A stretch of 64,000 nucleotides of DNA from NCBI RefSeq assembly GCF_024502345.1, contig NZ_JALDNN010000003.1. One strand, given 5' to 3'. The position numbers were made by a program, and so were the translations under genes. This DNA comes from Escherichia coli. GTDB taxonomy: Bacteria > Pseudomonadota > Gammaproteobacteria > Enterobacterales > Enterobacteriaceae. Shown piece by piece: positions 1 to 64,000 of the stretch (positions within the stretch are counted from its first letter, which is position 1; each line of letters begins with the position of its first letter). The notes under the pieces are model-generated. The model was not told where the DNA came from, searched no databases, and saw only the letters and a list, made by a program, of their open reading frames with translations.

Positions 1-17
1 GTATTCGGAATTCCATT

Positions 18-1074
18 GGCTTTGTTGAATAAATCAGATTTCGGGTAAGTCTCCCCCGTAGCGGGTTGTGTTTTCAGGCAATACGCACGCTTTCAGGCAT
101 ACCTGCTTTCGTCATTTTGTTCAGCGCTCGTACCAGGGCCATAGCCTCTGCAACCTGACCATCGTAGTCACGCAGTGTCAGTGAACCCCCGAACAGCTGT
201 TTTACCCGGTACATCGCCGTTTCCGCTATCGAGCGACGGTTGTAATCTGTTGTCCATTTCCACCGCGCATTACTCCCGGTCATTCGCTGATTAGCCACTG
301 CACGGTTACGGTCTGCATATTCACCGGGCCAGTAACCCGCACCTTTTCGGGGAGGGATAAGCGCGCTGATTTTCTTACGCCGCAGTTCATCGTGACATAG
401 CCGGGTATCGTAAGCGCCATCGGCGGCGGCTGACCTGATTTTCCGGTGGGTTTGCCGGATTAACCCGGGGAAGGCCTCTGAGTCCGTAACGTTGTTCAGC
501 GACAGGTCAGCGCAGATGATTTCATGTGTTTTACTGTCAACGGCGAGATGCAGCTTACGCCAGATACGGCGGCGTTCCTGGCCATGCTTTTTGACTTTCC
601 ACTCGCCTTCACCGAAGACCTTCAGCCCGGTGGAATCAATTACCAGGTGTGCGATTTCACCCCGGGTGGGCGTTTTGAAACTGACATTAACCGACTTTGC
701 CCGCCTGCTGACACAGCTGTAATCCGGGCAGCGTAGCGGAACGTTCATCAGAGAAAAAATGGAATCAATAAAGCCCTGCGCAGCGCGCAGGGTCAGCCTG
801 AATACGCGTTTAATGACCAGCACAGTCGTGATGGCAAGGTCAGAATAGCGCTGAGGTCTGCCTCGTGAAGAAGGTGTTGCTGACTCATACCAGGCCTGAA
901 TAGCTTCATCATCCAGCCAGAAAGTTATGGAGCCACGGTTGATGAGGGCTTTATTGTAGGTGGGCCAGTTGGTGATTTTGAACTTTTGCTTTGCCACGGA
1001 ACGGTCTGCGTTGTCGGGAAGATACGTGATCTGATCCTTCAACTCAGCAAAAGTTCGATTTATTCAACAAAGCC
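18..1074 (-). mobile_element. IS903-group (IS5 family) insertion sequence, 1057 bp
   Basis: 18-bp terminal inverted repeats GGCTTTGTTGAATAAATC at 18-35 and, as reverse complement, at 1057-1074 enclose one transposase ORF. Length and protein match my memory of IS903/IS102. The flanking 9-mers differ (aattccatt vs gattttgga), so there is no target duplication. Confidence 0.9.
74..997 (-). CDS. IS903-type DDE transposase (307 aa from the GTG start; the ORF track extends to 1042)
   Basis: The translation (V)AKQKFKITNWPTYNKALINRGSITFWLDDEAIQAWYE...MTKAGMPESVRIA is recognisably the IS903 transposase. Confidence 0.9.
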   Translation of the reverse strand: MAKQKFKITNWPTYNKALINRGSITFWLDDEAIQAWYESATPSSRGRPQRYSDLAITTVLVIKRVFRLTLRAAQGFIDSIFSLMNVPLRCPDYSCVSRRAKSVNVSFKTPTRGEIAHLVIDSTGLKVFGEGEWKVKKHGQERRRIWRKLHLAVDSKTHEIICADLSLNNVTDSEAFPGLIRQTHRKIRSAAADGAYDTRLCHDELRRKKISALIPPRKGAGYWPGEYADRNRAVANQRMTGSNARWKWTTDYNRRSIAETAMYRVKQLFGGSLTLRDYDGQVAEAMALVRALNKMTKAGMPESVRIA

Positions 1075-1224
1075 GATTTTGGAATTTCCCCTACCATAAT
1101 CTGGTAGCTACACATTCACTCGCAGAGATTAATCGCTTTAACATAATTAGTGCCAGCACTGAGTCCTTTAAAATTATAAATCCATGTTCTATCCATAACG
1201 TCGTGCCATTGCTCCTTTCGGTGT

Positions 1225-1506
1225 TCACTGCAAACGGGAGCAGGAATTCCGTTGCAGTTCTTCGGCCGCCTGCTGTTGCAGCACGACCATCACTCTGCTG
1301 AGCATTGTCAGCGCCTGGGAAGGGGAACCGCCAAACGTCAATTTGATTTCGTTGGTGGTGTGGTGCTGTTCCAGGTCGAGAATATTTACTTCCACGTCTG
1401 CGCCCTTCTCATCCTTAGCCGTACAATGAATGCTGACCCGGGTCACCGGGTCCTTAACTGTCTGCAATGGTTTCTTCGTGCTGATGTTGATTGCGGTATT
1501 CTTCAT
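1225..1506 (-). CDS. hypothetical protein, 93 aa, distal gene of the ParB-like-1 module
   Basis: ORF on the same strand, 65 nt downstream of the ParB-like gene. No recognisable motif. Confidence 0.5.
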   Translation of the reverse strand: MKNTAINISTKKPLQTVKDPVTRVSIHCTAKDEKGADVEVNILDLEQHHTTNEIKLTFGGSPSQALTMLSRVMVVLQQQAAEELQRNSCSRLQ

Positions 1507-1571
1507 TGCCCTGTTTCTCCTTGACCAGTGGTGGTAACCGACCCTACCGGGTGGCGGGGTCAGTCAGGAAA

Positions 1572-2777
1572 TCATGCCTGGCCCTTGTTCTGCTTTTCAG
1601 CATGTTTACGCAGGTACTGCGTCAGATCGCCGTGAGCTTCACAAATGGCATTCATCTCGTCATTGGTCAGCACCAGAGTGTAAGTATCGTCGCTGAGGTT
1701 CTTAGCGGCCCGTTGTTTAGCTTCTTCCGCAATACGCGAAAACAGCGGGATTGCCGTGTCCGCAATCGTCGTCACGGTCTTTTTGTTCAGTACGCTGGAG
1801 ACCGACACAGCTTTAGGCTCTGGCGTTTTGACCGGGTCTTTCATCTGCGGTGCCGGGGTCCTTTCCGGGGTCGGCTCCGGGTTAGTGCCCGCACTCCCGT
1901 CCACCAGCTGCGGTGGGGTGGTCTCATCGTTAGTACCTTCGCCGGACGTTTGTTCAGTCACGGTGGTTTCCGGGGGGGTCGCATTTGCGTCCGGCACGAT
2001 GGCTGCTTTCGGCTTCATCGCTGCATCAATGTTGCCAGCTTTGACGAATTTCAGGGTTTTGGCCGTCGCCTTACCATAAACATCAATGGCTTTGGTGATG
2101 TTGTTGACCGCTTCATCGCCGCTGTAAAGGTATTCATCCAGCGCGACATACATACTCACTTCACCCTTCACCAACATGGCCTGGAGGGCTTCAGGCAGAT
2201 CCAGGACGCGAACCATCTGACGCAGGTGCTGTTCGGTTTTACCGCGACGCTTCGCCAGTTCAGCGAACGTTTTGGGTTCTTCCGCGTCTTCAACCATCCG
2301 TTTGATGGAGAGCGCCTCAGCTACGACAGACAGAGCCAGATTTGAGTTACCGTCCAGCGTAAACTGCTCGGCACTGGCGCGGCTACCGCGAAACTCCTCG
2401 CATCGAATTAACGTGATCAATTCACGCCCTTCATCTGCCAGCTCGATGTTTGCCATCGCGACGGCACGGATACGGCATGCTCCCTGGCGCAGGACCGGAC
2501 GGCCATTCAGAATCTGTACGACAATAGCTTGTACGCTTAAAGGATCGATCTTGTAGGACTCTTTCAGGCTGTTCAGGTGGGCTACCACGTCAGGTAATGA
2601 GTAGTAACTCTCCCCAATGCCAGCAGTACGGGTGTTAAACCCCTCTTCCTCTTCGACCACTGCCGGGTTAATGACTAGACCATTGCTTTTGCGTGCGCCG
2701 TTACCGGTACGCTCCAGGTAGGTGCGCAGGCTGATATCGTTGTTAGCGGTTTTTACATCATTTTCGACAGTGGACAT
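1572..2777 (-). CDS. ParB/Srx-fold (KorB-like) DNA-binding protein, paralog 1, 401 aa
   Basis: GFNTR...YYSLPDVVAHLNSLKESY...RQGACRIRA (ParB box-like GxxR region) followed by an HTH-like segment. It is clearly homologous to the ORFs at 41183-42346 and 45571-46647. No ParA gene is adjacent. Confidence 0.8.
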   Translation of the reverse strand: MSTVENDVKTANNDISLRTYLERTGNGARKSNGLVINPAVVEEEEGFNTRTAGIGESYYSLPDVVAHLNSLKESYKIDPLSVQAIVVQILNGRPVLRQGACRIRAVAMANIELADEGRELITLIRCEEFRGSRASAEQFTLDGNSNLALSVVAEALSIKRMVEDAEEPKTFAELAKRRGKTEQHLRQMVRVLDLPEALQAMLVKGEVSMYVALDEYLYSGDEAVNNITKAIDVYGKATAKTLKFVKAGNIDAAMKPKAAIVPDANATPPETTVTEQTSGEGTNDETTPPQLVDGSAGTNPEPTPERTPAPQMKDPVKTPEPKAVSVSSVLNKKTVTTIADTAIPLFSRIAEEAKQRAAKNLSDDTYTLVLTNDEMNAICEAHGDLTQYLRKHAEKQNKGQA

Positions 2778-2826
2778 GGTGCCTTCCTTTTAGTTTTCGT
2801 TTAGGGTGTTTGTTCGCTACAAAACA

Positions 2827-2862
2827 ACAATACCAGGTTCGATTCATTTCCTAATAACCTGA
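2827..2862 (-). promoter_or_regulatory. putative sigma70 promoter of the TTATTAG family (TCAGGTTATTAGGAAA - N - TATTGT)
   Basis: The sense-strand motif TCAGGTTATTAG is shared with five other sites. There is a 16-nt spacer to a -10-like TATTGT, about 45 nt upstream of the ParB-like-1 start. Confidence 0.45.
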
Positions 2863-2866
2863 GGCG

Positions 2867-2887
2867 AAAAAAAAGTAACTTTTTTTC
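2867..2887. promoter_or_regulatory. expanded variant of the GAAAAGTWACTTTTC box (G-A8-GTAAC-T7-CC)
   Basis: Near-perfect palindrome centred on GTAAC, about 95 bp upstream of the ParB-like-1 start. Confidence 0.5.
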
Positions 2888-2986
2888 CGGGGGTTATAGT
2901 ACGCGATCCGTCCGTTTTAAATTCTCGCTAAGGAGGGCAAATTTCACTTTAGTGTGAAAAGCGGGTACATAAAGCAGGAATATGTC

Positions 2987-3001
2987 GAAAAAGTTACTTT
3001 C
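2987..3001. promoter_or_regulatory. GAAAAGTWACTTTTC-type box (2 mismatches) with a CCCGGTTGCC extension
   Basis: The sequence gaaaaagttactttcccggttgcc has the same right-hand extension as the box at 20951. Confidence 0.5.
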
Positions 3002-3260
3002 CCGGTTGCCTGAAAAAATGCCGTTGCAGCAAACACAAGGTGTGAACACCCCCCCCGCCCCGGCGGCTCCGGGCAAAGGAGTATCCGATGAAGCTTTCCC
3101 GGCAGACCACAAATGATACGGCTGTAATCGAAGGCACCCGCAGATTACCGACCATATCGCCTCCCAGCGAGCCACCGAAGCCAAAAAAGACGGCATGAAT
3201 TTTAATGCAGGCGTTGAGCTTGCATCTAAAAGGAACTGTGCAACGAGGACAAACATTACC

Positions 3261-3461
3261 ATGATTGAACACCGCACAGAGATGCGCCAAACGGCCATTA
3301 AATCGCTTCAGGAAGCCGAAGAAGCATTGACGGCACTGGCTATGTCCTATGAGCTACAGCCCGATGATAAGGCCAGTTCGTGTCATCCACGGACCGGTAC
3401 TCTCTCCACGGCCAGCCAGGTACGGAAATTGCGCCGTGTCGTCGAAAAGCAGAAAACTTGA
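3261..3461 (+). CDS. hypothetical small protein, 66 aa (the ORF track starts at 3195)
   Basis: ATG at 3261 lies 11 nt after GAGGA. The ORF is followed by a good plus-strand hairpin with a T-run at 3540-3567. No homology is recognised. Confidence 0.35.
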   Translation: MIEHRTEMRQTAIKSLQEAEEALTALAMSYELQPDDKASSCHPRTGTLSTASQVRKLRRVVEKQKT

Positions 3462-3539
3462 AATTCGACAAGGCGGCGGGTAGCTATTTCCTGCATGTAC
3501 AAACTAACAAGGGTTTAGCCGACGATAGAAAGGAAAAAA

Positions 3540-3567
3540 GGGTTTCCCCGACCGGAGAAACCCTTTT
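3540..3567 (+). terminator. rho-independent-type terminator
   Basis: Stem GGGTTTC / GAAACCC around a 10-nt loop, followed by TTTT and preceded by an A-run, so it could act in both directions. Confidence 0.55.
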
Positions 3568-3606
3568 CTAAAGGTGCCATTAGCTTGCTGGCCCACATTC
3601 TGAAAT

Positions 3607-3626
3607 GAGGGGGGTCGCCCCCCCTC
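3607..3626 (-). terminator. GC-rich hairpin at the 3' end of the hok transcript
   Basis: 8-bp stem GAGGGGGG / CCCCCCTC with a 4-nt loop, immediately downstream of the hok stop. Confidence 0.45.
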
Positions 3627-3632
3627 TTTCAG

Positions 3633-3791
3633 CTACTTACCGGATTCGTAGTCCATCACAGCCGACACTTCCCGTGTACCGTCTTTCAGCCTCAGTTCGC
3701 AGAGCGAATTGCGCGTAAGCCAGGTGAATATCAACAGCGTAAGACATACTATCAATACGCACAAAACAACGGGTTGGTTCGGCAGTTTCAT
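3633..3791 (-). CDS. hok: Hok-family membrane toxin (type I toxin-antitoxin), 52 aa
   Basis: [52 protein letters not shown] has the same length and near-identical architecture as R1 Hok. The ORF-track entry 3633-3935 is an in-frame upstream extension (mok-like leader region). Confidence 0.9.
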
Positions 3792-3839
3792 GGCCTTCTT
3801 CTCCTTGCATTTAAGCGGGTAAGAGGCTACTCTGAATGT

Positions 3840-3899
3840 GACTAGCATACAGGGGCCTCGGGTTAATTTGAAAAAATTACTCGGGGCTTTCTGCTTTTT
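3840..3899 (+). ncRNA. sok: candidate Sok-like antisense RNA
   Basis: Antisense to the hok leader. TTGCAT (3805-3810), a 17-nt spacer and TACTCT (3828-3833) precede a long imperfect hairpin at 3856-3886 and a T-run ending near 3899. The ends are inferred, not measured. Confidence 0.4.
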
Positions 3900-4148
3900 A
3901 CCACAGTCAAACAGTGAATCTGCTGGCTGGGGCAAAAGCCTCCAGCACCGAGGTTATTATACCACCCCGCCCCTTTTAAACGAACAGATCGTTCTCCTAA
4001 ATATTTAATAAGTAAGTATTTCAGGTTTTGCTGCTTCGCAGGCTGTAACAGCAGGTGTCTGACGTAATAACTGATTAAACAGACGGATTCGAATCTCAAC
4101 ACTCAACGACGCCAGCTCGCCTGTTCCCCCGCTTCTTTCCGGCTGTAA

Positions 4149-4754
4149 TCAGTCCGTTTTCGTACCAGCGATCAGTGACAAACGGTGAGCACGAACACTA
4201 CTGTGCCGGAGGCTGTCCGGGTAATGGGCGATTTTCTCCAGTTCCTCATCGAGGCGGGTATACGTCAGCCTCCTGATTTTCAAGATTTCCTTGTGAAGCC
4301 AGCGTTTGATAAAGGGATTGCCGGAAAGCAGTACCAGGTCTGCATCCTCCACTTCATCAAAAAGCCAGACGGGTTTTGCCGGAGTAAGGCGGTAGAGCCA
4401 GGTGCGGGAAAACTCCCCCGTTGCAATCAGAAACCAGACAACCATGCCAAGTGCGAACTCGATGACCAGCATCAGGGTAAACTGAATATCCCGGACGTCA
4501 GGCTCTCCGGTAAAGCTCATTAGGCGGTCGCCAGTTGCCAGACGCTGAATAATACAGACCAGCATCAGCAGAGCCAGTAACAGCGCCATGAGCAGCCCGC
4601 CGTTCACTTCAAAAGTAGCTTTCTGGACGCGATCAGGCGGCACCTGCTTACGGTAGCGGCCGACCACATCACCAATCATTACCCTGATGGCTATGCGTTC
4701 TTCATCGACCGTTGTTTCGGTAAATCCGGACGGGCCCGTTTCTGTTTGATTCAT
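4149..4754 (-). CDS. hypothetical membrane protein, 201 aa
   Basis: Long ORF with two hydrophobic segments (LLMALLLALLMLVCII and FTLMLVIEFALGMVVWFLI). Confidence 0.6.
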   Translation of the reverse strand: MNQTETGPSGFTETTVDEERIAIRVMIGDVVGRYRKQVPPDRVQKATFEVNGGLLMALLLALLMLVCIIQRLATGDRLMSFTGEPDVRDIQFTLMLVIEFALGMVVWFLIATGEFSRTWLYRLTPAKPVWLFDEVEDADLVLLSGNPFIKRWLHKEILKIRRLTYTRLDEELEKIAHYPDSLRHSSVRAHRLSLIAGTKTD

Positions 4755-4967
4755 GTACCCTCTCCTCTCTCTGAAAAATAATGGTAAGACGCAAGCTGAT
4801 CATACCAGGTGAGCAGGAGTGGTTTTGTCGGTTAAAGGCTGGAAAAAAACGGTTAAAAAAAGAGGGAAATGACAGCAAGAAGGTGGGATGCAGTAAGCGG
4901 CTTTGGTTCCCTCCGGTTCTGTGGGGAGGAAACGGCCAGAACAGCAGACCGATACGATGGGCGGGCG

Positions 4968-5249
4968 CTATTTTGTATCCAGAATTCGTGCCTTTTCTTC
5001 CCGCGTCGCCAGTCGGGCACTTCCGGAACGGTCGCGGATCAGCAGTGGCTTTTCCTTTTTCCAACCAGTGATAGCCGTTTCCCCGAAACGACGCGGTGCA
5101 TTGCCATTCCAGCTGGCAATCACGTGATTATCGTGTACTTCCTTGATGACGACAGAATGAAGAGTCACCGTCTTAATGGTGGTGTTTCCCATTTTGGTCC
5201 GGGAGAGTGACCAGACGGTCATCCCCACCTCCAGCTGACTGAGTTTCAT
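4968..5249 (-). CDS. hypothetical protein, 93 aa
   Basis: Start moved to the ATG 5 nt after GGAG. The ORF-track start at 5279 has no RBS. Confidence 0.5.
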   Translation of the reverse strand: MKLSQLEVGMTVWSLSRTKMGNTTIKTVTLHSVVIKEVHDNHVIASWNGNAPRRFGETAITGWKKEKPLLIRDRSGSARLATREEKARILDTK

Positions 5250-5380
5250 CTTTACTCCGGTAATATCGGGATACATCATTAAACGACGTGGAGACGTAGG
5301 TTAGCATAAGCACTCACAGCGGATACTGCCGCCAGATAACAGGGTGAGGTATCCGCCATGAGCAGTCTTTACGGCTGGCG

Positions 5381-5551
5381 TTATTCGGCCAGGGCGCGGG
5401 TAATAGACGCACGCTGACGCTGGCGCTCAGCCTTACGCTGGCTGCGGCGATATAGCGGCTTCGCGGCAGCGTAGCGACAATCTTCCGGGTGGTACCAGCA
5501 ACAGCCGCAGGGCTCAGGCTGGGGTTTTCCGGCAAGTCCGAATGGTTTCAT
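5381..5551 (-). CDS. possible small Cys-rich basic protein, 56 aa (below the ORF-track cutoff)
   Basis: My own translation is MKPFGLAGKPQPEPCGCCWYHPEDCRYAAAKPLYRRSQRKAERQRQRASITRALAE. AAGGTG lies upstream of the ATG. It competes with the track ORF 5314-5535 in another frame. Confidence 0.3.
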   Translation of the reverse strand: MKPFGLAGKPQPEPCGCCWYHPEDCRYAAAKPLYRRSQRKAERQRQRASITRALAE

Positions 5552-5592
5552 AATGTCACCTTTTAAATGGAATAATGTTCAGGTCCCGTCCA

Positions 5593-5916
5593 TCAGGCCA
5601 CGGGTTCATTAATGAAGCGGCGTTGCATAAACAGGTACAGATAACCCTCTGGCGAGAACATACAAAGATTCTCGGTAATACAGGCATCGAGGTACTTCGT
5701 GTCGCCAAGGAGTCGCTTAATGACAGCCAGCTGGTTAGCCGCAGACTGAATCAGCGGATAGCCATTCACGGCACGATGAATACCTGAGTGGAATAACGAA
5801 CGAGCCTTTCCAATCTTTTCCCGGGTTGCGTCCATTTCCATATCGATAACAGACTGACGCGCAACATTAATAGCATTGCCGGATAACTCCGCGAAGCTAA
5901 CCAGAGGCTTATTCAT
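5593..5916 (-). CDS. hypothetical protein, 107 aa
   Basis: ORF with GGAAGGAG upstream of the ATG. No motif recognised. Confidence 0.55.
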   Translation of the reverse strand: MNKPLVSFAELSGNAINVARQSVIDMEMDATREKIGKARSLFHSGIHRAVNGYPLIQSAANQLAVIKRLLGDTKYLDACITENLCMFSPEGYLYLFMQRRFINEPVA

Positions 5917-6101
5917 AAAAAACTCCTTCCAGGTATGTGAGCTTATTATATCAATACGGACTTTGCCCCAAACAACCCGACTCGAAATATTTTGGAAATT
6001 ACTCTAATAACTAAAAATGGCACCCGGAAAATAGAATGAATTTATTTTAAGCTTGCCGAACATGGCTGGCGGCGGAATTAAATTTGGGTAATGACTCCAA
6101 C

Positions 6102-6605
6102 TTATTGATAGTGTTTTATGTTCAGATAATGCCCGATGACTTTGTCATGCTGCTCCACCGATTTTGAGAACGACAGCGACTTCCGTCCCAGCCGTGCCAG
6201 GTGCTGCCTCAGATTCAGGTTATGCCGCTCAATTCGCTGCGTATATCGCTTGCTGATTACGTGCAGCTTTCCCTTCAGGCGGGATTCATACAGCGGCCAG
6301 CCATCCGTCATCCATATCACCACGTCAAAGGGTGACAGCAGGCTCATAAGACGCCCCAGCGTCGCCATAGTGCGTTCACCGAATACGTGCGCAACAACCG
6401 TCTTCCGGAGCCTGTCATACGCGTAAAACAGCCAGCGCTGGCGCGATTTAGCCCCGACGTATCCCCACTGTTCGTCCATTTCCGCGCAGACGATGACGTC
6501 ACTGCCCGGCTGTATGCGCGAGGTTACCGACTGCGGCCTGAGTTTTTTAAATGGCGGAAAATCGTGTTGAGGCCAACGCCCATAATGCGGGCGGTTGCCC
6601 GGCAT
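6102..6605 (-). CDS. insB: IS1 InsB frame (expressed as the InsAB' frameshift fusion)
   Basis: Canonical InsB sequence that overlaps insA in the -1 frame. Confidence 0.9.
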
Positions 6606-6799
6606 CCAACGCCATTCATGGCCATATCAATGATTTTCTGGTGCGTACCGGGTTGAGAAGCGGTGTAAGTGAACTGCAGTTGCCATGTTTTACGGCAGTG
6701 AGAGCAGAGATAGCGCTGATGTCCGGCAGTGCTTTTGCCGTTACGCACCACCCCGTCAGTAGCTGAACAGGAGGGACAGCTGATAGAAACAGAAGCCAC
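6524..6799 (-). CDS. insA: IS1 InsA
   Basis: [43 protein letters not shown]... is the canonical InsA sequence. Confidence 0.95.
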
Positions 6800-6952
6800 T
6801 GGAGCACCTCAAAAACACCATCATACACTAAATCAGTAAGTTGGCAGCATCACCGAAAATAAAATAGAGAGAGTTTTCAATCCGCATGACTTTAAAAAAG
6901 ACAATTTTTAGAAATAAGCCGGATAAAAAAATAGCTTTATCCGGCACTCATA

Positions 6953-7903
6953 TTACAACCAGTTCTTCCGCTTAAAGTACAGATACGGTGCCAGGCCCGC
7001 GAGGATCATAAAGATAATCGCGGCAGGGTAGCCGAAGCTCCACTTCAGTTCTGGCATAAACTCAAAGTTCATGCCATAGCTGGAAGCAACGAGCGTCGGC
7101 GGCAGGAATACCACGGATACCACCGAGAAGATTTTGATGATGCGGTTCTGCTCGATGTTGATAAAACCCATTGCCGCCTGCATCAGGAAGTTCACCTTCT
7201 GGAACAGGGATTCGTTATGCGGCAGCAGGGATTCGATATCTCGCAGGATTTCACGCGCCTGCTCCAGTTGCCCACCCGGTAAACGCGCTTTACGCACCAG
7301 GAAGTTGAGCGCGCGCTGGGTATCCATCAGACACAGGCGAACTTTCCAGCCGATATCTTCCAGTTCCGCCAGCGTGGAGAGCGCCTCGTCGTACTCATCG
7401 CCCTGATGCCCTTCCATAATCACCCGGCTCAACTGCTCCAGGTCGCTATAGATATTTTCAATTTCATCTGCCAACTGTTCGATTTTGGTTTCGAACAGAT
7501 CCAGCAGCAACTCGTAGGCGTTACCGTCTACCATCGACTGGCTACGGGCACGCATACGATACAGACGAAAAGCGGGCAGTTCACGCTCACGCAGAGTAAA
7601 CAGACGACCATCACGGATGGTAAATGCCACAGTGGAGTTACCGGCGTGATCTTCCGCATCTTCAAAGAAGAAGAAGGAGTGAATATGCAGGCCGTCGTCG
7701 TCTTCAAAGAAACGTGCCGATGCTTCGATGTCTTCCAGTTCCGGGCGGGTTGCCAGGCTCTGGCCAAGTTCAGATTGTAAGCGCAGTCGCTCGTCGTCGT
7801 CCGGTTCGACAAGATCAATCCATACTGCATTTACAAGGGGTTGTGACTCTTCGACTTCCAGCCGGGTCAGTCGGTTATTTTCCAGTTGAAATGCGCTCAG
7901 CAT
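6953..7903 (-). CDS. corA: CorA magnesium/cobalt transporter, 316 aa, chromosomal type
   Basis: [38 protein letters not shown]...[13 protein letters not shown]...YFKRKNWL matches E. coli/Salmonella CorA, including the GMN motif. The native start is at 7903; the ORF track extends to 7918. Confidence 0.95.
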
Positions 7904-8302
7904 GACCGGGACTCCCAATGCTTAAAATATCGGACAGTTCGGTGGGCACACAGAAACAAATTGGGTTTCAGACCATTAAACAGCCTGACTCAGCGCGACG
8001 GGAAAAATTGAGGTCGCTGACAACCGCTAAGGCTATCAGCAAAAAGGGATAGCCTTAGGAGTTGATCCTGGATGACAGGATAGTGAGCCAGTATCTACTG
8101 GGTGTGTCCAAGGCGAATGTCCTCTTAGAGTGATCGTGCGCGCATGTTACGCCAGCAAAATTTTGCCGTCAACACGCAACAGAACACCACAGAACAATAG
8201 TTGAACTTCGCGCTTTTTGGTACTCGTCAAGGTCGCTAACAGGATAAAAAAATCCCACATCCAGGACCTATAATGGCGCATCAGCTACTCATTGGTAAAG
8301 GA

Positions 8303-8551
8303 ATGATCACCTTGAATCTCAAACGGATTTTTCTCGCCCTCACCTTACTTCCCTTGTTTGCTGTTGCCGCTGATGATTGCGCACTCTCAGATCCGACGCT
8401 GACCGTACAGGCGTATACCGTTAATCCTCAAACAGAGCGGGTGAAAATGTACTGGCAAAAAGCCAATGGCGAAGCGTGGGGAACGTTACATGCTCTGCTG
8501 GCGGATATTAATAGTCAGGGTCAGGTGCAGATGGCGATGAACGGCGGCATC
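8303..8551 (+). pseudogene. 3'-truncated signal-peptide gene divergent from corA (probably the chromosomal corA neighbour, yigE-like)
   Basis: MITLNLKRIFLALTLLPLFAVAADD...MAMNGGI then runs into unrelated AT-rich DNA at about 8551, where the 9-mer ttaaatttg begins. Confidence 0.5.
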
Positions 8552-8586
8552 TTAAATTTGACGGTTTTTGATATAAAATATAGAAA

Positions 8587-8613
8587 GAAGGAGGTTTTCT
8601 GAATACCTCCTTC
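8587..8613 (-). terminator. hairpin terminator of the long minus-strand gene string
   Basis: Perfect 9-bp stem GAAGGAGGT / ACCTCCTTC with a 9-nt loop, 9 nt past the stop of the 8622-8828 gene. Confidence 0.55.
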
Positions 8614-8621
8614 ACTGGCGC

Positions 8622-8828
8622 TCAGTTCGAGAATACGTTAACGCTGTACCGTTTACCGAGCACCTCGGCAGTGGTATCGACAATTTTCTGAATATCATCG
8701 GCAATCGCGGGTTTACTGAATGCGACGGTGTGCAGTTCACCAGCCTGTTCCGCCGTCGCACCATCATGAAAGCGGCTGGCATCGTAAAGCTGGACCCGGA
8801 GTGTCCGGGTATAATCGACATGGCCCAT
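8622..8828 (-). CDS. hypothetical protein, 68 aa
   Basis: ORF with AGGAGAGGAA upstream. It competes with 8612-8821 in another frame. Confidence 0.45.
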   Translation of the reverse strand: MGHVDYTRTLRVQLYDASRFHDGATAEQAGELHTVAFSKPAIADDIQKIVDTTAEVLGKRYSVNVFSN

Positions 8829-8862
8829 TATTCCTCTCCTGTTCAGTCAGGCGCTATACGCG

Positions 8863-9087
8863 TTAATAATCACTTTCTTCCGGTTGCGGCTGGGTGACAA
8901 ACTGGTACTTCACCCCATTAGGGACGCCAACGGCTTTTGCTACAGATTCACACAGCAGCGACAGGTCATTCAGAGTCATCGGATATTCGATATCGACGGA
9001 ATATAAGGCCCCGGCGTTCTCGGCCTCTTCGATATTTTTATACTGGGCACTGAAAATGGCTATGGTAGAGATTTCAAGGTTATGCAT
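8863..9087 (-). CDS. hypothetical acidic protein, 74 aa, paralog of 14964-15188
   Basis: Shares the block EYPMTLNDLSLLCESVAKA and the overall length with the 14964-15188 ORF. Confidence 0.65.
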   Translation of the reverse strand: MHNLEISTIAIFSAQYKNIEEAENAGALYSVDIEYPMTLNDLSLLCESVAKAVGVPNGVKYQFVTQPQPEESDY

Positions 9088-9104
9088 GAGTCAGTCCTTG
9101 TTAA

Positions 9105-9130
9105 TAAAAAAGAAGCCACCGTAAGGTGGC
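9105..9130 (-). terminator. rho-independent terminator
   Basis: GCCACC-GTAA-GGTGGC hairpin followed, on the minus strand, by a T-run. It lies just downstream of the 9141-9347 gene. Confidence 0.6.
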
Positions 9131-9140
9131 TGAATAAAGG

Positions 9141-9347
9141 TTAATGGACCTGGCTGGCCTTTTTTTCCGCGTTCTTGTTGTAATCAACGCGGGCAATAAC
9201 GACGGCAGCGGCCAGGAGTGCAGCGAGACCGCCGTAGAATACTGGTCGGGAGATATCGACGAACATATCGCTCAGGTTATCAACGCCGAGGAGAAATACG
9301 CAGATAATGACGATAAAGCGAACAGGTTTGCTGTAGAACAATTTCAT
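9141..9347 (-). CDS. small membrane protein, 68 aa
   Basis: Two hydrophobic helices (FIVIICVFLLGV and GGLAALLAAAVVIA). Confidence 0.55.
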   Translation of the reverse strand: MKLFYSKPVRFIVIICVFLLGVDNLSDMFVDISRPVFYGGLAALLAAAVVIARVDYNKNAEKKASQVH

Positions 9348-9546
9348 CAGGAGCTATCCTTCTGGGGTGAAATGACACCAGCATTACACCATATCAGATG
9401 CCAATTTTTTTTCGGTAACGGGCCTATTTTGACAAGAAAAAAGACACATCAGGGAGGCAATGACGAGAGTATTTTCGAGGTGCCTATGGCCTGTCACTTC
9501 CTGAACTCAGGAAAAGAACGATGCTGTAGAACACAATCGAAATATA

Positions 9547-9561
9547 GAAAAGTAACTTTTC
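9547..9561. promoter_or_regulatory. perfect GAAAAGTWACTTTTC box
   Basis: Reads GAAAAGTAACTTTTC. Intergenic, about 200 bp upstream of the 9347 start. Confidence 0.6.
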
Positions 9562-9742
9562 CACCGACGATATGTCCGGCGGCAAGTTATTCTTATGCAG
9601 GGCACAAATCAGTGAATTGGGTTCCGCGCGGGAAAGTCAAAAAAACTTGCATGTCGTTCCGGATGCCAGGCGACGTAGCACATAGATTTGGGCCTGTGTA
9701 AGCGGGGAGCTGGGACGTTTTGTGTCTGCCATAATGTTCCTT

Positions 9743-10003
9743 TTATAACGAGGGCTGTCCGGCTGACAGATTAGCGGACAGACCTGAAAATAACGTGCAT
9801 ATCCAGCACCTGGCTGAATCCCTGAGCGAGGCAAATGCCTTTACTCTTCCCCCTCCGACAACAACAAAAATGCGTTGAGCTTCCTCTTCGGCCTGTTCAT
9901 CAGTCATGCTTTTCTCGCGGATGTGCGAAGTAAACAGGCTCCAGTTTGCAGCGATAAAATCACGTACTTGATGCATTTCCGAATTCTCAGCGTCAATAAC
10001 CAT
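9743..10003 (-). CDS. hypothetical protein, 86 aa
   Basis: ORF in the same-strand gene string. No motif recognised. Confidence 0.45.
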   Translation of the reverse strand: MVIDAENSEMHQVRDFIAANWSLFTSHIREKSMTDEQAEEEAQRIFVVVGGGRVKAFASLRDSARCWICTLFSGLSANLSAGQPSL

Positions 10004-10091
10004 TTTTAGTGTCCTGTGTCTTAAATAAGGTCCGCCCTGTTAATAGATCAGGGACGGACTGTTTAAGCGAGATAGCCAGCCTGTGCCGTGG

Positions 10092-10583
10092 TTATCCATT
10101 CACCAGAGTGATTTTTGTGGGGGATACTTTGATACTAAAAGCATTAAATTTCTTTTTAAGAGCGAGTTCAAACCACGCCACCGGGATAGAGACCGAACTA
10201 TCATCGCCGCCCAATGCCTCCTCTGCCTCGTCATACCATTCATCATCAACAGACGGATTCATCCCACGGGCATAGACAACCGTATCACGGGAAACAGGGG
10301 TTCCATCCAGAGATGCATTGGTAATCAGATAGACGCCATGATCTTTTACCAGAAGGATCTGTGGAGTCAGGCGGGCCGGGTCAATGTGTTTGGATGATGG
10401 CCAGAAAATTCCCCCCGTCTGGTTCATTTCCACTTCTGTTTTGCCCTCTTCGTTGAGAGGAGTACCGCCGGGGTAATTTGACGGTTCAAAAAGCTGTTCA
10501 ATGGTTGCATTGAACCGTTCCGCCGAGCGGAGTTCTTCGAGGAGCTTTTTTACCCCAGCAATTTCGAATGTTAATGTGGTCAT
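10092..10583 (-). CDS. hypothetical protein, 163 aa (resembles the DUF3085-type proteins common on conjugative plasmids)
   Basis: Start set at the ATG 9 nt after GGAG. The ORF-track start at 10598 overlaps the upstream stop. Confidence 0.6.
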   Translation of the reverse strand: MTTLTFEIAGVKKLLEELRSAERFNATIEQLFEPSNYPGGTPLNEEGKTEVEMNQTGGIFWPSSKHIDPARLTPQILLVKDHGVYLITNASLDGTPVSRDTVVYARGMNPSVDDEWYDEAEEALGGDDSSVSIPVAWFELALKKKFNAFSIKVSPTKITLVNG

Positions 10584-10587
10584 AAAC

Positions 10588-10896
10588 TTATTCTCCATCC
10601 GTAGTCAGCATCAGATATCGGGTGGCCAGTAGCAACTCTTTGACGTCAGCAGTTGAAACCTCCCCTTTGCCTTCTACCGCGTCCTGCAAACGCTGACGCG
10701 TCGCCTGAATCGTCTCTGACGACAGTGACGCCAGTTTGCTCAATACAGCGTTAGCTTTTTCCACAGCGGGATACAGGGACTCTGAGGTGGTATTGTCTAC
10801 ATCGTTATCGAAAAACAGGTCAGACTCCATATTAATATTGTCTTCGAGCCAGCTGGTAAGAATATCAAGTAAAGACATAACTTTATTAATCTGCAT
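10588..10896 (-). CDS. hypothetical protein, 102 aa
   Basis: Start set at MQINKVMSLL. The longer track ORF (to 11088) would read through the predicted promoter at 10925-10960. Confidence 0.5.
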   Translation of the reverse strand: MQINKVMSLLDILTSWLEDNINMESDLFFDNDVDNTTSESLYPAVEKANAVLSKLASLSSETIQATRQRLQDAVEGKGEVSTADVKELLLATRYLMLTTDGE

Positions 10897-10924
10897 TTTT
10901 CTCGCCCTCGGTTGATGTAATTCA

Positions 10925-10960
10925 AATATAACAAACTGTCTCGTCTGGCTAATAACCCAG
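10925..10960 (-). promoter_or_regulatory. putative promoter of the TTATTAG family (TTATTAGCCAGA, TTAGCC-N16-TATATT)
   Basis: Conserved motif with a 16-nt spacer to the -10 hexamer, about 30 nt upstream of the 10896 ATG. Confidence 0.5.
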
Positions 10961-11104
10961 AATGAAAAAAATAAGCGATTTATTAGATAGGACTGAATTA
11001 AATTTAAATGGAGTGCAGCCGGACTCAGTTTAAAAACACTCCGCGCTAAAGGCAGAAAAAAGCCTTCCGAAAGGGAAGGCTTATGCACTACATCAGGAAA
11101 AGAA

Positions 11105-11485
11105 CTATCGCTGCTTCTGGAGCGCGATATACGCTGCGAAAACAGCTACCAACACCGTCATGAAGTAAACTAGATATGAACCAGATTGCCAGACATTAAC
11201 GCCAAAAAACGATATTAATTTTCCGTCCGGGATAACAGAAAAAATCAGGTTCCAGAATCCAACCAGAACGACCTGAGAGATAATCATTTTACCAAGCGCT
11301 CCCAGTTCATGAGCCGCATACATTGCAGCCATGACAAATGTCAGAGCTACCACAAGCAGCGCAGACAAAGCCACAACCGAAATGCTCAGGCCGACGGATG
11401 TAAACAGAATGGCATCTTTAAAAGTCAGACCTGTAAAACCCCAGATCAGAATGGCTAAAATGAAAAACATAAGGATAAATTTCAC
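11105..11485 (-). CDS. integral membrane protein, 126 aa
   Basis: Four hydrophobic segments across the ORF. Confidence 0.6.
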   Translation of the reverse strand: MKFILMFFILAILIWGFTGLTFKDAILFTSVGLSISVVALSALLVVALTFVMAAMYAAHELGALGKMIISQVVLVGFWNLIFSVIPDGKLISFFGVNVWQSGSYLVYFMTVLVAVFAAYIALQKQR

Positions 11486-11570
11486 TAGAATTGCGTCCCT
11501 CTTTCGGTGGCAGAGTGTCGGTCAGGATGCCTGTGGCGAGGCAACTACAGACAGAATTTAACACAAAAAA

Positions 11571-11855
11571 TTAATTACAAATCCGTTCACAGGCCTGTTT
11601 CAATGATTCTTTGGTATGGCTATGTGCGGCCTGATTTAACAATGCCCGGATGTGTAGTTCATCATGACCGTCAGCTACAAAGAGTTTGATTTTACTTTCA
11701 AGGCGGCTCATGGCTTCGTAGAGTTTTGCCTCTTTATTGTTCTTCATAAAGCGAAGAATGTAATCCGCAATAATATGCTCTGGTGGCGTTTTAATTTCAC
11801 GGCAGCGATTGCTTGTCATGAGTTTTTCCTCAAGTTTGTGGCAAAATGGCACCAT
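11571..11855 (-). CDS. hypothetical protein, 94 aa
   Basis: The ATG lies one nucleotide (G at 11856) after the upstream TGA stop (TGAGATG), suggesting translational coupling. The track ORF extends to 12002. Confidence 0.45.
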   Translation of the reverse strand: MVPFCHKLEEKLMTSNRCREIKTPPEHIIADYILRFMKNNKEAKLYEAMSRLESKIKLFVADGHDELHIRALLNQAAHSHTKESLKQACERICN

Positions 11856-11856
11856 C

Positions 11857-12078
11857 TCATTTAAGCCACCCTTTTCCGGTTGTATAATTAATTTGACCTG
11901 CTTTACACAGCGCCAGCAAACGGCGATCAAGAATATGCGACGGTTGCGGATTGCTTTCCCCGGCTGCAATCCGGTGACACTCTGCTTTGATCTCTCCGGC
12001 AAATAATGTCGAGAACGGCGTAGGAACTGGGGTAAGAATTTCGTTGAGTGCCCTGTCCAGCGCCAGATACTTATCCAT
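11857..12078 (-). CDS. hypothetical protein, 73 aa
   Basis: Start set at the ATG 7 nt after AAGGA. The track ORF extends to 12177. Confidence 0.45.
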   Translation of the reverse strand: MDKYLALDRALNEILTPVPTPFSTLFAGEIKAECHRIAAGESNPQPSHILDRRLLALCKAGQINYTTGKGWLK

Positions 12079-12253
12079 ATTCATGTCCTTGCAGGTAATT
12101 GAATGGATGGGATTTAAATTTATTATACTGAATCGAGTTACTAAACTAATATCCTTCAGGATGAAGAAAGGAATCATCCACCTTCAGTATGTATTCGACA
12201 TATAGGACACGTCTCTAAAATTTTTCGCGTTTTCGCGATTTACACCGACAGGC

Positions 12254-12607
12254 CTACCAGTCACCACCTTCGATATGAAGTTGCGTCGCAGAAACAGCCA
12301 CCATTTCCTGCATTGGCTGGTCATGCTTGTTATGACTACTCCCAAGCAGTAGGCTCACCTTGCCGTTAGCGGAATAAAACATAGCATCAGGAAAATGCTC
12401 TCTGACTTCCCCCAGCAATGTGTGCATCGACTGAGTCAGTCGGTAGAATCGACGTGCGGCAGTCGGCATTGCATCATCAAGGAGATCTCCGGCGTCGCCG
12501 TCCCCGCTGTTTATGAAACTCAGTACCTTATCTTCGTCCATTCGAACCTCTTTTTCAGTCATGTCATATATATCCATTGAGATATCTGTCAGCCTGAGCA
12601 ACGACAT
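12254..12607 (-). CDS. hypothetical acidic protein, 117 aa
   Basis: ORF in the same-strand string. No motif recognised. Confidence 0.5.
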   Translation of the reverse strand: MSLLRLTDISMDIYDMTEKEVRMDEDKVLSFINSGDGDAGDLLDDAMPTAARRFYRLTQSMHTLLGEVREHFPDAMFYSANGKVSLLLGSSHNKHDQPMQEMVAVSATQLHIEGGDW

Positions 12608-12622
12608 CAGGCTGACCTTCGC

Positions 12623-13231
12623 TCACCCGGTAATAACGATGGCCTGTTCCAATTGTGGCTGGCGATCCCCCCGCAGCGCTACCGACTCCTGGAGGCGTGC
12701 GGAAGGCATCGTCATTGCCTTAAACCCCTCATCCCGCGAACGCACCAGCATCCCCCACGAATGGGTTTCACAGACATCGTTCTCGAAATTGGGTTCGGTC
12801 GACAGCAGTGATTCCATCTTCGGTTCGATGTGTACCGGCGCAATGTTTTTATAAACAGGGTGAACACGACACTGTTCAGACGCTTGTGCTCGGTAGCTCC
12901 CTTGCGCCAGCAGCACGTCATGGGAAACCAGGTCATAATCTGTATCTTCGACAAAAGTCTTCAGGGTGTGCGTTATTTTGCCGAATCCTTCGATATTCCA
13001 GACGGACACCATCGTAAACTCTTCAAACGCACGGGGACTTTTGACCAAAAATCCATTCAGCGCCCTACGCCCCTTCAGCATCCCCACCAGGTATTGCTTG
13101 TTGGGATAAGGGCGCATCGCAACAAGGTCATTACCAGTCAGGCGTAGCGACAGTTCCGGGACGCTTACGGAATCCAGCGTGCAAAGATTTCCCATCGGAT
13201 GCAGGATTTTTGGTACAAGGTGCAAAAACAT
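12623..13231 (-). CDS. hypothetical protein, 202 aa
   Basis: Strong RBS (GAGGAG) 7 nt upstream of the ATG. Confidence 0.6.
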   Translation of the reverse strand: MFLHLVPKILHPMGNLCTLDSVSVPELSLRLTGNDLVAMRPYPNKQYLVGMLKGRRALNGFLVKSPRAFEEFTMVSVWNIEGFGKITHTLKTFVEDTDYDLVSHDVLLAQGSYRAQASEQCRVHPVYKNIAPVHIEPKMESLLSTEPNFENDVCETHSWGMLVRSRDEGFKAMTMPSARLQESVALRGDRQPQLEQAIVITG

Positions 13232-13261
13232 CGGTATTCTCCTCGTTTATTAAGCCTTCAA

Positions 13262-13798
13262 TTATTGTGCCGTCGCCTGATGTATTTCGAACCAGAAGAC
13301 AACCGGCTTTTCCGTGACTTCAATTAACCCAAATCGCTCTGCGGTTCTGAAGTTGACGCTGTATGCCCTGGCGCGTTCTACCTGGCGGCTTATTTCTTTC
13401 CTCATGCCTTCAACACTTAATGCACCTTTAAAGAGATTGCAGGGGGCGCAAGCCGGAAAAAGATTTTCGATTGCATGCAGTTCAGGGTGCATGACCTTAC
13501 CGGTACTTCGAGCCCGGTGTGTCACTCGACTTCCAGCGGGGGCTCTGACCATTTCAAAATCCCGCCTCACCGGTTCAACATGATCGGCATGCCAGCCTTT
13601 TTCCGGCAAAGGACAGCCGCAGTAGGCACACCGACCGCCAAATTTCAAACGCAGTTCGGCTCGTTGCTCTTTGGATATTTTATTTTTTGGTTTTGAAAAT
13701 CGCCCATCATCAGATTCAACCTTCGGGAGGAGTTCTGAAAAATTGGGTAATTCGATTACTGCGCCTTTGTTATTTAGAACTTTCACCGGACCTCCCAA
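13262..13798 (-). CDS. HNH endonuclease-family protein, about 175 aa
   Basis: CAYCGCPL...WHADHVEPV...NLFPACAPCNLFKG is an HNH/Zn-ribbon pattern. The start is TTG at 13798 or GTG at 13786. Confidence 0.7.
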   Translation of the reverse strand: MGGPVKVLNNKGAVIELPNFSELLPKVESDDGRFSKPKNKISKEQRAELRLKFGGRCAYCGCPLPEKGWHADHVEPVRRDFEMVRAPAGSRVTHRARSTGKVMHPELHAIENLFPACAPCNLFKGALSVEGMRKEISRQVERARAYSVNFRTAERFGLIEVTEKPVVFWFEIHQATAQ

Positions 13799-13816
13799 CC
13801 ATATTAAGACGATTTT

Positions 13817-14128
13817 TTATTTATTTTCCTGAATTAGTTTTCGAATTTTAATCAGGTGTGGTCGGCTTAATTTGCATAGCTGTTCGGTCGCGGCATCCAG
13901 AGTGGGAAATACATGGGCCTCATTAATATCCAGTGTCCAGTATTTCGCTTTACCTTCTCCCAGATCAGATTCAAAGTAATTCCGCTTTACCCCAATCTGC
14001 TTTGGTCTTCCATTAATTCTGACGATTTCATGCCGCTCGTCGAAGATAAAACCCTCTCCGACCAACGTCAGGAGGACAAAAGGGCCCTCGGCCTTTTGCG
14101 TACCCAGCGAACTCATCTCATTATTCAT
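13817..14128 (-). CDS. hypothetical protein, 103 aa
   Basis: ATGA start/stop overlap with the upstream ASCH gene, and a GGGAGG RBS. Confidence 0.6.
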   Translation of the reverse strand: MNNEMSSLGTQKAEGPFVLLTLVGEGFIFDERHEIVRINGRPKQIGVKRNYFESDLGEGKAKYWTLDINEAHVFPTLDAATEQLCKLSRPHLIKIRKLIQENK

Positions 14129-14823
14129 ACGACCTCCCCGGTAATACGCTTAAAGTTGACGACCCAGACCCACGGGTTGGCCTGCCAACTGTCCTCGCCG
14201 TACGTGTTTTTCCAGAGGCTGCGGAAGCCAAGAAAGTGCTTATCGCCAAGAACACAACATTCTGTTGGTGCGCCTTCAGCTTTGGCATCTTCCTCGCTGA
14301 TGGTATTTAACCGCTCTACCCGCAAATCGGTAATTTCCAGTGCAATACGGCTGGCCCAGCGAGGCATATGGATTGAAGGTGTCCACGCACCTTCGAACTT
14401 CATATTTTCGGTACGAGGCTTCCAGTCGGCCTCATCAGGGATCGACCACAGCCCATAATCCCCCGACCGCTGTTCGCAGCTCGCCCGGTAAATGCGGGCT
14501 GCTTCAGTCCTGTCCATCACGATGTTGTCATTCCAGTCCACCGCGCACGCATCTTCATTCCCGAGCAATGAAAACGCCTCACGGACCGTAATGCGGTCGC
14601 CAACTACGCCGTACGGACAAGGCCGAAGCGCCGAGTATGGCTGGGTCCCTGTTGGAAGCCACCAGTCATGCGTGTGCCCGCGATGTCGCGGTGTTTGCGC
14701 AGGCCTTATAGACCATTCATCCGAACTATATTGAGGCTTTATAATCCGCCGCGTCTGTGTTTTCTGATCTGCCAGAATTGCCCGGACCATTTCATCATTA
14801 AAAAGCATTCCACGAGTCTTCAC
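14125..14823 (-). CDS. ASCH-domain (PUA-like fold) protein
   Basis: The N-terminal signature MLFNDEMVRAILADQKTQTRR is typical of phage/plasmid ASCH proteins. The GTG start at 14823 lies 8 nt after AAGGAG; ATG alternatives are at 14856 and 14808. Confidence 0.65.
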   Translation of the reverse strand: MKTRGMLFNDEMVRAILADQKTQTRRIIKPQYSSDEWSIRPAQTPRHRGHTHDWWLPTGTQPYSALRPCPYGVVGDRITVREAFSLLGNEDACAVDWNDNIVMDRTEAARIYRASCEQRSGDYGLWSIPDEADWKPRTENMKFEGAWTPSIHMPRWASRIALEITDLRVERLNTISEEDAKAEGAPTECCVLGDKHFLGFRSLWKNTYGEDSWQANPWVWVVNFKRITGEVV

Positions 14824-14963
14824 TGTGCTGACTCCTTTCACACATGGTTCACACATTGAGAGGCCTATCCCTCTTTATCAGCCAGGCATACCGAAACTGT
14901 CGGTAGTTTTACGGGAACGGGCAACTGCCCCCCTACCTGATAAAGTGGTGTTCTCCCCCAAAA

Positions 14964-15188
14964 TTAATCGTATTCCCCATCCACTACCGGCTCAGTCGTA
15001 ATTTCATATTTCACTCCGCCGGGTACATCCAACGCTTTAGCGACGGACTCACACAGCAATGACAAATCATTCAGGGTCATTGGGTATTCAACTTCCAGGC
15101 TGTGCAGTGCATTGGCGCTGGCAGCAGCAGCCTTGTCAGCATGACAGGCATTAAAAACGAAAACGGTGGTTTTTTCTTGAATAGGCAT
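14964..15188 (-). CDS. hypothetical acidic protein, 74 aa, paralog of 8863-9087
   Basis: Shares the EYPMTLNDLSLLCESVAKA block with 8863-9087. Confidence 0.65.
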   Translation of the reverse strand: MPIQEKTTVFVFNACHADKAAAASANALHSLEVEYPMTLNDLSLLCESVAKALDVPGGVKYEITTEPVVDGEYD

Positions 15189-15274
15189 AGTGCAATCCTC
15201 TGAATAATTAGCCCTGTGATCAGGGCGGTTTTTGATTAAATTTAAATGTTCGTTTTCAATAATTAGTGAATCTG

Positions 15275-15739
15275 TTAATCGGGTTGTGACTTATCATTTT
15301 CTCCAACCGAAGTGCTGTCGAGAAATGACCATTCTTGTTTGGGGCTTTTATATAATGCACTAGCCTCAGTACTCATCCACGACTCACAGGCTTTATAAGT
15401 CATGCCTTCCTCTCTAACGCGGTCCTTAAAATACGCCCAGGCTTGCAGATCAAGCGGCTGATACTCTTTCAGCGACTGGTCAAGCCTTTCCTTCCAGATT
15501 TTCTTCCGATGAGTAAAATGAGGAAAAGCCAGGAATGCATAACTACCTGCAACAAAAAAAAAGAACAGGAGTCCGCCCCATAGAGAATGTTTGAAAAACA
15601 CCAGTCCTGGGAAAATCCATGCCACAATGGCAACAAATAAAAGAAGGTGCTCCTTCCCAGTAGGTTTATTAAAATGCCAGGAAATTGCAATACACTTTAA
15701 TTTACTAAAGTGATTTTGTTTCTCCTTAATATCGGTCAT
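15275..15739 (-). CDS. membrane protein, 154 aa
   Basis: AAGGA RBS, and two hydrophobic helices in the N-terminal half. Confidence 0.6.
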   Translation of the reverse strand: MTDIKEKQNHFSKLKCIAISWHFNKPTGKEHLLLFVAIVAWIFPGLVFFKHSLWGGLLFFFFVAGSYAFLAFPHFTHRKKIWKERLDQSLKEYQPLDLQAWAYFKDRVREEGMTYKACESWMSTEASALYKSPKQEWSFLDSTSVGENDKSQPD

Positions 15740-15784
15740 ATATCAGTCCTTACTTATAAAAAAATGGTTATTATTAGTCTGATG

Positions 15785-15799
15785 TAAAAGTTACTTTTC
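15785..15799. promoter_or_regulatory. GAAAAGTWACTTTTC box (1 mismatch, TAAAAGTTACTTTTC)
   Basis: 46 bp upstream of the 15739 start and 120 bp downstream of the dndC-like stop. Confidence 0.55.
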
Positions 15800-15921
15800 A
15801 AAACAGTCCCTTTAACGAATTCCGCACCTGCGCTCATTACAACACACACCATTCGGCGCTTTTTCCGTTAACGGGGCTATTTTCACGTTTTTTGCACGTA
15901 TGTCTGATTTTGCTGGTGGGC

Positions 15922-18297
15922 TCACGCCAGCAGGCGGACCATACGTTTCAACAGAGGCCTTAACAACGCCGCCGTCCTCTCCCGGCATTCATCCACATGC
16001 CGGAACCCCGTCTTTTTCGAAGACTGGGGGCCGGATAACATCCGCAGCTCCCAGATGACTTCCCGTAAGGTTCCTTCGCGCTCCGGCGAAATACACCCGG
16101 CTAATGTCTCCAGAAAGCGTTTTCTTACGGCCCGGTAATACAGACGTTCTTCCGGTTGCTGTGACGAAATCCGCAGGTTACAGAGGGTCAGGACAGCGTC
16201 AAGAGTCCTTGCCTTCAGTTCGTCTCCCGTCCGGGCCAGATGTAGCTGTTGTTCTGTCTCCAGTTGCGTCGTTATCCACCCCCCCAGAGGGGTTTTGTTG
16301 TAGGTGTGCAGTGCCACACAGGCCGCAACACAACACCAGAAGCGCAGTTTCTGCCGCTGCCCCCGCAGTTTGCGGGCTACGAGCAAGCGATAATCGCTGT
16401 CGGTCAGGATCTTGAAACGGCGGCTGGCGAGCAGAGACGGCAGCGGCGTCTGGTCGTTAATGCCAAGACGTGAATAGGCCTGCCCGCGTTGAGCGAGTCG
16501 ATGGTACACCGCACCTTTCCCCCGCGAAATTCGGACGGCGCCGTATCTAAGCAGGTACTGTGCCGCCGCCACAGGGGTAAACTCACCGTCAGACACACGC
16601 TGGCGTAATCCGTCATATTCATGCCAGATAATCCAGGATGCCGTGTCTTCATCGACCGTCAGCTCATCCTCTTCTTCGAATGCAACGATGTTCAGGCCTT
16701 CCCCGCTACTCATCAGACTGCGGGAAGCTCGCTCATCCTCCCGACCGTCAAAATAGGCTATTTCGGATGACGGATCGGACAGCCCGTCAAATGACGTCCC
16801 GATACGGCCTTCCGGCAACTTCATCCAGCGTGGTGCTGGCATCGGCGTGCGGGGTACTGGTTGCATAGCTGGCTCATCGTCGAGAAGATCCAGTGCCCCC
16901 CCTTCCCACACCTGGCGGTAAAGTTCAATGGCACGAAATGGGCGCGGGTTAAAGCAATGCAGTGACCAGAGAAAGTCGATATGCAGCACGTTAGCCTCCT
17001 GCACCAGTCGAAACTGCGGCTCCGACATGCGGCGGTTATGCGCGGTATCTTCGATCTCGCCTGAAAGTAACTTTTCATGCACCGCTGCGGCCCGCTGAGC
17101 CTCCACGTAATCGAGGCTGCAACAGATATGGAACAGTCTTTCGGTCAGGGACGACGAGAACACATTGGGCTGAAGACGCACATACCCGCCCTCAAACACT
17201 TTGCGTCCGATATAATCCCGAAGGCTCCAGTCGTACTGAATTTTGGTCAGGAAACGCTGAAGGCGGTTGAGACCAGCCTGGTAGCCGTACTTCTCAGGGT
17301 CAGTGCGGAGTAAGGTTTCCATCGAGTGATCAATGCCGACGGCGCAGCATAGCGAGCATCCATAGCGAGCGCCGCAGGCAGAAGACCGGACAGTGGATTT
17401 CTCCGGCGTCCAGATACATTCCCCGGTCGCGTCTTTGTAAAGCGTGGCGAGGCTGAAGTTGTCCGGCAAAAAGCTTGGCAGCGGAAATCGCGCCAGAGAA
17501 CCACAGGCCATCAGAAATGACCAGATATCCTGTGCCCGCCACTCTTTCACCGGGTACAGTTCGCCGCCGTGCTCCGTGAGCGAGACGCTGTCCGCCTGCC
17601 CGCCCATTCTTAGGATGTTGTCTGCCCGACGGGCGCTCTCATCATCGCGGGAACCCAGCATCAGGCACACTTTGTTGCGGACAGAAGCAGGTGCATTTTT
17701 CAGATAACGGGCTTTGGCCTGGCGCAGTGGAGAACGCTTTAGATCTGTAGCGCATTGACGCGTAGAAGAATTTGTCCAGGTTGGAAGTCCACGCCCGGTC
17801 AGAATGCGTCCGACCCAGCTCTGGGTCATGGACGGGCGGGCCACAAGGACGGTCAAAGGCAGTTCTTGTTCGGCAATAAAGGCTCTGAGCTGGCTGAGAA
17901 CCTGCGTGGCCTGATGATGCATCTCAGGGTTTTCAATCAGGGTGTCAGACATCTGAATGAAGTGGTGCTGGCTGACGTTCGACCCGTTTCGTACTGCACG
18001 GATCAAGGCCATAAGGAACAAGTGCAGTAGCGAGTGAGAGTCTTTCCCGCCGCTGTAGCCGACGCACATGGTCCAGCCTTCGGTAATCGCATGATAAATG
18101 GCACTGGTTGCCGTCGTCACGCGCGAAGCGAGACTGATCGGCTCACCGGCATCAGTATAATTCAGATCCGCATCGGTCTTCAGTGTCTGCCAGACATCGC
18201 CCCATTTATCCTGCGTCAGAATGGCAGCGTTAGCCGCCTCAGAAAATTGAATTTCTGAGGGTAATTCAAGGAATGTTTCTTTCATTTCGATATACAT
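15922..18297 (-). CDS. DndC-like PP-loop ATP pyrophosphatase (PAPS-reductase superfamily) with a long unknown C-terminal extension, about 791 aa
   Basis: PP-loop motif CVGYSGGKDSHS plus the cysteine cluster CGARYGCSLCCAVGIDHSME, as in DndC. The start is set at the ATG 6 nt after AGGA; the track ORF starts at 18351. Confidence 0.7.
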   Translation of the reverse strand: MYIEMKETFLELPSEIQFSEAANAAILTQDKWGDVWQTLKTDADLNYTDAGEPISLASRVTTATSAIYHAITEGWTMCVGYSGGKDSHSLLHLFLMALIRAVRNGSNVSQHHFIQMSDTLIENPEMHHQATQVLSQLRAFIAEQELPLTVLVARPSMTQSWVGRILTGRGLPTWTNSSTRQCATDLKRSPLRQAKARYLKNAPASVRNKVCLMLGSRDDESARRADNILRMGGQADSVSLTEHGGELYPVKEWRAQDIWSFLMACGSLARFPLPSFLPDNFSLATLYKDATGECIWTPEKSTVRSSACGARYGCSLCCAVGIDHSMETLLRTDPEKYGYQAGLNRLQRFLTKIQYDWSLRDYIGRKVFEGGYVRLQPNVFSSSLTERLFHICCSLDYVEAQRAAAVHEKLLSGEIEDTAHNRRMSEPQFRLVQEANVLHIDFLWSLHCFNPRPFRAIELYRQVWEGGALDLLDDEPAMQPVPRTPMPAPRWMKLPEGRIGTSFDGLSDPSSEIAYFDGREDERASRSLMSSGEGLNIVAFEEEDELTVDEDTASWIIWHEYDGLRQRVSDGEFTPVAAAQYLLRYGAVRISRGKGAVYHRLAQRGQAYSRLGINDQTPLPSLLASRRFKILTDSDYRLLVARKLRGQRQKLRFWCCVAACVALHTYNKTPLGGWITTQLETEQQLHLARTGDELKARTLDAVLTLCNLRISSQQPEERLYYRAVRKRFLETLAGCISPEREGTLREVIWELRMLSGPQSSKKTGFRHVDECRERTAALLRPLLKRMVRLLA

Positions 18298-18473
18298 ATT
18301 ATTTCCTGAATTTGGCTTTCGCTGTATTGTCGCGATATTTATTAAATCCATTTAATATCTTCAGCGCAATATGTGAAGCTAAAAATAGTTAAATTGAAAT
18401 CATGCCAATTTAATTAAATAACACTGAACAAATAAAATTACGCGGCAATAAATATATTATGTTCTCCACGCTC

Positions 18474-18920
18474 TCACGAATACTGCTGGGTAATTAAAAC
18501 CGTCGCATTTGATTCCAGCTCTGCCAACGGAATTAGGGGCGTATTGAGCATCATGTCATCGCCGCAATGACGGGGTACAGCCGTCAGATGAAATGATTCT
18601 TTCATGACCCGGATGGAAGTTGTTTCCGTGCGGCAGGAGGGCATTACGTCCCGGAGCATCGTTTCCTGTCCGCTGCTGTCACTTTCAATAAACGCAGCCT
18701 GCGACATGAGAACCTCAATGTCCTCTTCCAATGTTTCGGACCAGTGGCAGTCATAGAAGAAAAACTCGGCGGCGTACAAATCATTTTCTTTCACGTATGC
18801 CGCCAGTTCACGGATACGCTTAGCCAGCGACGTATCAATGGAAAAGAAGACGCTTTGCGGGACATCACTCGCAAATTCATTGATGCAGCTAGCGGACAAA
18901 ATCAGGATTTTATTGGTCAT
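18474..18920 (-). CDS. hypothetical protein, 148 aa
   Basis: Start at MTNKILIL with GGAG upstream. The track ORF extends to 18986. Confidence 0.5.
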   Translation of the reverse strand: MTNKILILSASCINEFASDVPQSVFFSIDTSLAKRIRELAAYVKENDLYAAEFFFYDCHWSETLEEDIEVLMSQAAFIESDSSGQETMLRDVMPSCRTETTSIRVMKESFHLTAVPRHCGDDMMLNTPLIPLAELESNATVLITQQYS

Positions 18921-18967
18921 TTTCAGCTCTCCATGCCACCGGCTGTTCCGGTGGCAATCAGGGATTA

Positions 18968-19774
18968 TCAGGCAGTCACGGGGCACAATTCGTCAAGTGA
19001 AGGCAGTAATTTGCTCAGGCTTTCGTACACGACGGGCATCAATTCAGTGACGCTGTGAAGCGCCATGCTGGTATTGTCTTCTTCGCTGAGAATGATAACT
19101 CCATCCTCACCAGGATTGTCGGGCGTGCTCTCGTCAGAGGCCAGGCGGTGGCGTGCAACGTCATAAGCCGATTCTGATTTTTTGCAGCTCATCAGATAGC
19201 ATTGAGTGTATGTGTATTCGTGGTTGTACTGGTTCACTTTCACCAACGCATACTGAACACCGGCATCATGAGCTTCGTTCATCAGGCGAGAAAAATTAAA
19301 GCCTTCTTCGTAGTGGTGTGTATCTTTAGTCACCACAATAGTCGCACCGCCGAACTCGTTTTCGCGTGGTCGGTCGCAGACGAAAGCGGCATTGATTGTG
19401 ACCATCTCAGGCAGGTTAAACACCGACAACACGGCAGTTGTTACCGCGATAGCGTGGTCGAGGTTAATGCTTTCATCATGGCAGATTGCCAGGCCTTTAC
19501 CGGTGATTTCCGCTTTGAGTTCCAGCTCGTAATTGTCTTCTGGTGACTCCGACTGACCAAAAGTCGGCTCAAACGGATCGCACTCCGGGTGGTTCTGAAT
19601 AATACCCAGGACAAGCAATTCAGTGAGGGAACACTCTGAAACCGGTTTAGACAGCAAGTGTTCACCTTCCGCCACATCCGTGTCTGTAACATACGCAATC
19701 GCGTCCAGTGCCATCTGTGCCTGTTCCTGTGAACAGAGAATTGTGAAGGATGCCTGAGTGTAATTGTTCGCCAT
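18968..19774 (-). CDS. hypothetical, visibly acidic protein, 268 aa
   Basis: Long ORF with AAGGAG upstream. No motif recognised. Confidence 0.6.
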   Translation of the reverse strand: MANNYTQASFTILCSQEQAQMALDAIAYVTDTDVAEGEHLLSKPVSECSLTELLVLGIIQNHPECDPFEPTFGQSESPEDNYELELKAEITGKGLAICHDESINLDHAIAVTTAVLSVFNLPEMVTINAAFVCDRPRENEFGGATIVVTKDTHHYEEGFNFSRLMNEAHDAGVQYALVKVNQYNHEYTYTQCYLMSCKKSESAYDVARHRLASDESTPDNPGEDGVIILSEEDNTSMALHSVTELMPVVYESLSKLLPSLDELCPVTA

Positions 19775-19961
19775 TGCATAACTCCTTATTTAATTAAATG
19801 TGATTGCTGTCTGTGAATAGATAATATCAAAACAGATACCTGCACCTAATAACCAATAATGAAATATGTTCGAAATTTTTATAGAGCAGACAGCGCCATA
19901 TTTAATAATCCAACTTTTATTCTGGATACGGTGTAAAATAAATATACGGGAAAACAAAAAA

Positions 19962-19976
19962 CCGCCACAAGGGCGG
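19962..19976 (-). terminator. rho-independent terminator
   Basis: CCGCC-ACAAG-GGCGG hairpin followed on the minus strand by TTTTTTGTTTT, downstream of the 20002-20265 gene. Confidence 0.55.
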
Positions 19977-20001
19977 AATTTATTAGACGGGAAAGATTTG
20001 G

Positions 20002-20265
20002 TTATACGGTATGTGTCAGGGAGGAAGCAATGAGCCTGTCTGGTAACAGTGATTGTAGGGACGCAGACGAAATAACAAGCACCTGATCCAAGTGCGCTAT
20101 ACCTTCGTCGATATGTTGCTGGAATGCCGCTTCAGCTTCACCGCAGGAGTCCGCTTCGACCAGCATCACCTCTTCCTCATCATCAAACATCATGCGGCCT
20201 GAGATAATATACAGTCGGCTTAAGTCCGGGGTATTTACAGCGATGCCCTGTTCGTTAATCATCAT
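20002..20265 (-). CDS. hypothetical acidic protein, 87 aa
   Basis: ORF with GGAGAAA upstream of the ATG. Confidence 0.5.
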   Translation of the reverse strand: MMINEQGIAVNTPDLSRLYIISGRMMFDDEEEVMLVEADSCGEAEAAFQQHIDEGIAHLDQVLVISSASLQSLLPDRLIASSLTHTV

Positions 20266-20321
20266 TTTTCTCCGCCTTCAATTTTTAAATTTGTCAGTTC
20301 TGCTACGTGTAAAAAACAGCA

Positions 20322-20654
20322 TCAGCCCTGTAAACCCGGACAGGTATCAACGTAGCTCATTGGTTTGCCGATCGCGGCGCTCAGGCGAAGGATTTCGCCG
20401 ATGGAGACGTACCGAAGCATTTCCGAACGCCCGTGTTTCTGGTATTCATCCACCGACATAGTGCGCCAGTCCTTGTGCGGTGCGGTTTTGCACAACTGCC
20501 AGTTGTCGGCAGTGGTCGGGCGACGCAGGACATATACACCCAGCGAAGGCGTGAGGCCACTGCCGAATGCCTGCTCCACCACAATACGTACTTCAGAGCC
20601 GTCGGGGCGTTTCAGTGTCTGAGTAATTTTAGTAATGAGCTGTTCGGATTCCAT
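20322..20654 (-). CDS. hypothetical protein, 110 aa
   Basis: ORF with a TTATTAG-family promoter 40-70 nt upstream. Confidence 0.55.
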   Translation of the reverse strand: MESEQLITKITQTLKRPDGSEVRIVVEQAFGSGLTPSLGVYVLRRPTTADNWQLCKTAPHKDWRTMSVDEYQKHGRSEMLRYVSIGEILRLSAAIGKPMSYVDTCPGLQG

Positions 20655-20693
20655 ACTATTAACCTCGACCGTCAGTTGGGTTGCTGTAGGGAT

Positions 20694-20725
20694 ATTTTAC
20701 CAAAGTCGGCTCTCTGGCTAATAAG
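20694..20725 (-). promoter_or_regulatory. putative promoter of the TTATTAG family (CTTATTAGCCAGA, TTAGCC-N16-TAAAAT)
   Basis: Conserved motif with a 16-nt spacer to a good -10 hexamer. Confidence 0.5.
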
Positions 20726-20950
20726 TAAGAAGTGATTTTTTTCATTCATTGAAGTTTCTTTCATATGGAATGAATATTAATTATTTAAACTGACTCGGCC
20801 TATTTTAATTATTATTAATCAGGGTATTTAATGTGCAAATTGGCAGGGCGCTGAATTACCGGGCATCCATTGCCCGGACAGTTTATTAAAAAAAACTGAT
20901 AATGCCCCGCCGGAGAATTACGCCAATTCCTGTGAAGGCATGGTCTGGCT

Positions 20951-20965
20951 GAAAAGTTACTTTTC
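20951..20965. promoter_or_regulatory. perfect GAAAAGTWACTTTTC box with a CCCGGTTGCC extension
   Basis: The sequence is GAAAAGTTACTTTTCccggttgcc, and the site is intergenic. Confidence 0.6.
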
Positions 20966-21153
20966 CCGGTTGCCCTGCCTTGATCCCGTATCGTTTATAC
21001 CGGTCTGCTCTTACATCCTACCTGGGCAGCAGCTGGCTACGGTGATCGGGTATTAAAATAGAACCGGTCTGTTTTACCGCAGATTCAACGCCCCGCACCT
21101 AGCGTAAAATCGCCTTTCCCGGATGCCCTCCTTAGTCGTCCGGCACGATGGCG

Positions 21154-22324
21154 CTACTCCCAGCGATAAGGGGTAAAATAGTCCTCGTTAACAGCAAGAA
21201 ATTCGGTCAGGGAATGCATCGCCTTCGTGTCATATGCCGTCACAATAAAACGGTATCCGTCCACCGTTTCGATGTAGCTGATCCCCCGTGGCGTGCAACT
21301 GGATTTCACAACTTCCGCCGTCATCATAAACTGCCCTTGCGGGAATTCCGGTGACAGGTAGATAAAGCCAGTGGTGGCTGATGACGGGTTGGCATTCATC
21401 AGCACGCTGTTAAATTGCTTTCCGTGCCGCGCCGGAATCAACGCGCTCCCCGCTGTCGCCTGAGTCATCAACTGGCGGATCAGGGTTTCCTCTTTATCTG
21501 AGCTGTAGGCGCGAACATCATTTTCAGCCCCGGAGCGTGAGTAGACGCCGACATGAGCAAGACGTCGGTACTCGTTACGCATATAGGCATGACAGGATGC
21601 ACCGGCTCGCCCCTGAAGAGTGACGCCAAAGTCTTCACATAACATCAGTACCTGGCGCAGGTTTTTGTCATAGACCGTGGCAGAGAGCGCCAGGTTATAG
21701 CTGATGAATGTCAGCTCAAAAACCCGGGTATGTGCGTCACTAAGGTGTGCCTCCATGCGGATCACTGGTTTCTCCGTCATTGGAAACGGCGTACCGGCCA
21801 AGCAGTACGAGGTAACATCGCTAAAACACTCGTCGATCACACTGGCAATGACCGTATCGGCGTCAATGACAGCCGGAGCTGGAACATAAATCTGAAACTG
21901 TCCTTCAGTGCCCGGTTGGATCAGGACGGGGTATAGACGCGGGGAATTGAGTTGTTCGCAGTCGGCATTGATCAGTTCTGTCCAACCGGGTTTTCCGGTG
22001 GGAGCATCAAGGCGAAGACCCAGGTTATCGCAGAAGTCGACGATCTGGCGGGAGTGCTCCACCATCACTGCCCCGGAGAGTGTCAGACCGTGCGTAACCA
22101 TCTGCATCTCACTCGTCCGGGTCTGGGAGTTCTGGGACCAGGGCTGTAATGAAAGCGTCGTCCGACTTAAGGAGGGAATGATGGTTTCATTCAGAGGTTC
22201 AATAAGCTGGCAATGCGCATACAGCCGGGTGGCGAGGAAGTCAAATATGAAGCTTGCCTGTTGTTTTGTGCTGGCCTGAATATAAAACATCGCATCCATG
22301 CCTGAATCCCGGGATGAAATACCG
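21154..22324 (-). pseudogene. IS1-interrupted gene for a roughly 394-aa protein of unknown function
   Basis: The reading frame continues across the IS1. The original first codons, ATG AAA CTT TTC GGT ATT TC, lie at 23112-23093. The 9-bp duplication gaaataccg sits at 22316-22324 and 23093-23101. Confidence 0.75.
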
Positions 22325-22379
22325 GGTGATGCTGCCAACTTACTGATTTAGTGTATGATGGTGTTTTTGAGGTGCTCCA

Positions 22380-22655
22380 GTGGCTTCTGTTTCTATCAGC
22401 TGTCCCTCCTGTTCAGCTACTGACGGGGTGGTGCGTAACGGCAAAAGCACCGCCGGACATCAGCGCTATCTCTGCTCTCACTGCCGTAAAACATGGCAAC
22501 TGCAGTTCACTTACACCGCTTCTCAACCCGGTACGCACCAGAAAATCATTGATATGGCCATGAATGGCGTTGGATGCCGGGCAACAGCCCGCATTATGGG
22601 CGTTGGCCTCAACACGATTTTACGTCACTTAAAAAACTCAGGCCGCAGTCGGTAA
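22380..22655 (+). CDS. insA: IS1 InsA
   Basis: Canonical InsA sequence. Confidence 0.95.
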
Positions 22656-23077
22656 CCTCGCGCATACAGCCGGGCAGTGACGTCATCGTCTGCGCGGAAA
22701 TGGACGAACAGTGGGGATACGTCGGGGCTAAATCGCGCCAGCGCTGGCTGTTTTACGCGTATGACAGGCTCCGGAAGACGGTTGTTGCGCACGTATTCGG
22801 TGAACGCACTATGGCGACGCTGGGGCGTCTTATGAGCCTGCTGTCACCCTTTGACGTGGTGATATGGATGACGGATGGCTGGCCGCTGTATGAATCCCGC
22901 CTGAAGGGAAAGCTGCACGTAATCAGCAAGCGATATACGCAGCGAATTGAGCGGCATAACCTGAATCTGAGGCAGCACCTGGCACGGCTGGGACGGAAGT
23001 CGCTGTCGTTCTCAAAATCGGTGGAGCTGCATGACAAAGTCATCGGGCATTATCTGAACATAAAACACTATCAATAA
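22574..23077 (+). CDS. insB: IS1 InsB frame
   Basis: Canonical InsB sequence. A few substitutions distinguish it from copy A. Confidence 0.9.
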
Positions 23078-23120
23078 GTTGGAGTCATTACCGAAATACC
23101 GAAAAGTTTCATTTTTTACC

Positions 23121-23417
23121 TTAATGGATGAGCGATTTATAATCATGCGCCGACAGGTGGACGTTATGTACGCCATCGTTCCACTCAAAGAATAGCCGAT
23201 ATTTTGAATTAACTCGAATGGAAGAATACCGGTTTGCGGTCATTCTTAAGCGTTCGTACCGCAAACTACCAGATAACAATTCGCGTTCGTTTTTAACATT
23301 ATTTAACGTTTCCAGTCTGCATGAAATCGCATTAATCAGTTCAGCAGGAATGCCTGCCGTGGATTTTCCATTACGGAAAAACTTTTCCAATCGCCTGTCT
23401 TTAAATGAATGGATCAT
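23121..23417 (-). CDS. HigB-like (COG3549 'killer protein', RelE superfamily) toxin homolog, 98 aa
   Basis: MIHSFKDRRLEKFF..G...GIPA....I..RL...........L....S.RVN..YRLFFEW..G....V.L..HDY follows the HigB pattern. The usual HPLKGDR segment is replaced by ERLRMTANR. Confidence 0.6.
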   Translation of the reverse strand: MIHSFKDRRLEKFFRNGKSTAGIPAELINAISCRLETLNNVKNERELLSGSLRYERLRMTANRYSSIRVNSKYRLFFEWNDGVHNVHLSAHDYKSLIH

Positions 23418-23480
23418 ATTTTCCTCCGTAACGAAATGAGTTTAAATAAATAAGAATTAAAAAAGCCTAAATCTAATTTA

Positions 23481-23948
23481 TTACATCCCGAGGATTCTGG
23501 CTGCGACCGTCAGTTGTTTATCACTTAATGGAAATTTGCGTGATAACGTCGACTTCAGGCTGTTCAAAAAACTGTTCTCGCCGTCTTGCTGCGTGATGGC
23601 GTCCACCAGTTCTTGGTGGTTCTGACACCAGAGGTTGAACGCGGAAGTCTTTGATTGAACAGCACGTTGACGCTCTGCTGCCTGAGCGGCTGAGATCTTG
23701 CGAGCAGCTTCTGGGTATATGCGATACAGTGCAGTCAGGGTGTAACAGGTACGGGTAGTGACCAGGCTATAGCCAGTGGCATTACAGGCAATACAGCGGC
23801 TCTTATAAAAGTGATTGCGTTCGCCACGTCCATTGCATTTATTGCAAGTAACACGGTAAATATATTCCCCGGTGCCTTTTACTGAATCAATACACTTAAT
23901 CTTAGCGTTATCGATTGCCATTCCGCTACGGTCAAAGTATTTATCCAT
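23481..23948 (-). CDS. protein with a DnaJ-type CxxCxGxG zinc-finger pair, 155 aa; paralog of 44649-45356
   Basis: Contains CNKCNGRGE...CIACNATGYS. The C-terminal region resembles that of the 235-aa ORF. Confidence 0.6.
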   Translation of the reverse strand: MDKYFDRSGMAIDNAKIKCIDSVKGTGEYIYRVTCNKCNGRGERNHFYKSRCIACNATGYSLVTTRTCYTLTALYRIYPEAARKISAAQAAERQRAVQSKTSAFNLWCQNHQELVDAITQQDGENSFLNSLKSTLSRKFPLSDKQLTVAARILGM

Positions 23949-23977
23949 TTTTGATTCCTCAGGTTTGGTCTGAAGTA

Positions 23978-24013
23978 ATAATGACAGATTGGCCTCGCTG
24001 GCTAATAACCTGA
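23978..24013 (-). promoter_or_regulatory. putative promoter of the TTATTAG family (TCAGGTTATTAGCCAGC, TTAGCC-N16-CATTAT)
   Basis: The 17-nt motif is identical to the one at 25671-25687. It lies about 50 nt upstream of the 23948 start. Confidence 0.5.
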
Positions 24014-24661
24014 ACGAACGTTTTTTGAAAATAAATCAGGAAGGATGATTGAGATGATTTATATATGCAGGATTCAATTTTAATGGAGGGTATTTTCAGA
24101 ATTATCTGTTTACAAAAAACGAAACAAATCCTAATGAGGCATTTATTGCATCACAATAAAAGTGATTGCTTTTCACTCATTTGAGTAGCGATGCTTAAGT
24201 ATTTATCCGTTTTAAGGTATAACAGCAGCGTGATACGACTCAGGGAATGCCTGTCCGTCACCTTAATGATGCTTTACTTCCGGTTGCCGAAACAGTCCAT
24301 ATGGCTGACATGTATTACACGCACGGTCTAACGCAGTTCCGGGGGGTGGCACAGCGGCGTGATGCCGCTTTAATCTGGAAAACGCAGGCATCTACTGGTG
24401 CCTCAGGATCGCGGCACTCGCAAGCTGAAACACCAGAGCCTGTTCGTCTTCCGGCTGTATCGCTCGTCCCCGTCTACAAAACCCGTCTCATCCGCAGGTA
24501 TCGCTGGCGCACTCCCAGACGGTTAGAGGCTTTCGGGAACTGCCTGGGTCAAAGAACACCGGCGTTCAGGTAGCTGTTGAAATGGACATCTACACGTTTT
24601 TGTTCAAGTGATTCAGTTGTGGTGAGGGCATAACGGGTAATGCCCTCCCGTGAAGCCCTGA

Positions 24662-24676
24662 GAAAAGTTACTTTTC
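24662..24676. promoter_or_regulatory. perfect GAAAAGTWACTTTTC box
   Basis: Reads GAAAAGTTACTTTTC, about 70 bp upstream of the 24747-24778 promoter candidate. Confidence 0.6.
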
Positions 24677-24746
24677 CAGGATTAATGCAGTCTGGCTTTT
24701 AATATAAATTCAGGGGATATTTTTTAAAAAAAATACCTGTCGTCAA

Positions 24747-24778
24747 CTTATTAGAAAAGTAAGTCAAAATGCTAGAGT
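24747..24778 (+). promoter_or_regulatory. putative promoter of the TTATTAG family (CTTATTAGAAAAG, TTAGAA-N16-TAGAGT)
   Basis: Same TTATTAG core and 16-nt spacing as the other sites, 30 nt upstream of the 24808 ATG. Confidence 0.45.
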
Positions 24779-24807
24779 GTTCTCATTCAAAAAGAGGAGA
24801 ACTAACC

Positions 24808-25584
24808 ATGCCAAAATATTTGTTACCTGCCGAGCTTGCGGAAATTGTTTGTGGATTACTGGTGCAACCAGCATTATTGAATGAATTAAAAACACCAGCC
24901 ACGCATAAAGCATTTATGCAGGACATCGGCGAGCTGGTGGCGAAACATTGCGGCGGTCAAATTGACGGCGTGATCATGCCTGAGGTACGCGATGAAGACA
25001 GCCAGGCCGATTACCTGACATCTCCAGATGAAACCCCTTATATTGTTGTCTCTCCTGGCCAGGACATGCACTCCCTCACAGATAACGTCTGGCGTCATCA
25101 TGCCCGGGATGGCTGGCTTGACCATATCAAAGGCAGTGTCGAAGAAAGCCCTGATGAACTGCCGACCCACAAAGAGTGCGCTGTACGCCGCTACACCCTC
25201 CAGCGTCTGCTCCTTCAGGAAGAAACCAGCCATGCTAATCTGCCAGTACAGGTGGTGCGGATGTGTGAGTACAGCACCGACGATGTTGAGCAGACCGATT
25301 CTTCAGCAGAGTTTAACGTCACAATGGCGCTCGGTGGTCATGCCATGCTGGCAGTAAAAGATACAGATTCCCGTCTGGTGATGGCCCTGACACTCTTGAT
25401 TGAAAATGGAGTTCCCTCTGTCCACGTTAATGCGGGTGACACTGATCCTTCAGTTCTGCACATCCGGGCAGCTCACGGTGGTCTGGTTCTTTCAACCGAC
25501 TCCCTTAATCATGATTTCAGTATTTCGCCCTCTGACCAGTATACCTACGGACGCCCTGGATTATTATTGAAAGCCGCCTACTGA
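24808..25584 (+). CDS. hypothetical protein, 258 aa, tandem paralog A
   Basis: AGGAG lies 8 nt upstream of the ATG. Homologous end to end with 25734-26510, for example LAEIVCGLLVQPALLNEL vs LATIITALLVKPELLGEL. Confidence 0.7.
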   Translation: MPKYLLPAELAEIVCGLLVQPALLNELKTPATHKAFMQDIGELVAKHCGGQIDGVIMPEVRDEDSQADYLTSPDETPYIVVSPGQDMHSLTDNVWRHHARDGWLDHIKGSVEESPDELPTHKECAVRRYTLQRLLLQEETSHANLPVQVVRMCEYSTDDVEQTDSSAEFNVTMALGGHAMLAVKDTDSRLVMALTLLIENGVPSVHVNAGDTDPSVLHIRAAHGGLVLSTDSLNHDFSISPSDQYTYGRPGLLLKAAY

Positions 25585-25670
25585 TTTATTAATTCAAAAT
25601 CCGTCATTATTATTTACCCCCATTTTTCGCCCCTAACTTATGGGGCGAGTATATTTTAAAAAACTTTCTT

Positions 25671-25706
25671 TCAGGTTATTAGCCAGCAAACTAGAACTGG
25701 TAGAAT
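25671..25706 (+). promoter_or_regulatory. putative promoter of the TTATTAG family (TCAGGTTATTAGCCAGC, TTAGCC-N16-TAGAAT)
   Basis: Conserved motif with a good -10 hexamer, 28 nt upstream of the 25734 ATG. Confidence 0.55.
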
Positions 25707-25733
25707 TAATTCATCAGAGAAAAGGGGACTATC

Positions 25734-26510
25734 ATGGCTAAATTAATTTCGACGCGTGAACTGGCAACAATTATTACTGCATTACTGGTAAAACCAGAAT
25801 TACTGGGCGAGCTGGATTCCCCAGAAAAACATCGCGCCCTGATGGAAGATCTGGGGCGTGTTGTGGCAGAGCATTGTGGCGGTAATGTCACTGAAATCGC
25901 ACTACCGGAGACCGATGGTACGGCTGCTGAAGGCGCGTTGCAGAATGGCCAGCCCGTCCGCTATCTGGAAACCAAAGAAAGCTCTCCGTATCTCATCGTA
26001 CACCCTGACGCCTCACTGCCGTCGGTGACGCAAAACGTCTGGATGCACGCTGATCATGATGGCTGGGAAGAGCATTTCAACGGAGAGACCGATGCCCTGA
26101 CTCCAGAGATGAGCGAGCAGTTCCGCCAGCAGGTTTATGCACTGCTGACGCCGGAATCCCATACCACCTCTTCAGAAATGAGACTGACTTTGCAGGACTG
26201 GCAACTGGGTGAAGCCGAGATCCCAGAAGAAGACTGTCAGCCCTACCAGGTGAAGGTGTTAGCAGAAAATAAAAACGTTCAGTGCGAAGTGACGAATGAA
26301 ACCGGCACCACGTGTTTCGGCCTCATTTTGGAGATCGACCGTGGTGTACCGACGCTGCACATTGATACGGGCAGTGATTCACTGCTGCACATTCACGCGG
26401 CACATGACGGCCTGGTTCTGACACCGGATGCACCGAGCCACAGATTTGAAGATGCTCCTGTAGATCGCTTTTCTTATAACAGCCCGTCCCTGTTGGTGCC
26501 TGGGGTGTAA
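25734..26510 (+). CDS. hypothetical protein, 258 aa, tandem paralog B
   Basis: See 24808-25584. GGGGA RBS. Confidence 0.7.
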   Translation: MAKLISTRELATIITALLVKPELLGELDSPEKHRALMEDLGRVVAEHCGGNVTEIALPETDGTAAEGALQNGQPVRYLETKESSPYLIVHPDASLPSVTQNVWMHADHDGWEEHFNGETDALTPEMSEQFRQQVYALLTPESHTTSSEMRLTLQDWQLGEAEIPEEDCQPYQVKVLAENKNVQCEVTNETGTTCFGLILEIDRGVPTLHIDTGSDSLLHIHAAHDGLVLTPDAPSHRFEDAPVDRFSYNSPSLLVPGV

Positions 26511-26574
26511 CCAGGCAAACTGCCCAGCGGTATTTTGGCCCCGGGTAAAATTATTCAGAACAGGAGTCAGGCAG

Positions 26575-26697
26575 ATGGGCGATGTTGCCACACTACCACC
26601 GAAAATTAACGATGGCGTACTTCGACGCTGGAATGCTCGCGATAAAGCGGATAAAGAGGCGCTGGCCGACTATGGCGTTAGCGTGAAGGAGGAGTGA
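26575..26697 (+). CDS. possible small protein, 40 aa (below the ORF-track cutoff)
   Basis: My own translation is MGDVATLPPKINDGVLRRWNARDKADKEALADYGVSVKEE. CAGGAG RBS. Its 3' end carries the AAGGAGGAG RBS of the next gene. Confidence 0.35.
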   Translation: MGDVATLPPKINDGVLRRWNARDKADKEALADYGVSVKEE

Positions 26698-26698
26698 A

Positions 26699-27040
26699 TT
26701 GCGCGAATTACTTGGAATGGCAGGTGCAGAACATCAAGCCTCCGTAATGTATCAAACGTTCGGACACCTCGACGCGAAGCTAGGCGAAAAGCATAAAGGT
26801 CACTTCGTTTTTATCAACGGCCAGCACGGCGATCTGTGCGTTGTGCATAGTGAATTTTCATCCTTTGACGAAGGTCCAGGCTATTTCAGTGACCGTGCCG
26901 ACTTCATCTGGGAATTAGTTAAAAACGACGGCCCATGCTCTAAGGTCGGGATTTACCGATTTGACGGCGAATACGCGCTTCCTAAGCGCCGGAATGGGAG
27001 AAGATTTTCAGGAAGCGTAACGTGCCTGCAAGCATTCTAA
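26699..27040 (+). CDS. hypothetical protein, 113 aa
   Basis: TTG start 5 nt after AAGGAGGAG. Confidence 0.5.
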   Translation: MRELLGMAGAEHQASVMYQTFGHLDAKLGEKHKGHFVFINGQHGDLCVVHSEFSSFDEGPGYFSDRADFIWELVKNDGPCSKVGIYRFDGEYALPKRRNGRRFSGSVTCLQAF

Positions 27041-27140
27041 TTCCGTGCTGCATGAGCGCCGACAGGTCTTCCGTACAACGGGAGGCGGCACAGTTCGCGT
27101 GCAACCATCCCCACACAATAACTCGACTGAGTACATAATA

Positions 27141-27404
27141 ATGACGAACGCTAACGCAAATGACGGGAAGACCAGCCCGGTATTACCCACTCTCGAACAG
27201 GTCTATGCTCTGCTCAAGGCCAACTATAAACCCGCACGATTTGCTGATCGGGATGGGGAAATCTGGGGGCATGAGTATTCATGGAACTTGGCAAGATCCA
27301 GTTTGCAAGACCTGGAGAAATACGGGAAATCATATGTATCCAAGCATTCCGACCGGATGGGCGATGGATTCAGTTTTGGTCCTGACCTGGTCATTATTCG
27401 CTGA
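27141..27404 (+). CDS. hypothetical protein, 87 aa
   Basis: ATG-started core of track ORF 27045-27404. The RBS is weak. Confidence 0.4.
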   Translation: MTNANANDGKTSPVLPTLEQVYALLKANYKPARFADRDGEIWGHEYSWNLARSSLQDLEKYGKSYVSKHSDRMGDGFSFGPDLVIIR

Positions 27405-27455
27405 CATACGCACGGAAGTGAGTAAGATGGCTGGCTGCGCCGGAGAACTAGAGTA

Positions 27456-27635
27456 ATGAAGGGTAAAAATATCGTGGCTCGTGTCGTGCGGGAAGCGGCC
27501 TATAAGTGGGAAACTCGCCACCAATTGCAGCAGGCGTACAATTCAGCGAGTGACGTGGGAAAAGTTCCCAGACATTCCGGTTCCGCATCTGATTTACGCC
27601 AGACGCTGTCATTTTTAATTCTTTGTAGGGCATGA
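27456..27635 (+). CDS. possible small protein, 59 aa (below the ORF-track cutoff)
   Basis: My own translation is MKGKNIVARVVREAAYKWETRHQLQQAYNSASDVGKVPRHSGSASDLRQTLSFLILCRA. GGAG lies upstream. Its TGA overlaps the next ATG (ATGA). Confidence 0.4.
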   Translation: MKGKNIVARVVREAAYKWETRHQLQQAYNSASDVGKVPRHSGSASDLRQTLSFLILCRA

Positions 27636-28336
27636 CGATGAAAAACACAGTAATACCGACGGTGACTGAAAACGAGATGGGAGAGGTGATCACCCGCCAC
27701 TCGGCTTACGGACTGGTATCAGTAAGCCGCACGTCCACGACGGGACAGCGCCTTTATGCCTCCGACCTCAGTCATAAAGAGGTAGTCACGATGACCTTCA
27801 GTGAATCAGAGCAGATTGAACGCGACGGTGTGATCCGTCATCGACTGGCGGAAGGCCGACGCCGCTCACCGCTCCTGCAAGTCAGTCTGTCTCCGGCGCA
27901 GTGGGCCACGATGATCACATCGTTCGGAATGAGTGACGGCGTGCCGTGTACCATTAACAGCCTGATTCGCGGCGATTATGAGCGGCAGCCGGAGATTGGC
28001 TATATTGAGTCGACACGCGAACGATACGAACGGCAGATCCGGGAAGCCGCTGAGCGTGAAATGGCGAAATTGCATGAAAAGCTGGAAGTGCTGCGTTTGC
28101 TGGCGGTAAAAGGCAAGGCTGGAAAGCGTGAGCTTGACGAAGCCTATCAGTCGCTGTTAAGCGTAATCAATAACTTGCCGGTCAATCTGGCCTTCACCAA
28201 CCAACTCATTCAGGAATCCATGGTGAATATCGTCTCACACGGCAAGGCCGAACTCGAAGCCACCGCCATGGGCGTAGCCGCTCGTCTGGGTATGAAAGAA
28301 ATGAGCAGCCTTGCCTCGCTGGAAGAGAAGAAGTAA
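27632..28336 (+). CDS. hypothetical protein with a coiled-coil-like C-terminal half, 234 aa
   Basis: Long ORF, last gene of the plus-strand string. Confidence 0.6.
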   Translation: MTMKNTVIPTVTENEMGEVITRHSAYGLVSVSRTSTTGQRLYASDLSHKEVVTMTFSESEQIERDGVIRHRLAEGRRRSPLLQVSLSPAQWATMITSFGMSDGVPCTINSLIRGDYERQPEIGYIESTRERYERQIREAAEREMAKLHEKLEVLRLLAVKGKAGKRELDEAYQSLLSVINNLPVNLAFTNQLIQESMVNIVSHGKAELEATAMGVAARLGMKEMSSLASLEEKK

Positions 28337-28368
28337 CCGGTGCGCCCGCCCGTAAATCATGAAATGCA

Positions 28369-28788
28369 CTAACGTCCATACCTGCTGCACACATACGCGG
28401 CACACAGCTCAACGGCCAGCGCATACCGCGTTGACATAAACCGTAAACACTGAAGTGCGTCGTCCTGTCGGGGACATTCTACGTGGTTTTCTACGCCCCC
28501 CCCTTCTCTCTTCTGCGGCTCACAGAACTTCAGGAATTGCTGGTGGGCAGTCTCCAGGACGTTTTCCAGTAACCGGCTGTGGTCAGCGTCATATCCCTTC
28601 AGCAGGCGTTCCAGTTCTGCCATAGCGAGTGCAGGTGGTAACCAGATGACGCCAAGCAGCAAAAACTGGCTCTGCATTCGAATTTCATGGCGATCTGGCT
28701 TCAGACCCTCTGCCCGGGAAGCGCAATAATAAATCCTCTCCAGGGGAGCTACACGCGTGATAAGAGGTTTCTCAGCAATTTCTGACAT
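28369..28788 (-). CDS. hypothetical protein, 139 aa
   Basis: ORF downstream of the Ig-like gene and its terminator. No motif recognised. Confidence 0.5.
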   Translation of the reverse strand: MSEIAEKPLITRVAPLERIYYCASRAEGLKPDRHEIRMQSQFLLLGVIWLPPALAMAELERLLKGYDADHSRLLENVLETAHQQFLKFCEPQKREGGGVENHVECPRQDDALQCLRFMSTRYALAVELCAAYVCSRYGR

Positions 28789-28844
28789 GCGACTAAATCA
28801 GCCTGTTTCGTTTCTTTCTGATTATGTTAAGACACTATGAAAAA

Positions 28845-28861
28845 GCCCCGTAATACGGGGC
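28845..28861 (-). terminator. rho-independent terminator
   Basis: GCCCCG-TAATA-CGGGGC hairpin followed on the minus strand by TTTTT, 15 nt after the stop of the 794-aa gene. Confidence 0.7.
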
Positions 28862-28875
28862 CGGTTCGGAGGCAG

Positions 28876-31260
28876 TTACTGGATTTGCGGCAGCTCGATC
28901 ATGAAGCTTGATTCACCGACATTGCCGCTGGTGGCCGGGAAGATGGGGATCAGGACGCCATCACCCTGCCCGAAATCTATCGTGATGTCTTTCGAATCCC
29001 CGGGTACGACGGCCACCCCATTCATACTGACCGCAAAGGCCGCATCTTTGCGGACCGTCAGCGTGCCGGTTTGTGCTCCAGTGATCAGCGAACCATCTTT
29101 TTTCCGGATGCTATTGGTACGCAGATACGCCAGCGGCTGGTTATCTGATGTCTTCAGTCCCATGCCCACGGCCAGCGTCTTGATGGTATTAAATTCAATC
29201 AGGTTGTTCGGTACATAGCGGAACCGGCTGGTCTTTGTGGTGGCGTTTCCAGCTTCATCCATAGCTACGACAGTCAACAGGTAGGAACTCGCGTCGTCTG
29301 TCGCGGGGAAGATACGCGGGTAGTTCAGTCCATATTTGTCGGTTCCCTGGCTGTACCAGCCTACGCTGACTTTATCTGACGTGGGTCCGCCGCTCAGCGT
29401 AATGTTCTTCAGAGAAGCTTTAGTCATGTCATCGCTCAGGGTGATCACCAAGTTTTCCAGTCCTTTGACAAGCGATCCGTCAGCTGGTTTTCCTTCAAAG
29501 ATGATACCGACGACTGGCGGCGTCACGTCATGCAGGATGGTGCTCGATAGCTTCAGTTCAGCCGTGTTGTTGTAGGTGTCCGTCGCAGCACCCGTTGCAG
29601 TGTATTTCCCGGAAGGTAACTTACTGTAGTCAAACGTCACTTGCTTCAGCTGGTAGTTCAGGACTGCGACGCTTTTCGGCGACAGGGTTGTGACTTTATT
29701 ACTGGTATCCTTCAATGAGAGGTTGAAAATGTTGGTGGCCCACATATAGGTGGTCCAGTCGTTAGTTACGTCGCTGTCAGTCACCAGCATAACGACTGTT
29801 TTATCTAGTGGGTTGGAAACAATACTGTTGATGACAGGAGGATTCATATCCCAGTAGGTATAGAAATGCGACTGAAGTCCACCAAGATTAGCGTAAGTAC
29901 CGGTCCCTTTCATATGAATTTGGTACGGACTATAGCCTTTACCGCTCGTCTTACAGTAATCCATGCTGACTAGACAACTGCTCTCCCCCACTGCAACATT
30001 GCAGCTACCAAGACCTATGATAGTGGCGGTTTGCACATACGGGCGTGGTTCAACGTTAACACGGCCCATATCAACGCAATCCGGTCCAGTGAACCTGACA
30101 ATGTCGGTCGGTGTCCAGGAATTGCCTTTTTTGAAATGAAACTGCCCGGATAAATAACGTGGAGCTTCCGGCACACCGCTGCCGAGAGTAAATTTCAGTG
30201 TACTATAATTGATAGTATTGTTCAGACCAGCCTTGGTAAACCGCTCGTAGTAAACATAGGTCTCTGGGTAACTCACCGTGACTTCAGTATAAAAGTAGGT
30301 GCTGTCAGAATTAGTAATCTGATCGATCCAGCCAAAATCAGTCCCGTTAAAATTTGTTGAGTCCGATTTAAGGCGTTTGAACCGGAATTTTACCGGGTTT
30401 TCATAAATGGTCATGCCAGGAACATAATCTTCCCAGACGCCTGTTTTCGCATTCCGCACCTGATGTTGAATGTAGCTGGGTATTGTACGATCAATACCAG
30501 AGCGATGTGATGTTTCTGTCCAGTTCCCGGCTTTGTCATAAACCCGAAAACCTACGGTGTAATATGCCGGACTGACGGGCGCAACCGTGCTTCCTGCCGC
30601 CACCGCCGCCAGTGCCTGGACCACCCCCGTGAGTGCATTCAGCTGAGCATTTACAGTCCGGCGGACACCGCTGCTGTCAATAGCAAACCACTCCGCTTTA
30701 TCCAGTCCTGACCTCGCATCAGAGACGTTCGATAACGAAATGGCCTGGGTTGCGGTCCTGTCGCCGAAAATATCCAGACTTCCGTACTGAAAACCAGCCC
30801 TGAGCCACTGCATCGGATCTGGTAGAACGGGAGGAGTGATATCGATGCTGAAAGAGTAGCTGGTTGTCGCCACGACATTCGACTTATTGTCGAGTGTTTC
30901 GGATTTAAGAGAAAAAGTACCCTCGCCCAGTACCGGCAGTGTCATGGACTTGCCGTAGTACTCACTACCATCAGCGGCAGTGATCCTGTCGGCCACTGTC
31001 ACCAGGCCGGTGACACTCTGGAACATCTGCACATTATCGGATGAACGTGTCACGGTAACGCGCTCGTAGCGGTCGAGACCAGATATCAGATTCAGCGTAA
31101 TTGCGCTGCCCGGGTTGAGATACTCTCTGGTGGGTTCAGCATTCACTTTCGTGCCGCGTGTGTCGGTATACGAATAGTTGTAAAGCTGAGCCTGGCTGTA
31201 AAGCGGGAACAGCAGTGCCGTATAGACGGCGACAATCAACGGACGTCGGCAAAATTTCAT
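28876..31260 (-). CDS. large secreted bacterial Ig-like (Big) domain protein, 794 aa (RSP-family of IncHI plasmids)
   Basis: Signal peptide MKFCRRPLIVAVYTALLFPLYSQA. The N- and C-terminal regions are shared with 36154-38610 (AQ.Y.YSYTDT...LNLISGLDRYERV.VTR and a C-terminal GESSFMIELPQIQ-type end). Confidence 0.8.
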   Translation of the reverse strand: MKFCRRPLIVAVYTALLFPLYSQAQLYNYSYTDTRGTKVNAEPTREYLNPGSAITLNLISGLDRYERVTVTRSSDNVQMFQSVTGLVTVADRITAADGSEYYGKSMTLPVLGEGTFSLKSETLDNKSNVVATTSYSFSIDITPPVLPDPMQWLRAGFQYGSLDIFGDRTATQAISLSNVSDARSGLDKAEWFAIDSSGVRRTVNAQLNALTGVVQALAAVAAGSTVAPVSPAYYTVGFRVYDKAGNWTETSHRSGIDRTIPSYIQHQVRNAKTGVWEDYVPGMTIYENPVKFRFKRLKSDSTNFNGTDFGWIDQITNSDSTYFYTEVTVSYPETYVYYERFTKAGLNNTINYSTLKFTLGSGVPEAPRYLSGQFHFKKGNSWTPTDIVRFTGPDCVDMGRVNVEPRPYVQTATIIGLGSCNVAVGESSCLVSMDYCKTSGKGYSPYQIHMKGTGTYANLGGLQSHFYTYWDMNPPVINSIVSNPLDKTVVMLVTDSDVTNDWTTYMWATNIFNLSLKDTSNKVTTLSPKSVAVLNYQLKQVTFDYSKLPSGKYTATGAATDTYNNTAELKLSSTILHDVTPPVVGIIFEGKPADGSLVKGLENLVITLSDDMTKASLKNITLSGGPTSDKVSVGWYSQGTDKYGLNYPRIFPATDDASSYLLTVVAMDEAGNATTKTSRFRYVPNNLIEFNTIKTLAVGMGLKTSDNQPLAYLRTNSIRKKDGSLITGAQTGTLTVRKDAAFAVSMNGVAVVPGDSKDITIDFGQGDGVLIPIFPATSGNVGESSFMIELPQIQ

Positions 31261-31510
31261 TTCGGTTCTCCTGGTTGGCCAGAAAATTTTACCTGAATCG
31301 TTTTCTTCGCCCGGGCGCTAAGAGGGGTAATTGTTCAGTAAAACATCGTCCGTTTGTGTGCTTTTTGCCAGATTTAATCGGCAGGCCTGCGGGAAATACC
31401 CCATCCCAATGTCCGTTTTAGGCTGATTAATTCCCCAGAAATCCCCCCCTTAACGGAAAAATCCGCAGGGCAGACGTTTAAAATAGCAACAACTAAAAGG
31501 GGAATACTGA

Positions 31511-33129
31511 ATGAAAAATCAGGCTATAGCTTTGGCTATGGCTATGCTCGGAGTCTCAGTTCCGGCATCTGCTCAAATTTATGAATCCATCTTCACAGAT
31601 ACCAATGGTATTGAAGTTCACGCCCCCTCAACCCGGCTGTTGCTGAATCCGGCCTCACCGGTAACCCTGACGCTCATTGCCGGTCTTGACCGTTATGTGA
31701 ATGTCAAAATCACCAGCGCCACCGGCACGCAACTGCTGAACACCACTACTACGCGCACCAGCGTATCCGACCGTCTGAAGGCCGGAGATGGCAGCGAATT
31801 TTACGGAAAAAAAGTAACTTTACCGGTGCTTGGCGAAGGCAGGTCGGTTGTGCAGGTCAGTATTCTGGATCTGAATCAGTCCGTTGTAGCCACCTACAGC
31901 TACAACTGGCTGGTAGACACCACACCGCTGTCTGTTAATGCCCTCACAGGCAACGCCGCCTATGGATCAACTGCGGGTAGCGTCTGGAAAATGGGGCTGG
32001 AGGCCACGGGGCAGTTTGATTTTACCTCAACCAATGTCACGGACGTAAATGGCATCGAGAAAGGTATGTTTTATGTCTATCACAGTAACGGCAGTCTGTT
32101 CAGTACGACGCAGATGTAGTACGACGTGACTGGTCAGAAGATGTATCACACTTACTCAAAAAACTCGGTCAAAGGCGCGGGTATTCCCGACAGCAATCTG
32201 GATGAAGATTTCACGGCCAAGGTAGTCATTTATGACAACGCAGGAAACACCCGAACCCTTCCGTTGCAGCTCTTTCGATATGATAACTATCTGGGCGGTC
32301 CGAGATCCGCAAAGCTCCGCCAGCGTGGTGCCAGGGGTTTCCGGATATCCGGCCTATTCAGCTGGGATGACCGTTAATGAGAATCCGATTCATCTTGTAT
32401 ATCGCGTGCCAAAGTCCAACTATCGGTCATATGCCGAGGGCGGCCTGCTATTCTATAACCTGTATTCTTCCCCGACCGAGATTGCGACGGACAGCACCTA
32501 TACCTACGTTGAAATGATCCTGCCCTAGTACGGTGGTATACGGGCTGGAGAATATCCGTATAGCTCTGGCGGATAACCTGACAACACCCCGGATCACCCG
32601 TCTTCAGATAACCGGAGGGCCAACGGCAGATAACGTTGAGCTCACGTGGTCACCTGCTGGCACGAACGTTTATGCGCCAGAATATCCAAGGCTGTTCCCC
32701 TCATTCGAGCCTTCCGAAAACTATGCGCTTAGCGTGACGGTCTCCGACAGTCAGTCGAACAGCAAAACTTATACCCAGAAATTCAGCTACCTCCTGAATA
32801 ACCTAGTGCAGTTGCATAACCTGCGAACCTTATCCGTCAGTTCAGCACTCAAAACGTCGTTAAATGAGCCTCTTGCTTATCTGTCAACCAACGTGTTGCG
32901 TAAGTCCAACGGTGAGATTGCAAAAGACGTCCAGAGTGCGACGCTAACGGTACGTAAAGACGCTGCCTTCGGTATTAAGTTCAACGGCGTGCAGGCCGCG
33001 CTTGGTGAATCTGTAGAGGTGAAAATTGATATGGGGCTCGGTGATAACCTTTTAGTACCTATATACCCTGCTGAAAACGGCAAAGTGGGTACATCCGAGT
33101 TCATGATCCAGATCGATGAGCTGAAGTAA
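31511..33129 (+). pseudogene. decayed third member of the Ig-like protein family
   Basis: Four consecutive ORF pieces (31511-32119, 32126-32377, 32232-32528, 32533-33129) align in order with the 834-aa paralog. There is an in-frame TAG at 32117, a frameshift near 32290, and about 250 codons missing at about 32525. Confidence 0.8.
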
Positions 33130-33164
33130 TGAGAATGGGCCGTCGGTAGTACTGGCGGCTTAAC

Positions 33165-33179
33165 GAAAGTAACTTTTTC
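33165..33179. promoter_or_regulatory. GAAAAGTWACTTTTC-type box shifted by 1 nt (GAAAGTAACTTTTTC)
   Basis: Intergenic, between the Ig-like pseudogene and the Rep region. Confidence 0.45.
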
Positions 33180-33381
33180 TGTAAGGGTTGAAGTGTGCTT
33201 CTGATGTTTTTAGAACGGATCGGAATTTACTCACATTTTGATCGTGATGATTCAATACGTGACAGAGCATAGTTATCAACAGGATAGAATAATAATAAAG
33301 ATCAATAGAGGATCAATAGCAGATCAAAAAGGAATAACGATCCTCGCAGCCCAGTGATAGCGGGCCTCTCAGCGGATCAGC

Positions 33382-33484
33382 ATCCACTGTACAGGGGGAG
33401 AAATACACTATGTCGGGTAATCCATCCACTGTACCGGGCGCATAATCCACTATACCGGGTAGATTCGATACACTATAGCGGGTA
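33382..33484. repeat. four iteron-like repeats (ATCCACTRTACCGGG) upstream of rep
   Basis: Copies begin at about 33382, 33424, 33445 and 33466. They are the inverse orientation of the downstream iterons. Confidence 0.75.
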
Positions 33485-33520
33485 GGATGTAGATCTTATG
33501 CACAAAACGGATCTCCCAAT

Positions 33521-34402
33521 ATGTCCAGTAATAACAACAAGTTATCTCTCGTCATTGAAGAGTCCCTAAAAGATTCAGGGGAAGTTATACAACTCTTTCC
33601 CACATTAAAACAGACCATTCAACCGAAAGTTTTACTCCGCCTAGGTGTGTTTGTGCCGACTTTGAAATCTACGGACAAGGGGGGGAGGAAGAGCCATCAT
33701 ATCGATGCCACTGAGCCGCTATCAAGGTTATCTATTGTAGAGGGTGAAGGTTACAGCCAGATCCAAATCTACGGGCCGCGTCTCGATATGGATACCGATT
33801 TCAAATCATGGTGTGGGATCGTTTATGCGTTGTCTAACCGGCCGCTTGATTCAGAAGGTCAGCTGGAGCTGAATTTTCCGGAGTTTGCAAAATTTTGTGG
33901 GTTTGATACCAAGCGCATTGATAAACAACTGAAAGAGCGCTTTGATGCTTCGCTGACGCGTATAGCCCGGACCAACATTTCATTTATTAAGAAAATACCC
34001 GGTACAGATGATCAGATAACGATAAACATGCACCTGGTGGAATCGACGTATTACGACAGTTCCACGGGAAAAATCATCATCAAGCCAAATTCGAAGCTCA
34101 ATACGCTGTATCGCGTCGACGGTAAAACCCGACTCTACCTGAAGACATTGCAAAAACTGGCCCGTAAGGAGTCCGCACAGGCCCTGTACCTGTATCTGGC
34201 TGAGCTGCCGAGCACCTTTTACCGCATCGGATTCGATCGGCTTCGTGGACGACTCCAACTGTCATCACACCTCGGTAACCAGAATGCCACGGTTAAAAAG
34301 GCGCTGGGCCAGCTTAAAGAGATCGGTTTTCTGGAATACTCCATAGACAAAGAAAACGGCGATTACGTACTGAATATTCTAAAGAGAAACATGAAGCCAT
34401 GA
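33521..34402 (+). CDS. iteron-type replication initiator (RepHI1-type), 293 aa
   Basis: Homologous to the second initiator at 47182-48057 (LLRLGVFVPT / LLRLSVFTPV; DFKSWCGIVYA / DFKCWLGCIMA; ESAQALYLYL / EAAQSLYIYF) and flanked by iterons. I cannot tell from sequence alone whether it is RepHI1A or RepHI1B. Confidence 0.85.
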   Translation: MSSNNNKLSLVIEESLKDSGEVIQLFPTLKQTIQPKVLLRLGVFVPTLKSTDKGGRKSHHIDATEPLSRLSIVEGEGYSQIQIYGPRLDMDTDFKSWCGIVYALSNRPLDSEGQLELNFPEFAKFCGFDTKRIDKQLKERFDASLTRIARTNISFIKKIPGTDDQITINMHLVESTYYDSSTGKIIIKPNSKLNTLYRVDGKTRLYLKTLQKLARKESAQALYLYLAELPSTFYRIGFDRLRGRLQLSSHLGNQNATVKKALGQLKEIGFLEYSIDKENGDYVLNILKRNMKP

Positions 34403-34448
34403 CCGATGCCGGATAATGCACCTGCCTGCCGCGTGGGTGGCTGCGTTA

Positions 34449-34921
34449 CCCGGTATAGTGGACATTCTTCTCCTTTCCACTCTGCTTTACCCGGTACAAT
34501 GGATCTCCACTACACCGGGTAGTGTCAGGCCTAAAATTACGATGCAGCCCCTCCTCTTCAGCCTTACACTGAATATTTAGTGTGTTTTTTCACCAAAAAT
34601 GTGATCTATACCCGGTACAGTGGAGTCACAGAAATGTGATCCGTACCCGGTATAGTGGATGAGAACTACTGCTAATCGGTTACCGGGAATGTGGTGGTAC
34701 TGGGTGGAAAGGTTTACCCGGTATAGTGGATCGTGGCAGTGTCATCTTTCCGGATAGCATGACGTCACGGTTAGGAAACCGTACCCGGTATAGTGGATAG
34801 CGAATGGTGTACAACCCTGTTAACGTGATGATGCTGAAGTGAAAGTTTAACCCGGTTTAGTGGAGCGACTTAAAGCGCGTACCAGTAGCTGATGGGGGAG
34901 CAGCACCCGGTACAGTGGAGG
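34449..34921. repeat. origin iteron array, about 9 copies of CCCGGTAYAGTGGA
   Basis: Copies near 34449, 34490, 34507 (inverted), 34611, 34646, 34716, 34784, 34851 and 34906. Confidence 0.8.
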
Positions 34922-34987
34922 GGCGGATATCGTCGTAAAGGTCTTAACTAAAAGATGACCATTCAGTCGCAGCATTAAAGAAATATA

Positions 34988-35503
34988 TCATCGAGTCTCA
35001 GGGGTTTTAAGCCGGTAGACACCCTTCCACCAGGAGTCGAAAGACAAGCTATCATCGCAGCGCATAAATATGCCGTTATGCTTGGTGACAACGCTAAGAT
35101 AGCCTTTATTTTTCCCGCAGATCTTCTCAAAAGACTCTGTTGCTTTAATAAAATTTTCACCATCCGTGATGGCCGGAGAATCCAGTTCCTTCGCCAGCCA
35201 TGCCGGATAGCTGTCCGCATTAACCCATACAAGGCGTTCAACAACTGAAAAGAAGACGCCGACAAGGCCAATCGTCCAAAGCGTAATAACTAGTAAACGC
35301 AAAATTCGTAAGGCTATAAATTTTGAGTGCTGTAGAGGCGAAACGATAAAAGGCAGTGAGATCATGACTGTTAGTGAGACTGATGCCGCCAGCAAGGTGT
35401 ATAACAATGACCATGATTTAACATAGGCGGAAAAAGCGATCATTAAACAAATCAGAATGATGAGCGGTGCATTGCTTTTCATCATGCCCGTGCTAATTTT
35501 CAT
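34988..35503 (-). CDS. integral membrane protein, 171 aa
   Basis: Four hydrophobic helices in the N-terminal two-thirds. Confidence 0.55.
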   Translation of the reverse strand: MKISTGMMKSNAPLIILICLMIAFSAYVKSWSLLYTLLAASVSLTVMISLPFIVSPLQHSKFIALRILRLLVITLWTIGLVGVFFSVVERLVWVNADSYPAWLAKELDSPAITDGENFIKATESFEKICGKNKGYLSVVTKHNGIFMRCDDSLSFDSWWKGVYRLKTPETR

Positions 35504-35703
35504 TCTTTTGGGGCTCCATTTTGTACGAGTTTTGAGAGACTGCGTTTGTAATCATCCGCTGCCTTAGAAAAGTTACCGTCATTCTGTACCGGCGTAAAGC
35601 GAATGCCAAAAAACGCCTCAATGACGGAGGAAAGCGTCACTATCGGTCCTGACGAGGCATGGGCTTTTCGCTCCCGAGCCTCACGCTCCGCAAAGTGGAT
35701 CAC
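35500..35703 (-). CDS. hypothetical protein, 67 aa
   Basis: 4-nt overlap with the downstream membrane-protein gene. Confidence 0.4.
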   Translation of the reverse strand: MIHFAEREARERKAHASSGPIVTLSSVIEAFFGIRFTPVQNDGNFSKAADDYKRSLSKLVQNGAPKE

Positions 35704-35825
35704 CGGTCCCCTAGAAAATGAGAGTGAGTCATGGGAAGACCAGTCTGTTTATAGCCACAGTAGTTAAACGCACCCCGCCAGTCCGTCGCTGTTTGACATC
35801 ATGGCCGCGAATTAGGTTAACGTCG

Positions 35826-35948
35826 CCCGGTATAGTGTAATCCCAGGCTGAACCTGTGTTTGCAGCTGGTGGCCCTGCATCCATCACCATGACAGGCGCT
35901 GGCCGCAGGAATCGCGTGCCGGATGAAGGGTATCCACTATACCGGGTG
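35826..35948. repeat. two outlying iteron copies in inverted orientation
   Basis: CCCGGTATAGTGTAA at 35826 and ATCCACTATACCGGGTG at 35932. Confidence 0.6.
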
Positions 35949-36153
35949 AATGATATGTTGATCCACGCTGACGGGTAGTTTTATGAGCAAACCCGCAGCG
36001 AGTGGCAGGCCTGTGTCATTCGCAGTTTTACTGATGGGACGGAAGGTTATCCACAAAAACGGTGAATAACCCTGTGACCGGAATCTGGATAATCATCATT
36101 GCGGCGACAACAACAGAAAGAAGTGGCCCGGACTTGGCCACCCTACCCTGCTT

Positions 36154-38610
36154 TTACTTCAGTTCCTCTATATTCAGCATAAATTCAGAAGTTCCAACGA
36201 CGCCGGAAGTCGAAGGAAAAATAGGGAAGCTGCGGCTGTCACCCAGACCCAGATCCAACTGAACATTTTTGCTCTCCCCAGGAGCTGCGGAAACCCCATT
36301 CACCGTGACGCCGAAGGTTGCATCCTTACGCACCGTCAGTATCGCGTCCTGTTTCCCGGTTGCGATAGACCCGTCCTTCTTACGCAGCTGGCTGGCATAA
36401 AGAACCGCCAGCGGTGTGTCATCGGACGTTTTCAGCGCGGTACTAACGGAGATGGTCTTAAGGTTTTCCAGACGAACCAGGTTGTTCGGCAAGTAACTAA
36501 ATTCGACGGCGCTTTCTTTAACGTTGTTCATCTCGTCTTTGGCCTGCACGGTAAGCGTGTAAGTTTCGCCGTCGTTAAGTGAAGGAAAGATCTTCGGGTA
36601 ATTCGGGGCATAAAGATTATTTCCGAGGTTTACCCACGACAACTCAACAGCATCAGATACCGGGCCACCGCGAAGCGTCATTCGCGTTAAAGAGGGCTTG
36701 GTCAGGGTATCTGCGAGCTGAATACGAATGTTCTCCAGTCCATACACCGTTACACTGCTGGTGATAGGTTTGGTTTCGTAGCTGATACTGATGGACGGCG
36801 GCGTGTTATCGACCGTCACAGTCTTATAGTCCAGACTACCCGTATTGTTGAACGAATCCTGGGCGTTGAGCTGCACGTTATAGCTGCCCTCCGGGATTAG
36901 TTTCAGGTTGAACTCGTATGTATAATTCCCGGTTGCTGTGTTACGCCCCGTTAGTGTTCCGGTCACATTGATATCCGCGTTATTGCGGGATTTGTCGGAC
37001 AGCCACACCCGGCTCAGTTTAACGGTATCGAAATACGATCCGTCTCCCGGCTGGTTGATGTAAACCTGAAGGATGTTGGTCGTATCATTGTAGTCATAGC
37101 CAGTGACCGAAGGCCCCAGCGTATGCCAGACGACGTTTTCCCAGATAGGCATGAAGAAGGTGGATTCTGTTGTGGAACGTACCTCATAACCACTATGCAG
37201 ATAGCCGGTGGTGCCGTTTGTAATCGCCTGTGTCAGGGCGACGGTACACGACGTTGACCCGGCAGGGATGTTGCAGGTGGCACCGCCAGTAATTTTTTGG
37301 TCGTAGGGCCTTGCCTGCACATTGAAACGGATCTTGGTCAGGTTCACCGGCATATCTGAAGCCTTGAAGTATTTCCAATTGACGCTGTTAAACCAGGTAC
37401 CATCGGACATCTGTCGCTCAATCGCCGGACTCCCCCATGCAGGACTTTTTACCGAAGCCGGGTCCCAGTTCAGCCAGGAGGCGTATTGCGTCAGATCGCC
37501 TCCGGACCATTGGTACGTGTTCACTGGGCGATAGTAGTTTATATCCAGAGCGCCCTGGGGAAGCTTCACCTCGACGTACACATAGGTCGTGTCTTCTGAA
37601 ATAACCTGAGCACCGCCATAATTGTTAAGAATGGTGATGCCGCCGTTACGGTATGGCTTCCAGTTGGTTCGGGGGATACGGATGACCATACGGTATGGGT
37701 TTTCGAGTACAGATAGCCCCCGAACAAACGGGACGTACCCTGAAGAGATCCCCGGGACCACACTCGTACTGACGCGTGAGTCATGAACCGCAAAGGGGGT
37801 GTATTCACCTATCTGGTCATCAAATAAAAAGCGCTGCGGCGGAATATTCAGCGTGTTTCCGGCTTTATCTGTGATGATAAAATTGAAGGTAAATTCTTCA
37901 TTGAGATCGCTGGTGGGCATACCGGGTTGAGTGACCGCGTCCTTGATCCAGGGGTAAAAGGCACGTTTTGCCGCCGTATCGTAACTGAGTGTGTTGTCGG
38001 ACACGACTGTGCCATTTCCGCGCTTGATGACCAGACGGATCTTGTCTATGCCATTCGCATCATCAACTCCATCAGCAAAGATGGAAAACTGGCCAGATCC
38101 TCCGCGCCCAAGCCCCCAAACTGGCCCACTCAGGACCATTTCATAGCCTGCGTTCTGGCTCGGGTAGATGCTGGTATACTTTGGCGCTGTAGTGTCGATT
38201 GTGAAATGATACGTTGAAGAGCTGACGACAGCCTGCTGGAGATCCAGGGTATCGTTGATGACGGTGAAGGCCCCTTCACCGAGTGCGGGTAACGCCAAGT
38301 CCTTTCCGTAATATTCCGTGCCGTCTGCGGCAACAATGCGATCTGCGACGCTTATCTTTCCTGTCACTGCGGAATACATGACCTTTTTGTCACTGTCCCT
38401 GGTCACACTCACTCGTTCGTATCGGTCAAGGCCGGAGATCAGATTCAGGGTCATTGTGCTTGCCGGATTAAGGTAGCTCTGCGTGGCAGGCTTAAGCGTC
38501 TTTGCCAGCTGATTGGTGTCAGTATACGAATAGCTGAAAATCTGAGCCGCCGCCGGATAAACTGAAGCTATGGCCGTGGCAATGATACAGCCTGTCAGAA
38601 TTTTACGCAT
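36154..38610 (-). CDS. large secreted bacterial Ig-like (Big) domain protein, 818 aa (RSP-family)
   Basis: Start at MRKILTGCIIATAIASVYPAAAQ (GGGAG RBS; the track ORF starts at 38658). Paralog of 28876-31260. Confidence 0.8.
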   Translation of the reverse strand: MRKILTGCIIATAIASVYPAAAQIFSYSYTDTNQLAKTLKPATQSYLNPASTMTLNLISGLDRYERVSVTRDSDKKVMYSAVTGKISVADRIVAADGTEYYGKDLALPALGEGAFTVINDTLDLQQAVVSSSTYHFTIDTTAPKYTSIYPSQNAGYEMVLSGPVWGLGRGGSGQFSIFADGVDDANGIDKIRLVIKRGNGTVVSDNTLSYDTAAKRAFYPWIKDAVTQPGMPTSDLNEEFTFNFIITDKAGNTLNIPPQRFLFDDQIGEYTPFAVHDSRVSTSVVPGISSGYVPFVRGLSVLENPYRMVIRIPRTNWKPYRNGGITILNNYGGAQVISEDTTYVYVEVKLPQGALDINYYRPVNTYQWSGGDLTQYASWLNWDPASVKSPAWGSPAIERQMSDGTWFNSVNWKYFKASDMPVNLTKIRFNVQARPYDQKITGGATCNIPAGSTSCTVALTQAITNGTTGYLHSGYEVRSTTESTFFMPIWENVVWHTLGPSVTGYDYNDTTNILQVYINQPGDGSYFDTVKLSRVWLSDKSRNNADINVTGTLTGRNTATGNYTYEFNLKLIPEGSYNVQLNAQDSFNNTGSLDYKTVTVDNTPPSISISYETKPITSSVTVYGLENIRIQLADTLTKPSLTRMTLRGGPVSDAVELSWVNLGNNLYAPNYPKIFPSLNDGETYTLTVQAKDEMNNVKESAVEFSYLPNNLVRLENLKTISVSTALKTSDDTPLAVLYASQLRKKDGSIATGKQDAILTVRKDATFGVTVNGVSAAPGESKNVQLDLGLGDSRSFPIFPSTSGVVGTSEFMLNIEELK

Positions 38611-38785
38611 GTGATACTCCCGGGATGTATTTGCCCCTATTTTACGAAATCTTTTCACCTGGGCTTGCTGGTTAGCCGGGGTATTTCACGGCATAAAACT
38701 TTTAAATGTTGCCGTGATAGCAATGTTGTCGGGTCAGAACAAAACGAAAGTTAAGGCAACTTCAACAGGGCTGATTACGGTGGAA

Positions 38786-38800
38786 GAAAAGTAACTTTTC
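38786..38800. promoter_or_regulatory. perfect GAAAAGTWACTTTTC box
   Basis: Reads GAAAAGTAACTTTTC, about 175 bp upstream of the Ig-like gene start. Confidence 0.6.
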
Positions 38801-39055
38801 TCTTGAGAAGAAATAGGAAAAGCAGAAATTAGGACGATTAAATGAGGTGAAATGTCAGCAACAGGCGATGATTGTCCATCATCGTAAGGGAGGGTACAGG
38901 GTGCCGCTGCCTTACTGGCATCATGTTGATGTCCAGCTCTTCATACCCGTTTGTACCTTAGCCGGAACTGTTGTTCAGTACAGGTAAAAGTTGTAATAAC
39001 TCCCCGCTCACTGCCGGGGAGTCATTTTAAATCAGCACGGCGCCATCAGAATAGA

Positions 39056-39232
39056 TTAGCTTTCAAACCAGGGCGAATCGGCAGAGTTCGCAGATTCTTC
39101 ACTTTGCTGTGACTCCCCCAGAAATTGCACTTCACGTACTGGTTTACTTTTCCCCAGGCTCCGCTGGAAATCATCCATCACAAACTCAATATCATCACGG
39201 TCCTCAGGCAAGACAGGCGAACTTTTGGACAT
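39056..39232 (-). CDS. possible small acidic protein, 58 aa (below the ORF-track cutoff)
   Basis: My own translation is MSKSSPVLPEDRDDIEFVMDDFQRSLGKSKPVREVQFLGESQQSEESANSADSPWFES. AAGGAAAG RBS. It starts 14 nt after the methyltransferase stop. Confidence 0.45.
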   Translation of the reverse strand: MSKSSPVLPEDRDDIEFVMDDFQRSLGKSKPVREVQFLGESQQSEESANSADSPWFES

Positions 39233-39246
39233 AGTCTTTCCTTCAG

Positions 39247-40923
39247 TTAAAAGCGTTCTGCATACAGAACGCGGACGGAGACGGCAGTGTTGTCAAACTC
39301 ATTATCGAAGGTATCCATCCACTCGGTCCTGAACCCCTCGCCCAGCAGGTTATCGATCCCCTGAAGGGACAGAGGCAGGACGGCAGCTAAACGCCCGCCG
39401 GGAACCAGATGAGACGCAGCGGCCAGCAGATGCAGCTTAGCCCGGTTGTCAGCAAAAGGAGGGTTCATCACCACGCAATCAAATTTCTGAATCTGATTCG
39501 CCGCCGACCAGGCCAGAAAATCGGCTTCCGTGGTCTCGTAACCTTTAGCCCGGGAGACCAGACAATTCAGTGTATCCAGTTCGATGCCGGTTACGTTGAC
39601 ACTTTTCGGGAAACATTGAAGCAAATCCCCGTGCCCAATATTGGGCTCCAGCAGCCGTTCCCCCTCCCCGGCCGCAATAATGGATGCGACGTATTCACTG
39701 AGTCGCGCCGACGACGGATAAAACTGGTGGGATTTAATATCAGGCATGGCGCCCATATGTCCGATGAAGCGCATCACTTCGGTCGGGTCATAATCAAACG
39801 TCACATGGTAGCTTGTCACTCGGGCACCGAGAAATCGCAGAACATCCGCGTTCACCTGCCGCGTTTTATCAGCGTTCTCACCGGCATAGCCGAGCGATGT
39901 CCAGCTGGACCATTCCTTTTCATTCTGGGTAAAATCCAGCTCTGCAAGCTGCATCCGTGAATGAAAATCGATGCAGCGTTTCAGTGCCGGGAACTCCTGC
40001 AACGTCGCTTTGGTATGGGCCACGCGTTCAGCAGGCAGAGCCAGAGGGACGATGGCAGCAAGAATGTTGTTAAGCCGTTCGGCGATATCAGGATGCACAT
40101 CAATGTGCATCGATCCGTTTTTGTAGACCCGAAAACGAATACTGTTGCCATCCAGGCTGATCCAGTTTCTGAATCCAACATGACCAACCATATTCTCAAC
40201 CATTTTTTTCGTGTCATAGACCGGTTTAACTGTTTCGCCCCGGAAATAAGAACAGATCACCCGCAACTCCGAAAGTGGCATGAGGCCGGATTCTTTAAAC
40301 TCAACCTTCAGTTTTACCCATTTGTCTTTCACGCCTTCACATACGCCGGAGGTGATCATGCGAGTAGAGAAGCCAAATGCTTTATTGGTTTTGTGTTGAC
40401 GGCTTAATGACTGAAAGACGGCATAGACACGATCTTTAATGAACTGATGCCGGTCATTGAGCAACGCGACAACCGTGGTAACAACAGCATCGAGTGTAAA
40501 ATCAGGGATCTCCTGAGGAGGAAGGTGGTAACGGTCAGCAGTAAACTGCTTATCCCATTCTTTCTTCTTTTCGTCAGACATCACAGACAGTACATCGGTC
40601 AGGGCCATGACCCTCTTCCAGTATTCTGAACGCAGCGCGTTTTCTGCGTAGCTGGCATCCGCTTCTGAAATGAGATGATTGTATCCGGAGAGGTATGAAT
40701 AGAGCTTCTGATTCCCGCATTTCAGGAACTGAGCGGACATGGACCTCAGTAAGCTAAGCTCATCGTTATATGATTCGACCTGCCTGTTAATGACATCGAG
40801 CTCTTCCCGCATTTCGGGCAGGAAGTTATCGTCGTTAATAAGGAGGCCAGTATGAGGCATATAAGCAACCAGAGAACTCCCAGGGGCACCCATTGGCAGG
40901 GAATCAGATTCAACAGCAGACAT
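39247..40923 (-). CDS. N6-adenine DNA methyltransferase with a long N-terminal domain (DUF4942-like architecture), about 558 aa
   Basis: The C-terminal region has an AdoMet motif I-like LEPNIGHGD and catalytic VMNPPF. The start is set at the ATG 9 nt after AAGGA; the track ORF starts at 41001. Confidence 0.75.
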   Translation of the reverse strand: MSAVESDSLPMGAPGSSLVAYMPHTGLLINDDNFLPEMREELDVINRQVESYNDELSLLRSMSAQFLKCGNQKLYSYLSGYNHLISEADASYAENALRSEYWKRVMALTDVLSVMSDEKKKEWDKQFTADRYHLPPQEIPDFTLDAVVTTVVALLNDRHQFIKDRVYAVFQSLSRQHKTNKAFGFSTRMITSGVCEGVKDKWVKLKVEFKESGLMPLSELRVICSYFRGETVKPVYDTKKMVENMVGHVGFRNWISLDGNSIRFRVYKNGSMHIDVHPDIAERLNNILAAIVPLALPAERVAHTKATLQEFPALKRCIDFHSRMQLAELDFTQNEKEWSSWTSLGYAGENADKTRQVNADVLRFLGARVTSYHVTFDYDPTEVMRFIGHMGAMPDIKSHQFYPSSARLSEYVASIIAAGEGERLLEPNIGHGDLLQCFPKSVNVTGIELDTLNCLVSRAKGYETTEADFLAWSAANQIQKFDCVVMNPPFADNRAKLHLLAAASHLVPGGRLAAVLPLSLQGIDNLLGEGFRTEWMDTFDNEFDNTAVSVRVLYAERF

Positions 40924-41182
40924 AGCACCAGTCCTTTTTGAAGGGTTTATCTGATACCAGGATAACAACCTTGAACAAAAAGCTAATAGGTTGGCTGACA
41001 TGAAAATGGAGAAATTAACACTGCGGAAAGTCAGAAAGACAGATGTGGTTTTAATCAGAAGAAACGGGCCGGAGACAGGACAAAAAAACCCCTACATAGT
41101 AGGGGCAACGGGGGGAGAGCCTGGGTGGCTCGCTCTAAAATATCGTACTTCTTATTGTAGGCTTCTCACACTCTGAAATAAT

Positions 41183-42346
41183 TCATTTAAGCCTGTGCTG
41201 GGGGGGGGGGGCGGATTGCGGTTCTCCGCCATTTTTATCGTTTTTCTTGGTTTTGTAAGTCACTTTTTCCCCTTTCAATCGGGCTTGCCGATTTTCGGCC
41301 CGGCGAAGCTGCTTGTTTTCTGATTCCGTAATCTCACTTTGCAGGTTCTTGAGCATCTCCAACATGCTCCGGTTCAGCGTAAAGGTAATTTCTTCATCTT
41401 CGCTGGAGTCGGTCACCTCCGGCAACTCGATATCACCGAGTTTCTGCAATAGACTCGTCGTAATGAGTTTGACCCCTTCGACGGCTTTTGTAGCGAGAAC
41501 TGGTGGAACACGTGCGGGTTTAAAATCGGAAGGGACAACACGGATCTGCCCGCGTGGCGTTTTCTTAATCTGGATACCGCTTGAATCAGCCTTTTCAAGG
41601 TCTGCGATCATCTTTTCGATCCGCGCAACAGCTTCCGTTTCACCGAACTCATCGATAAGGGACAGGACTGCTACATAGGAAATGGCATCGGCATGGATCA
41701 GTTTTTTGAGATAGACACAGCAGCCGGTCAAGCGAATAAGAGCAGCAATGGTGGTATTACTTTTTCCCTCACGTTCGGCAATACGGTCAAGCGACCATCC
41801 ACCCAGCGCCTGAAGACGTCGGTAGGATTCACCCAAAGCCACAGGAGAAAGAGCTAGGCCACGGTTTCCGTCAATCGTTGTCAGTTCGCAGCTGATCTCA
41901 TCGGCTTTCATCTCGATGCAAAGAATGGTGAGGTTAGAATGCCCTTCTGCCACAGCCATCAAAGCAGCCTTTAAACGGCAATGTCCCTGGCGAACGTACG
42001 GAATGCCGTCTTTGATCAGAACGCGGATAGGGTCTACGTAATCACCCCGGATGTACGCATTCTTGATGTTATTGAGATGATCGGCGACTTCTGGCAACTG
42101 GTAATAAGCTTCCCCCATTCCCATCTCACGGGAGTTGAATCCTTCCGTGATTTGAACCACGGTTGGGCTGATAGCCCATGCTTTCTGTTCAGTGACTTCA
42201 TTACAAAGGTCAGGGTTCGCGTCGCGGAACTGCTTCATACCACTGACGAATCGGCCGGAACCGGTCACTGTTGAAAAAGACACGAGTGGGGATTTAAAGA
42301 CCCGTGAGTTAGTTTGCTGTTGGGAATCAGTCATCAGATCACTCAT
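41183..42346 (-). CDS. ParB/Srx-fold (KorB-like) protein, paralog 2, 387 aa
   Basis: GFNSREMGMGEAYYQLPEVADHLNNIKNAY...RQGHCRLKAA plus an HTH-like region. Homolog of 1572-2777 and 45571-46647. Confidence 0.8.
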   Translation of the reverse strand: MSDLMTDSQQQTNSRVFKSPLVSFSTVTGSGRFVSGMKQFRDANPDLCNEVTEQKAWAISPTVVQITEGFNSREMGMGEAYYQLPEVADHLNNIKNAYIRGDYVDPIRVLIKDGIPYVRQGHCRLKAALMAVAEGHSNLTILCIEMKADEISCELTTIDGNRGLALSPVALGESYRRLQALGGWSLDRIAEREGKSNTTIAALIRLTGCCVYLKKLIHADAISYVAVLSLIDEFGETEAVARIEKMIADLEKADSSGIQIKKTPRGQIRVVPSDFKPARVPPVLATKAVEGVKLITTSLLQKLGDIELPEVTDSSEDEEITFTLNRSMLEMLKNLQSEITESENKQLRRAENRQARLKGEKVTYKTKKNDKNGGEPQSAPPPQHRLK

Positions 42347-42705
42347 AGATACTCCGTTGAATTCTTTTTTGTCATACCTTTCATCTGTGCGTGAATACTA
42401 CCGGAAAAAAAAATCTCACTTTTTCGTTAAAAAGGTACTTTTTGGGTCTATTCCGAATTGAACGAGGAAAATTGTTCTGGCGATCAGAACAAAAAGAAAA
42501 AATAAATCAAATAAAACAGATGGTTATGGTTAATTCGTAAAGGATAAACTTTTTTCTGAGAAGTGAAAAAAAATTAAAAAATGTGTCGAAATGACAATCT
42601 CGTTAACAAAAGCCACGTTTTTTCCTGCTCATACCTTATTGGTAGCAATCCGCCTTTCGGTACCATAAGTGTGGCATACCGATAAAGCTGAACGGAGAAG
42701 ACTCG

Positions 42706-43530
42706 TTGCGAAAACATACACCAATCATCAAATGGGCGGGGGGTAAAACCAAACTGATGCCGTTCCTCAGTAAGCACTTCCCACATGATAAGAGCCGACG
42801 CTGGGTTGAACCGTTTATCGGCGGTGGCGCCGTGTTTCTGAACATGTTTGCCACCGAGGCTCTCCTGGCAGACAGCAACCCGGACCTAATCAATCTGTAC
42901 CGCAACATACAGCGAAATAAACCGGCATTCATCAGAGAAGTGCAGCTGCTGGCGGAAAGGCATTTTGAAGAAGAGGATTACTACGTGCTGCGGAATACCT
43001 TTAACAGCACCAGTTTTGATGATGCCCCGCTACAACGAGCAGCCATTTTCTACGCGATGAATCGACTCGGATATAACGGTCTGTGTCGTTACAACTTGAA
43101 GCGAAAGTTCTCAGTTCCATGGGGAAAGCGATACCAGTTCAGTCTGGATATCCAGAAGGTTGATTACCTCTCATTCAGGCTTTCGAGCGTTGAATTGAAA
43201 ACCGCAGATTTTGGTCAGACGCTGGAGTTTGCAGGTGGTGGTGACCAAATATATTGCGATCCGCCATATGACAAAATCAGTAAAACCAGCTTTGTAAGCT
43301 ATGATGGTATACCGTTCGATAAGAGCGCACATGTTAAACTGGCGGATATGCTGGTGGATGCTAATCGTAAAGGGGCCTCAGTGGCCATATCCAACAGCAT
43401 GACTCCCTTTACGCTGGAGCTCTATGAAGAACGCGGTTTTGATATTCATACTCACAACGCTTATCGGTCTGTCGGCAGTCAATCAAAGTCGCGTAAGAAG
43501 GAAATAGAAATTCTGGCCGTCCTTCGTTGA
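42706..43530 (+). CDS. dam: Dam-family DNA adenine methyltransferase, 274 aa
   Basis: PIIKWAGGK near the N-terminus and the catalytic DPPY. TTG start 9 nt after GGAG. Confidence 0.85.
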   Translation: MRKHTPIIKWAGGKTKLMPFLSKHFPHDKSRRWVEPFIGGGAVFLNMFATEALLADSNPDLINLYRNIQRNKPAFIREVQLLAERHFEEEDYYVLRNTFNSTSFDDAPLQRAAIFYAMNRLGYNGLCRYNLKRKFSVPWGKRYQFSLDIQKVDYLSFRLSSVELKTADFGQTLEFAGGGDQIYCDPPYDKISKTSFVSYDGIPFDKSAHVKLADMLVDANRKGASVAISNSMTPFTLELYEERGFDIHTHNAYRSVGSQSKSRKKEIEILAVLR

Positions 43531-43544
43531 GCGGCGATCAGTAG

Positions 43545-44366
43545 TTAGTCGATCGGGCTTATCCATTCCTCGAAGCTCAGCACTTCGGAATGGTCACGGC
43601 TGGCATAGGGAATAAACTGAAGCTCTTCAATTGATCGCTCCCCTCTCTTACCTTCGCATATAAACGATATGAACCCCTGATCTGCAAGTTGGGTAAGGAC
43701 ATTCATGATTCGTACGTTCACTGTATGCAACTGAAGATCATTCACGATATCGGTAATTTTGTGTGAATGGCGCCGGGACTTTCGCAAATAATCAAAGATG
43801 ACAAACTGGGCATTCCGTCGCTTCAATAATTTTTCCGTCATAAATTCCTGAATTAATCCCCCCAGCAACATCAGGAACGGACGAAGTACCCCAGGGAACG
43901 TTAACGTATAAGACTGCGATGTTTTGACCAGAGTGAAGGACGTCAGGAAGCTGAAGTTTAGTCGCTTCTTTGAATACGGGACATAAACAGCCAATGTCGT
44001 AGACAAGTAAGTAAGCAATTCTTCCAGATGAGCGCGTGTGATCATGACCGTCTTATCGCTATTACGAAGACCGTGATAATCAATAAATGCCACTCTGGCA
44101 CGACTCAGCCACTCGTGAATGCTTATGGATACAGTGAACGGTGCGTTTTCATCGGCAGAAATGACGCCGTGCTCAGCGAGTTGGTTATGGATAAGCATAG
44201 ACAGCTGGTAAAATGGAAAACGGCAGGATGGATGACACTGTAGGCCAGTTAGCGTTAGCTTTGCATTATCCAAGTCATCGAGCGGAAAAGTAACTTTTCG
44301 GGAAATAATTTTTGCTGACGTTCTTGCTGACTTGCGGATGAACCCAAGTCCAAGATCATTTTGCAT
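43545..44366 (-). CDS. hypothetical protein, 273 aa
   Basis: GGAG RBS 7 nt upstream of the ATG. It contains a perfect palindromic box in codons 23-27. Confidence 0.6.
   Translation of the reverse strand: MQNDLGLGFIRKSARTSAKIISRKVTFPLDDLDNAKLTLTGLQCHPSCRFPFYQLSMLIHNQLAEHGVISADENAPFTVSISIHEWLSRARVAFIDYHGLRNSDKTVMITRAHLEELLTYLSTTLAVYVPYSKKRLNFSFLTSFTLVKTSQSYTLTFPGVLRPFLMLLGGLIQEFMTEKLLKRRNAQFVIFDYLRKSRRHSHKITDIVNDLQLHTVNVRIMNVLTQLADQGFISFICEGKRGERSIEELQFIPYASRDHSEVLSFEEWISPID
44285..44299. promoter_or_regulatory. perfect GAAAAGTWACTTTTC box, intragenic
   Basis: Reads GAAAAGTAACTTTTC, 67 nt inside the 273-aa ORF. Confidence 0.5.
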
Positions 44367-44648
44367 ATATCACTCCGTTTTAACAAAATCTCCTTAACCT
44401 ATATGTTAAGAAGAGACAAAAAATTAAAAAATATAATTAATAAGATTATCATTTTTAATTTAAAAGATTAGTTAATAACGGGTGTTGAATTTAAAATAAA
44501 TCGGCTTATTTTCGGAGTGTAAAACCGGGTAAAAACCCGATGCGTGAGCAACAGATTTGACGTGAGTGAGTCGGCACGACAGTGCAGAAAGCCGGTGGCT
44601 AATGTAAAAACGGCCTGTATTTGGGAGTTCCGGTCACTAGACACCAGG

Positions 44649-45356
44649 CTATGCTGTTAATTTAAACACAGTCAGTAATGCGTAGGGCACTGAGTCAAAG
44701 TAGTGGATCTTTCTCACTTTTCCCGAAAGATGATAGCTATGCCCCAATAAAACGTGATCCTGAACATTACCAGTCAACGCGAATCCATCATTCTGCTTTT
44801 TGCCTGTAAAAGTAAAAAAATAGCTATGAGAACCTTTTGAAAACGCAGCTCGCACTTCTGTAAAAATAATATCAAAACTAACTACATCACCAATGTTGAA
44901 AGAATGTTCAATTGGAAAACCGGCGTTTTCTGAAAAAGCTTCAGAAACAGGCTGGTATGTCGAGTAGAAAGACTCCAACTGACGGACTGTTAAAAAGAGA
45001 TTGTTGTTTAACTGCTGTGCAATGCTTGCTGCAAACTTAGAATTGTCAGCTTGCAGCAATGCTAACTGCTCGCTGTGCCTACGTTTCCAGGCTTCAAGAT
45101 CGGGATTGCAGCGAAGTTCCGGGATAGTTTCAAGGAATTCAATGCACTCTTTCAGTACCAGCTTTTCCTCTGTGGCTGGAGACGTTTTGGAGCCATTGCA
45201 TGTCACACAGACGGCGTTCGCAATCTTTCCAGTCCCTCCGCATTCAAAGCACTCACGGGTGATAACGGCGTAATAGTGTCCATCTTTACCGTAGATAGGC
45301 TTTACGGATGATGGCAGTAAATAACCATCCTGAGTAAAAAAAAGAGAATGTTTCAT
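44649..45356 (-). CDS. protein with a DnaJ-type zinc-finger pair, 235 aa; paralog of 23481-23948
   Basis: Contains CFECGGTGK...CVTCNGSK. 4-nt overlap with the upstream 66-aa ORF. Confidence 0.6.
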   Translation of the reverse strand: MKHSLFFTQDGYLLPSSVKPIYGKDGHYYAVITRECFECGGTGKIANAVCVTCNGSKTSPATEEKLVLKECIEFLETIPELRCNPDLEAWKRRHSEQLALLQADNSKFAASIAQQLNNNLFLTVRQLESFYSTYQPVSEAFSENAGFPIEHSFNIGDVVSFDIIFTEVRAAFSKGSHSYFFTFTGKKQNDGFALTGNVQDHVLLGHSYHLSGKVRKIHYFDSVPYALLTVFKLTA

Positions 45357-45553
45357 TTTTTAAGGTTCTCCAGTCGAGCCTCCACGAGCTGTAAAGCGTC
45401 AGTTACCTTCTGTACGTATTGATCGTGCCCTTCTTCAAAATGATCAAAACGCTTTCCAGCCTTGATCTCTTCAATGTTGCGATCGAGTGTGCCTTTTGTA
45501 ATAAGTAGATCGTTATAAGTATTAATTACAGTAAACTGTGCAATCTTGTCCAT
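45353..45553 (-). CDS. hypothetical protein, 66 aa
   Basis: Lies between the ParB-like-3 and zinc-finger genes on the same strand, with tight spacing. Confidence 0.5.
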   Translation of the reverse strand: MDKIAQFTVINTYNDLLITKGTLDRNIEEIKAGKRFDHFEEGHDQYVQKVTDALQLVEARLENLKK

Positions 45554-45570
45554 AAACGGTCCTTAGCATT

Positions 45571-46647
45571 CTACTCACTTGTTAACAGGTCACGAATTTC
45601 ATGCAGTTCTGTAACCTTAGATTTTGGAATGATGATAGCAGTATTTTCATCATTCAGAAGGCTTAATAAAAGCTGGAGTTTTGCTTCATCTAGAGTGATC
45701 TTTACACTTTCCGTTGTCTTTGTGATGGAAGTGCTGCTGATGTTCGTAAATAAATTGGAATGTTGTCCGTCGAAAATTAATTCGGTGAGTTTATTACTGT
45801 CGTTTAGTGCTGGCCGTACAGTATCAATCAGCCCGATAAATTCAGTTTTTAAGCGTTCAGTTTTTTTATGAGAAAGCCGTTTAATACCCAATGAACTGCG
45901 AGTGATGGATTTTGTTTTAACTTCCTTAGGAATAACATGAACAGGGAGTGTTTCCGGGTTATCTAGTTTCTCATCGTTTGATGATGTTTGAACGCTTGAT
46001 GTCTTAGATAAAACAGGTTCTGGTTCAGTTGATGGTACTAAAAGAGAACACGATTCCAAATGTGCAAGGACTTTTGCATGGTCATTGGAATACTTCAACA
46101 TGATCTCAATCGCGAGTGTTTTTTTAATCAGGTTTAGACTGATTAAACGTTGTAGTTCTAAAGGCATATCAAGGATTTTAAGCTGGTTACGAATAGCAGT
46201 GCTAGACCGTTGATAGCGCATAGCAAGGGATTCAACGGTAGAGCCAAGCTTCAGCGCCTCTGCCAGTGCATAAGCTAAGGCTACGGGATTAAGACCGTTA
46301 TTCCTATTCCCATCAAGGTTCTCCAGGTATTCTTCACTTTTATTCTTATAGTTCATAACAACTACTGAAATGAGCTGAATATCAGCTCCTTCCGCAAGAG
46401 CAAGAGATAGTGCTCTGTAACGGCAATGCCCCTGCCTTACAACGTAATTGGAGTCTTTCTTAACAACCTTAATTAAATCGACTCGTCTGCCCTCTTTATA
46501 GGCTTGTTTAATAGAAACAATGGTCGATTTTACTGGTTCCTGTTCATAACAAAGTTCACCAATTACCGCTTCACGTGGATTGAATCCAGATTCGATAAAA
46601 AGTGCTTTAGGACTGATCTCAATAATCTGATAGTCGCAGTGATTCAT
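45571..46647 (-). CDS. ParB/Srx-fold (KorB-like) protein, paralog 3, 358 aa
   Basis: GFNPREAVIGELCYE...RQGHCRYRALSLA plus an HTH-like region. AAGGAGG RBS. AT-rich codon usage, unlike paralogs 1 and 2. Confidence 0.8.
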   Translation of the reverse strand: MNHCDYQIIEISPKALFIESGFNPREAVIGELCYEQEPVKSTIVSIKQAYKEGRRVDLIKVVKKDSNYVVRQGHCRYRALSLALAEGADIQLISVVVMNYKNKSEEYLENLDGNRNNGLNPVALAYALAEALKLGSTVESLAMRYQRSSTAIRNQLKILDMPLELQRLISLNLIKKTLAIEIMLKYSNDHAKVLAHLESCSLLVPSTEPEPVLSKTSSVQTSSNDEKLDNPETLPVHVIPKEVKTKSITRSSLGIKRLSHKKTERLKTEFIGLIDTVRPALNDSNKLTELIFDGQHSNLFTNISSTSITKTTESVKITLDEAKLQLLLSLLNDENTAIIIPKSKVTELHEIRDLLTSE

Positions 46648-47044
46648 ATAACCTCCTTTTTATTACATGATACATTAATTGACTCAGTTTCAAATAACCC
46701 AAAAGCAAAAAACAATTAATTCGGTGCTTGACTGTAATTTTAGTTATGAAGGAATTAGGCCATTTTAATTTAAAATTTTTAAATCTGAATGGTTTGAAAT
46801 TAATATATCTTAAAAGCTTCAGATTGATTGATACTTCTTCCGGCTGCATTCCCTACTTGGCTAGAGTCCGAACCTGAACTTTTTAGGTCAGAGTTGGTTA
46901 ACAGACGGAATTTATCCACGTTTTCCACAAGTTAGATCAATTCTTTAGATCAAGAGAGATCAAGAGAGTACAAAAAAGATCACAGGTTCCGTAAATGACT
47001 GATTTTATTATGGAATAAGCATGATCAGGCATTCAGGTGCATGT

Positions 47045-47130
47045 AAAAAGCATTTGATTGAATAAGAAAAGCATTTACTTGAATTGAAAAGGCATTTAGT
47101 TTAATGCGAGAAAAGCATTTGCACGAATAA
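47045..47130. repeat. four closely spaced iterons (AAAAGCATTTR) in the rep promoter region
   Basis: aaaagcatttgattgaat / aaaagcatttacttgaat / aaaaggcatttagtttaat / aaaagcatttgcacgaat, with a period of about 22 bp. Confidence 0.75.
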
Positions 47131-47181
47131 TCTATTCACATCTAAATGTATCAAGGGATAAACCATGGTGGGTAAATTTAA

Positions 47182-48057
47182 ATGAGTGATAACAATGAGG
47201 TAACACATCCTTTTGATGTGACCAACACGGAGACAGGGAAGACTTATCAACTGAGTCCAAACTCTTCGAAATCGGTCCAACCCATTGCTTTACTGCGCTT
47301 AAGTGTTTTTACCCCGGTGGGAACTAAAGAGAAGCGATACAGAAATTTTGAGGTTGACGCTTCTGATGAGTTGTCGAGCATGGAGCTGGCCCGTTCAGAA
47401 GGATACGATGACATTCGGATCACTGGTCTTAAGCTTTCGATGTCAACCGATTTTAAGTGTTGGCTCGGTTGCATAATGGCGTTCAGCAAATATGGTTTCG
47501 CTTCCGATAAAATCACATTGTCATTCAATGAGTTTGCAAAAATGTGTGGTATCAGTTCTACAAACATAAACAAGCGAACTCGCTCACGATTTCAGGAGGC
47601 GCTAGCAAACCTAGCTTCCGTTGTGATTTCTTTCCGTGATTCAAAAACTGAACGTTTTACTGTCACGCACCTTGTGCAGAAAGCAGTGATTGATCCTAAG
47701 AAGGACACCGTAGAGTTGGTGGGCGATCCCTCAATGTGGGAGCTTTACCGGTATGATCATAAAACCTTACTTAGTTTGCAGGTGCTTTCGGTTCTCGCTA
47801 AAAAAGAGGCAGCACAAAGCCTGTACATATATTTTGAGGCGATGCCTGCCGGTACGTTATTCGTAAGCATGAAGCGTTTGCGTGAGCGACTTCTGTTGAC
47901 GACTCCTGTACGAACTCAAAACCAGATCATCAGGAAGGCGATGCTGGAGTTAAAATCAATAGGATATCTTGAATATCAAGAGGTTAAGAAAGGTAGAGAT
48001 ATCCAGTTCCAGATTTTTAAAAGAAGTCCAAAACTTGCTCTGGCAAAACACAGTTGA
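47182..48057 (+). CDS. iteron-type replication initiator (RepHI1-type), 291 aa
   Basis: Homolog of 33521-34402, flanked by its own distinct iterons. Confidence 0.85.
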   Translation: MSDNNEVTHPFDVTNTETGKTYQLSPNSSKSVQPIALLRLSVFTPVGTKEKRYRNFEVDASDELSSMELARSEGYDDIRITGLKLSMSTDFKCWLGCIMAFSKYGFASDKITLSFNEFAKMCGISSTNINKRTRSRFQEALANLASVVISFRDSKTERFTVTHLVQKAVIDPKKDTVELVGDPSMWELYRYDHKTLLSLQVLSVLAKKEAAQSLYIYFEAMPAGTLFVSMKRLRERLLLTTPVRTQNQIIRKAMLELKSIGYLEYQEVKKGRDIQFQIFKRSPKLALAKHS

Positions 48058-48530
48058 TGCTCCGGGTATAGTACGCACAAAAGTTACTTTGGATGTAATG
48101 AGGAGTATGGGCATTCATCCAAATGCTTTTTAATGTTTCTCCGGATTTGAACACCCTTCCCTGTTTCCAAACTTCCTATCATTTCTGATACCCGGGTTCT
48201 TCTGGTATTCGTTCGAATGCTTTTCAGAAAAAATCATGCTTGCTAGTTGAGACAACGTAACCTATTCATTTTGCTAGTTTAATAAGACTCATTCATACAT
48301 ATGCCTTTAACTACACTACCCTCCATCGTGTTGTATTGGGCTTTAAACGCAAATCCCTATACTCCTTGTGCCACTCGGCGTATTTACAGTTCCTTAACGC
48401 CTGCAAACGACTGGGATATGAGCCTGGTCGACGGCATTTTATGAATATGCAGGCCAATGAAGGACCTAGAGAAATAACATAACATTCTGATAATAAATGA
48501 AAATTACTCAAATTGGATATCAAGGAGATG

Positions 48531-49141
48531 AAAAGCATTTGTTTCAATGGAGAGCAAAAAAGTGCCTTTTGTATAAAAGCATTTGCTCCAATGGCGGCAG
48601 AAAAGTGCCTTTTGTATAAAAGCATTTGCTTCAATGGCGGCAGAAAAGTGCCTTTTGAAAAAAGCATTTGTATGAATGCTGCGGTGAAAGTTGCTTTTGG
48701 TCGGGAAGCAGGGCTCGCAAGGGACAGTGTAAGGTGCCTTTTTTCGAAAAGCATTTGCACGAATAGGAGAATGCAAGTTGCCTTTGGTCGGAAAGCATTT
48801 GAATGAATGGGGAAGTGTAAGTTGCCTTTGGTTGGAAAGCATTTGCATGAATGAGTCCCTGATAGGTGTCTTTGTTTGAAAAGCATTTGCATGAATGGAT
48901 TCAGAAGAAGTGACTTTTACGATAAGCATTTGAATGAATGGGCACCGCAGACGCGCATTCCCCAATCAGCATTTGAATGAATGAGCTCCGCAGTTTTGCT
49001 TTCATCGAACAGCATTCGTATGAATGTGCTCCGCAGAGGTGGCTTTCATTGAAAAGCATTTGTATGAATGGGGGATACATAATCCTTGTGGGTGAAAAGC
49101 ACTCGCATCAATGGGGGAAAAGTGACTTTTGGAATGTCATC
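48531..49141. repeat. origin iteron array, about 14 units with a period of 41-44 bp (AAAAGCATTTGYATGAATGG plus an AAAAGTGCCTTTT-type spacer)
   Basis: Unit starts near 48531, 48575, 48618, 48659, 48747, 48791, 48835, 48879, 48923, 48967, 49010, 49052 and 49095, plus one degenerate unit near 48703. The array ends in GAAAAGTGACTTTTG at 49127-49141. Inverted single iterons lie at 48111-48130 and about 48212-48229. Confidence 0.8.
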
Positions 49142-49410
49142 CTTACCGTGTCCTTTGTTAAATATCTGGCTGGATGAATGCCATAAAAATGGTAAAGGGG
49201 CAGACGATGCCCCTCTTCCCTATTTGGCATGTTAATTAAACGCACCTTCTTTAATCCGATTACATGCGGGATTCTTTTCTGACATTCGATGGCTAAAAAA
49301 ACACCAAGCGCAATTAAGTCAAAAAAAAGGTGGTTAACAGAAAAATGAAAGAAAAATAAAAAGTATTATGCCAATGCGTTTTCGTGAATTCAAATCAACA
49401 CGGAGTAATT

Positions 49411-49764
49411 ATGGAACTGACATTGAATACTAACGTTGAAAGAGGAAAAACTAACGCTTTTGCATTTTTGAAGTCCAAACATGCAAAAGTGCCTTTGTTT
49501 ATTCTCTTGGTTTTAGCAAATTGCAGTTTTGCGTACGCGGGTTCCGATGATGGAGCCTTCGGCGATATCTGGGCCTACATGAGCGAAGCCTTGACTGGTG
49601 CGCCGGGTAAAATCATCGCGTGCGGCATGTTGTTCTCGGTGGCTTATTTCGGCGTTGTAAAACCTAACCTTGGTTTGGCGCTGGTATCAGCATTAATGAT
49701 GCTGGTTATGGCAAACGGTGAAAAAATTATCAGCTCGTTCCTGGATGCTGGTATTCCTCTGTGA
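49411..49764 (+). CDS. trhA: conjugative pilin precursor, 117 aa
   Basis: First gene of the trh operon. It has a long leader ending ...CSFAYA and two hydrophobic helices. GGAG lies 7 nt upstream of the ATG; the track ORF starts at 49384. Confidence 0.75.
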   Translation: MELTLNTNVERGKTNAFAFLKSKHAKVPLFILLVLANCSFAYAGSDDGAFGDIWAYMSEALTGAPGKIIACGMLFSVAYFGVVKPNLGLALVSALMMLVMANGEKIISSFLDAGIPL

Positions 49765-49815
49765 TTTGTTAGAACAATAACAATGAGGGGGATATTCCCC
49801 CTCTCTGGAGTTTTT

Positions 49816-50133
49816 ATGACAAGCCAGTACGAGATACCGCCACATACATATCGCTTTCCATACAGAATAAATATGCCGTTACTAATTCTATTCTGGGATG
49901 CAAAGCAATTGGGTATAACATTCGTGACTATCGCGAGCGGTAATATTTTTGATTTCTTTATAACTTCGGTAGTTGTGGCGGTGGTGTTCTGGTTTGCATA
50001 TAAGAAAGCAGCAGAGGAAGGGATTAGAGGAAAACTAAAACACAAACTGTGGTGGTACGGCTTTTTTCCTGGAAAATCGGTGTTTAGTAGTCGTTACTTT
50101 ACCGATCCATTTATCAGAAACCTCTATTCTTGA
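49816..50133 (+). CDS. trhL: TraL/VirB3-like mating-pair-formation protein
   Basis: YRFP motif followed by hydrophobic helices. Position after the pilin gene. GGAG RBS. Confidence 0.7.
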   Translation: MTSQYEIPPHTYRFPYRINMPLLILFWDAKQLGITFVTIASGNIFDFFITSVVVAVVFWFAYKKAAEEGIRGKLKHKLWWYGFFPGKSVFSSRYFTDPFIRNLYS

Positions 50134-50144
50134 TGGAGCTAAGA

Positions 50145-50930
50145 ATGAAACTTCTCAGCAGGTTAAAAATTCCATTCATTAAAAATTCCAGTAATGGCGA
50201 TTTTGATAACAAGGATGAGACTTCGCAAAAAGGAGGTGAAGAAGTAAAAGGAAGTTTTCTGGATTCAAAAGCACGCTTTAGTAAAGAAATTGAAGGTTCT
50301 GAAATTGGAATTACATATAGTGCATTGATTAAACGCGACGAAAAACTCCTACGTGTGAATACAGTTGCAATGATCATTATTGGGGTTCTGGTTGTAAAAA
50401 ATCAATTTCTCACTGATCCTGTGACTATAGTGCTACCGCCAAATATGACGGAAGAAGTCAAAGTTGTTGGAAATAAAGCCTCAGAATCATATAAAACGCA
50501 GTGGGCCTTATTCTTTAGTACTTTGATTGGAAACATAAACCCAACAAACATCGGTTTTGTTACAACAACTATATTGGATGCGCTTTCTCCGGATTTACAG
50601 GCAAAGACCCGGGAATCACTACAGCAGCAAACCAATATAATGCAGGCTCGTGGTGTAGAGCAGTCATTTAAGCCGATCGATATGTATTACGACACCAAAA
50701 ATGACATGGTCTATGTCTGGGGAACAAAGTCAACTCGTTTGATTAATGTTCCGGACAAAACTGAATCATCCAAATGGACGTTTGAATGGGTCCTGGGAAT
50801 GAAAAATGGACGACCGCGCATAGCCTATGTGAACCAGTATTCAGGTACACCAAATATTAAGAAAATTACAATCAACGGCAAAGAACAACTGGCAACACTC
50901 GATAATCCGCCGCCGTCAATAGGTAACTAA
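50145..50930 (+). CDS. trhE: TraE-like mating-pair-formation protein
   Basis: Single N-terminal TM segment and conserved gene order. GGAG lies 6 nt upstream of the ATG at 50145. Confidence 0.7.
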   Translation: MKLLSRLKIPFIKNSSNGDFDNKDETSQKGGEEVKGSFLDSKARFSKEIEGSEIGITYSALIKRDEKLLRVNTVAMIIIGVLVVKNQFLTDPVTIVLPPNMTEEVKVVGNKASESYKTQWALFFSTLIGNINPTNIGFVTTTILDALSPDLQAKTRESLQQQTNIMQARGVEQSFKPIDMYYDTKNDMVYVWGTKSTRLINVPDKTESSKWTFEWVLGMKNGRPRIAYVNQYSGTPNIKKITINGKEQLATLDNPPPSIGN

Positions 50931-50932
50931 TT

Positions 50933-52165
50933 ATGACTTCAAAAAAGGTTTTTCACTGCACCGCGATTACAGCAGTGATTTTGCTGGCAACTTCGAATGT
51001 GGTATTTGCTGAAGACTATCAGTTACCGGCGACAGTAAATAATCCGGTAGTTATGCCTGTCGGGGCCGATGAATTTCAGAACGGTGTGAAAAATGCGATA
51101 ATTAAAGACACTGGCACTACGACTGAGACCGTACAAGCAACAAAACCGACAACTGCTCTGCCAAGTCTTTCACCTGCAAGCAGTGCTTCTCCCGCAGTCA
51201 ATGAAATAACCGGGGCGTTGTCAAATAACCCTACTCTAGCTGGTTACCAGCAACAGGTTAAATCAGGAAATTTTGATAGTTACGGAAGACCAGCAGGGAA
51301 AGAACCTCAACAAAATGCACAAAGTACCGGGTCCCCTTCAAAGGCAGATGAACTTTATGTTGAAGCACGTAATCGCTATAAAGAAGTACAACGAGTAAAC
51401 GTTCCGCCTGGTGGCAATATTGTACTCCCGGTTTCTCGGGGGCTGCAAAACAGAATTTCGACTTCATTTAAAAATGCATCTGTAAGTACTTCAACGCCAG
51501 CTGATGAAGCCAGTATTTTCGTTAATGGCGGGGATGTTTTTATTTCAACAAATACAGATAAGCCTATAGGAATTATGCTTTCAGAAGATTCAGTTCCTGA
51601 ATCTACTTATAACCTGACACTGGTTCCACTGGATGTACCAGGGGCGATGATTTCAGTAACAACTTCTTTGAGCCCGACAATGCAGGCAAAACGAGAAACT
51701 TCTCTTGATAAACAAAATTATGATGAGATGCTGGCACGCTCACAATCAGAAGAGTTGACTCCTTCAGACCCTCGGCAGGATGACCATAAACAGCGGATCA
51801 TTGATTTGTTGACTCCGGTTGCACTGGGTGAGGTTCCTTCTGGTTTCAGTTTACAAGAAGACCGCTTGTCACGCATACCAAGCTCAGAGCAGTCCCCATG
51901 TAATTTCAATATGTACGCCAAGTTAGGTCAAAGACTGGTGGGATCTCGGGAATTGATAGATGTCGTTCTTGTTAAGAATGATAAGCCTTACGGACAGGTA
52001 GTGGCTGATCAGCAATGTATAACTGAAGGCGTGGTTGCAAGCGCTCTATTCGATAAAGCATTCCTTCAGCCCGGGGAAGAGACCGAACTTTATATTGTGC
52101 GGGATAAATTATTTAAAGAGCGTCAGACTCGTGTTACTACGCGCCCAAGCCTGATTAAAAGATAA
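50933..52165 (+). CDS. trhK: TraK-like periplasmic/outer-membrane ring protein, 410 aa
   Basis: Signal peptide, and position between the traE-like and traB-like genes. Confidence 0.7.
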   Translation: MTSKKVFHCTAITAVILLATSNVVFAEDYQLPATVNNPVVMPVGADEFQNGVKNAIIKDTGTTTETVQATKPTTALPSLSPASSASPAVNEITGALSNNPTLAGYQQQVKSGNFDSYGRPAGKEPQQNAQSTGSPSKADELYVEARNRYKEVQRVNVPPGGNIVLPVSRGLQNRISTSFKNASVSTSTPADEASIFVNGGDVFISTNTDKPIGIMLSEDSVPESTYNLTLVPLDVPGAMISVTTSLSPTMQAKRETSLDKQNYDEMLARSQSEELTPSDPRQDDHKQRIIDLLTPVALGEVPSGFSLQEDRLSRIPSSEQSPCNFNMYAKLGQRLVGSRELIDVVLVKNDKPYGQVVADQQCITEGVVASALFDKAFLQPGEETELYIVRDKLFKERQTRVTTRPSLIKR

Positions 52166-52166
52166 T

Positions 52167-52607
52167 ATGAGAAAAGCTACTTTTCTTACAGTGATCTCGT
52201 TTGGTTTAGTTGTCTTTTTGGGTACCAGTTATTACTACCAAACTAAGTATATCCCGAAAGGCACCGTGAATATATTTCCTGATGTCCACCGACAGGGTGA
52301 GATCGTTGATGATGCCTTTGAGAAAAGCACGATTGTTATAAGCGACCCAACGCTTGCGGATAAATTTGTTGGAAGTTCAACCGAGTCTGTCGGTCGGCAT
52401 GAAGTTAATGTAATAAAAGAATTGGGCACGCAAAATAATGGTTCGAAATTTGTTCATGATGAGTCTGATAAATCAGGTTTGACGGTTGGAGATAAATGGC
52501 CTAGGGCTGGTGAACCTTATATCGTGCCTCAGATGACAGAATACGAGCGGAATTTGAAAGTTAAGCGATTCCAGCAACCAAAGAATGGAGTTAATAATGG
52601 ACATTAA
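52167..52607 (+). CDS. exported protein of unknown function in the tra operon, 146 aa
   Basis: N-terminal signal/TM segment MRKATFLTVISFGLVVFLG. Tightly packed in the operon. Confidence 0.6.
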   Translation: MRKATFLTVISFGLVVFLGTSYYYQTKYIPKGTVNIFPDVHRQGEIVDDAFEKSTIVISDPTLADKFVGSSTESVGRHEVNVIKELGTQNNGSKFVHDESDKSGLTVGDKWPRAGEPYIVPQMTEYERNLKVKRFQQPKNGVNNGH

Positions 52608-53955
52608 AAAGGCCTGGGAAAATAAAACTGTCAGAATCTCAGTAATTGGTGCTGCATTGATGGTATTGATTGTTGTCATCAGTCAATCAATCTTTACCAC
52701 ACCAGTTAAAAAAGAGAAGAAAACCCAGAAAAAAGATATGCAAACTGGATTCCTTATTGATGATTCACAAATGAACAAGCTGAGTAATGAGGAAAGCCAG
52801 AAGACTTATAACGAAATGGTAAGGCAGAACCGTATTGACCAGAACGCTGCCAAGGCTGACCGTGACAAAGCTGAAAAGGCTCAGCAAGAAAACAAAGCAC
52901 AGATAGCCAGTCTTGCTTCGCAAGTTCAGCAACTCACTACGCAGTTGACTGAAATGCAGACCTCAAGAAATGGTAATCGCAATCTCGATGCAGGCGGACC
53001 ACGCAACAACGTCAATGAACAAGCCCCAGCAAAGCCATACCAGCTTAATCCAAATGCAGCGGTGAACGGGGTTAGTTCTGGATACGCACCTATATCTCCG
53101 ACCCGAAACAGTCCAATGCGGACAATAACACAGAGTTCAATTAAGACAAACGGCACTGATGGTGTCATTCAGGTGATGCCGATATCAGAGAACCGGATCA
53201 GAGAGGGGCGCGAGGTTGTTGCGGGAAGTGAAAAGGCCCCAACGCGAACTATTCGCGGCGATGGGACTGCACCTGTTGATAGTAAAGCTCGTCATGCGGC
53301 CCGTAAGGATGAAATGTTTCTTCCAGCGACGTCAATTATTACTGGGGTGCTAATTACCGGGCTGGAAGCTCCAACGAGTTTGTCCTCTAAAGCAGAACCG
53401 ATGCCGGTTACCATGCGCATTAAAAAAGACATCATCATGCCTAACAATTACACGATGGATTTGCGTGATTGTAATTTATTGGGTTCTGCTGTGGGGGATC
53501 TGGCATCTCAGCGTGCGTACATTAGGGCAACCTCCATATCGTGTGTCAACTCGAAAGGAAAAGCATTCGACGTAATAGTGGAAGCTTATGCGGTTAGTGA
53601 AAATGACGGGAAAAATGGCATTCGTGGGAATCTGATAAGCAGAAATGGAAATGCGATTGCAGGTTCTGCGTTTGCAGGAGGGCTGTCAGCATTGGCGGGG
53701 AGTCTGAGTCCATCAAAGGTGTCTTCGCTTAATATAGATCCAAACTCTACGGCACAATACCAATCGCCAAACATAGGTGCATTAGGAGCGCTGGCCGGAG
53801 CCGGTGCAGCTCAGGGGGGTCTAAACCGTCTTGTGGACTACTATACGTCAATAGCTGAGCAGCAGTGGCCAATTGTAGAAATTAGCCCAGGGCGCCCAAT
53901 TACTTTTGTCGTTCAAAAAGGGGCGACAATACCTACAAACCTGACAAGCCGCTGA
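52597..53955 (+). CDS. trhB: TraB/VirB10-like mating-pair-formation protein, about 452 aa
   Basis: N-terminal TM segment, a coiled-coil/proline-rich linker and a conserved C-terminal domain. GGAG lies 6 nt upstream of the ATG at 52597. Confidence 0.75.
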   Translation: MDIKKAWENKTVRISVIGAALMVLIVVISQSIFTTPVKKEKKTQKKDMQTGFLIDDSQMNKLSNEESQKTYNEMVRQNRIDQNAAKADRDKAEKAQQENKAQIASLASQVQQLTTQLTEMQTSRNGNRNLDAGGPRNNVNEQAPAKPYQLNPNAAVNGVSSGYAPISPTRNSPMRTITQSSIKTNGTDGVIQVMPISENRIREGREVVAGSEKAPTRTIRGDGTAPVDSKARHAARKDEMFLPATSIITGVLITGLEAPTSLSSKAEPMPVTMRIKKDIIMPNNYTMDLRDCNLLGSAVGDLASQRAYIRATSISCVNSKGKAFDVIVEAYAVSENDGKNGIRGNLISRNGNAIAGSAFAGGLSALAGSLSPSKVSSLNIDPNSTAQYQSPNIGALGALAGAGAAQGGLNRLVDYYTSIAEQQWPIVEISPGRPITFVVQKGATIPTNLTSR

Positions 53956-53963
53956 GAATAATT

Positions 53964-54476
53964 ATGGAAAATAACAACGACAATGAATCACCAAAAAAGA
54001 GTGAGTCTGCTGATAGCTTAAATATCGACGCGGCTAAACCGGTTGGGGGTATACGTACTACCAAAAAAGTAACTTTAGAGATCGATATCGAGAAAACTCT
54101 TAAGTATCTGATGGTCGCAGGCCTGGCAGTTCTTATCGTGATCTATGGATACAAGGGTGGACGTTTTGTATATGACAACTTCAAAGCAATGTCGCAACCG
54201 GCCTACCAGATTGCCGTGCTGGATATGCAAACTTTAAGAAAAGTATTTAATAAGCAAAATCCGGTGTTGGATTCGCAGCAATCCAAAACTAACTTTGAAA
54301 ATTATTTTAAGGCATTAATGAAGGTTTACCGTGAACGTGGCTATTTGGTTATTGATGCATCCTTGGCAGTAACTATTCCAGAGAATGTTGAAATAGTCTC
54401 TTATATCGACCTTGGTGGAAGTTTTGGTGAGGTACAATCTCTTCCAGGCGAACCTAAAGAAAGTGAGATTCGATAA
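53964..54476 (+). CDS. membrane-anchored tra-operon protein of unknown function, 170 aa
   Basis: Single TM segment (YLMVAGLAVLIVIYGY). Confidence 0.6.
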   Translation: MENNNDNESPKKSESADSLNIDAAKPVGGIRTTKKVTLEIDIEKTLKYLMVAGLAVLIVIYGYKGGRFVYDNFKAMSQPAYQIAVLDMQTLRKVFNKQNPVLDSQQSKTNFENYFKALMKVYRERGYLVIDASLAVTIPENVEIVSYIDLGGSFGEVQSLPGEPKESEIR

Positions 54477-55334
54477 TTGAAAAAGTTACTTTTGTCTCTG
54501 CTGATTTCCATTACCTCAGCGTGCCCGCCGCTTACTCTGGCTGTTGAAAATGTATTAAACAATCGTGATGCCGCTGCGTTAATGGAAAAGGCAAAAGAAG
54601 GTGGAGTATCAACGAAACCTTTAGACGGTGTATTGGCGAAAATGAAAAGCTATAAGCCTAAAGATGCTATTTACATCCCTACTGGCGGTCTTTATTTGTT
54701 CCAGGATGAACGTTCTCAGTTGATGGCGGTGACCACTGACGGACGGTATACAATCACGGGGGGGAGCGTCATGGACATTCTTCAGAGAAAGTCAGTGTTA
54801 TCAGTAGAGGATATACGAAAGTCGTTCTTTATTAATTTAGACGACGCCCCTTTCCCTCTTGAAACTGTGGCATCGATACCTTTAGGAAACCCAAAACTCA
54901 AACGTCAAGCGGCAATATTTATTACGCTTGATTGTGACGGTTGTCAGGATTTAATAAAGAAATTCTATGATGAACGCGAAAAGTATCGGGTCGATATAGT
55001 TTTAATCCCCTCCCCCGGCGAGCCAAAGCAGGAATTGCGTCAATTATGGTGCAGTAAAGAAAAAGGCAAAGTGAATGATCTTGATATCTTGCGTTGGCTT
55101 ATGGGTAATAAGGCCGATATAGAAAAACGACTCCTGACGAAAGAAGAGGCAGAAGCATGTCCGGCTGAACCGTTAGTCGCGTCATTAATGCTGGCTGGCA
55201 TTTATAAATTACAGGGAGTCCCCTCAGTTGTAAGACAGGATGGACTCGCTGGTAATGGCATACCGAAAGATTTTGATTACTGGTTAAAACAAAGTGTCGA
55301 ACCCTTACTCAAAAACCCATTTGATACTAATTAA
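54477..55334 (+). CDS. periplasmic thioredoxin-fold DsbC-like thiol:disulfide interchange protein, 285 aa
   Basis: Signal peptide plus a CxxC active site in FITLDCDGCQDL. F-like T4SS loci commonly carry such a gene. Confidence 0.7.
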   Translation: MKKLLLSLLISITSACPPLTLAVENVLNNRDAAALMEKAKEGGVSTKPLDGVLAKMKSYKPKDAIYIPTGGLYLFQDERSQLMAVTTDGRYTITGGSVMDILQRKSVLSVEDIRKSFFINLDDAPFPLETVASIPLGNPKLKRQAAIFITLDCDGCQDLIKKFYDEREKYRVDIVLIPSPGEPKQELRQLWCSKEKGKVNDLDILRWLMGNKADIEKRLLTKEEAEACPAEPLVASLMLAGIYKLQGVPSVVRQDGLAGNGIPKDFDYWLKQSVEPLLKNPFDTN

Positions 55335-55343
55335 GGTAATGAA

Positions 55344-56294
55344 ATGAACATTAAAAAAGTTATTTTCAGCGCTCTGGTTGTTGGTTCATCTTCATACCTG
55401 GCGGGTTGTACTATTGGCAGCGCAGAATCTGAATGCCCGGGAATTGAAAAAGGAGTTATTTGTAAAGGCCCGCGTGAAGTTATGGAACTGACGAACAATC
55501 GTGATGATCTCTCCGGCCTTGGGGAGGAAGAGGCTAATTCGGGAAAGGGGAAATCGGCTGTCAATGACAGCCAGTACCCTGCCCAACTAACGCCGCCTGG
55601 CGCAGTGCAGTACCCCAAGTCGTCTGTACTTGTTAATAAGCCAGTGACATACACAACGACGGAAGTAAAACCGGTTGGACAGCTCCCGGTGATGTATGAT
55701 CAGACATTAAAAATGGGGGCGCCAACTTCAACAATTGGACCACGGCCAATCAGCGGGAATCCTGTTAATTCTAATGTACGGATGACAACGAGTTACAACT
55801 CAAATGGGTCATCCGTTAACCCCTTTTTGCATCCGTCTGCTGAAGTCGTGAAAAAAACAACTCAGGTTGTTACTCCCGCGCCTGCTCCGCGCTATGTAGC
55901 ACCAAATTCTGATATCAATGCAAGTAAAGACCTTTATTCCATTAACAATGGACAGCCAGTAAACCCTACGCTCAGCTCTGGGCAGGTACAGCAATACCGT
56001 ACACAAGGTTACAAACAGGCAGTCGTTGCACCAGAGCCTCTTGCTGTGCTTCAGCAAGGCCGCGTCATGAGAATCACCTTTGCACCATATACGGATGATA
56101 ATGACGCGCTAAATCTGCCTGGCTTTGTTTATGTGAATGTCAAACCGCAAACTTGGATTGCGGGCAAAAATTCAACATCAAATCCGGCACGAATTGTTCC
56201 ATTGGAAGTCCAGGATGCGGCTCGTGAAAATATGCAACAGCAACAGCGAGCAACGAAAGCAGTTTCGTCAAACGGTATTGTGAGACAACTCTGA
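55344..56294 (+). CDS. trhV: TraV-like outer-membrane lipoprotein, 316 aa
   Basis: Lipobox SYLAGC at residues 17-22, and position immediately before the traC-like gene. Confidence 0.75.
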   Translation: MNIKKVIFSALVVGSSSYLAGCTIGSAESECPGIEKGVICKGPREVMELTNNRDDLSGLGEEEANSGKGKSAVNDSQYPAQLTPPGAVQYPKSSVLVNKPVTYTTTEVKPVGQLPVMYDQTLKMGAPTSTIGPRPISGNPVNSNVRMTTSYNSNGSSVNPFLHPSAEVVKKTTQVVTPAPAPRYVAPNSDINASKDLYSINNGQPVNPTLSSGQVQQYRTQGYKQAVVAPEPLAVLQQGRVMRITFAPYTDDNDALNLPGFVYVNVKPQTWIAGKNSTSNPARIVPLEVQDAARENMQQQQRATKAVSSNGIVRQL

Positions 56295-56302
56295 GGTCAC
56301 GA

Positions 56303-58984
56303 ATGAGATCAGCTAACGTCTATAATAAAGAATTAAGCCGTCATCAGTTAGGTGGATTTATTCCCGTGTATGATCAGATTCCGGGTACACATTATTTTCT
56401 ACTTGACGGAAACCGACTCGGTTTTATGTTTATCTGTAGTCCGTCGCCCGGTGTCTTTGATAATCAGCAGGATGTGTTAACTGAATTATTTAAAATGGAC
56501 TTCCCAGCTGACACCATCTGTCAGACCTCATTAACTGCGCTGCCAGACTTGATCTTGCACTTAAGTGCCTGGTCTGCCGTTCGTGGTGGTCGAATGGAAG
56601 GTCATGATAAGCTTAAGGGGGATTTACTCACTGCATATCAACTGGATTATTATGACCGAAGCCTGAATGAACCTTTGAAGCCGGACCACGATAAATTGAT
56701 GCTTCGAGATTTTCAGGTCTGGATTTCCTTTTCAATTCCATTGAAGTCAGCACTTCCTTCTGAAATAGAAAAGACTCGCATTGATGCGCTTTACTCTGAC
56801 TTAATCAGTAAGTTGAATACAGTAGGCCTTTTCCCACACAAAGTTGGTGCTGAAAATTGGCTTTATTGCATGGATAAGTTATTGCATCCGGGAAAAACAT
56901 CGCGTTGGTCTGAAGGTCATGTTGAAGCTAGCACCATGAGACGCCTAAACGAGCAGATCAATGTACCGGGTCGAAAATATACAGTGACAGAGAATCATTT
57001 CTCATCTACAACGCAGAGCAATGATATTTCTGAGCATCGTTATTTCAAACAATTATCAGTAGTGAAGTTTCCAGAATTTGTAAACTTTGGCTGCATGTAT
57101 GAACTTGTAGTTAATTGGTTGAATGGACGTAAAACGATCTTTAGCCCTTTCATGATAACCCAGACTGTCCATTTCGCCGATCCTTTAAAATTATCAAGAG
57201 AAAACGTCAGATATAAGGCAATTACTAACAAACAAGCCAGTATTCCAACAGTTTTGACGTTTTGTCCAAGATTAAAGGATATGGATAATGATTACATGAC
57301 GATAACACGCGAACTGGAAGATGGGGCTCGCCTCCTACACAGTTATCTGACATTTACTGTAATGGGGAATTCAGCAGTTGATGTTCAGTCTGCCGCAGAC
57401 CAGTTAAAATCATTTTATCTGGAAAGTCGTGTTAATGTTGCTGATGACTCGTACATAGTATTTCCCTCATTTGTTTCAAGCCTGCCGATGTGTAATGACC
57501 CAAAGACAATACTAGAACTGGATCGTTTTGAGGTCGTGAGTAATACTGGTGCTGCGCACATGACCCCCATATTTGGTCCTTGGAAAGGTAATACGGACAG
57601 ACCCGTACTTAACCTTGTCTCACGAGAAGGACAGCTGTTGGGGCTGGATATCTTCAAGACTTCTGCCAGCTATAACATGGTCGTTGGTGCAACGTCTGGT
57701 GCTGGTAAATCATTCTGGGTCGCATACATCATTAATAATTATCTAGGCGCAGGTCCGCGTTCTAATAATCTGATCCATTATCGAGATACTTTTGAGGGAT
57801 TCAAAAACAATTCTTATGATGCATTTGACCCTGATGGAGCCCAGATTTTCGTAGTTGATGTCGGACGCTCATACCAAGGTATTTCGGAACAATATACTAA
57901 TAGTCAGTTTATAGACTTTGGGAAAAAGCCTGATTTTACGCTAAATCCATTCGCATTTTTGACTGATGTGACTGTTGGAGAGCGTGTTTTTGATGAAGCA
58001 CCTGTCTTTAATGACGATTCAAATAATCATGATGATGATAAGGATAAAGTAGCCCAGACCATTATGGTTCTAAACCAGTTAAAAATAATGGCATCTGAAA
58101 AAGGAAATATTGACGATTTTCAACAATCGGTCATGCTGCAACTGATTAGTGAAGAATATAACGAATCACGCAAAGTTGGACGTACAGGCTCTATTACTGG
58201 ATTTGCGCGACGCTGTTCTAACCATGAAGATAAGCGTATTAAAGATATCGGTGACCAGTTGGGGCAATGGTGTGAAGGAGGGATTTATGGGAATCGCTTT
58301 ACAGAAAATCTCCCGCCAATAAATTTTGATAGCCGGTTTATTGTTCTGGAACTTGAAGAATTGAAGGGGACCCCACACCTTCAGACTGTCGTTCTGATGT
58401 CGATTATTCAGGCCGCTCAGCATGCAATGTTTATCAAGAAAGACGGACGCCGCCGGTTGTTCATACTTGATGAGGCATGGGAGTATATCCGTCCGGACAA
58501 TGCTTCAGGTTCCAGTAATCATTCAAATCAATTTTTCTCCTCTTTCCTTGAGGCCGCTTGGCGCCGATTCAGGAAAACGAACTGTGCCGGTATTTGTATT
58601 ACTCAATCCTTTGAAGATTACTTCACCTCATCGGTTGGTCGCGCACTAACGGCTAACTCGCCGTGGAAGATCATCATGAAGCAGGAAAAGGAAAGTATTG
58701 AAGCCATGAAGGTGAACAACTACTTCTCCACAACTGATGCGGAATATGAGCGTATGAAAAATATTCGAACGGTAAAGCGTGCATTTTCCGAGATGCTCGT
58801 ACGATTCGAAAATTTCCAGGAGATATGTCGCCTCTATGTAGATAGAAAAATGGAGCTTTGCTTTACGACTGACAGCACCGATCGTGGAAAACTATGGGAA
58901 ATCCAAAGCCGACTTGATTGCTCTTACGGCGAAGCAATTGAGATTCTGTACGAACAGGAAGTTGCGAGCAAATCAGCTGCCTGA
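56303..58984 (+). CDS. trhC: TraC/VirB4-like conjugation ATPase, 893 aa
   Basis: Walker A motif GATSGAGKS and a Walker B-like RRLFILDEAW. Size and position are typical of TraC. Confidence 0.9.
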   Translation: MRSANVYNKELSRHQLGGFIPVYDQIPGTHYFLLDGNRLGFMFICSPSPGVFDNQQDVLTELFKMDFPADTICQTSLTALPDLILHLSAWSAVRGGRMEGHDKLKGDLLTAYQLDYYDRSLNEPLKPDHDKLMLRDFQVWISFSIPLKSALPSEIEKTRIDALYSDLISKLNTVGLFPHKVGAENWLYCMDKLLHPGKTSRWSEGHVEASTMRRLNEQINVPGRKYTVTENHFSSTTQSNDISEHRYFKQLSVVKFPEFVNFGCMYELVVNWLNGRKTIFSPFMITQTVHFADPLKLSRENVRYKAITNKQASIPTVLTFCPRLKDMDNDYMTITRELEDGARLLHSYLTFTVMGNSAVDVQSAADQLKSFYLESRVNVADDSYIVFPSFVSSLPMCNDPKTILELDRFEVVSNTGAAHMTPIFGPWKGNTDRPVLNLVSREGQLLGLDIFKTSASYNMVVGATSGAGKSFWVAYIINNYLGAGPRSNNLIHYRDTFEGFKNNSYDAFDPDGAQIFVVDVGRSYQGISEQYTNSQFIDFGKKPDFTLNPFAFLTDVTVGERVFDEAPVFNDDSNNHDDDKDKVAQTIMVLNQLKIMASEKGNIDDFQQSVMLQLISEEYNESRKVGRTGSITGFARRCSNHEDKRIKDIGDQLGQWCEGGIYGNRFTENLPPINFDSRFIVLELEELKGTPHLQTVVLMSIIQAAQHAMFIKKDGRRRLFILDEAWEYIRPDNASGSSNHSNQFFSSFLEAAWRRFRKTNCAGICITQSFEDYFTSSVGRALTANSPWKIIMKQEKESIEAMKVNNYFSTTDAEYERMKNIRTVKRAFSEMLVRFENFQEICRLYVDRKMELCFTTDSTDRGKLWEIQSRLDCSYGEAIEILYEQEVASKSAA

Positions 58985-59602
58985 CGTTTTAAGTTACTGG
59001 TTACCTCATTTTGTTTTGACTGAGGTATCCAGTACGTCTTTGAAGTAAATAGTTTTTAGCTGTCATTGCCTGCCCTCCCCCGAAATAATAGCCCGGGTTA
59101 AGAATATCTAGCTCGGATTAAGTCCTCTCAAACCGTCATACATGAAATTCGATTCCTTTTTCATTCTTCTTTTGAAGGTGAATGAATATGATGAAATTTA
59201 CTCCAGAATTATTCTCCCTACCAGGCTTTTGCTGTGAAGTTAATCAGATCAGGTATTATGTTTTGGGTACAAGAACCAACCAAGGTGGGTGTGGTTTTTG
59301 TATGGCAGATGCAAACATCGTTTTTACGGTTATAATAAATAACCATTATATAGATGAATTTATCGTTTTTTCTTTTAAGTCTTTGAAATAATTGGATCTA
59401 ATATCTAGATGATGGTTGTATAAACTATACGTTAATTAGATTTGAGAATGCAACTGTGATGCGATGCGTAGATATTATTAAGGTGAGTGGTTTGTTAAAA
59501 CAACCAAAAAAACAAGTAAGATCAGGTCTTATCTCCATAATAACTTAACCATCTAACTTTCTGGTTGGAATAAGAAACCATTTTAAGCTTATTCAATAAC
59601 GA

Positions 59603-59950
59603 AATTTAACCACTTGAATCGACTGACCATGGAGGAAAGCTGGTCGTGTCCCGTGGCATTTAACCCCCTTAATCGCCAGACCATGGAGGAAAGCTGGTTG
59701 CTTACCGTGGCATTTAACCCCCTTAATCGCCAGACCATGGAGGAAAGCTGGTCGTGTCCCGTGGTATTTAACTCCCTTAATCGCCAGACCATGGGGGGAA
59801 GCTGGTCGGGTACTGTGGCATTTAACCCCTTAATCGGCAGACCATGGAGGGATTATTGCCGGGTACCAGGCCATTTAACCACTTACTCGTCTGTACACGA
59901 TGGGATGCTGGTCGCGTAGCGCGGAATTGCTCCCCTATTCACCAGTTCTT
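59603..59950. repeat. tandem repeat block 1, about 6.4 units of 53-54 bp
   Basis: Units start near 59603, 59657, 59711, 59765, 59819 and 59872. The core is CATTTAACCCCCTTAATCGCCAGACCATGG. The last two units are degenerate. Confidence 0.9.
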
Positions 59951-60563
59951 TGCTAAAGGAAAGCCAGTCTAAAAGGTTTTCCGGCCAAAACTTTTTTTGT
60001 TTCACTACAGTTATTCGTCCTTCCGTTCAGCGTGATAAAATATACAAAAACGTAGAGGTAACCCATAAAAGTAAAAGAGCTTATAGACCAGCTTAAAAGG
60101 CTCGACCCGGATGCGTATGTAGTAGTTGCTGGATTTGAAAACCAGTGTACTGGACACGTGGCTGAAGCAGATACCATTAAAGAATGCATGACAATTCCTG
60201 TACGAGCGGACAGCATGTCAGGTGACCGTACGCTTGCAAAAGATGGATCACCTTCAGTCTAGTTGAGGGGGGGAGATGACTACCGCACGGAATACTTCGT
60301 TAGTGCAATAGACGACACGGATGAATTGGCCTAATTATACGAATTGCCAAAAAACTCTCTTATTGTCAATTGGGGGTATGGGCAATTCATATTGATTGCC
60401 AAATATTTTTTGGGTATTCGGGATGTCCTAACAACAGGATTTGCCGAATACCCTATTTTTTTGCCAAATATTTCGTCATTCTAAGTCGAGATCCAGGCCG
60501 AATATCTTTTAATCTAATCCACTCAATAGACAGATTCTGGTGGGATACTTATTGTGTACCGTC

Positions 60564-62525
60564 GTATTAAACCCACTTAACCGCTAGGGCGTCACGTTGT
60601 CCTGTCTGCAAGCCGAGGCAATTTCCCCTTTAGCCAATGACCACGGTGCCTGCTGGTCGGGTACCGTGGGATTTAACCCCCATAATCGCCAGACCATGGA
60701 GGCAAGCTGGTCGGGTACCGTGGCATTTAACCCCCTTAATCGCCAGGCCATGGGGAGGCTGGTCGCGTAGCGTGGCATTAAACCCTTTAATCGCCAGGAC
60801 ATGGGGTCATGCTGGTCAGGTACCGTGGTATTTAACTCCCTTATTCGCCAGACCATGGGGAATGCTGGTCGCGTATCCTGGCATTTAACCCCCTTAATCG
60901 CCAGAGCATGGCGGGAAGCTGGTCGGGTACCGTGGGATTTAACCCCCTTAATCGCCAGACCATGGAGGAAAGCTGGGCGTGTCCCATGGAATTTAACCCC
61001 CTTAATCGCCAGACCATGGAGGAAAGCTGGTCGTGTCCCGTGGCATTTAACCCCCTTAATCGCCAGGCCATGGGGAGGCTGGTCGCGTAGCGTGGCATTA
61101 AACCCTTTAATCGCCAGGACATGGGGTCATGCTGGTCAGGTACCGTGGTATTTAACTCCCTTATTCGCCAGACCATGGGGAATGCTGGTCGCGTATCCTG
61201 GCATTTAACCCCCTTAATCGCCAGAGCATGGCGGGAAGCTGGTCGGGTACCGTGGGATTTAACCCCCTTAATCGCCAGACCATGGAGGAAAGCTGGGCGT
61301 GTCCCATGGAATTTAACCCCCTTAATCGCCAGACCATGGAGGAAAGCTGGTCGTGTCCCGTGGCATTTAACCCCCTTAATCGCCAGGCCATGGGGAGGCT
61401 GGTCGCGTAGCGTGGCATTAAACCCTTTAATCGCCAGGACATGGGGTCATGCTGGTCAGGTACCGTGGTATTTAACTCCCTTATTCGCCAGACCATGGGG
61501 AATGCTGGTCGCGTATCCTGGCATTTAACCCCCTTAATCGCCAGAGCATGGCGGGAAGCTGGTCGGGTACCGTGGGATTTAACCCCCTTAATCGCCAGAC
61601 CATGGAGGAAAGCTGGGCGTGTCCCATGGAATTTAACCCCCTTAATCGCCAGACCATGGAGGAAAGCTGGTCGTGTCCCGTGGCATTTAACCCCCTTAAT
61701 CGCCAGGCCATGGGGAGGCTGGTCGCGTAGCGTGGCATTAAACCCTTTAATCGCCAGGACATGGGGTCATGCTGGTCAGGTACCGTGGTATTTAACTCCC
61801 TTATTCGCCAGACCATGGGGAATGCTGGTCGCGTATCCTGGCATTTAACCCCCTTAATCGCCAGAGCATGGCGGGAAGCTGGTCGGGTACCGTGGCATTT
61901 AACCCCCTTAATCGCCAGGCCATGGGGTGGCTGGTCGCGTAGCGTGGCATTTAACCCCCTTAATCGCCAGGCTATGGGGAAGCTGGTCTCGTAGCGTGGC
62001 ATTTAACCCCCTTAATCGCCAGGCTATGGGGAAGCAGGTCGCGTAGTGTGGCATTTAACCCCCTTAATCGCCAGGCCATGGAGAAGCTGTTCGCGTAGCG
62101 TGGCATTTAACCTCCTTAATCGCCAGGCTATGGGGAAGCTGGTCTCGTAGCGTGGCATTTAACCCCCTTAATCGCCAGGCTATGGGGAAGCAGGTCGCGT
62201 AGTGTGGCATTTAACCCCCTTAATCGGCAGGCCATGGAGAAGCTGGTCGCGTAGCGTGGCATTTAACCCCCTTAATCGCCAGGCCATGGGGAAGCTGGTC
62301 GCTTAGCGTGGCATTTAACCCCCTTAATCGCCAGAGCATGGCGGGAAGCTGGTCGGGTACCGTGGCATTTAACCCCCTTAATCGCCAGGCCATGGAGGAA
62401 TGCTGGTCTCGTACCATGGCATTTAACCCCCTTAATCGCCAGGCTATGGGGTAATGCTGGTCGGGTACCGTGGGATTTACCCCCCTTATTGCCACATCTA
62501 TGGAGTGATCCTGCTATGTCGGAAG
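60564..62525. repeat. tandem repeat block 2, about 37 units of 52-54 bp (candidate partition/incompatibility repeat field upstream of parA)
   Basis: The same unit family as block 1, head to tail without spacers, with degenerate units at both edges. Confidence 0.9.
60724..61897. repeat. higher-order repeat: a 320-bp block of six subunits (52+53+53+54+54+54 bp), 3 full identical copies plus a 4-subunit partial copy
   Basis: Block starts at 60724, 61044, 61364 and 61684. Sequence lines and the ORF-track translations (135-aa and 111-aa ORFs spaced exactly 320 bp apart) are identical between copies. Confidence 0.9.
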
Positions 62526-62659
62526 ATTGGTATTGTTGATACTTAAGAGGCTTTTGGAAGACTTCAATGAACTGCCAATTGAAATTCAATAATGCAGATA
62601 TTCCAAAATCTAAGAAAAGAATACAGAACGTTAGCGTAATAATAGAATTAAGGTTACTA

Positions 62660-62716
62660 TTAAACGCATAACGCTAAAGTATACGCATTATGCGTAAAGT
62701 TTACGTATATACGTTT
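62660..62716. promoter_or_regulatory. palindromes in the parA promoter region (candidate ParA autoregulation operator)
   Basis: TACGCATTATGCGTA (62682-62696) and ACGTATATACGT (62703-62714), with related ACGCATAACG upstream, 40-90 bp before the parA ATG. Confidence 0.45.
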
Positions 62717-62751
62717 AATTTCACTATTTAGGTAAAAGGGATCGGAAGAGA

Positions 62752-64000
62752 ATGAATCTAATTGATAAGATCGCCCTTGTCGGTCAACGCATGAAGAGCG
62801 AGCAGATCTCTCTGAAAGAGTCATTATTGGTCTCTTCGAGGGTTTCGGTATCGGATGATAGTGTAGACGGTGTTGATCGCCTAATCTATAACCACTGCTT
62901 GAATAAAAAAAATCTGTCAGATTTTTTTGGTAAATCTCGCGTAACTTTTAACAAAATCTTAGCGGATCTTGAAGAAAAAGAACTGGTTGGTGCTCCTATC
63001 TACCAGAACAAAAACCATCTCTATACCCGCTGGGATGTCCAGAAAATAATGGATGCTCTGAACTATCCTCGATATAGCGACTACTACTGTAGCCGTACAA
63101 TCGTAACGCAGAACCATAAGGGTGGTACGGGGAAGAGTACAACTTCAGGCGTTCTTGCAGTTGCGGCAGCACTTGATTTGCATCTAAACGCGCGAATACT
63201 GTTGATCGAATGGGACCCACAAGGGTCTATTGGAAGCGGGATGATCCAGAGCGTAGCGGAAGATGATGTTTTCCTGACTGCTATTGACGCCATCTTAGGG
63301 GTTTACGAAGAAGACTCAGATTACAGAAAATATCTTGATTTAGGGTACTCGGAAGAACAAATTATTGAAGGTATGCCTTTTTCAACACACCTTCCGAATC
63401 TTGATGTTATTACCGCATTCCCTACAGATGCACGTTTCAAAGATAAATACTGGCAGTGTTCCAGAGAAGAACGAACTGAGTTATTACTACGTTTTAAAGA
63501 GGTAATCCTGCCGGTCTTGAAGAGCAAGTACGACCTGATCATTATCGATACTCCACCAGAAGATTCGCCAATCACATGGGCAGCGGATGAAGCTGCTGAT
63601 GGCATTTTGGTTGCCGTTTCACCTCGTGAGTATGATTATGCCTCAACAACTGATTTCATGTTGACGCTCAGTGAGCGATTCAAACAATCGCCGAGCAAGG
63701 GCGAAAATCTAAGCTGGTTCAAAGTGTTGGCAGTGAATGTCGACGATAAGAGTCCCTATGAAAAGATTGTCCTGGATAAACTGGTAAGGACAGTGCAGGA
63801 ACTCTTTATGTCTGCAAATATCAAAAACTCAGAAGCGTTTAAAGCCGCAGCTTCTAGGGGTAGAACCGTATTGGATATTAAAAAATCAGAAGAGCTCTGC
63901 TCTCCCAAACAGCTTGATGTTGCCGAAGAATCCGTGATGGCGGTCTACCAGCAATTTATTAATGAGATTAAGAGTTTTTCAGTGAAGCAAGGGGGTAATG
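62752..64000 (+). CDS. parA: type Ia ParA partition ATPase, 3'-partial (runs off the window)
   Basis: My own translation is MNLIDKIALVGQRMK...TQNHKGGTGKSTTSGVLA (deviant Walker A)...LIIIDTPPE (Walker B). The roughly 110-aa N-terminal extension is typical of P1/F-type ParA/SopA. It is absent from the ORF track because it has no stop codon in the window. Confidence 0.9.
   Translation, partial: MNLIDKIALVGQRMKSEQISLKESLLVSSRVSVSDDSVDGVDRLIYNHCLNKKNLSDFFGKSRVTFNKILADLEEKELVGAPIYQNKNHLYTRWDVQKIMDALNYPRYSDYYCSRTIVTQNHKGGTGKSTTSGVLAVAAALDLHLNARILLIEWDPQGSIGSGMIQSVAEDDVFLTAIDAILGVYEEDSDYRKYLDLGYSEEQIIEGMPFSTHLPNLDVITAFPTDARFKDKYWQCSREERTELLLRFKEVILPVLKSKYDLIIIDTPPEDSPITWAADEAADGILVAVSPREYDYASTTDFMLTLSERFKQSPSKGENLSWFKVLAVNVDDKSPYEKIVLDKLVRTVQELFMSANIKNSEAFKAAASRGRTVLDIKKSEELCSPKQLDVAEESVMAVYQQFINEIKSFSVKQGGN

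What the first reader, a model, noticed from the sequence alone, without database searches (positions are those of the whole stretch)
12254..18297. Orphan 790-aa DndC-like PP-loop enzyme upstream of an ASCH / HNH gene cluster: possible DNA- or RNA-modification module
The ORF at 15922-18297 carries the PP-loop SGGKDS and the cysteine cluster CGARYGCSLCC...DHSME, both characteristic of DndC (sulfur insertion into DNA) within the PAPS-reductase superfamily.

It differs from known systems in three ways:
- It is about 250-300 residues longer than typical DndC, with an unrecognisable C-terminal half.
- No dndA/B/D/E, ssp or ibrB-type partner is adjacent.
- No restriction (dndFGH-like) genes are present.

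Separated from it by a palindromic box and two small genes, the same strand encodes an ASCH protein. That gene is translationally coupled (ATGA) to a 103-aa ORF, followed by an HNH nuclease and three unknown ORFs.

PAPS-reductase/ParB, ASCH and HNH genes co-occur in predicted nucleic-acid modification neighbourhoods of phages and plasmids. No such function is established for this arrangement, and a role in self-marking, anti-restriction or exclusion is conjecture.
Basis: partly seen in the sequence, partly recalled or inferred. Interest (0 to 1): 0.65.

Follow-up and report, generated by a model that had tools for sequence, protein, structure and literature searches.

The report
Solitary DndC-like enzyme of big plasmids
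A well-conserved but unstudied enzyme, related to the one that puts sulfur into the DNA backbone, is carried without its usual partners by the IncHI1 plasmid and by many other large, mostly conjugative plasmids. The ASCH and HNH genes beside it are lineage-specific neighbours, not parts of one machine.

Summary
The window is an IncHI1 plasmid, 99.9% identical to pHCM1. All genes of the finding lie on the minus strand.

**What is confirmed**
- ORF 15922-18297 encodes 791 aa and carries every DndC hallmark: the SGGKDS PP-loop, and Cys182/294/308/314/317 aligned to conserved DndC cysteines.
- It scores far below the DndC equivalog cut-off (114 vs 290 bits).
- Only residues 55-350 are homologous to DndC.
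- Residues 351-630 occur in only 229 clusters among 1.84 billion representatives. Residues 631-791 form a basic helical tail that evolves faster.
- No solved structure matches the C-terminal half.

**Distribution**
- tblastn hits fall in 2,795 of 72,556 plasmid records, weak DndC-only hits included; 1,756 cover at least 80% of the protein.
- Carriers include IncHI1, IncHI2, IncC, pQBR57 and 390-580 kb Pseudomonas plasmids.
- The gene is under purifying selection and sits in one-directional arrays of small genes, with orphan methyltransferases in four lineages.

**The neighbours**
- The 243-aa neighbour has an ASCH fold, and the HNH call is real.
- These neighbours are shared only with IncHI2, which lacks the ASCH gene, and were absent from nine other lineages.

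**Verdict**
The DndC-like call is supported; the "module" is not. Most likely this is a self-contained sulfur-type nucleic-acid modification enzyme serving plasmid establishment. That function is inferred, not shown.

The parts
15922..18297 (-). Gene for the 791-aa solitary DndC-family protein (stop codon 15922-15924). This is the conserved unit of the finding.
   Evidence: ORF list. RefSeq CDS WP_000275146.1 in pHCM1. AGGA Shine-Dalgarno before the ATG at 18297. AF2 model with pLDDT 91.2 and pTM 0.81. pN/pS 0.09/0.71 (res 30-350) and 0.14/0.71 (res 351-625) against IncHI2.
17158..18135 (-). Residues about 55-380: the DndC-homologous PP-loop and Fe-S core.
18037..18054 (-). PP-loop motif SGGKDS (residues 82-87).
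   Evidence: Invariant within the family apart from one position (G83) and identical in canonical DndC.
17323..17418 (-). Cysteine cluster, residues 294-325: GEC...SACGARYGCSLCC..DHS. Together with Cys182 (17752-17754) it aligns to the conserved DndC cysteines.
   Evidence: Column-by-column alignment with nine canonical DndC proteins. In the 33-sequence family alignment C182, C314 and C317 are invariant and C294 and C308 at least 90% conserved; in the 78-sequence joint alignment only C314 and C317 stay invariant.
16408..17157 (-). Residues 381-630: family-specific middle module of mixed helices and strands.
   Evidence: Conserved in all 580-860-aa relatives. Found in only 229 clusters at 50% identity among 1.84e9 representatives; in full-length proteins it follows about 300 N-terminal residues, and shorter hits are fragments. 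No Pfam hit. hhalign against the DndC C-terminus gives probability 0.3%. No PDB fold match.
15925..16407 (-). Residues 631-791: basic helical tail (pI 9.9, net charge +12). It is variable, and it is absent or replaced in the 580-670-aa relatives.
   Evidence: Alignment. AF2 helices 633-790. Charge calculation. Faster evolution, pN 0.295.
15275..15739 (-). 154-aa ORF with two hydrophobic stretches. A neighbour, not part of the conserved unit.
   Evidence: ORF and translation. No family hit. Absent from the IncHI2 locus.
14964..15188 (-). 74-aa ORF, a neighbour. It has a paralog at 8863-9087.
   Evidence: Translations. 70% ortholog and a second copy in IncHI2.
14125..14856 (-). 243-aa ASCH-fold protein of a phage family (RefSeq start 14823). 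A neighbour, not conserved with the DndC-like gene.
   Evidence: phrog_874 E 6e-77. Matches in 341 phage records. Some homologs are named 'ASCH domain-containing' by NCBI. The top 10 Foldseek PDB hits, and 16 of the top 18, are ASCH-family structures: 3s9x E 7e-5, YqfB TMt 0.74. Model pLDDT is only 63.5. No Pfam ASCH hit.
13817..14128 (-). 103-aa ORF overlapping the ASCH stop codon by ATGA.
   Evidence: Sequence. phrog_30913 E 5.5e-36. 69% ortholog in IncHI2 without an ASCH gene upstream.
13262..13798 (-). 178-aa HNH endonuclease (RefSeq start 13786).
   Evidence: Pfam HNH 22.3 bits vs cut-off 21.4. phrog_2118 E 2.9e-54. 79% ortholog in IncHI2.
12623..13231 (-). 202-aa DUF6012 protein.
   Evidence: PF19475 109.9 bits. 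60% ortholog in IncHI2.
12254..12607 (-). 117-aa ORF (RefSeq start 12562).
   Evidence: phrog_27273 E 1.6e-26. Not found near the IncHI2 locus.

Best explanation
The 791-aa protein is an autonomous member of the DndC clade of PP-loop ATP pyrophosphatases and a backbone accessory gene of large, mostly conjugative plasmids.

**Shown**
- It keeps the ATP-binding PP-loop and the conserved cysteines of DndC.
- It carries a family-specific 250-aa middle module and a basic helical tail in place of the DndC C-terminus.
- It has no DndA, DndD or DndE partner.

**Inferred mechanism**
- It assembles a [4Fe-4S] cluster.
- It takes sulfur from the host cysteine desulfurase IscS.
- It uses ATP to activate a phosphate or carbonyl oxygen on nucleic acid, most probably a DNA backbone phosphate as DndC does, and replaces that oxygen with sulfur.
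- Its own C-terminal modules supply the substrate binding that DndD and DndE provide in Dnd systems.

**Inferred role**
It acts as an orphan modification function, analogous to the orphan methyltransferases encoded nearby in several lineages. It would help the plasmid establish itself in new hosts or escape restriction.

The ASCH-fold, 103-aa, HNH, DUF6012 and 117-aa genes downstream are neighbours specific to the IncHI lineage; four of them match phage protein families. They are not components of the same system.
For: **Identity**
- NCBIfam DndC E 8e-33 and PRK06850 E 4e-37.
- PADLOC DndC E 2e-37. A PADLOC type II methyltransferase model (PDLC03333) also matches residues 81-355 at E 4.5e-23.
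- hhalign against canonical DndC: probability 100%.
- The motifs SGGKDS, DT-VENP, GRG-P, R-C, LG-R-ES-R, GEC, SCG-RFGC-C and DKSM all align.

**A real, constrained gene**
- pN/pS is 0.089/0.710 and 0.136/0.714 against IncHI2 for residues 30-350 and 351-625.
- The AF2 model has pLDDT 91.2.

**Autonomy**
- tblastn hits fall in 2,795 plasmid records, 2,160 of them conjugative. That count includes weak DndC-only matches; 1,756 records cover at least 80% of the query. There is essentially no presence in phages.
- No neighbour is conserved across 11 lineages.

**Context**
- In most loci examined the gene sits in a long one-directional array of small genes. Orphan DNA methyltransferases lie nearby in four lineages: dcm in IncC, a site-specific MTase in IncHI2, an N6 MTase in Cupriavidus, and an N6 MTase plus an Antirestrict-family (PF03230) gene in the 669-aa lineage.
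- The IncHI1 array shares DUF3085 with the IncL array that holds an antirestriction gene and ssb, and it also holds DUF957, DUF905, hok and RelE genes.

**From the literature**
- IscS substitutes for DndA in E. coli and Salmonella Dnd systems (PMC10853773, PMC11662687).
- Orphan methyltransferases are enriched in plasmid leading regions (PMC11541004).
- In pQBR plasmids a PAPS-reductase-domain gene is the most diverged gene between two near-identical plasmids (PMC4989453). The family occurs in pQBR57.
Against: - No biochemical or genetic datum exists for any member. The full-text searches used here found only the passing pQBR mention.
- Every characterised phosphorothioation system needs an ATPase partner (DndD or SspC) and a DNA-binding partner (DndE or SspB). 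None is present here.
- The claim that the C-terminal modules replace those partners is pure inference. They match no known DNA-binding fold.
- The score is far below the DndC equivalog cut-off, 113.9 vs 290.4 bits.
- The substrate could be RNA or something else.
- Whether this array is the region that enters the recipient first in MOBH plasmids was not established.
- In-frame-deleted and truncated alleles occur in some plasmids, so the gene is dispensable for maintenance there.
Confidence: 0.4

Rival explanations
1. The DndC-like enzyme, the ASCH protein, the 103-aa protein and the HNH nuclease form one multi-gene nucleic-acid modification, restriction or exclusion module. The DndC-like enzyme would mark DNA or RNA, and the ASCH and HNH proteins would read or cut it.
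For: All genes are co-directional within 6 kb. HNH and DUF6012 stay downstream of the ortholog in IncHI2. According to PMC10853773, Dnd modification neighbourhoods encode other nucleases, and ASCH is described there as a domain that binds modified DNA.
Against: The ASCH-like, 154-aa and 117-aa genes are missing from the IncHI2 locus. None of the downstream genes lies within 7-9 kb of the DndC-like gene in nine other lineages. IncHI1/IncHI2 synteny extends over the whole backbone, upstream genes included, so it says nothing specific. The ASCH-like, 103-aa, HNH and 117-aa proteins belong to phage protein families. Two unrelated genes and intergenic gaps of about 180 and 140 bp separate the enzyme gene from the ASCH gene.
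Confidence: 0.08
2. The enzyme acts on a substrate other than DNA. It might thiolate tRNA or rRNA, as the [4Fe-4S] PP-loop enzymes TtcA, TtuA and NcsA do. Or it might adenylate and modify a small molecule or protein, as other PP-loop enzymes do. Either way it would reprogram the host rather than mark the plasmid.
Against: Sequence affinity is much stronger to DndC (E about 1e-33 to 1e-37) than to any tRNA-modifying family (E 0.006). The cysteine pattern is the DndC one. A PADLOC model labelled type II methyltransferase matches the same domain at E 4.5e-23; if that model derives from MTase fusions carrying this domain, it links the clade to DNA, but this was not checked. In several lineages the genomic company is DNA methyltransferases and an antirestriction gene.
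Confidence: 0.2
3. The protein does not work alone. It needs a partner supplied in trans, or it interferes with host phosphorothioation. Candidate partners are a DndB/ParB-type protein as in IbrA-IbrB pairs, or the Dnd proteins of a Dnd-positive host. Interference could come from sequestering IscS, DndD or DndE. The role would then be regulatory or dominant-negative rather than a new modification.
For: The 626-669-aa relatives have a Pfam DndB gene (154.7 bits) at most 450 bp upstream. DndB-like DGQHR genes are common in plasmid leading-region arrays.
Against: No DndB-like gene lies next to the gene in IncHI1, IncHI2, IncC, Kluyvera, Pseudomonas, Cupriavidus, Burkholderia or Vibrio loci. Catalytic motifs are under strong purifying selection, which a mere decoy would not need.
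Confidence: 0.12
4. It is an ordinary metabolic PAPS/APS reductase (CysH) for sulfate assimilation, carried as cargo.
Against: There is no ECG[LI]H catalytic motif. The DndC-type cysteine cluster is present. The protein is 791 aa, against 203-227 residues for the PAPS/APS reductase chains matched. The PDB matches cover only about 180 residues. HMM affinity is to DndC.
Confidence: 0.01

Closest known systems
DndC (DptC), the PP-loop / [4Fe-4S] sulfurtransferase of DndABCDE DNA phosphorothioation systems
   Same: The PP-loop SGGKDS and all conserved core motifs align, including Cys182, 294, 308, 314 and 317 on the conserved DndC cysteines. hhalign probability is 100% over about 300 residues.
   Different: The score is well below the equivalog cut-off, 114 vs 290 bits. 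There are no dndA/B/D/E or dndFGH genes. The C-terminal 440 residues are not homologous to the DndC C-terminus. The protein is 240-350 aa longer. It is a plasmid backbone gene rather than part of a chromosomal defence island.
IbrA/IbrB-type and DndB-linked DndC-like pairs (PAPS-reductase-like protein plus ParB-superfamily partner)
   Same: A DndC-like PP-loop protein outside a full Dnd operon. The 626-669-aa members of this very family have a DndB gene just upstream.
   Different: The IncHI1 protein has no ParB/DndB-type neighbour, and it carries an extra basic helical tail. From my own recollection, untested here, IbrA is about 400 aa and lacks the middle module.
SspD of the SspABCD single-strand phosphorothioation system and BrxP of type 4 BREX
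   Same: Both are PAPS-reductase-superfamily PP-loop proteins used in DNA modification or defence.
   Different: The BrxP match is only weak, 21 bits. No Ssp model matched at E 0.01 or better. No sspABC or BREX genes are nearby.
Orphan DNA methyltransferases of plasmid leading regions (PMC11541004)
   Same: Solitary modification enzymes without a cognate nuclease. They sit in one-directional arrays of small genes on conjugative plasmids, and in four lineages examined they lie within about 5 kb of the DndC-like gene.
   Different: The chemistry differs entirely: PP-loop and Fe-S rather than SAM methyl transfer. An anti-restriction role has been shown for some methyltransferases but is only inferred here.

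Membership tests
DndC (DNA phosphorothioation sulfurtransferase, TIGR03183) | PP-loop ATP pyrophosphatase motif SGGKDS | tested here: met
   Residues 82-87. Invariant in the family apart from G83, and identical in nine canonical DndC proteins.
DndC (DNA phosphorothioation sulfurtransferase, TIGR03183) | Cysteines that ligate the [4Fe-4S] cluster plus the sulfur-relay cysteines | tested here: met
   C182, C294, C308, C314 and C317 align with conserved DndC cysteines. C280 of DndC is reported as indispensable for the cluster (PMC11662687). By spacing I take C314 as its counterpart, but this was not verified against the reference numbering. Cluster binding itself was not tested.
DndC (DNA phosphorothioation sulfurtransferase, TIGR03183) | Full-length match to the equivalog HMM above its curated cut-off | tested here: not met
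   113.9 bits against a cut-off of 290.4. Only model positions 7-302 of 447 are matched. hhalign covers only residues 55-350. The C-termini are unrelated, probability 0.3%.
DndC (DNA phosphorothioation sulfurtransferase, TIGR03183) | Operon association with dndD and dndE (usually also dndA/dndB) | tested here: not met
   None among the neighbours scanned or in the pHCM1 annotation inspected. None in ten other lineages; two have dndB only.
DndC (DNA phosphorothioation sulfurtransferase, TIGR03183) | Produces phosphorothioate linkages in DNA | not testable with these tools
   Needs LC-MS/MS of DNA digests, or iodine-cleavage mapping.
Assimilatory PAPS/APS reductase (CysH) | C-terminal catalytic ECG[LI]H motif and a size of roughly 200-270 aa | tested here: not met
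   Motif absent and the protein is 791 aa. Pfam PAPS_reduct is only 25.6 bits.
IbrA/IbrB-type pair | Adjacent ParB-superfamily (IbrB/DndB) gene | tested here: not met
   No ParB/DndB hit for the upstream 170-aa and 268-aa proteins or any downstream ORF. The feature is met in the 626-669-aa relatives.
BrxP (BREX type 4) | Strong match to BrxP and neighbouring BREX genes | tested here: not met
   21.1 bits, E 1.8e-5, on the PP-loop domain only. No BREX genes in the annotation.
ASCH domain (243-aa neighbour) | Match to the Pfam ASCH sequence model | tested here: not met
   No ASCH hit even at E up to 10. A PDB sequence profile found nothing.
ASCH domain (243-aa neighbour) | ASCH/PUA-like beta-barrel fold | tested here: met
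   The top 10 Foldseek PDB hits, and 16 of the top 18, are ASCH-family structures: 3s9x E 7e-5, YqfB 9kyh TMt 0.74, PH0355, ZmASCH. Caveat: model pLDDT is 63.5, with two large low-confidence insertions.
HNH endonuclease (178-aa neighbour) | HNH beta-beta-alpha-metal motif with flanking CxxC pairs | tested here: met
   Pfam HNH 22.3 bits vs cut-off 21.4. phrog_2118 'HNH endonuclease' E 2.9e-54. CAYCGC...HADH...N...CAPCN is visible in the translation.

The most novel reading that the evidence does not exclude
A single-polypeptide nucleic-acid sulfur-modification enzyme. In this reading a DndC-type catalytic core became self-sufficient through its own C-terminal substrate-binding modules. It would write phosphorothioate, or a new sulfur mark, on plasmid or host DNA without DndD/DndE. 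The IncHI1, IncHI2, IncC and large Pseudomonas plasmids would carry it as an epigenetic anti-restriction or establishment device.
Probability: 0.2. Interest if true: 0.8.

Novelty: new variant of a known kind. Interest (0 to 1): 0.5.

Why it matters
IncHI1, IncHI2, IncC and the large Pseudomonas plasmids are among the main vehicles of multidrug resistance. tblastn hits to this gene fall in about 4% of all catalogued plasmids (weak DndC-only matches included), and 2.4% carry a near-full-length match. The gene is under purifying selection, yet only one passing mention of it turned up in the searchable literature.

If it writes a sulfur mark on DNA by itself, two things would follow. It would be the first phosphorothioation-type enzyme that works without the DndD/DndE or SspB/SspC partners. 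It would also add a new class of orphan modification, beside methyltransferases, to the means by which plasmids get past host defences.

The question can be tested directly, with one knockout and one mass-spectrometry run on strains that already exist.

Tried and rejected
**Sequence and fold searches on the C-terminal half**
- Pfam on residues about 440-791 alone, and on all 33 family members: nothing beyond PAPS_reduct.
- PDB sequence search with the whole protein: only FAD synthase, on the PP-loop.
- The AFDB50 fold library was unavailable. I therefore could not test whether residues 351-630 resemble the C-terminal domain of DndC models.
- hhalign of the two C-terminal halves: probability 0.3%.

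**ASCH tests**
- The sequence-level tests failed. Only the fold search worked.

**Palindromic box**
- Not above chance.

**DndB test**
- The upstream 268-aa protein is not DndB-like.

**Literature**
- Nine full-text searches. The terms covered IncHI1 or IncC plus PAPS reductase, 'DndC-like', leading region plus PAPS reductase, and conjugative plasmid plus PAPS reductase.
- They gave no functional study, only the passing pQBR remark.

**Considered and set aside**
- That the array is the plasmid's leading region. The gene content resembles leading regions. The minus-strand orientation would fit transfer starting at the Tra1 oriT and running through traI.
- The direction of transfer for this MOBH plasmid was not established, so I do not claim it.

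Full report
**Where the window comes from.** The stretch 12254-18400 is 99.9% identical over its full length to Salmonella Typhi CT18 plasmid pHCM1 (NC_003384, 7995-14141) and to more than 200 other IncHI1-type plasmids. All genes of the finding are on the minus strand. RefSeq annotates them as 'phosphoadenosine phosphosulfate reductase family protein', hypothetical proteins, an HNH protein and a DUF6012 protein.

**The observation.**
- ORF 15922-18297 encodes 791 aa. An AGGA Shine-Dalgarno sequence sits 7 nt before the ATG at 18297, the start RefSeq also uses.
- SGGKDS is at residues 82-87 and CGARYGCSLCC..DHSME at 308-327.
- The ATGA overlap between the 243-aa ORF and the 103-aa ORF is real.
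- The 'palindromic box' reduces to a 10-bp palindrome (CCGTTAACGG, 15865-15874) and a 6-bp hairpin at 15211-15226. No inverted repeat of 12 nt or more was found, and terminator-like sites number 11 against 8.8 ± 3.3 in shuffles.
- Inside the stated range two ORFs, not three, follow HNH. One of them is DUF6012.

**What the large protein is.**
- Pfam gives only a borderline PAPS_reduct hit, 25.6 bits against a cut-off of 22.5.
- NCBIfam puts it nearest PRK06850 (E 4e-37) and the DndC equivalog TIGR03183 (E 8e-33, 113.9 bits against a cut-off of 290.4).
- PADLOC gives DndC at E 2e-37, BrxP only weakly, and a model labelled type II methyltransferase (PDLC03333) at E 4.5e-23 over the same domain.
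- A profile of 33 family members aligns to a profile of nine canonical DndC proteins with probability 100% and E 2.5e-46, but only over query residues 55-350.
- All conserved DndC motifs are in register. These include Cys182 (R-x-C), Cys294 (GEC), Cys308 (SCG) and Cys314/Cys317 (RFGC-x-x-C).
- The literature describes a [4Fe-4S] centre held by three cysteines plus a cysteine dyad in DndC, with C280 indispensable (PMC10853773, PMC11662687).
- The CysH motif ECG[LI]H is absent.
- The catalytic core is therefore of DndC type, not metabolic.

**The C-terminal 440 residues.**
- AlphaFold2 with a 78-sequence alignment gives a confident model, pLDDT 91.2 and pTM 0.81.
- Nothing specific matches residues 351-791.
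- No Pfam family covers the C-terminal region.
- hhalign of residues 345-640 against the C-terminal half of DndC gives probability 0.3%.
- The family alignment shows two layers. Residues 351-630 are conserved in all 580-860-aa relatives. A helical tail, 631-791, is variable, and is missing or replaced in the 580-670-aa forms. The tail is basic, pI 9.9 and net charge +12.
- An exhaustive HMMER scan of 1.84 billion representatives with residues 350-791 found only 229 clusters at E 0.001 or better. In full-length proteins of 560-900 aa the match lies at about residues 300-650; the shorter hits are fragments.
- The middle module is thus a signature of this one family.

**The gene is functional and constrained.** Against the IncHI2 ortholog (75% identity), pN/pS is 0.089/0.710 for residues 30-350. 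It is 0.136/0.714 for residues 351-625 and 0.295/0.914 for the tail; synonymous sites are saturated. A minority of plasmids carry inactivated alleles. P0008 has an in-frame deletion of about residues 154-346. P0020 and P0022 are N-terminally truncated forms starting 'MIRII', possibly through IS insertion. The gene is therefore accessory, not essential for maintenance.

**Distribution.**
- tblastn finds hits in 2,795 of 72,556 PLSDB records, 2,160 of them predicted conjugative. This count includes weak hits to canonical DndC genes; 1,756 records hold a match covering at least 80% of the protein.
- Carriers include IncHI1 (99% identity or more), IncHI2 (about 75%) and IncC (48%).
- Further carriers are a Kluyvera MOBH plasmid, Moellerella, Vibrio, Burkholderia and Cupriavidus plasmids, pQBR57, and Pseudomonas plasmids of roughly 390-580 kb.
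- It is essentially absent from phage genomes.

**Genomic context.**
- In IncC the gene lies in a long co-directional array with a DNA cytosine methyltransferase, a 5'-deoxynucleotidase and a toprim protein.
- In IncHI2 a site-specific methyltransferase lies about 3 kb upstream. In Cupriavidus an N6 methylase lies about 4.7 kb upstream.
- In the 669-aa forms, on 68-78 kb plasmid contigs, the gene lies with an N6 methyltransferase and an Antirestrict-family (PF03230) gene.
- In the 626-aa and 669-aa forms a full-length Pfam DndB gene (154.7 bits) lies at most 450 bp upstream.
- No DndA, DndD or DndE appears anywhere. No neighbour is shared across lineages.
- In pHCM1 the gene belongs to a minus-strand array. 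It runs from the end of the Tra1 transfer region (about 211 kb) through the origin of the record to about 19 kb, and holds DUF905, hok, DUF957, DUF3085 and RelE genes.
- An IncL plasmid array with an antirestriction gene and ssb also holds DUF3085 and DUF4942 genes.
- Whether the IncHI1 array enters the recipient first was not established.

**The neighbours.**
- The 243-aa protein matches phrog_874 (E 6e-77). It has homologs in 341 phage records and in many enterobacterial prophages, some named 'ASCH domain-containing' or 'morphogenetic protein' by their sources.
- Sequence models do not detect ASCH.
- A moderate AlphaFold model (pLDDT 63.5, core strands about 80) retrieves ASCH-family structures as its top 10 PDB hits and as 16 of the top 18. 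Among them are 3s9x at E 7e-5 and the ac4C amidohydrolase YqfB at TMt 0.74.
- HNH is supported by Pfam, just above the cut-off, and by phrog_2118 at E 3e-54.
- A local tblastn of 14 window proteins against 14 loci around DndC-like homologs tested linkage. Only IncHI2 shares neighbours: the 268-aa and 170-aa upstream proteins and the 74-aa, 103-aa, HNH and DUF6012 proteins. It lacks the ASCH-like, 154-aa and 117-aa genes.
- No other lineage shares any downstream neighbour. The IncHI1/IncHI2 synteny is backbone-wide and thus uninformative. The 'module' is not supported.

**How it most likely works.**
- Shown: a DndC-type PP-loop and cysteine core, family-specific C-terminal modules, solitary occurrence, purifying selection, and the company of methyltransferase and antirestriction genes in several lineages.
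- Established elsewhere: DndC has ATP pyrophosphatase activity and a [4Fe-4S] cluster, and IscS can replace DndA in E. coli and Salmonella (PMC10853773, PMC11662687). Orphan methyltransferases are enriched in plasmid leading regions (PMC11541004).
- Inferred: the protein assembles a cluster, receives sulfur from host IscS and uses ATP to activate an oxygen on nucleic acid. That oxygen is most probably a DNA backbone phosphate, which it replaces with sulfur. The middle module and basic tail would do the substrate handling that DndD and DndE do in Dnd systems. The role would be an orphan modification aiding establishment or escape from restriction.
- One paper notes that a PAPS-reductase-domain gene is the most diverged gene between two otherwise near-identical pQBR plasmids (PMC4989453). 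I did not verify that this gene belongs to the family. If it does, the observation would fit a gene engaged in conflict.
- I put 0.4 on this whole chain, and about 0.9 on the identity part alone (autonomous DndC-clade enzyme, plasmid backbone, not a CysH).

**Rivals.**
- A non-DNA substrate such as tRNA: 0.2.
- Dependence on a DndB-type or host Dnd partner, or a dominant-negative role: 0.12.
- A metabolic PAPS reductase: 0.01.

**Novelty.** The protein cannot be filed as DndC. It fails the equivalog cut-off, the operon context and the homology of the C-terminal half. It is a distinct, coherent, widespread family with a DndC-type core, for which I found no functional study. I rate it a new variant of a known kind, with interest 0.5. 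The object is ordinary in the sense that it is a long-annotated backbone gene. The absence of every known partner, together with its wide distribution in clinically important plasmids, makes a simple and decisive experiment worthwhile.

Noticed in passing
L010:6470-7558 and L012:6870-7955 (relatives); no counterpart in the window: The 626-669-aa members of the family have a full-length DndB (PF14072, 154.7 bits) gene at most 450 bp upstream. The long forms with the basic helical tail (IncHI1, IncHI2, IncC) have none. The tail and DndB may therefore be alternatives. Only a few lineages were checked.
   Followed up: partly
L018:5980-7263 (IncL plasmid) and hits H91-H101: Solitary DndB-like DGQHR genes match in 1,071 plasmid records. 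In the IncL plasmid inspected the gene lies in an array with antirestriction and ssb genes and no DndC-like gene within 6 kb. In the roughly 63.6-kb plasmids (H92-H98) it is interrupted by IS1B.
   Followed up: partly
window 14964-15188 and 8863-9087 (both minus strand): Two 74-aa paralogs share the stretch EYPMTLNDLSLLCESVAKA. IncHI2 also has two copies (L004 11653-11850 and 16851-17039). No family assignment.
   Followed up: partly
window 20322-20654 (minus strand): A 110-aa protein lies 2 kb upstream of the DndC-like gene in IncHI1 and IncHI2. It has a 60% identical homolog directly upstream of the DndC-like gene in Kluyvera plasmid pKATP1 (L009 6555-6854). It is the only neighbour seen outside the IncHI clade. 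A weak Pfam hint points to DUF488-N3a (E 0.07).
   Followed up: partly
window 15922-18297: The gene is a G+C-rich patch: 56.4% against 48% in both flanks, with GC3 63%. The same excess of 3-7 points is seen in IncHI2, Kluyvera, Moellerella and the short-form plasmids, but not in Pseudomonas, Cupriavidus or Burkholderia.
   Followed up: partly
proteins P0008, P0020, P0022 (other plasmids): Inactivated alleles recur. One is an in-frame deletion of about residues 154-346, which removes the cysteine cluster. Others are N-terminally truncated forms starting 'MIRII...', which may reflect IS insertion. Together they represent some 150 member sequences. In several Enterobacter plasmids of 290-370 kb the match covers only residues 313-788.
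   Followed up: partly
window about 1-23200 (pHCM1 211.4 kb through the record origin to 18.9 kb): A long array transcribed from the minus strand abuts the end of the Tra1 transfer genes. It holds DUF905, a Hok toxin, DUF957, DUF3085, RelE/ParE and many small unknown genes. DUF3085 also occurs in the IncL array that holds antirestriction and ssb genes. A Dam-family methyltransferase lies at window about 41910-42734. The direction of DNA transfer was not determined.
   Followed up: partly
PADLOC model PDLC03333: A PADLOC model labelled type II methyltransferase matches residues 81-355 at E 4.5e-23, model positions 33-303 of 544. This suggests that fusions of this PP-loop domain to DNA methyltransferases exist. 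The fusions themselves were not retrieved.
   Followed up: no
window 15275-15739 (minus strand): A 154-aa ORF with two hydrophobic stretches, probably a small membrane protein, lies between the DndC-like gene and the 74-aa gene. It matches no family in any library and is absent from the IncHI2 locus.
   Followed up: no

Follow-up and report, generated by a model that had tools for sequence, protein, structure and literature searches.

An IS1-split partner gene beside an intact HigB-like gene within a three-gene operon conserved on IncHI plasmids

How can a gene for a HigB-like protein stay intact when the gene directly downstream of it has been split by an insertion sequence and no HigA antitoxin is encoded nearby? 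This question is raised by a locus in a stretch of 64,000 nucleotides of Escherichia coli DNA (contig NZ_JALDNN010000003.1; here called the window), in which an intact open reading frame (ORF) of 98 amino acids (here named T; 23121..23417, minus strand) had been described as following the pattern of the HigB toxin. Profile searches agree with this description and place T in the HigB-like family of the RelE/ParE superfamily. T matches the Pfam family PF05015 (HigB-like_toxin) with an E value of 3.3e-16 and 60 bits (cut-off 27) nearly over the full length of the family, T residues 4 to 90 covering positions 2 to 90 of 91. Further matches were found to PHROG 3066 (toxin of TA system; E 1.8e-18) and to the Proteus vulgaris HigB structure 4MCT (chain 4MCT_B; E 3e-5). 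The allele is that of R27 and pHCM1-type plasmids (WP_000581856.1) and is 100% identical to that of plasmid L001.

Alignment to 4MCT placed HigB residues R73, D90, and Y91 opposite T residues R74, D92, and Y93, whereas T has E55 (K in L039, the most divergent lineage) in place of HigB H54 and K94 in place of HigB H92; the HigB numbering follows the 4MCT and 4YPB literature. Since counterparts of H54 and H92 are absent from T, its RNase activity is only putative. Other RelE-family RNases have Glu, Lys, or Arg at the positions of these two histidines. T itself has retained its basic charge (pI ~10) along with the R/K/Y/D residues on which RelE-type RNases rely. The preliminary description had also pointed to divergence of the usual HPLKGDR segment to ERLRMTANR. 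The divergence itself is evident in the alignment to 4MCT, but its reading as a sign of a decaying toxin does not hold, because the segment is a conserved trait of the entire T clade and T is under purifying selection. Among the three genes of the operon described below, T is conserved best, with the lowest dN and an omega of 0.03 to 0.18, and residues 51 to 98 are nearly invariant between lineages.

A canonical higBA module has an Xre/HTH-type HigA of about 100 amino acids encoded directly downstream of the toxin. Here, the downstream gene (here named B) encodes 393 amino acids. None of the 69 other ORFs of the window belongs to an Xre/HigA-type family, and no Xre/HigA-type gene is annotated within ~20 kb in the syntenic plasmid pYSP8-1, in agreement with the earlier statement that T lacks a small HTH antitoxin.

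B is interrupted in the window by a complete IS1 element of 768 bp (22325..23092, plus strand) with intact inverted repeats and intact frames for insA (22380-22655) and insB (22574-23077). The element is transcribed opposite to the operon, its left end (IRL) adjoins the remainder of B, and the matching neighbor is annotated as "IS1-like element IS1B family transposase" in related records. It is flanked on both sides by a perfect 9-bp duplication, GAAATACCG (22316..22324 and 23093..23101), at the positions given before. In silico deletion of IS1 and one repeat copy restored an ORF reading MKLFGISSRDSG..., the ATG of which (23112-23110) lies 8 nt past the T stop codon, and the 80-nt rebuilt junction was matched letter for letter in the IS-free plasmids L001, L015, L018, L030, and L033. 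With this exact empty site in existence, the duplication is no chance repeat; IS1 did transpose here, into an allele already known. Reconstruction and empty sites thus bear out the proposed 8-nt spacing before the insertion as well as the separation of the start codons from the rest of B, with the split at codon 7. Taken alone, this insertion is rare and nothing out of the ordinary. The same IS1 allele is found in contig OGEB01000092.1, and a second IS1 copy is present in the window, matched through one of the 69 ORFs scanned (PF03400 DDE_Tnp_IS1, E 1.8e-77), a set without the insB ORF of the copy in B.

The insertion leaves a 5' stub of B (23093..23112, minus strand), consisting of codons 1 to 6 and two bases of codon 7 (MKLFGI-S), from which the B frame reads across the IS1 end to give a 13-amino-acid peptide. 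The remainder (21154..22317, minus strand) comprises codons 7 to 393 and the stop codon. An example of the intact B allele is WP_000765095.1. The existence of the large partner gene is therefore confirmed, but the length of 394 amino acids ascribed to it is that of an artefactual ORF beginning at a TTG within IS1. Since the MKLFG N terminus is kept in homologs down to 30 to 39% identity, the upstream ATG is the true start of B. PGAP often calls a 381-amino-acid form, labeled "flavin reductase"; no match of B to a flavin-reductase or split-barrel family was found. As stated before, B has no recognizable domain in Pfam or NCBIfam, and PADLOC and PHROGs likewise gave no match. Comparison of B with itself revealed an internal repeat, R1 (amino acids 57 to 125; 21961..22167, minus strand), with a beta-beta-beta-alpha unit in the AF2 model, which is homologous to R3 (amino acids 186 to 245; 21601..21780, minus strand) with an hhalign probability of 96.8% and an E value of 2.6e-10. 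The C-terminal domain (amino acids ~290 to 393; 21157..21468, minus strand) is a PH-like beta-barrel with helices. It resembles small uncharacterized phage proteins, and its family also occurs as stand-alone proteins of 120 to 145 amino acids in mobile elements, in two contexts without a HigB-like neighbor.

A third gene precedes T. It encodes a protein of 155 amino acids (here named U; 23481..23948, minus strand) that combines a zinc ribbon (CxxCxGxG...CxxC) with a helical C terminus and shows weak DnaJ_CXXCXGXG matches and a match to PHROG 4046 (E 5e-8). The earlier reading did not weigh U as a possible regulator or antitoxin. With U included, the genes form an operon of three, U-T-B, instead of a pair. 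It resides on IncHI plasmid backbones, with R27, pHCM1, and ~275 PLSDB plasmids as carriers. The gene order was the same in each of the 14 loci from genomes, plasmids, and assemblies and in 17 of the 18 metagenome loci of sufficient length. It also holds in L039, where T, U, and B are 57, 37, and 30% identical to those of the window. Of 275 PLSDB records, 270 carry the cassette without interruption; T is complete in 273 of 274, and so is the 5' end of B in 273 of 274. Omega values of 0.03 to 0.33 (where dS could be estimated; ~0.1 to 0.2 for U) indicate purifying selection on all three genes. The surrounding region is a long codirectional array of small genes, mostly of unassigned function, including hok, DUF905, DUF957, DUF3085, and DUF6012 genes, an HNH gene, a PAPS-reductase-like gene, and methylases. 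PADLOC-DB v2 gave no match to U, T, or B at E values up to 1, the protein accession is mentioned in none of the papers searched, and keyword searches on IncHI toxin-antitoxin modules returned nothing on the cassette.

A search for the T-B pair in other genomes, as had been proposed, found it without IS1 in all close and most distant relatives. The pair is unusual in the way first suspected, with a large, acidic partner outside the HTH and known families, and it is not rare, being backbone cargo of IncHI plasmids. The spacing between T and B is 8 to 10 nt in seven loci of close lineages and 15 nt in L039, each with a Shine-Dalgarno sequence, and this conserved, tightly linked arrangement (gap of 8 to 15 nt) holds in all lineages except L060. 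Linkage of this kind is what a type II toxin-antitoxin module in the broad sense would show. In the window, a Shine-Dalgarno-like TAAGG overlaps the T stop codon, followed by the 8-nt spacer to the B start (23113..23123, minus strand), a layout typical of translational coupling. When the upstream regions of six lineages were aligned, the only conserved noncoding block 5' of the operon was an element that resembles a promoter by its consensus (TTAGCC-17 nt-ATTATT; 23977..24005, minus strand), ~30 nt 5' of the U start codon. Conservation of the U-T spacer is confined to the Shine-Dalgarno sequence, and neither an Rfam RNA nor a tandem-repeat antitoxin was detected. B is acidic (pI ~5.1 to 5.8; about 5.3 in the window), and its net charge, opposite to that of T, hints that the two proteins may bind each other.

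In a canonical higBA module, the antitoxin is indispensable as long as the toxin is intact. In several backgrounds, wild-type or otherwise intact T was found without an intact B: B is split at codon 7 in the window and in OGEB01000092.1, split at codon 30 by ISVsa5 in pYLMB165, and truncated after about amino acid 210 in L034, an Enterobacter chromosome, and lineage L060/P0073 has an intact T and a U-like gene with no B. Such alleles would not be expected for a RelE-type toxin that depends on B as its only and essential antitoxin. Since T is intact beside the IS1-split B, B is apparently not strictly required to restrain T, and the alleles together suggest that it is not strictly needed to keep T harmless. 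Of the two readings offered in the preliminary description, dispensability of B for neutralization and re-expression of B after the insertion, the former is therefore the better supported.

Could a truncated B, made from M13, M16, or the IS1 TTG by read-through or from an IS promoter, still serve as the one essential antitoxin? We regard this as very unlikely, even though the ORF is open from the TTG in IS1, and two possible internal restarts, M13 (22299) and M16, follow shortly after the insertion. The conserved MKLFG N terminus is lost, our own reading of the IS1 end that faces B predicts no good sigma-70 promoter, whether hybrid or outward, and 768 nt of mostly untranslated antisense IS1 would be expected to be polar. 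Furthermore, the window copy of B carries G310S (codon 21406-21408) at an otherwise near-invariant glycine, and L060 has no B at all. In favor of residual synthesis, the ISVsa5 transposase gene of pYLMB165 begins at the element end nearest the B remainder; in IS10, the end at which the transposase gene starts is the one with the outward promoter pOUT. L034 likewise retains the N-terminal 210 amino acids of B.

Since U is intact and 100% identical in the window, loss of B beside a wild-type T would also be explained if U, and not B, were the antitoxin that neutralizes and/or represses T, with B as an accessory cargo or effector riding in the operon. Such an arrangement would be antitoxin first, as usual in RelE/ParE modules, and the zinc domain would be loosely analogous to that of MqsA. 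U is the first gene behind the sole conserved promoter-like block. It accompanies T in every lineage with upstream sequence, including the B-less L060, and lies directly 5' of T in every complete locus except this one, where U is located 1.1 kb upstream. Several features speak against this reading, which we consider unlikely. U is as basic as T (pI 9.4 to 9.8 versus ~10), the U-T gap of 29 to 63 nt is unconserved and shows no coupling, and two unrelated ORFs of 84 and 218 amino acids part U from T in L060. A profile search of the PDB with U returned no MqsA, RelB, ParD, or other solved antitoxin; its best match was to the zinc finger of DnaJ (E 0.06). The U gene called in L038 is shortened at the N terminus to 104 amino acids, and T is still a 98-amino-acid ORF there, though with R68H.

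The same alleles, and the absence of B from L060, would also fit a T that does not arrest growth here, being instead a RelE-fold RNA-binding protein that was exapted or is active only under certain conditions and can do without a dedicated antitoxin. The cassette would then be a backbone module for, e.g., establishment, anti-defense, defense, or RNA regulation. Replacement of both HigB active-site histidines is consistent with this, as are the setting in an array of hypothetical genes with hok, DUF, HNH, and methylase genes and the likeness of the B C-terminal domain to the phage proteins; the lack of a PADLOC match means that the cassette is not a catalogued defense system. On the other hand, T retains its basic charge and the RelE-type residues, and the tight T-B coupling has been held over deep divergence. 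Natural T knockouts, comprising IS10/ISVsa5 at codon 86 (a lineage found in 53 blocks of the collection), IS26 fusions, and frameshifts, would fit a costly activity of T, but they fit neutral IS traffic as well. Overall, a T without growth-arresting activity appears somewhat unlikely.

The explanation that we tentatively prefer, as possible but short of probable, is that U-T-B is a conserved IncHI backbone operon in which T is a functional HigB-fold RNase, B its partner or modulator, and U a regulator, with loss of B being tolerated. T would be a diverged yet functional HigB/RelE-fold protein, most likely a ribosome-associated mRNA endonuclease. B, which stands in the place of HigA in canonical higBA and is acidic where T is basic, would be a physical partner and modulator of T, antitoxin-like and with an extra PH-like domain. 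U would most likely be a nucleic-acid-binding regulator that holds expression of the operon low. In the window, a single IS1 transposition has cut the link between T and B at codon 7, with U and T remaining wild type; expression of B, through read-through across IS1 and restart at M13 or M16, is probably low or absent. Loss of B may be tolerated because T is kept low or because it is only weakly or conditionally toxic. The B-broken alleles, the B-less L060, the stand-alone family of the B C-terminal domain, and the histidine replacements in T all count against this explanation.

A more elaborate version, which strikes us as rather improbable, sees in U-T-B an undescribed three-component IncHI module. 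The large two-repeat protein would control the HigB-fold RNase in place of a small DNA-binding antitoxin, and its PH-like domain, common to the stand-alone phage and mobile-element proteins, would sense a phage, host, or conjugation-related cue upon which T is conditionally released. The device might then act in abortive infection or plasmid establishment.

Among known systems, higBA of Rts1 and Proteus vulgaris (PF05015 toxin and Xre-HTH HigA) is the closest in several respects. Its toxin shares the Pfam family and length class of T (92 versus 98 amino acids) and is basic, the module is plasmid borne and toxin first, and the partner gene begins a few nucleotides after the toxin stop codon. 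In contrast to HigA, the cassette partner has 393 amino acids, is acidic, shows no HTH and no detectable HigA similarity, and can be lost while T stays intact; HigB H54 and H92 are E/K and K in T, and a third conserved gene, U, stands before the toxin with the only conserved promoter-like element. Three-gene operons in which a RelE/ParE/HigB-type or other toxin is joined by a separate regulator or helper gene are known from the tripartite TAC module of Mycobacterium tuberculosis (HigB1-HigA1-SecB-like chaperone), omega-epsilon-zeta, and paaR2-paaA2-parE2, but only T resembles any of their components, U being a zinc-ribbon protein and not RHH, HTH, or SecB-like. In mqsRA, a RelE-fold toxin is likewise paired with a zinc-binding protein, MqsA, whereas U did not resemble MqsA in the profile search of the PDB, lies upstream of the toxin, and has no complete HTH domain. 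Toxin families in type II toxin-antitoxin networks swap unrelated antitoxin domains, and a known toxin fold with an unrelated, uncharacterized neighbor in a conserved two-gene arrangement is what is seen in T-B; B is, however, far larger than typical antitoxins, multidomain, and dispensable in natural alleles.

IncHI plasmids such as R27 and pHCM1, which include carriers of mcr-1, tet(X4), and NDM, are major vectors of multidrug resistance, and most of their backbone genes are without known function. Since the cassette is intact in ~98% of 275 complete carrier plasmids and is under purifying selection, it does something for the plasmid, and nature has supplied B knockouts in the form of the IS1, ISVsa5, and ISApl1 alleles. 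If T is an active RNase with a new kind of partner, the operon would represent a new antitoxin or sensor architecture for the HigB family, and a domain family found across phages and plasmids would receive its first assigned function. A harmless T would clearly exemplify the exaptation of a RelE-fold protein and would call for caution toward machine-made labels such as "type II toxin" and "flavin reductase."

The 98-aa open reading frame (ORF) T (23121-23417, minus strand) matches PF05015 (E = 3.3e-16), PHROG 3066, and the P. vulgaris HigB structure 4MCT (E = 3e-5), in agreement with the preliminary description of a HigB-type protein. It is preceded by U (23481-23948, minus strand), a gene not discussed in that description, which encodes a basic 155-aa protein with a DnaJ-type zinc ribbon (CxxCxGxG...CxxC), and followed by the partner gene B, whose ATG (23112-23110, minus strand) lies 8 nt past the T stop, as originally noted. 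The order U-T-B was found in all retrieved loci from genomes, plasmids, and assemblies and in 17 of 18 metagenome loci of sufficient length, and it is constant while flanking genes vary between lineages. In the most divergent lineage (L039), T, U, and B are 57, 37, and 30% identical to the window. A search for the IS1-free pair, as suggested earlier, thus found T and B together in plasmids, assemblies, and metagenomes. Their gap is 8 to 10 nt in seven loci and 15 nt in L039; in each of these, a Shine-Dalgarno sequence coincides with or closely follows the T stop. Conservation of the U-T spacer (29 to 63 nt) is limited to its Shine-Dalgarno sequence, and ahead of U the lineages share a promoter-like TTAGCC-17-ATTATT block. 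IncHI plasmids carry U-T-B as a three-gene operon.

Of the 275 PLSDB plasmids that carry the cassette, 270 have it without interruption; T is 100% identical in R27 (NC_002305), and in pHCM1 (NC_003384) this holds for all of U-T-B. The cassette is embedded in a long co-directional array of small genes, mostly without annotated function, including hok, DUF905, DUF957, DUF3085, DUF6012, HNH, PAPS-reductase-like, and methylase genes; genes for Ig-like proteins and for a replication initiator (Rep) are next to it. In the 64-kb window, no Xre/HigA-type gene was found, nor any Rfam RNA or repeat array as a potential alternative antitoxin, so the reported lack of a small HTH antitoxin holds. Upstream of U, about 820 nt (23949-24768) contain no convincing ORF and no Rfam match, and only the last ~60 nt before U are kept between lineages. 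The divergently oriented 271-aa ORF that follows (24769-25584, plus strand) and its 258-aa neighbor (25734-26510, plus strand) look paralogous, sharing the motifs AELAEIV.GLLV.P.LL.EL, HCGG, and C-terminal LHI.AAHGGLVL; neither belongs to a Pfam family, and both stand beside the cassette in all close relatives.

Among the three genes, T has the lowest dN, with an omega of 0.03 to 0.18. Its C-terminal half, SLRYERLRMT.NRYSSIRVNSKYRLFF.W.DGAHNVHLSAHDYKSLIH, is near-invariant across lineages. The replacement of the HPLKGDR segment by ERLRMTANR, previously noted as a divergence of the catalytic segment, is correct as an alignment, but the segment belongs to this near-invariant half. Equivalents of HigB R73, D90, and Y91 are present by alignment, while H54 is replaced by E (or K) and H92 by K. 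This conservation indicates that T is a constrained, functional protein rather than a decaying toxin. That T was exapted or is only conditionally active, needing no antitoxin, is a somewhat doubtful alternative.

B had been described as lacking a recognizable domain, and Pfam, NCBIfam, PADLOC, PHROGs, and PDB indeed returned no match. Its relatives comprise 17 clusters among 5.8 billion proteins and 38 representatives among 1.84 billion, and all matches with an organism name are enterobacterial. An internal duplication relates aa 57 to 125 to aa 186 to 245 (hhalign probability, 96.8%). Since divergent homologs retain the N-terminal MKL(F/Y)G, the upstream ATG is the real start. PGAP frequently calls B from M13 as a 381-aa "flavin reductase" (e.g., WP_223417145.1, L001 6355-7500); this name and the internal start are unsupported by conservation, profile, or fold search. 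The C-terminal domain of ~100 aa (aa about 290 to 393; 21157-21468, minus strand) has no Pfam family, and its fold resembles small uncharacterized proteins of T4-like and other phages. The domain also occurs as stand-alone proteins of 120 to 145 aa (P0031-P0053; loci L019, L020, and L021) with the motif G..FDGVLQ...G.IFGS..FPDG.FI.TSEIV.VG...YIET..GSRYLI...N..YF.P.QWS, which sit among mostly unannotated genes with no HigB neighbor.

In the window, the B frame enters a complete IS1 (22325-23092; 768 bp, with inverted repeats, insA, and insB intact) 20 nt after its ATG. The perfect 9-bp duplication GAAATACCG described earlier (22316-22324 and 23093-23101) was verified, and the empty site occurs in IS-free plasmids. 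Deleting IS1 and one repeat copy regains an ORF of 393 aa, MKLFGISSRDSGMDAMFY...; the previous length of 394 aa derived from an artefactual ORF starting at a TTG within IS1. Because the restored 80-nt junction has exact matches in plasmids without the IS, the insertion is a genuine, precise transposition. This allele was found in one further public contig (OGEB01000092.1) and in no PLSDB plasmid or complete E. coli genome; it is an ordinary, rare knock-out. A second IS1 copy (6087-6854) has the opposite orientation, six mismatches to the first, and flanks that share no 9-bp repeat (left ...AATTAAATTTG, right GAAAATAAA...), and may mark the end of a deletion or rearrangement; an inversion between the copies is disfavored by the perfect repeats bracketing the first one (22325-23092).

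Window B could be produced only if transcription read through 768 nt of antisense IS1 and translation then restarted internally, at M13 or M16. It also carries G310S (codon 21406-21408), one of three SNPs versus pYSP8-1 over 2.4 kb, at a position that is Gly in 12/12 homologs and in most stand-alone relatives (FNGV/FDGV motif); relaxed constraint after the insertion, or chance, may account for it. Given this single route, G310S, and the lack of a convincing outward IS1 promoter toward B in the window sequence, B is probably a pseudogene here. The same missing promoter, together with a B-less locus with intact T (L060), makes it quite improbable that B is essential and re-expressed in truncated form.

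Its HigA position, the coupling to T kept over deep divergence, and an acidic pI (5.1 to 5.8) opposite to that of T (about 10) suggest that B could be an antitoxin. Natural alleles bear on this. B is cut at codon 7 alongside wild-type U and T in the window and OGEB01000092.1, and at codon 30 by ISVsa5 in pYLMB165, where T is identical to the wild type; on an Enterobacter hormaechei chromosome it ends after about aa 210. In p99COLEC-1, ISApl1 deletes B and T carries H3Y, which is not compensatory because it is common alongside intact B. The locus of the divergent lineage L060 (P0073; 1383-3711, metagenome contig Ga0302173_10000011) encodes a U-like protein, then two inserted ORFs (84 aa and an acidic 218 aa), intact T (55 to 59% identical), and a downstream TraR/DksA-type zinc-finger ORF, but no B. 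The 218-aa ORF, which immediately precedes T, may encode a substitute partner. Retention of a U-like gene here also fits U being the real antitoxin, which we consider unlikely. Together, these alleles suggest that B is not strictly required as the partner of T.

T is itself lost in nature (proteins P0062, P0069, P0077, P0071, P0074-P0079, and P0090; loci L026-L029): by IS10/ISVsa5 at codon 86 with B intact downstream (a plasmid lineage in 53 blocks of the collection), by fusion to IS26 ends (residues 40 and 74), and by frameshifts in a run of A close to codon 43. One in-frame deletion fuses T(1-93) to the B C terminus. Sequence at the T-B boundary (3' end of T, 5' end of B) is relatively AT-rich (about 38 to 40% GC versus 53% for B); this junction attracts IS elements, and T and B are each losable, with disruption rare in complete plasmids (1/274 each). 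A decaying cassette in Enterobacter asburiae (L038, JAPDCR010000025.1) has B frameshifted near aa 245, a called U truncated N-terminally to 104 aa, and a 98-aa T with N80H and R68H, the latter at an otherwise invariant arginine.

We tentatively favor a model in which T would be a HigB-fold RNase and B its co-translated binding partner and modulator, having replaced HigA and bearing an extra PH-like domain. U would be a nucleic-acid-binding regulator holding operon expression low, so that T would be tolerable upon B loss, as in the window allele.

U-T-B shares with canonical higBA a PF05015 toxin-family member, but it lacks the HTH protein HigA and its partner is dispensable; TAC, omega-epsilon-zeta, and paaR2-paaA2-parE2 resemble it in gene number only. 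It is absent from PADLOC, and the literature searched neither mentions the protein accession nor was found to describe the cassette. While T toxicity and the role of B are putative, U-T-B places a HigB-family protein within a conserved, uncharacterized three-gene operon that is widespread among plasmids of clinical importance and amenable to experiment.

What the first reader, a model, noticed from the sequence alone, without database searches (positions are those of the whole stretch)
39056..43530. Two orphan N6-adenine methyltransferases flank ParB-like-2, with no restriction enzyme in sight
A Dam-type enzyme (DPPY, 42706-43530) is transcribed divergently from the operon made of ParB-like-2, a 558-aa NPPF methyltransferase with a long N-terminal domain, and a 58-aa acidic ORF.

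No endonuclease-like gene is adjacent. The roughly 360-bp divergent control region (42347-42705) contains a degenerate palindromic box (42427-42443) and long A/T runs.

Orphan methyltransferases on conjugative plasmids are generally interpreted as protection against recipient restriction. The direct ParB-like-to-methyltransferase operon link suggests targeted or regulated methylation, but that is inference.
Basis: partly seen in the sequence, partly recalled or inferred. Interest (0 to 1): 0.5.

Follow-up and report, generated by a model that had tools for sequence, protein, structure and literature searches.

The report
Two solitary methyltransferases on IncHI plasmid backbone
This stretch of an R27-type IncHI1 resistance plasmid carries two DNA adenine methyltransferase genes with no partner restriction enzyme, sitting in a conserved backbone block beside orphan ParB-like genes; this is an ordinary kind of plasmid feature, although one of the two enzymes belongs to a widespread family that nobody has characterised.

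Summary
The window is an IncHI1 plasmid, 99.7% identical to R27/pHCM1.

**Genes found**
- 42706-43530 (+): a Dam-family enzyme. It aligns end to end with E. coli Dam and DpnM, and the GATC-reading loop is conserved.
- 39247-40923 (-): a 558-aa protein with an N-terminal DUF4942 region and a C-terminal M.TaqI-like NPPF catalytic domain.
- 41183-42346 (-): an orphan ParB-like protein lying between them, one of three paralogs in the window.

**No nuclease nearby**
- No nuclease domain was detected within about 5 kb on either side.
- The one unannotated neighbour, orf273, models as a Rep/RctB-like winged-helix protein.

**The operon link is weaker than proposed**
- The 259-nt gap between the ParB-like gene and the methyltransferase holds a terminator-like hairpin with a T-run.
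- That hairpin is followed by a promoter-like element. Both features are kept in four lineages down to 46% identity, while the stem sequences differ.

**Synteny**
- The eight-gene block occurs only in IncHI1, IncHI2 and two more distant, untyped relatives.
- Elsewhere the DUF4942 enzyme stands alone in prophages, SSU5-like phage-plasmids and other plasmids.
- An IncC orthologue of the ParB-like gene sits next to an unrelated methyltransferase. An IncHI1B orthologue has none.

**Position and verdict**
- The locus lies about 60 kb from oriT, so it is not in the leading region.
- These are solitary, probably protective methyltransferases. Interest is low to moderate.

The parts
39056..39232 (-). 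58-aa acidic ORF (pI 4.2), 14 nt downstream of the methyltransferase gene; function unknown
   Evidence: Conserved in IncHI2 (63% identity, where it overlaps the methyltransferase stop) and in L006 (42%), absent in L010. No family hit.
39247..40923 (-). 558-aa DUF4942 methyltransferase: disordered residues 1-35, a helical plus alpha/beta N-terminal region containing DUF4942 (about 36-385), and a C-terminal gamma-type N6-adenine catalytic domain (QFYP 400, EPNIGHG 426, NPPF 487)
40959..40986 (-). Promoter-like element TTAGCT-16 nt-TATCCT upstream of the methyltransferase gene
   Evidence: The TTA and TA.CCTGG columns are invariant across four lineages in alignment A5. The scanner flagged it in L006 as TTAACA-16-TATCCT. 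Coordinates. This is a consensus match only; no transcript data.
41081..41106 (-). Terminator-like hairpin GCCCCTAC-TAT-GTAGGGGT followed by T7, between ParB-like-2 and the methyltransferase gene
   Evidence: Equivalent hairpin and T-run with different stem sequences in IncHI2 (L002 5843-5860), L006 (7895-7912) and L010 (7869-7886).
41183..42346 (-). ParB-like-2, 387 aa: orphan ParB/Srx-type N-terminal domain (GFNSRE, GHCRLKA, IDGNR boxes) plus HTH
   Evidence: phrog_1033 'ParB-like partition protein' E 3.8e-30. PF17762 scores 22.5 bits, just under the 22.6 cutoff. Spo0J alignment. Paralog of 45571-46647 (E 5e-23) and of 1572-2777.
42347..42705 (.). 359-bp A+T-rich divergent intergenic region between ParB-like-2 and Dam
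   Evidence: Alignment with IncHI2, L006 and L010.
42429..42443 (.). Perfect 6-3-6 inverted repeat AAAAAG-GTA-CTTTTT inside a 35-bp block conserved with IncHI2; candidate operator about 85 bp upstream of the ParB-like-2 start
   Evidence: Identical in IncHI2, partly kept in L006, not recognisable in L010.
42639..42666 (+). Promoter-like element TTGGTA-16 nt-TACCAT about 40 nt upstream of the Dam TTG start
   Evidence: Read from the sequence. IncHI2 has TTAGTT-16-TACGAT at the aligned position. The strict scanner did not flag it.
42706..43530 (+). Dam-family (alpha-class, D12) DNA adenine-N6 methyltransferase, 274 aa, TTG start; probable GATC specificity
   Evidence: PF02086 E 9.5e-54. TIGR00571 230 bits. 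Full-length alignment to E. coli Dam 2G1P (E 8.5e-41) and DpnM 2DPM (E 1.2e-40), with the NRxGYNGLCRYNL loop conserved.
43545..44366 (-). orf273: tandem winged-helix, Rep/RctB-like DNA-binding protein, convergent with Dam; not a nuclease
44649..45356 (-). 235-aa protein with a DnaJ-type CxxCxGxG zinc-ribbon motif; member of the conserved block
   Evidence: Orthologs in L002, L006 and L010.
45353..45553 (-). 66-aa ORF overlapping the start of the zinc-ribbon gene; member of the conserved block
   Evidence: Positional equivalents of 65-69 aa in IncHI2, L006 and L010.
45571..46647 (-). ParB-like-3, 358 aa, paralog of ParB-like-2; first gene of the neighbouring same-strand gene set
   Evidence: phrog_1033 E 9.4e-24. 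TIGR00180 E 2.5e-8, below cutoff. 34% identity to ParB-like-2.

Best explanation
This is a vertically inherited backbone block of IncHI1, IncHI2 and two untyped related lineages, lying between the two RepHI1 replicons.

**Composition (shown)**
- Two solitary DNA adenine-N6 methyltransferases.
- One is an ordinary Dam-type enzyme that most likely methylates GATC.
- The other has a gamma-type (M.TaqI/HsdM-like) catalytic domain at its C-terminus. Instead of a C-terminal target-recognition domain, it has a roughly 350-residue N-terminal region containing DUF4942.
- No cognate nuclease is detected.

**Inferred from sequence**
- The DUF4942 region presumably supplies DNA binding. The enzyme's specificity is unknown.
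- Each methyltransferase appears to have its own promoter.
- The DUF4942 enzyme is probably co-translated with a small acidic protein.
- It is insulated from the upstream ParB-like gene by an intrinsic terminator.

**The ParB-like genes**
- They are three paralogous orphan ParB-type DNA-binding proteins. The plasmid's real ParA/ParB and ParM systems are elsewhere.
- They are most likely KorB-style regulators or plasmid-DNA organisers that head neighbouring transcription units, not obligate partners of the methyltransferase.

**Inferred function**
- The enzymes methylate plasmid DNA in the donor, and again after establishment. The plasmid therefore arrives in new hosts, or quickly becomes, resistant to restriction at those motifs.
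- Dam may additionally service the GATC-rich origins that flank the block.
For: **Identity of the element**
- 99.7% identical to R27/pHCM1; 281 plasmid records match, 274 of them typed as conjugative.

**Dam**
- Family scores are above the curated cutoffs.
- It aligns end to end with two solved GATC enzymes, with the recognition loop conserved.

**DUF4942 enzyme**
- Motifs X, I and IV are in gamma order.
- The best sequence-profile match among solved structures is M.TaqI.
- It matches the phage family phrog_6263 over its full length.
- The family has 4318 cluster representatives.
- It occurs as a lone gene in the nin region of a Pseudomonas prophage, in SSU5-type phage-plasmids and in Pseudomonas and Vibrio phages. 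That is the usual setting of solitary protective methyltransferases.

**No nuclease**
- Searches find none; orf273 has a winged-helix fold.
- The DUF4942 polar residues are not kept in the standalone DUF4942 protein.

**Separate transcription units**
- The terminator and promoter are conserved in structure and position across four lineages.

**Block synteny**
-.

**ParB-like proteins as orphans**
- R27 has ParA/ParB at 23-25 kb and ParM at 19 kb.
- There are three paralogs in the window.

**Precedent**
- Plasmid methyltransferases protecting conjugative entry: PMC7736820, PMC11541004, PMC11602122, PMC6555945.
Against: - No activity, motif or phenotype data were found for either enzyme. Literature searches returned nothing on these genes.
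- Enterobacterial hosts already have Dam, so a plasmid GATC enzyme adds little protection there.
- The locus is about 60 kb from oriT, so early leading-region expression does not apply.
- The top structural match of the DUF4942 enzyme's catalytic domain is an rRNA m6A methyltransferase, METTL5, so a DNA substrate is not proven.
- The N-terminal region has no detectable relative of known function.
- The promoter and terminator calls are consensus matches without transcript data.
Confidence: 0.6

Rival explanations
1. Targeted or regulated methylation. ParB-like-2 binds a plasmid site, possibly as a CTP-dependent clamp. It then either recruits the DUF4942 methyltransferase to plasmid DNA or controls its expression. 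The gene pair would work like the ParB-methyltransferase fusions of phages.
For: - The pair is kept adjacent in four lineages down to 46% identity.
- The IncC orthologue of ParB-like-2 (best match among the three paralogs) lies about 1 kb upstream of a non-homologous PF01555 methyltransferase.
- ParB-fold fusions to DNA methyltransferase domains are reported in phages (PMC12704722).
- A conserved inverted repeat lies upstream of ParB-like-2.
Against: - A conserved terminator and a separate promoter-like element lie between the genes.
- All four adjacent cases belong to one vertically inherited block, so they count as a single observation.
- None of 21 loci outside the lineage (19 with an intact DUF4942 methyltransferase gene) has a relative of these ParB-like proteins within 5 kb.
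- The IncHI1B orthologue has no methyltransferase beside it.
- Two further paralogs head units that have no methyltransferase.
- The GERR arginine box is degenerate (GHCR).
Confidence: 0.1
2. Housekeeping role rather than anti-restriction. The plasmid Dam mainly serves replication control or gene regulation of the plasmid itself, for example by keeping the GATC-rich RepHI1 origins methylated, setting SeqA sequestration timing, or controlling Dam-sensitive promoters.
For: - The Dam gene lies between two rep genes whose upstream regions carry strong GATC clusters: 11 in 296 bp at 33218-33513 and 5 in 92 bp at 46935-47026. The window average is about 1 per 300 bp.
- Host Dam already modifies GATC in Enterobacteriaceae, so the protective value there is small.
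- Dam dependence of P1- and F-type iteron origins is established knowledge (from memory, not tested here).
Against: - If host Dam suffices for protection, it should also suffice for origin methylation.
- This does not explain the second, non-Dam methyltransferase.
- No experimental data were found.
Confidence: 0.2
3. The DUF4942 protein is not a DNA methyltransferase. It instead methylates RNA (rRNA or tRNA m6A or m2G) or a protein.
For: - There are weak Pfam MTS and RsmC-type profile hits.
- One source names a relative 'predicted RNA methylase'.
- NPPF also occurs in RNA and protein amino-methyltransferases.
Against: - The best sequence-profile hit among solved structures is the DNA enzyme M.TaqI, with highest identity (28%) among the listed DNA enzymes.
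- The PADLOC hits are type II and orphan DNA methyltransferase models.
- The family sits in phage early/nin regions and on plasmids, where DNA methyltransferases are typical.
Confidence: 0.1
4. A hidden restriction-modification system. Either orf273 or the N-terminal DUF4942 region is a divergent endonuclease, so the methyltransferases are not truly solitary.
For: - orf273 is convergent with Dam and only 14 bp from it, and has no family hit.
- Some phage records label DUF4942 methyltransferase homologs 'RE endonuclease'.
- The fused form has a conserved D...H-x-E-x-H-P-D pattern on a beta-meander.
Against: - The orf273 model matches winged-helix initiator and regulator folds and no nuclease fold.
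- orf273 travels with the ParB-like-3 gene set in all lineages.
- The acidic and His residues of DUF4942 are replaced in the standalone DUF4942 protein.
- There are no PADLOC nuclease hits, even at E 10.
Confidence: 0.04

Closest known systems
E. coli Dam / DpnM (DpnII M1) and the phage- and plasmid-borne solitary Dam homologs (D12 class, PF02086)
   Same: - Full-length alignment at E about 1e-40.
- Alpha-class motif order (FxGxG, then DPPY).
- Conserved DNA-reading loop NRxGYNGLCRYNL.
- No partner nuclease, as for E. coli Dam.
   Different: - Plasmid-borne, with a TTG start.
- It scores below the NCBIfam equivalog cutoff for chromosomal Dam (171 bits against 441).
- GATC specificity is inferred, not measured.
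M.TaqI / type I HsdM-type gamma-class N6-adenine DNA methyltransferases
   Same: - Motif X (FYP-T/S-P), motif I (LEPxxGxG) and motif IV (NPPF) in the same order.
   Different: - No C-terminal target-recognition domain and no HsdS partner.
- Instead it has a roughly 350-residue N-terminal region (DUF4942) with no detectable relative among solved structures by sequence profile.
- The structure search could not assess this region separately.
M.EcoGIX / M.BceJIII, the leading-region single-strand-specific plasmid methyltransferases (PMC7736820)
   Same: Solitary plasmid-borne adenine methyltransferases of conjugative plasmids, interpreted as protection against recipient restriction.
   Different: - Those enzymes are beta-class DPPY enzymes. 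They are encoded in the leading region and expressed from a single-strand promoter on the entering strand.
- The enzymes here are alpha-class and gamma-like, and lie about 60 kb from oriT.
- No single-strand promoter was sought or found.
KorB of IncP-1 plasmid RK2, and other orphan ParB-fold proteins (PMC12704722)
   Same: ParB-type N-terminal domain plus HTH, plasmid-encoded, not paired with ParA, and placed at the head of plasmid backbone gene sets.
   Different: - Degenerate arginine box (GHCR in place of GERR).
- No ParA-binding motif seen by eye in the N-terminus.
- No binding site, CTP binding or regulatory activity is known.
- The Pfam and TIGRFAM scores are below cutoff.
IncA/C (IncC) backbone methylase genes (PMC6555945)
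   Same: - Several solitary methyltransferase genes on the backbone of a MOBH/MPF_F plasmid.
- One of them lies just downstream of an orthologue of ParB-like-2.
- The authors report that a triple deletion abolishes transfer to new hosts.
   Different: - The methyltransferase families are different (C5-cytosine and PF01555).
- The gene next to the IncC ParB-like orthologue carries an Mrr_N domain.

Membership tests
Dam family (D12-class N6-adenine DNA methyltransferase, PF02086 / TIGR00571) | Profile score above the curated cutoff | tested here: met
   PF02086 183 bits against a cutoff of 22. TIGR00571 230.5 bits against 114.85.
Dam family (D12-class N6-adenine DNA methyltransferase, PF02086 / TIGR00571) | Alpha-class motif order: AdoMet motif FxGxG near the N-terminus, catalytic DPPY near the C-terminus | tested here: met
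   FIGGG at residue 37 and DPPY at residue 185 of 274.
Dam family (D12-class N6-adenine DNA methyltransferase, PF02086 / TIGR00571) | GATC-contacting elements of E. coli Dam (K9; the Y119-N126 loop GYNGLCRYN; P134) | tested here: met
   The alignment to 2G1P shows IIKWAGGK, GYNGLCRYNL and VPWG conserved. The residue numbering of the contacts is from memory of the Dam-DNA structure.
Dam family (D12-class N6-adenine DNA methyltransferase, PF02086 / TIGR00571) | Methylates the adenine of GATC | not testable with these tools
   Needs a methylome or a DpnI/DpnII/MboI digestion assay in a dam- host.
Gamma-class N6-adenine DNA methyltransferase (M.TaqI / HsdM type) | Motifs X, I and IV in that order, with an (N/D)PP(Y/F) catalytic motif | tested here: met
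   QFYP at 400, EPNIGHG at 426 and NPPF at 487. N487, P488 and P489 are invariant in 72 family members.
Gamma-class N6-adenine DNA methyltransferase (M.TaqI / HsdM type) | Target-recognition domain after the catalytic domain, or a separate specificity subunit | tested here: not met
   The protein ends about 70 residues after NPPF, within the Rossmann fold. No HsdS-like gene is nearby.
Gamma-class N6-adenine DNA methyltransferase (M.TaqI / HsdM type) | DNA, rather than RNA or protein, is the substrate | tested here: inconclusive
   [not shown]
DUF4942 (PF13708) | Profile score above the gathering cutoff | tested here: met
   81.7 bits against a cutoff of 25, covering residues 122-316 of the 584-aa reading.
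Type II restriction-modification system | A cognate endonuclease gene adjacent to the methyltransferase | tested here: not met
   No nuclease family hits any ORF from 34988 to 46647. orf273 has a winged-helix fold. The nearest weak HNH hit is at 13262-13798, 25 kb away.
Canonical ParABS partition ParB | Encoded next to a ParA ATPase | tested here: not met
   There is no ParA in the block. R27's ParA/ParB pair is at 23-25 kb of R27.
Canonical ParABS partition ParB | ParB N-terminal domain with the GERRxRA arginine box, and a profile score above cutoff | tested here: inconclusive
   The GxxRxxA spacing is kept, but as GHCRLKA. TIGR00180 scores 18 bits against a cutoff of 58, and PF17762 scores 22.5 against 22.6. 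phrog_1033 gives E 3.8e-30.
Canonical ParABS partition ParB | CTP binding and parS-dependent clamping | not testable with these tools
   Needs biochemistry.
Leading-region anti-defence methyltransferase (M.EcoGIX type) | Encoded in the first-transferred region next to oriT | tested here: not met
   In R27, mobI and the relaxase lie at 104-108 kb, whereas this locus is at 43-48 kb. The placement of oriT next to mobI is taken from PMC10838148.
Leading-region anti-defence methyltransferase (M.EcoGIX type) | Beta-class enzyme homologous to M.EcoGIX | tested here: not met
   M.EcoGIX is described as beta-class with DPPY (PMC7736820). The enzymes here are alpha-class and gamma-like. No direct sequence comparison was possible.
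ParB-methyltransferase fusion proteins of phages | ParB fold and methyltransferase domain in one polypeptide | tested here: not met
   They are separate genes, 259 nt apart, with a terminator-like hairpin between them.

The most novel reading that the evidence does not exclude
Two readings are not excluded. Both need experiments.

1. The ParB-like-2 orthogroup of MOBH plasmids (IncHI1, IncHI2, IncC) is a DNA-loading factor. It directs, or gates, a neighbouring and interchangeable DNA methyltransferase onto the plasmid's own DNA. The result would be plasmid-specific methylation by a split version of the phage ParB-methyltransferase fusions.
2. Independently, DUF4942 may be a new kind of DNA-recognition module. 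It would define a large class of phage and plasmid adenine methyltransferases whose specificity is unknown and possibly relaxed.
Probability: 0.1. Interest if true: 0.65.

Novelty: new member of a known kind. Interest (0 to 1): 0.3.

Why it matters
IncHI plasmids spread multidrug and colistin resistance across Enterobacteriaceae. Their backbone methyltransferases may help them cross restriction barriers, so knowing the modified motifs would help predict host range.

The DUF4942 methyltransferase family is large:
- 4318 cluster representatives.
- About 3600 plasmid records.
- 166 phage records.

In the literature held here it appears only as an annotation label. A single methylome experiment would therefore annotate many genes at once.

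Beyond that, the locus is an ordinary example of solitary methyltransferases on a large conjugative plasmid.

Tried and rejected
1. **Relation to M.EcoGIX.** Rejected. That enzyme is beta-class with DPPY and sits in the leading region.
2. **Leading-region location.** Rejected. The relaxase, mobI and oriT lie about 60 kb away in R27.
3. **orf273 as the missing endonuclease.** Rejected.
   - BLASTP against the two Rep proteins was not significant.
   - The AF2 model matches RctB and RepA winged-helix folds.
4. **DUF4942 as a nuclease domain.**
   - There is no PADLOC, Pfam or PDB-profile hit for the N-terminal region alone.
   - The candidate acidic and His residues are not kept in the standalone DUF4942 protein.
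5. **Structure searches.** The viral fold search was uninformative, with TM at most 0.32.
6. **The 8-bp inverted repeat holding a GATC at 42472-42492 as a Dam-sensitive operator.** It is not conserved in IncHI2, so it was not pursued.
7. **RNA structure in the gap between ParB-like-2 and the methyltransferase.** Overall folding energy is no better than shuffled sequence (z -0.3). Only the terminator hairpin stands out.
8. **Literature.** Searches for DUF4942, for R27/IncHI methyltransferases and for the RefSeq protein accessions found no functional study. The R27 Tra1 paper was not held.

Full report
**What the window is.**
- The 5.5 kb around the finding is 99.7% identical to Salmonella Typhi plasmid R27 (NC_002305.1, 43137-48635) and to pHCM1.
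- It matches 281 plasmid records, 274 of them typed as conjugative.
- In R27 the RefSeq products are, in order: hypothetical (58 aa), DUF4942 domain-containing protein, DNA-binding protein, Dam family methyltransferase, then four further genes annotated as hypothetical or zinc finger-like.
- The locus lies between two RepB-family replication genes (33521-34402 and 47182-48057) and next to the start of the Tra2 transfer genes.

**Checking the observation.** All the ORFs exist as described.
- The Dam gene (42706-43530, TTG start) scores far above the curated cutoffs: PF02086 E 9.5e-54 and TIGR00571 230 bits. FIGGG is at residue 37 and DPPY at residue 185.
- Dam aligns from residue 1 to 272 with E. 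coli Dam (2G1P, E 8.5e-41) and with DpnM (2DPM, E 1.2e-40). Both are GATC enzymes, and the loop NRxGYNGLCRYNL is conserved. GATC specificity is therefore likely but not measured.
- The second enzyme is 558 aa when read from the ATG at 40923. That start and its AAGGA ribosome-binding site are conserved in IncHI2, whereas the upstream ATG is not.
- It carries QFYP (400), EPNIGHG (426) and NPPF (487), and DUF4942 in its N-terminal half.
- The 58-aa ORF is acidic (pI 4.2). It is conserved in two further lineages and missing in a third.
- The intergenic region is 359 bp and 65% A+T, with seven homopolymer runs of at least 6.
It lies inside a 35-bp block that is identical or nearly identical in IncHI2.

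**Is there a restriction enzyme?**
- No ORF from 34988 to 46647 hits a nuclease family in Pfam, NCBIfam or PADLOC.
- The obvious suspect was orf273 (43545-44366). It is convergent with Dam, 14 bp away, and has no family hit.
- Its homologs were found only at 54% identity or more.
- The nearest weak HNH hit is 25 kb away.
- Both methyltransferases are therefore solitary, as far as these tools can tell.

**The DUF4942 methyltransferase.**
- An AlphaFold model from 72 family members is confident (pLDDT 85, pTM 0.77). It shows a disordered N-terminus, a helical plus alpha/beta region to about residue 395, and a Rossmann domain that runs to the end.
- By sequence profile, the best solved relative is M.TaqI (E 4e-7).
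- The catalytic domain is therefore of the N6-adenine amino-methyltransferase type with gamma motif order. It lacks the C-terminal recognition domain of M.TaqI and has no specificity subunit.
- The N-terminal region has no relative among solved structures by profile search, and no other Pfam or PADLOC hit.
- A DNA substrate is likely from context, but the METTL5 similarity leaves a minority possibility of an RNA target.

**How widespread is the family?**
- The family has 4318 cluster representatives at E up to 0.001. Of these, 355 score below 1e-30, and those among the 150 listed are mostly 500-600 aa.
- It matches phage family phrog_6263 over its full length (E 1e-114).
- tblastn finds it in about 3600 plasmid records and 166 phage records. 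These include SSU5-type phage-plasmids and Pseudomonas and Vibrio phages.
- In a Pseudomonas prophage it sits in the nin region between the replication genes and NinB/NinG. This is a classic position for solitary phage methyltransferases.
- A standalone DUF4942 protein occurs in pOXA-48-type plasmids among JAB/RadC, Hha, antirestriction and ssb genes. It lacks the H-x-E-x-H-P-D residues of the fused form, which argues against a conserved catalytic role for DUF4942.

**The ParB-like link.**
- ParB-like-2 matches phrog_1033 (E 3.8e-30) and aligns weakly with Spo0J. It has GFNSRE, GHCRLKA and IDGNR in place of the canonical boxes.
- It has two paralogs in the window, at 45571-46647 and 1572-2777.
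- R27's true ParA/ParB and ParM genes are elsewhere.
- The whole block is syntenic in IncHI2 (70% identity), in a 52% lineage and in a 46% lineage. Its order is: ParB-like-3, a small ORF, the zinc-ribbon protein, orf273, Dam on the opposite strand, ParB-like-2, then the DUF4942 methyltransferase.
- The synteny stops there. In 21 other loci, 19 of them with an intact DUF4942 methyltransferase gene (30-36% identity), neither single-sequence nor profile searches find a relative of these ParB-like proteins within 5 kb.
- The ParB-like-2/methyltransferase gap (259 nt) contains a GC-rich hairpin followed by a T-run in all four lineages, with different stem sequences.
- Downstream of it lies a conserved TTAnnn-16-TA(T/A)CCT element.
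- This is the signature of a terminator followed by a separate promoter, so the two genes are probably not a simple operon. That conclusion is inferred from sequence; no transcript data were available.

**A hint the other way.**
- Proteins most similar to ParB-like-2 among the three paralogs occur in IncC and IncHI1B plasmids.
- In the IncC record the gene is followed, after three small ORFs, by an unrelated PF01555 methyltransferase with an Mrr_N domain.
- In the IncHI1B record it is followed by YuiA and an Ig-like protein, with no methyltransferase.
- One independent recurrence is suggestive but thin.

**Position relative to oriT.**
- In R27 the MOBH relaxase and mobI lie at 104-108 kb, and oriT is reported to adjoin mobI (PMC10838148).
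- The locus is at 43-48 kb, about 60 kb away. It is therefore not among the first-transferred genes, where anti-defence methyltransferases such as M.EcoGIX are found (PMC7736820, PMC11541004).
- Any protection would have to come mainly from methylation in the donor and re-methylation after establishment.

**An alternative role for Dam.**
- Both flanking rep genes are preceded by dense GATC clusters: 11 in 296 bp and 5 in 92 bp, the latter as AGATCA repeats next to iterons.
- A plasmid Dam could serve origin methylation or Dam-sensitive regulation. This is compatible with a protective role, not exclusive of it.

**Verdict.**
These are solitary methyltransferases with no nuclease, but the operon link to ParB-like-2 is weaker than proposed, and the leading-region logic does not apply.
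- The locus is a long-sequenced, annotated backbone block of IncHI plasmids.
- What remains unknown is the specificity and substrate of the DUF4942 enzyme, the function of DUF4942 itself, and what the three orphan ParB-like paralogs do.
- No functional study of these genes was found in the held literature.

Noticed in passing
window 33218-33513 and 46935-47026: Dense GATC clusters lie just upstream of both RepB-family replication genes: 11 sites in 296 bp and 5 in 92 bp. The second cluster takes the form of AGATCA repeats followed by AAAGCATTT-type iterons. They look like Dam- or SeqA-sensitive origin elements flanking the plasmid's own Dam gene.
   Followed up: partly
window 1572-2777 (-): A third ParB-like paralog of 401 aa. 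The profile built from ParB-like-2/3 gives E 4e-40, and PF17762 gives 1.5e-5. Its downstream side is occupied by an IS transposase gene (74-1042).
   Followed up: partly
window 43545-44366 (-): orf273 models as a tandem winged-helix protein resembling RctB/RepA initiators. Together with the two annotated rep genes, this makes three Rep-like proteins within 14 kb. Its homologs were found only at 54% identity or more.
   Followed up: partly
window 15922-18351 (-), 13262-13798 (-), 12623-13231 (-), 10092-10598 (-): An 809-aa protein with a PAPS-reductase domain, a 178-aa ORF with a borderline HNH hit, a DUF6012 protein and a DUF3085 protein. DUF3085 also occurs beside the standalone DUF4942 gene of pOXA-48-type plasmids.
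   Followed up: no
window 36154-38658 (-): The 834-aa Ig-like (DUF4165/Big_3) protein gene is intact here. In the R27 reference it is split by an IS30 insertion.
   Followed up: no
window 42472-42492: A perfect 8-bp inverted repeat, TTGTTCTG-GCGAT-CAGAACAA, with a GATC across its loop, in the Dam/ParB-like-2 intergenic region. It is followed by a T-run on the minus strand. It is not conserved in IncHI2.
   Followed up: partly
window 45421-45511: Five GATC sites within 90 bp, spaced 17-27 bp apart, inside the 66-aa ORF of the ParB-like-3 gene set.
   Followed up: no
L094 4899-5759 (pOXA-48-type IncL/M plasmid NZ_OW967978.1): A standalone 286-aa DUF4942 protein with no methyltransferase domain. 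It is embedded among JAB/RadC, DGQHR, Hha, DUF1380, antirestriction and ssb genes, which is a leading-region-type anti-defence neighbourhood.
   Followed up: partly
L095 3950-7167 (IncC plasmid NZ_AP028316.1): An orthologue of ParB-like-2 (31% identity) is followed within about 1 kb by a PF01555 N6/N4 methyltransferase carrying an Mrr_N domain. A ParA gene lies further downstream.
   Followed up: partly
L004 5716-8363 (Providencia plasmid NZ_CP120534.1): A DUF4942 methyltransferase homolog is immediately followed by an AbaSI-family (modification-dependent) restriction endonuclease gene. A separate DNA adenine methylase gene lies 5 kb upstream.
   Followed up: no
L005 931-4695 (metagenome contig with a 35%-identity homolog): The DUF4942 methyltransferase shares a same-strand gene array with a PF05869 Dam-type methylase, a VapBC pair and a Tad2-like (anti-Thoeris) protein. 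This suggests an anti-defence island.
   Followed up: no
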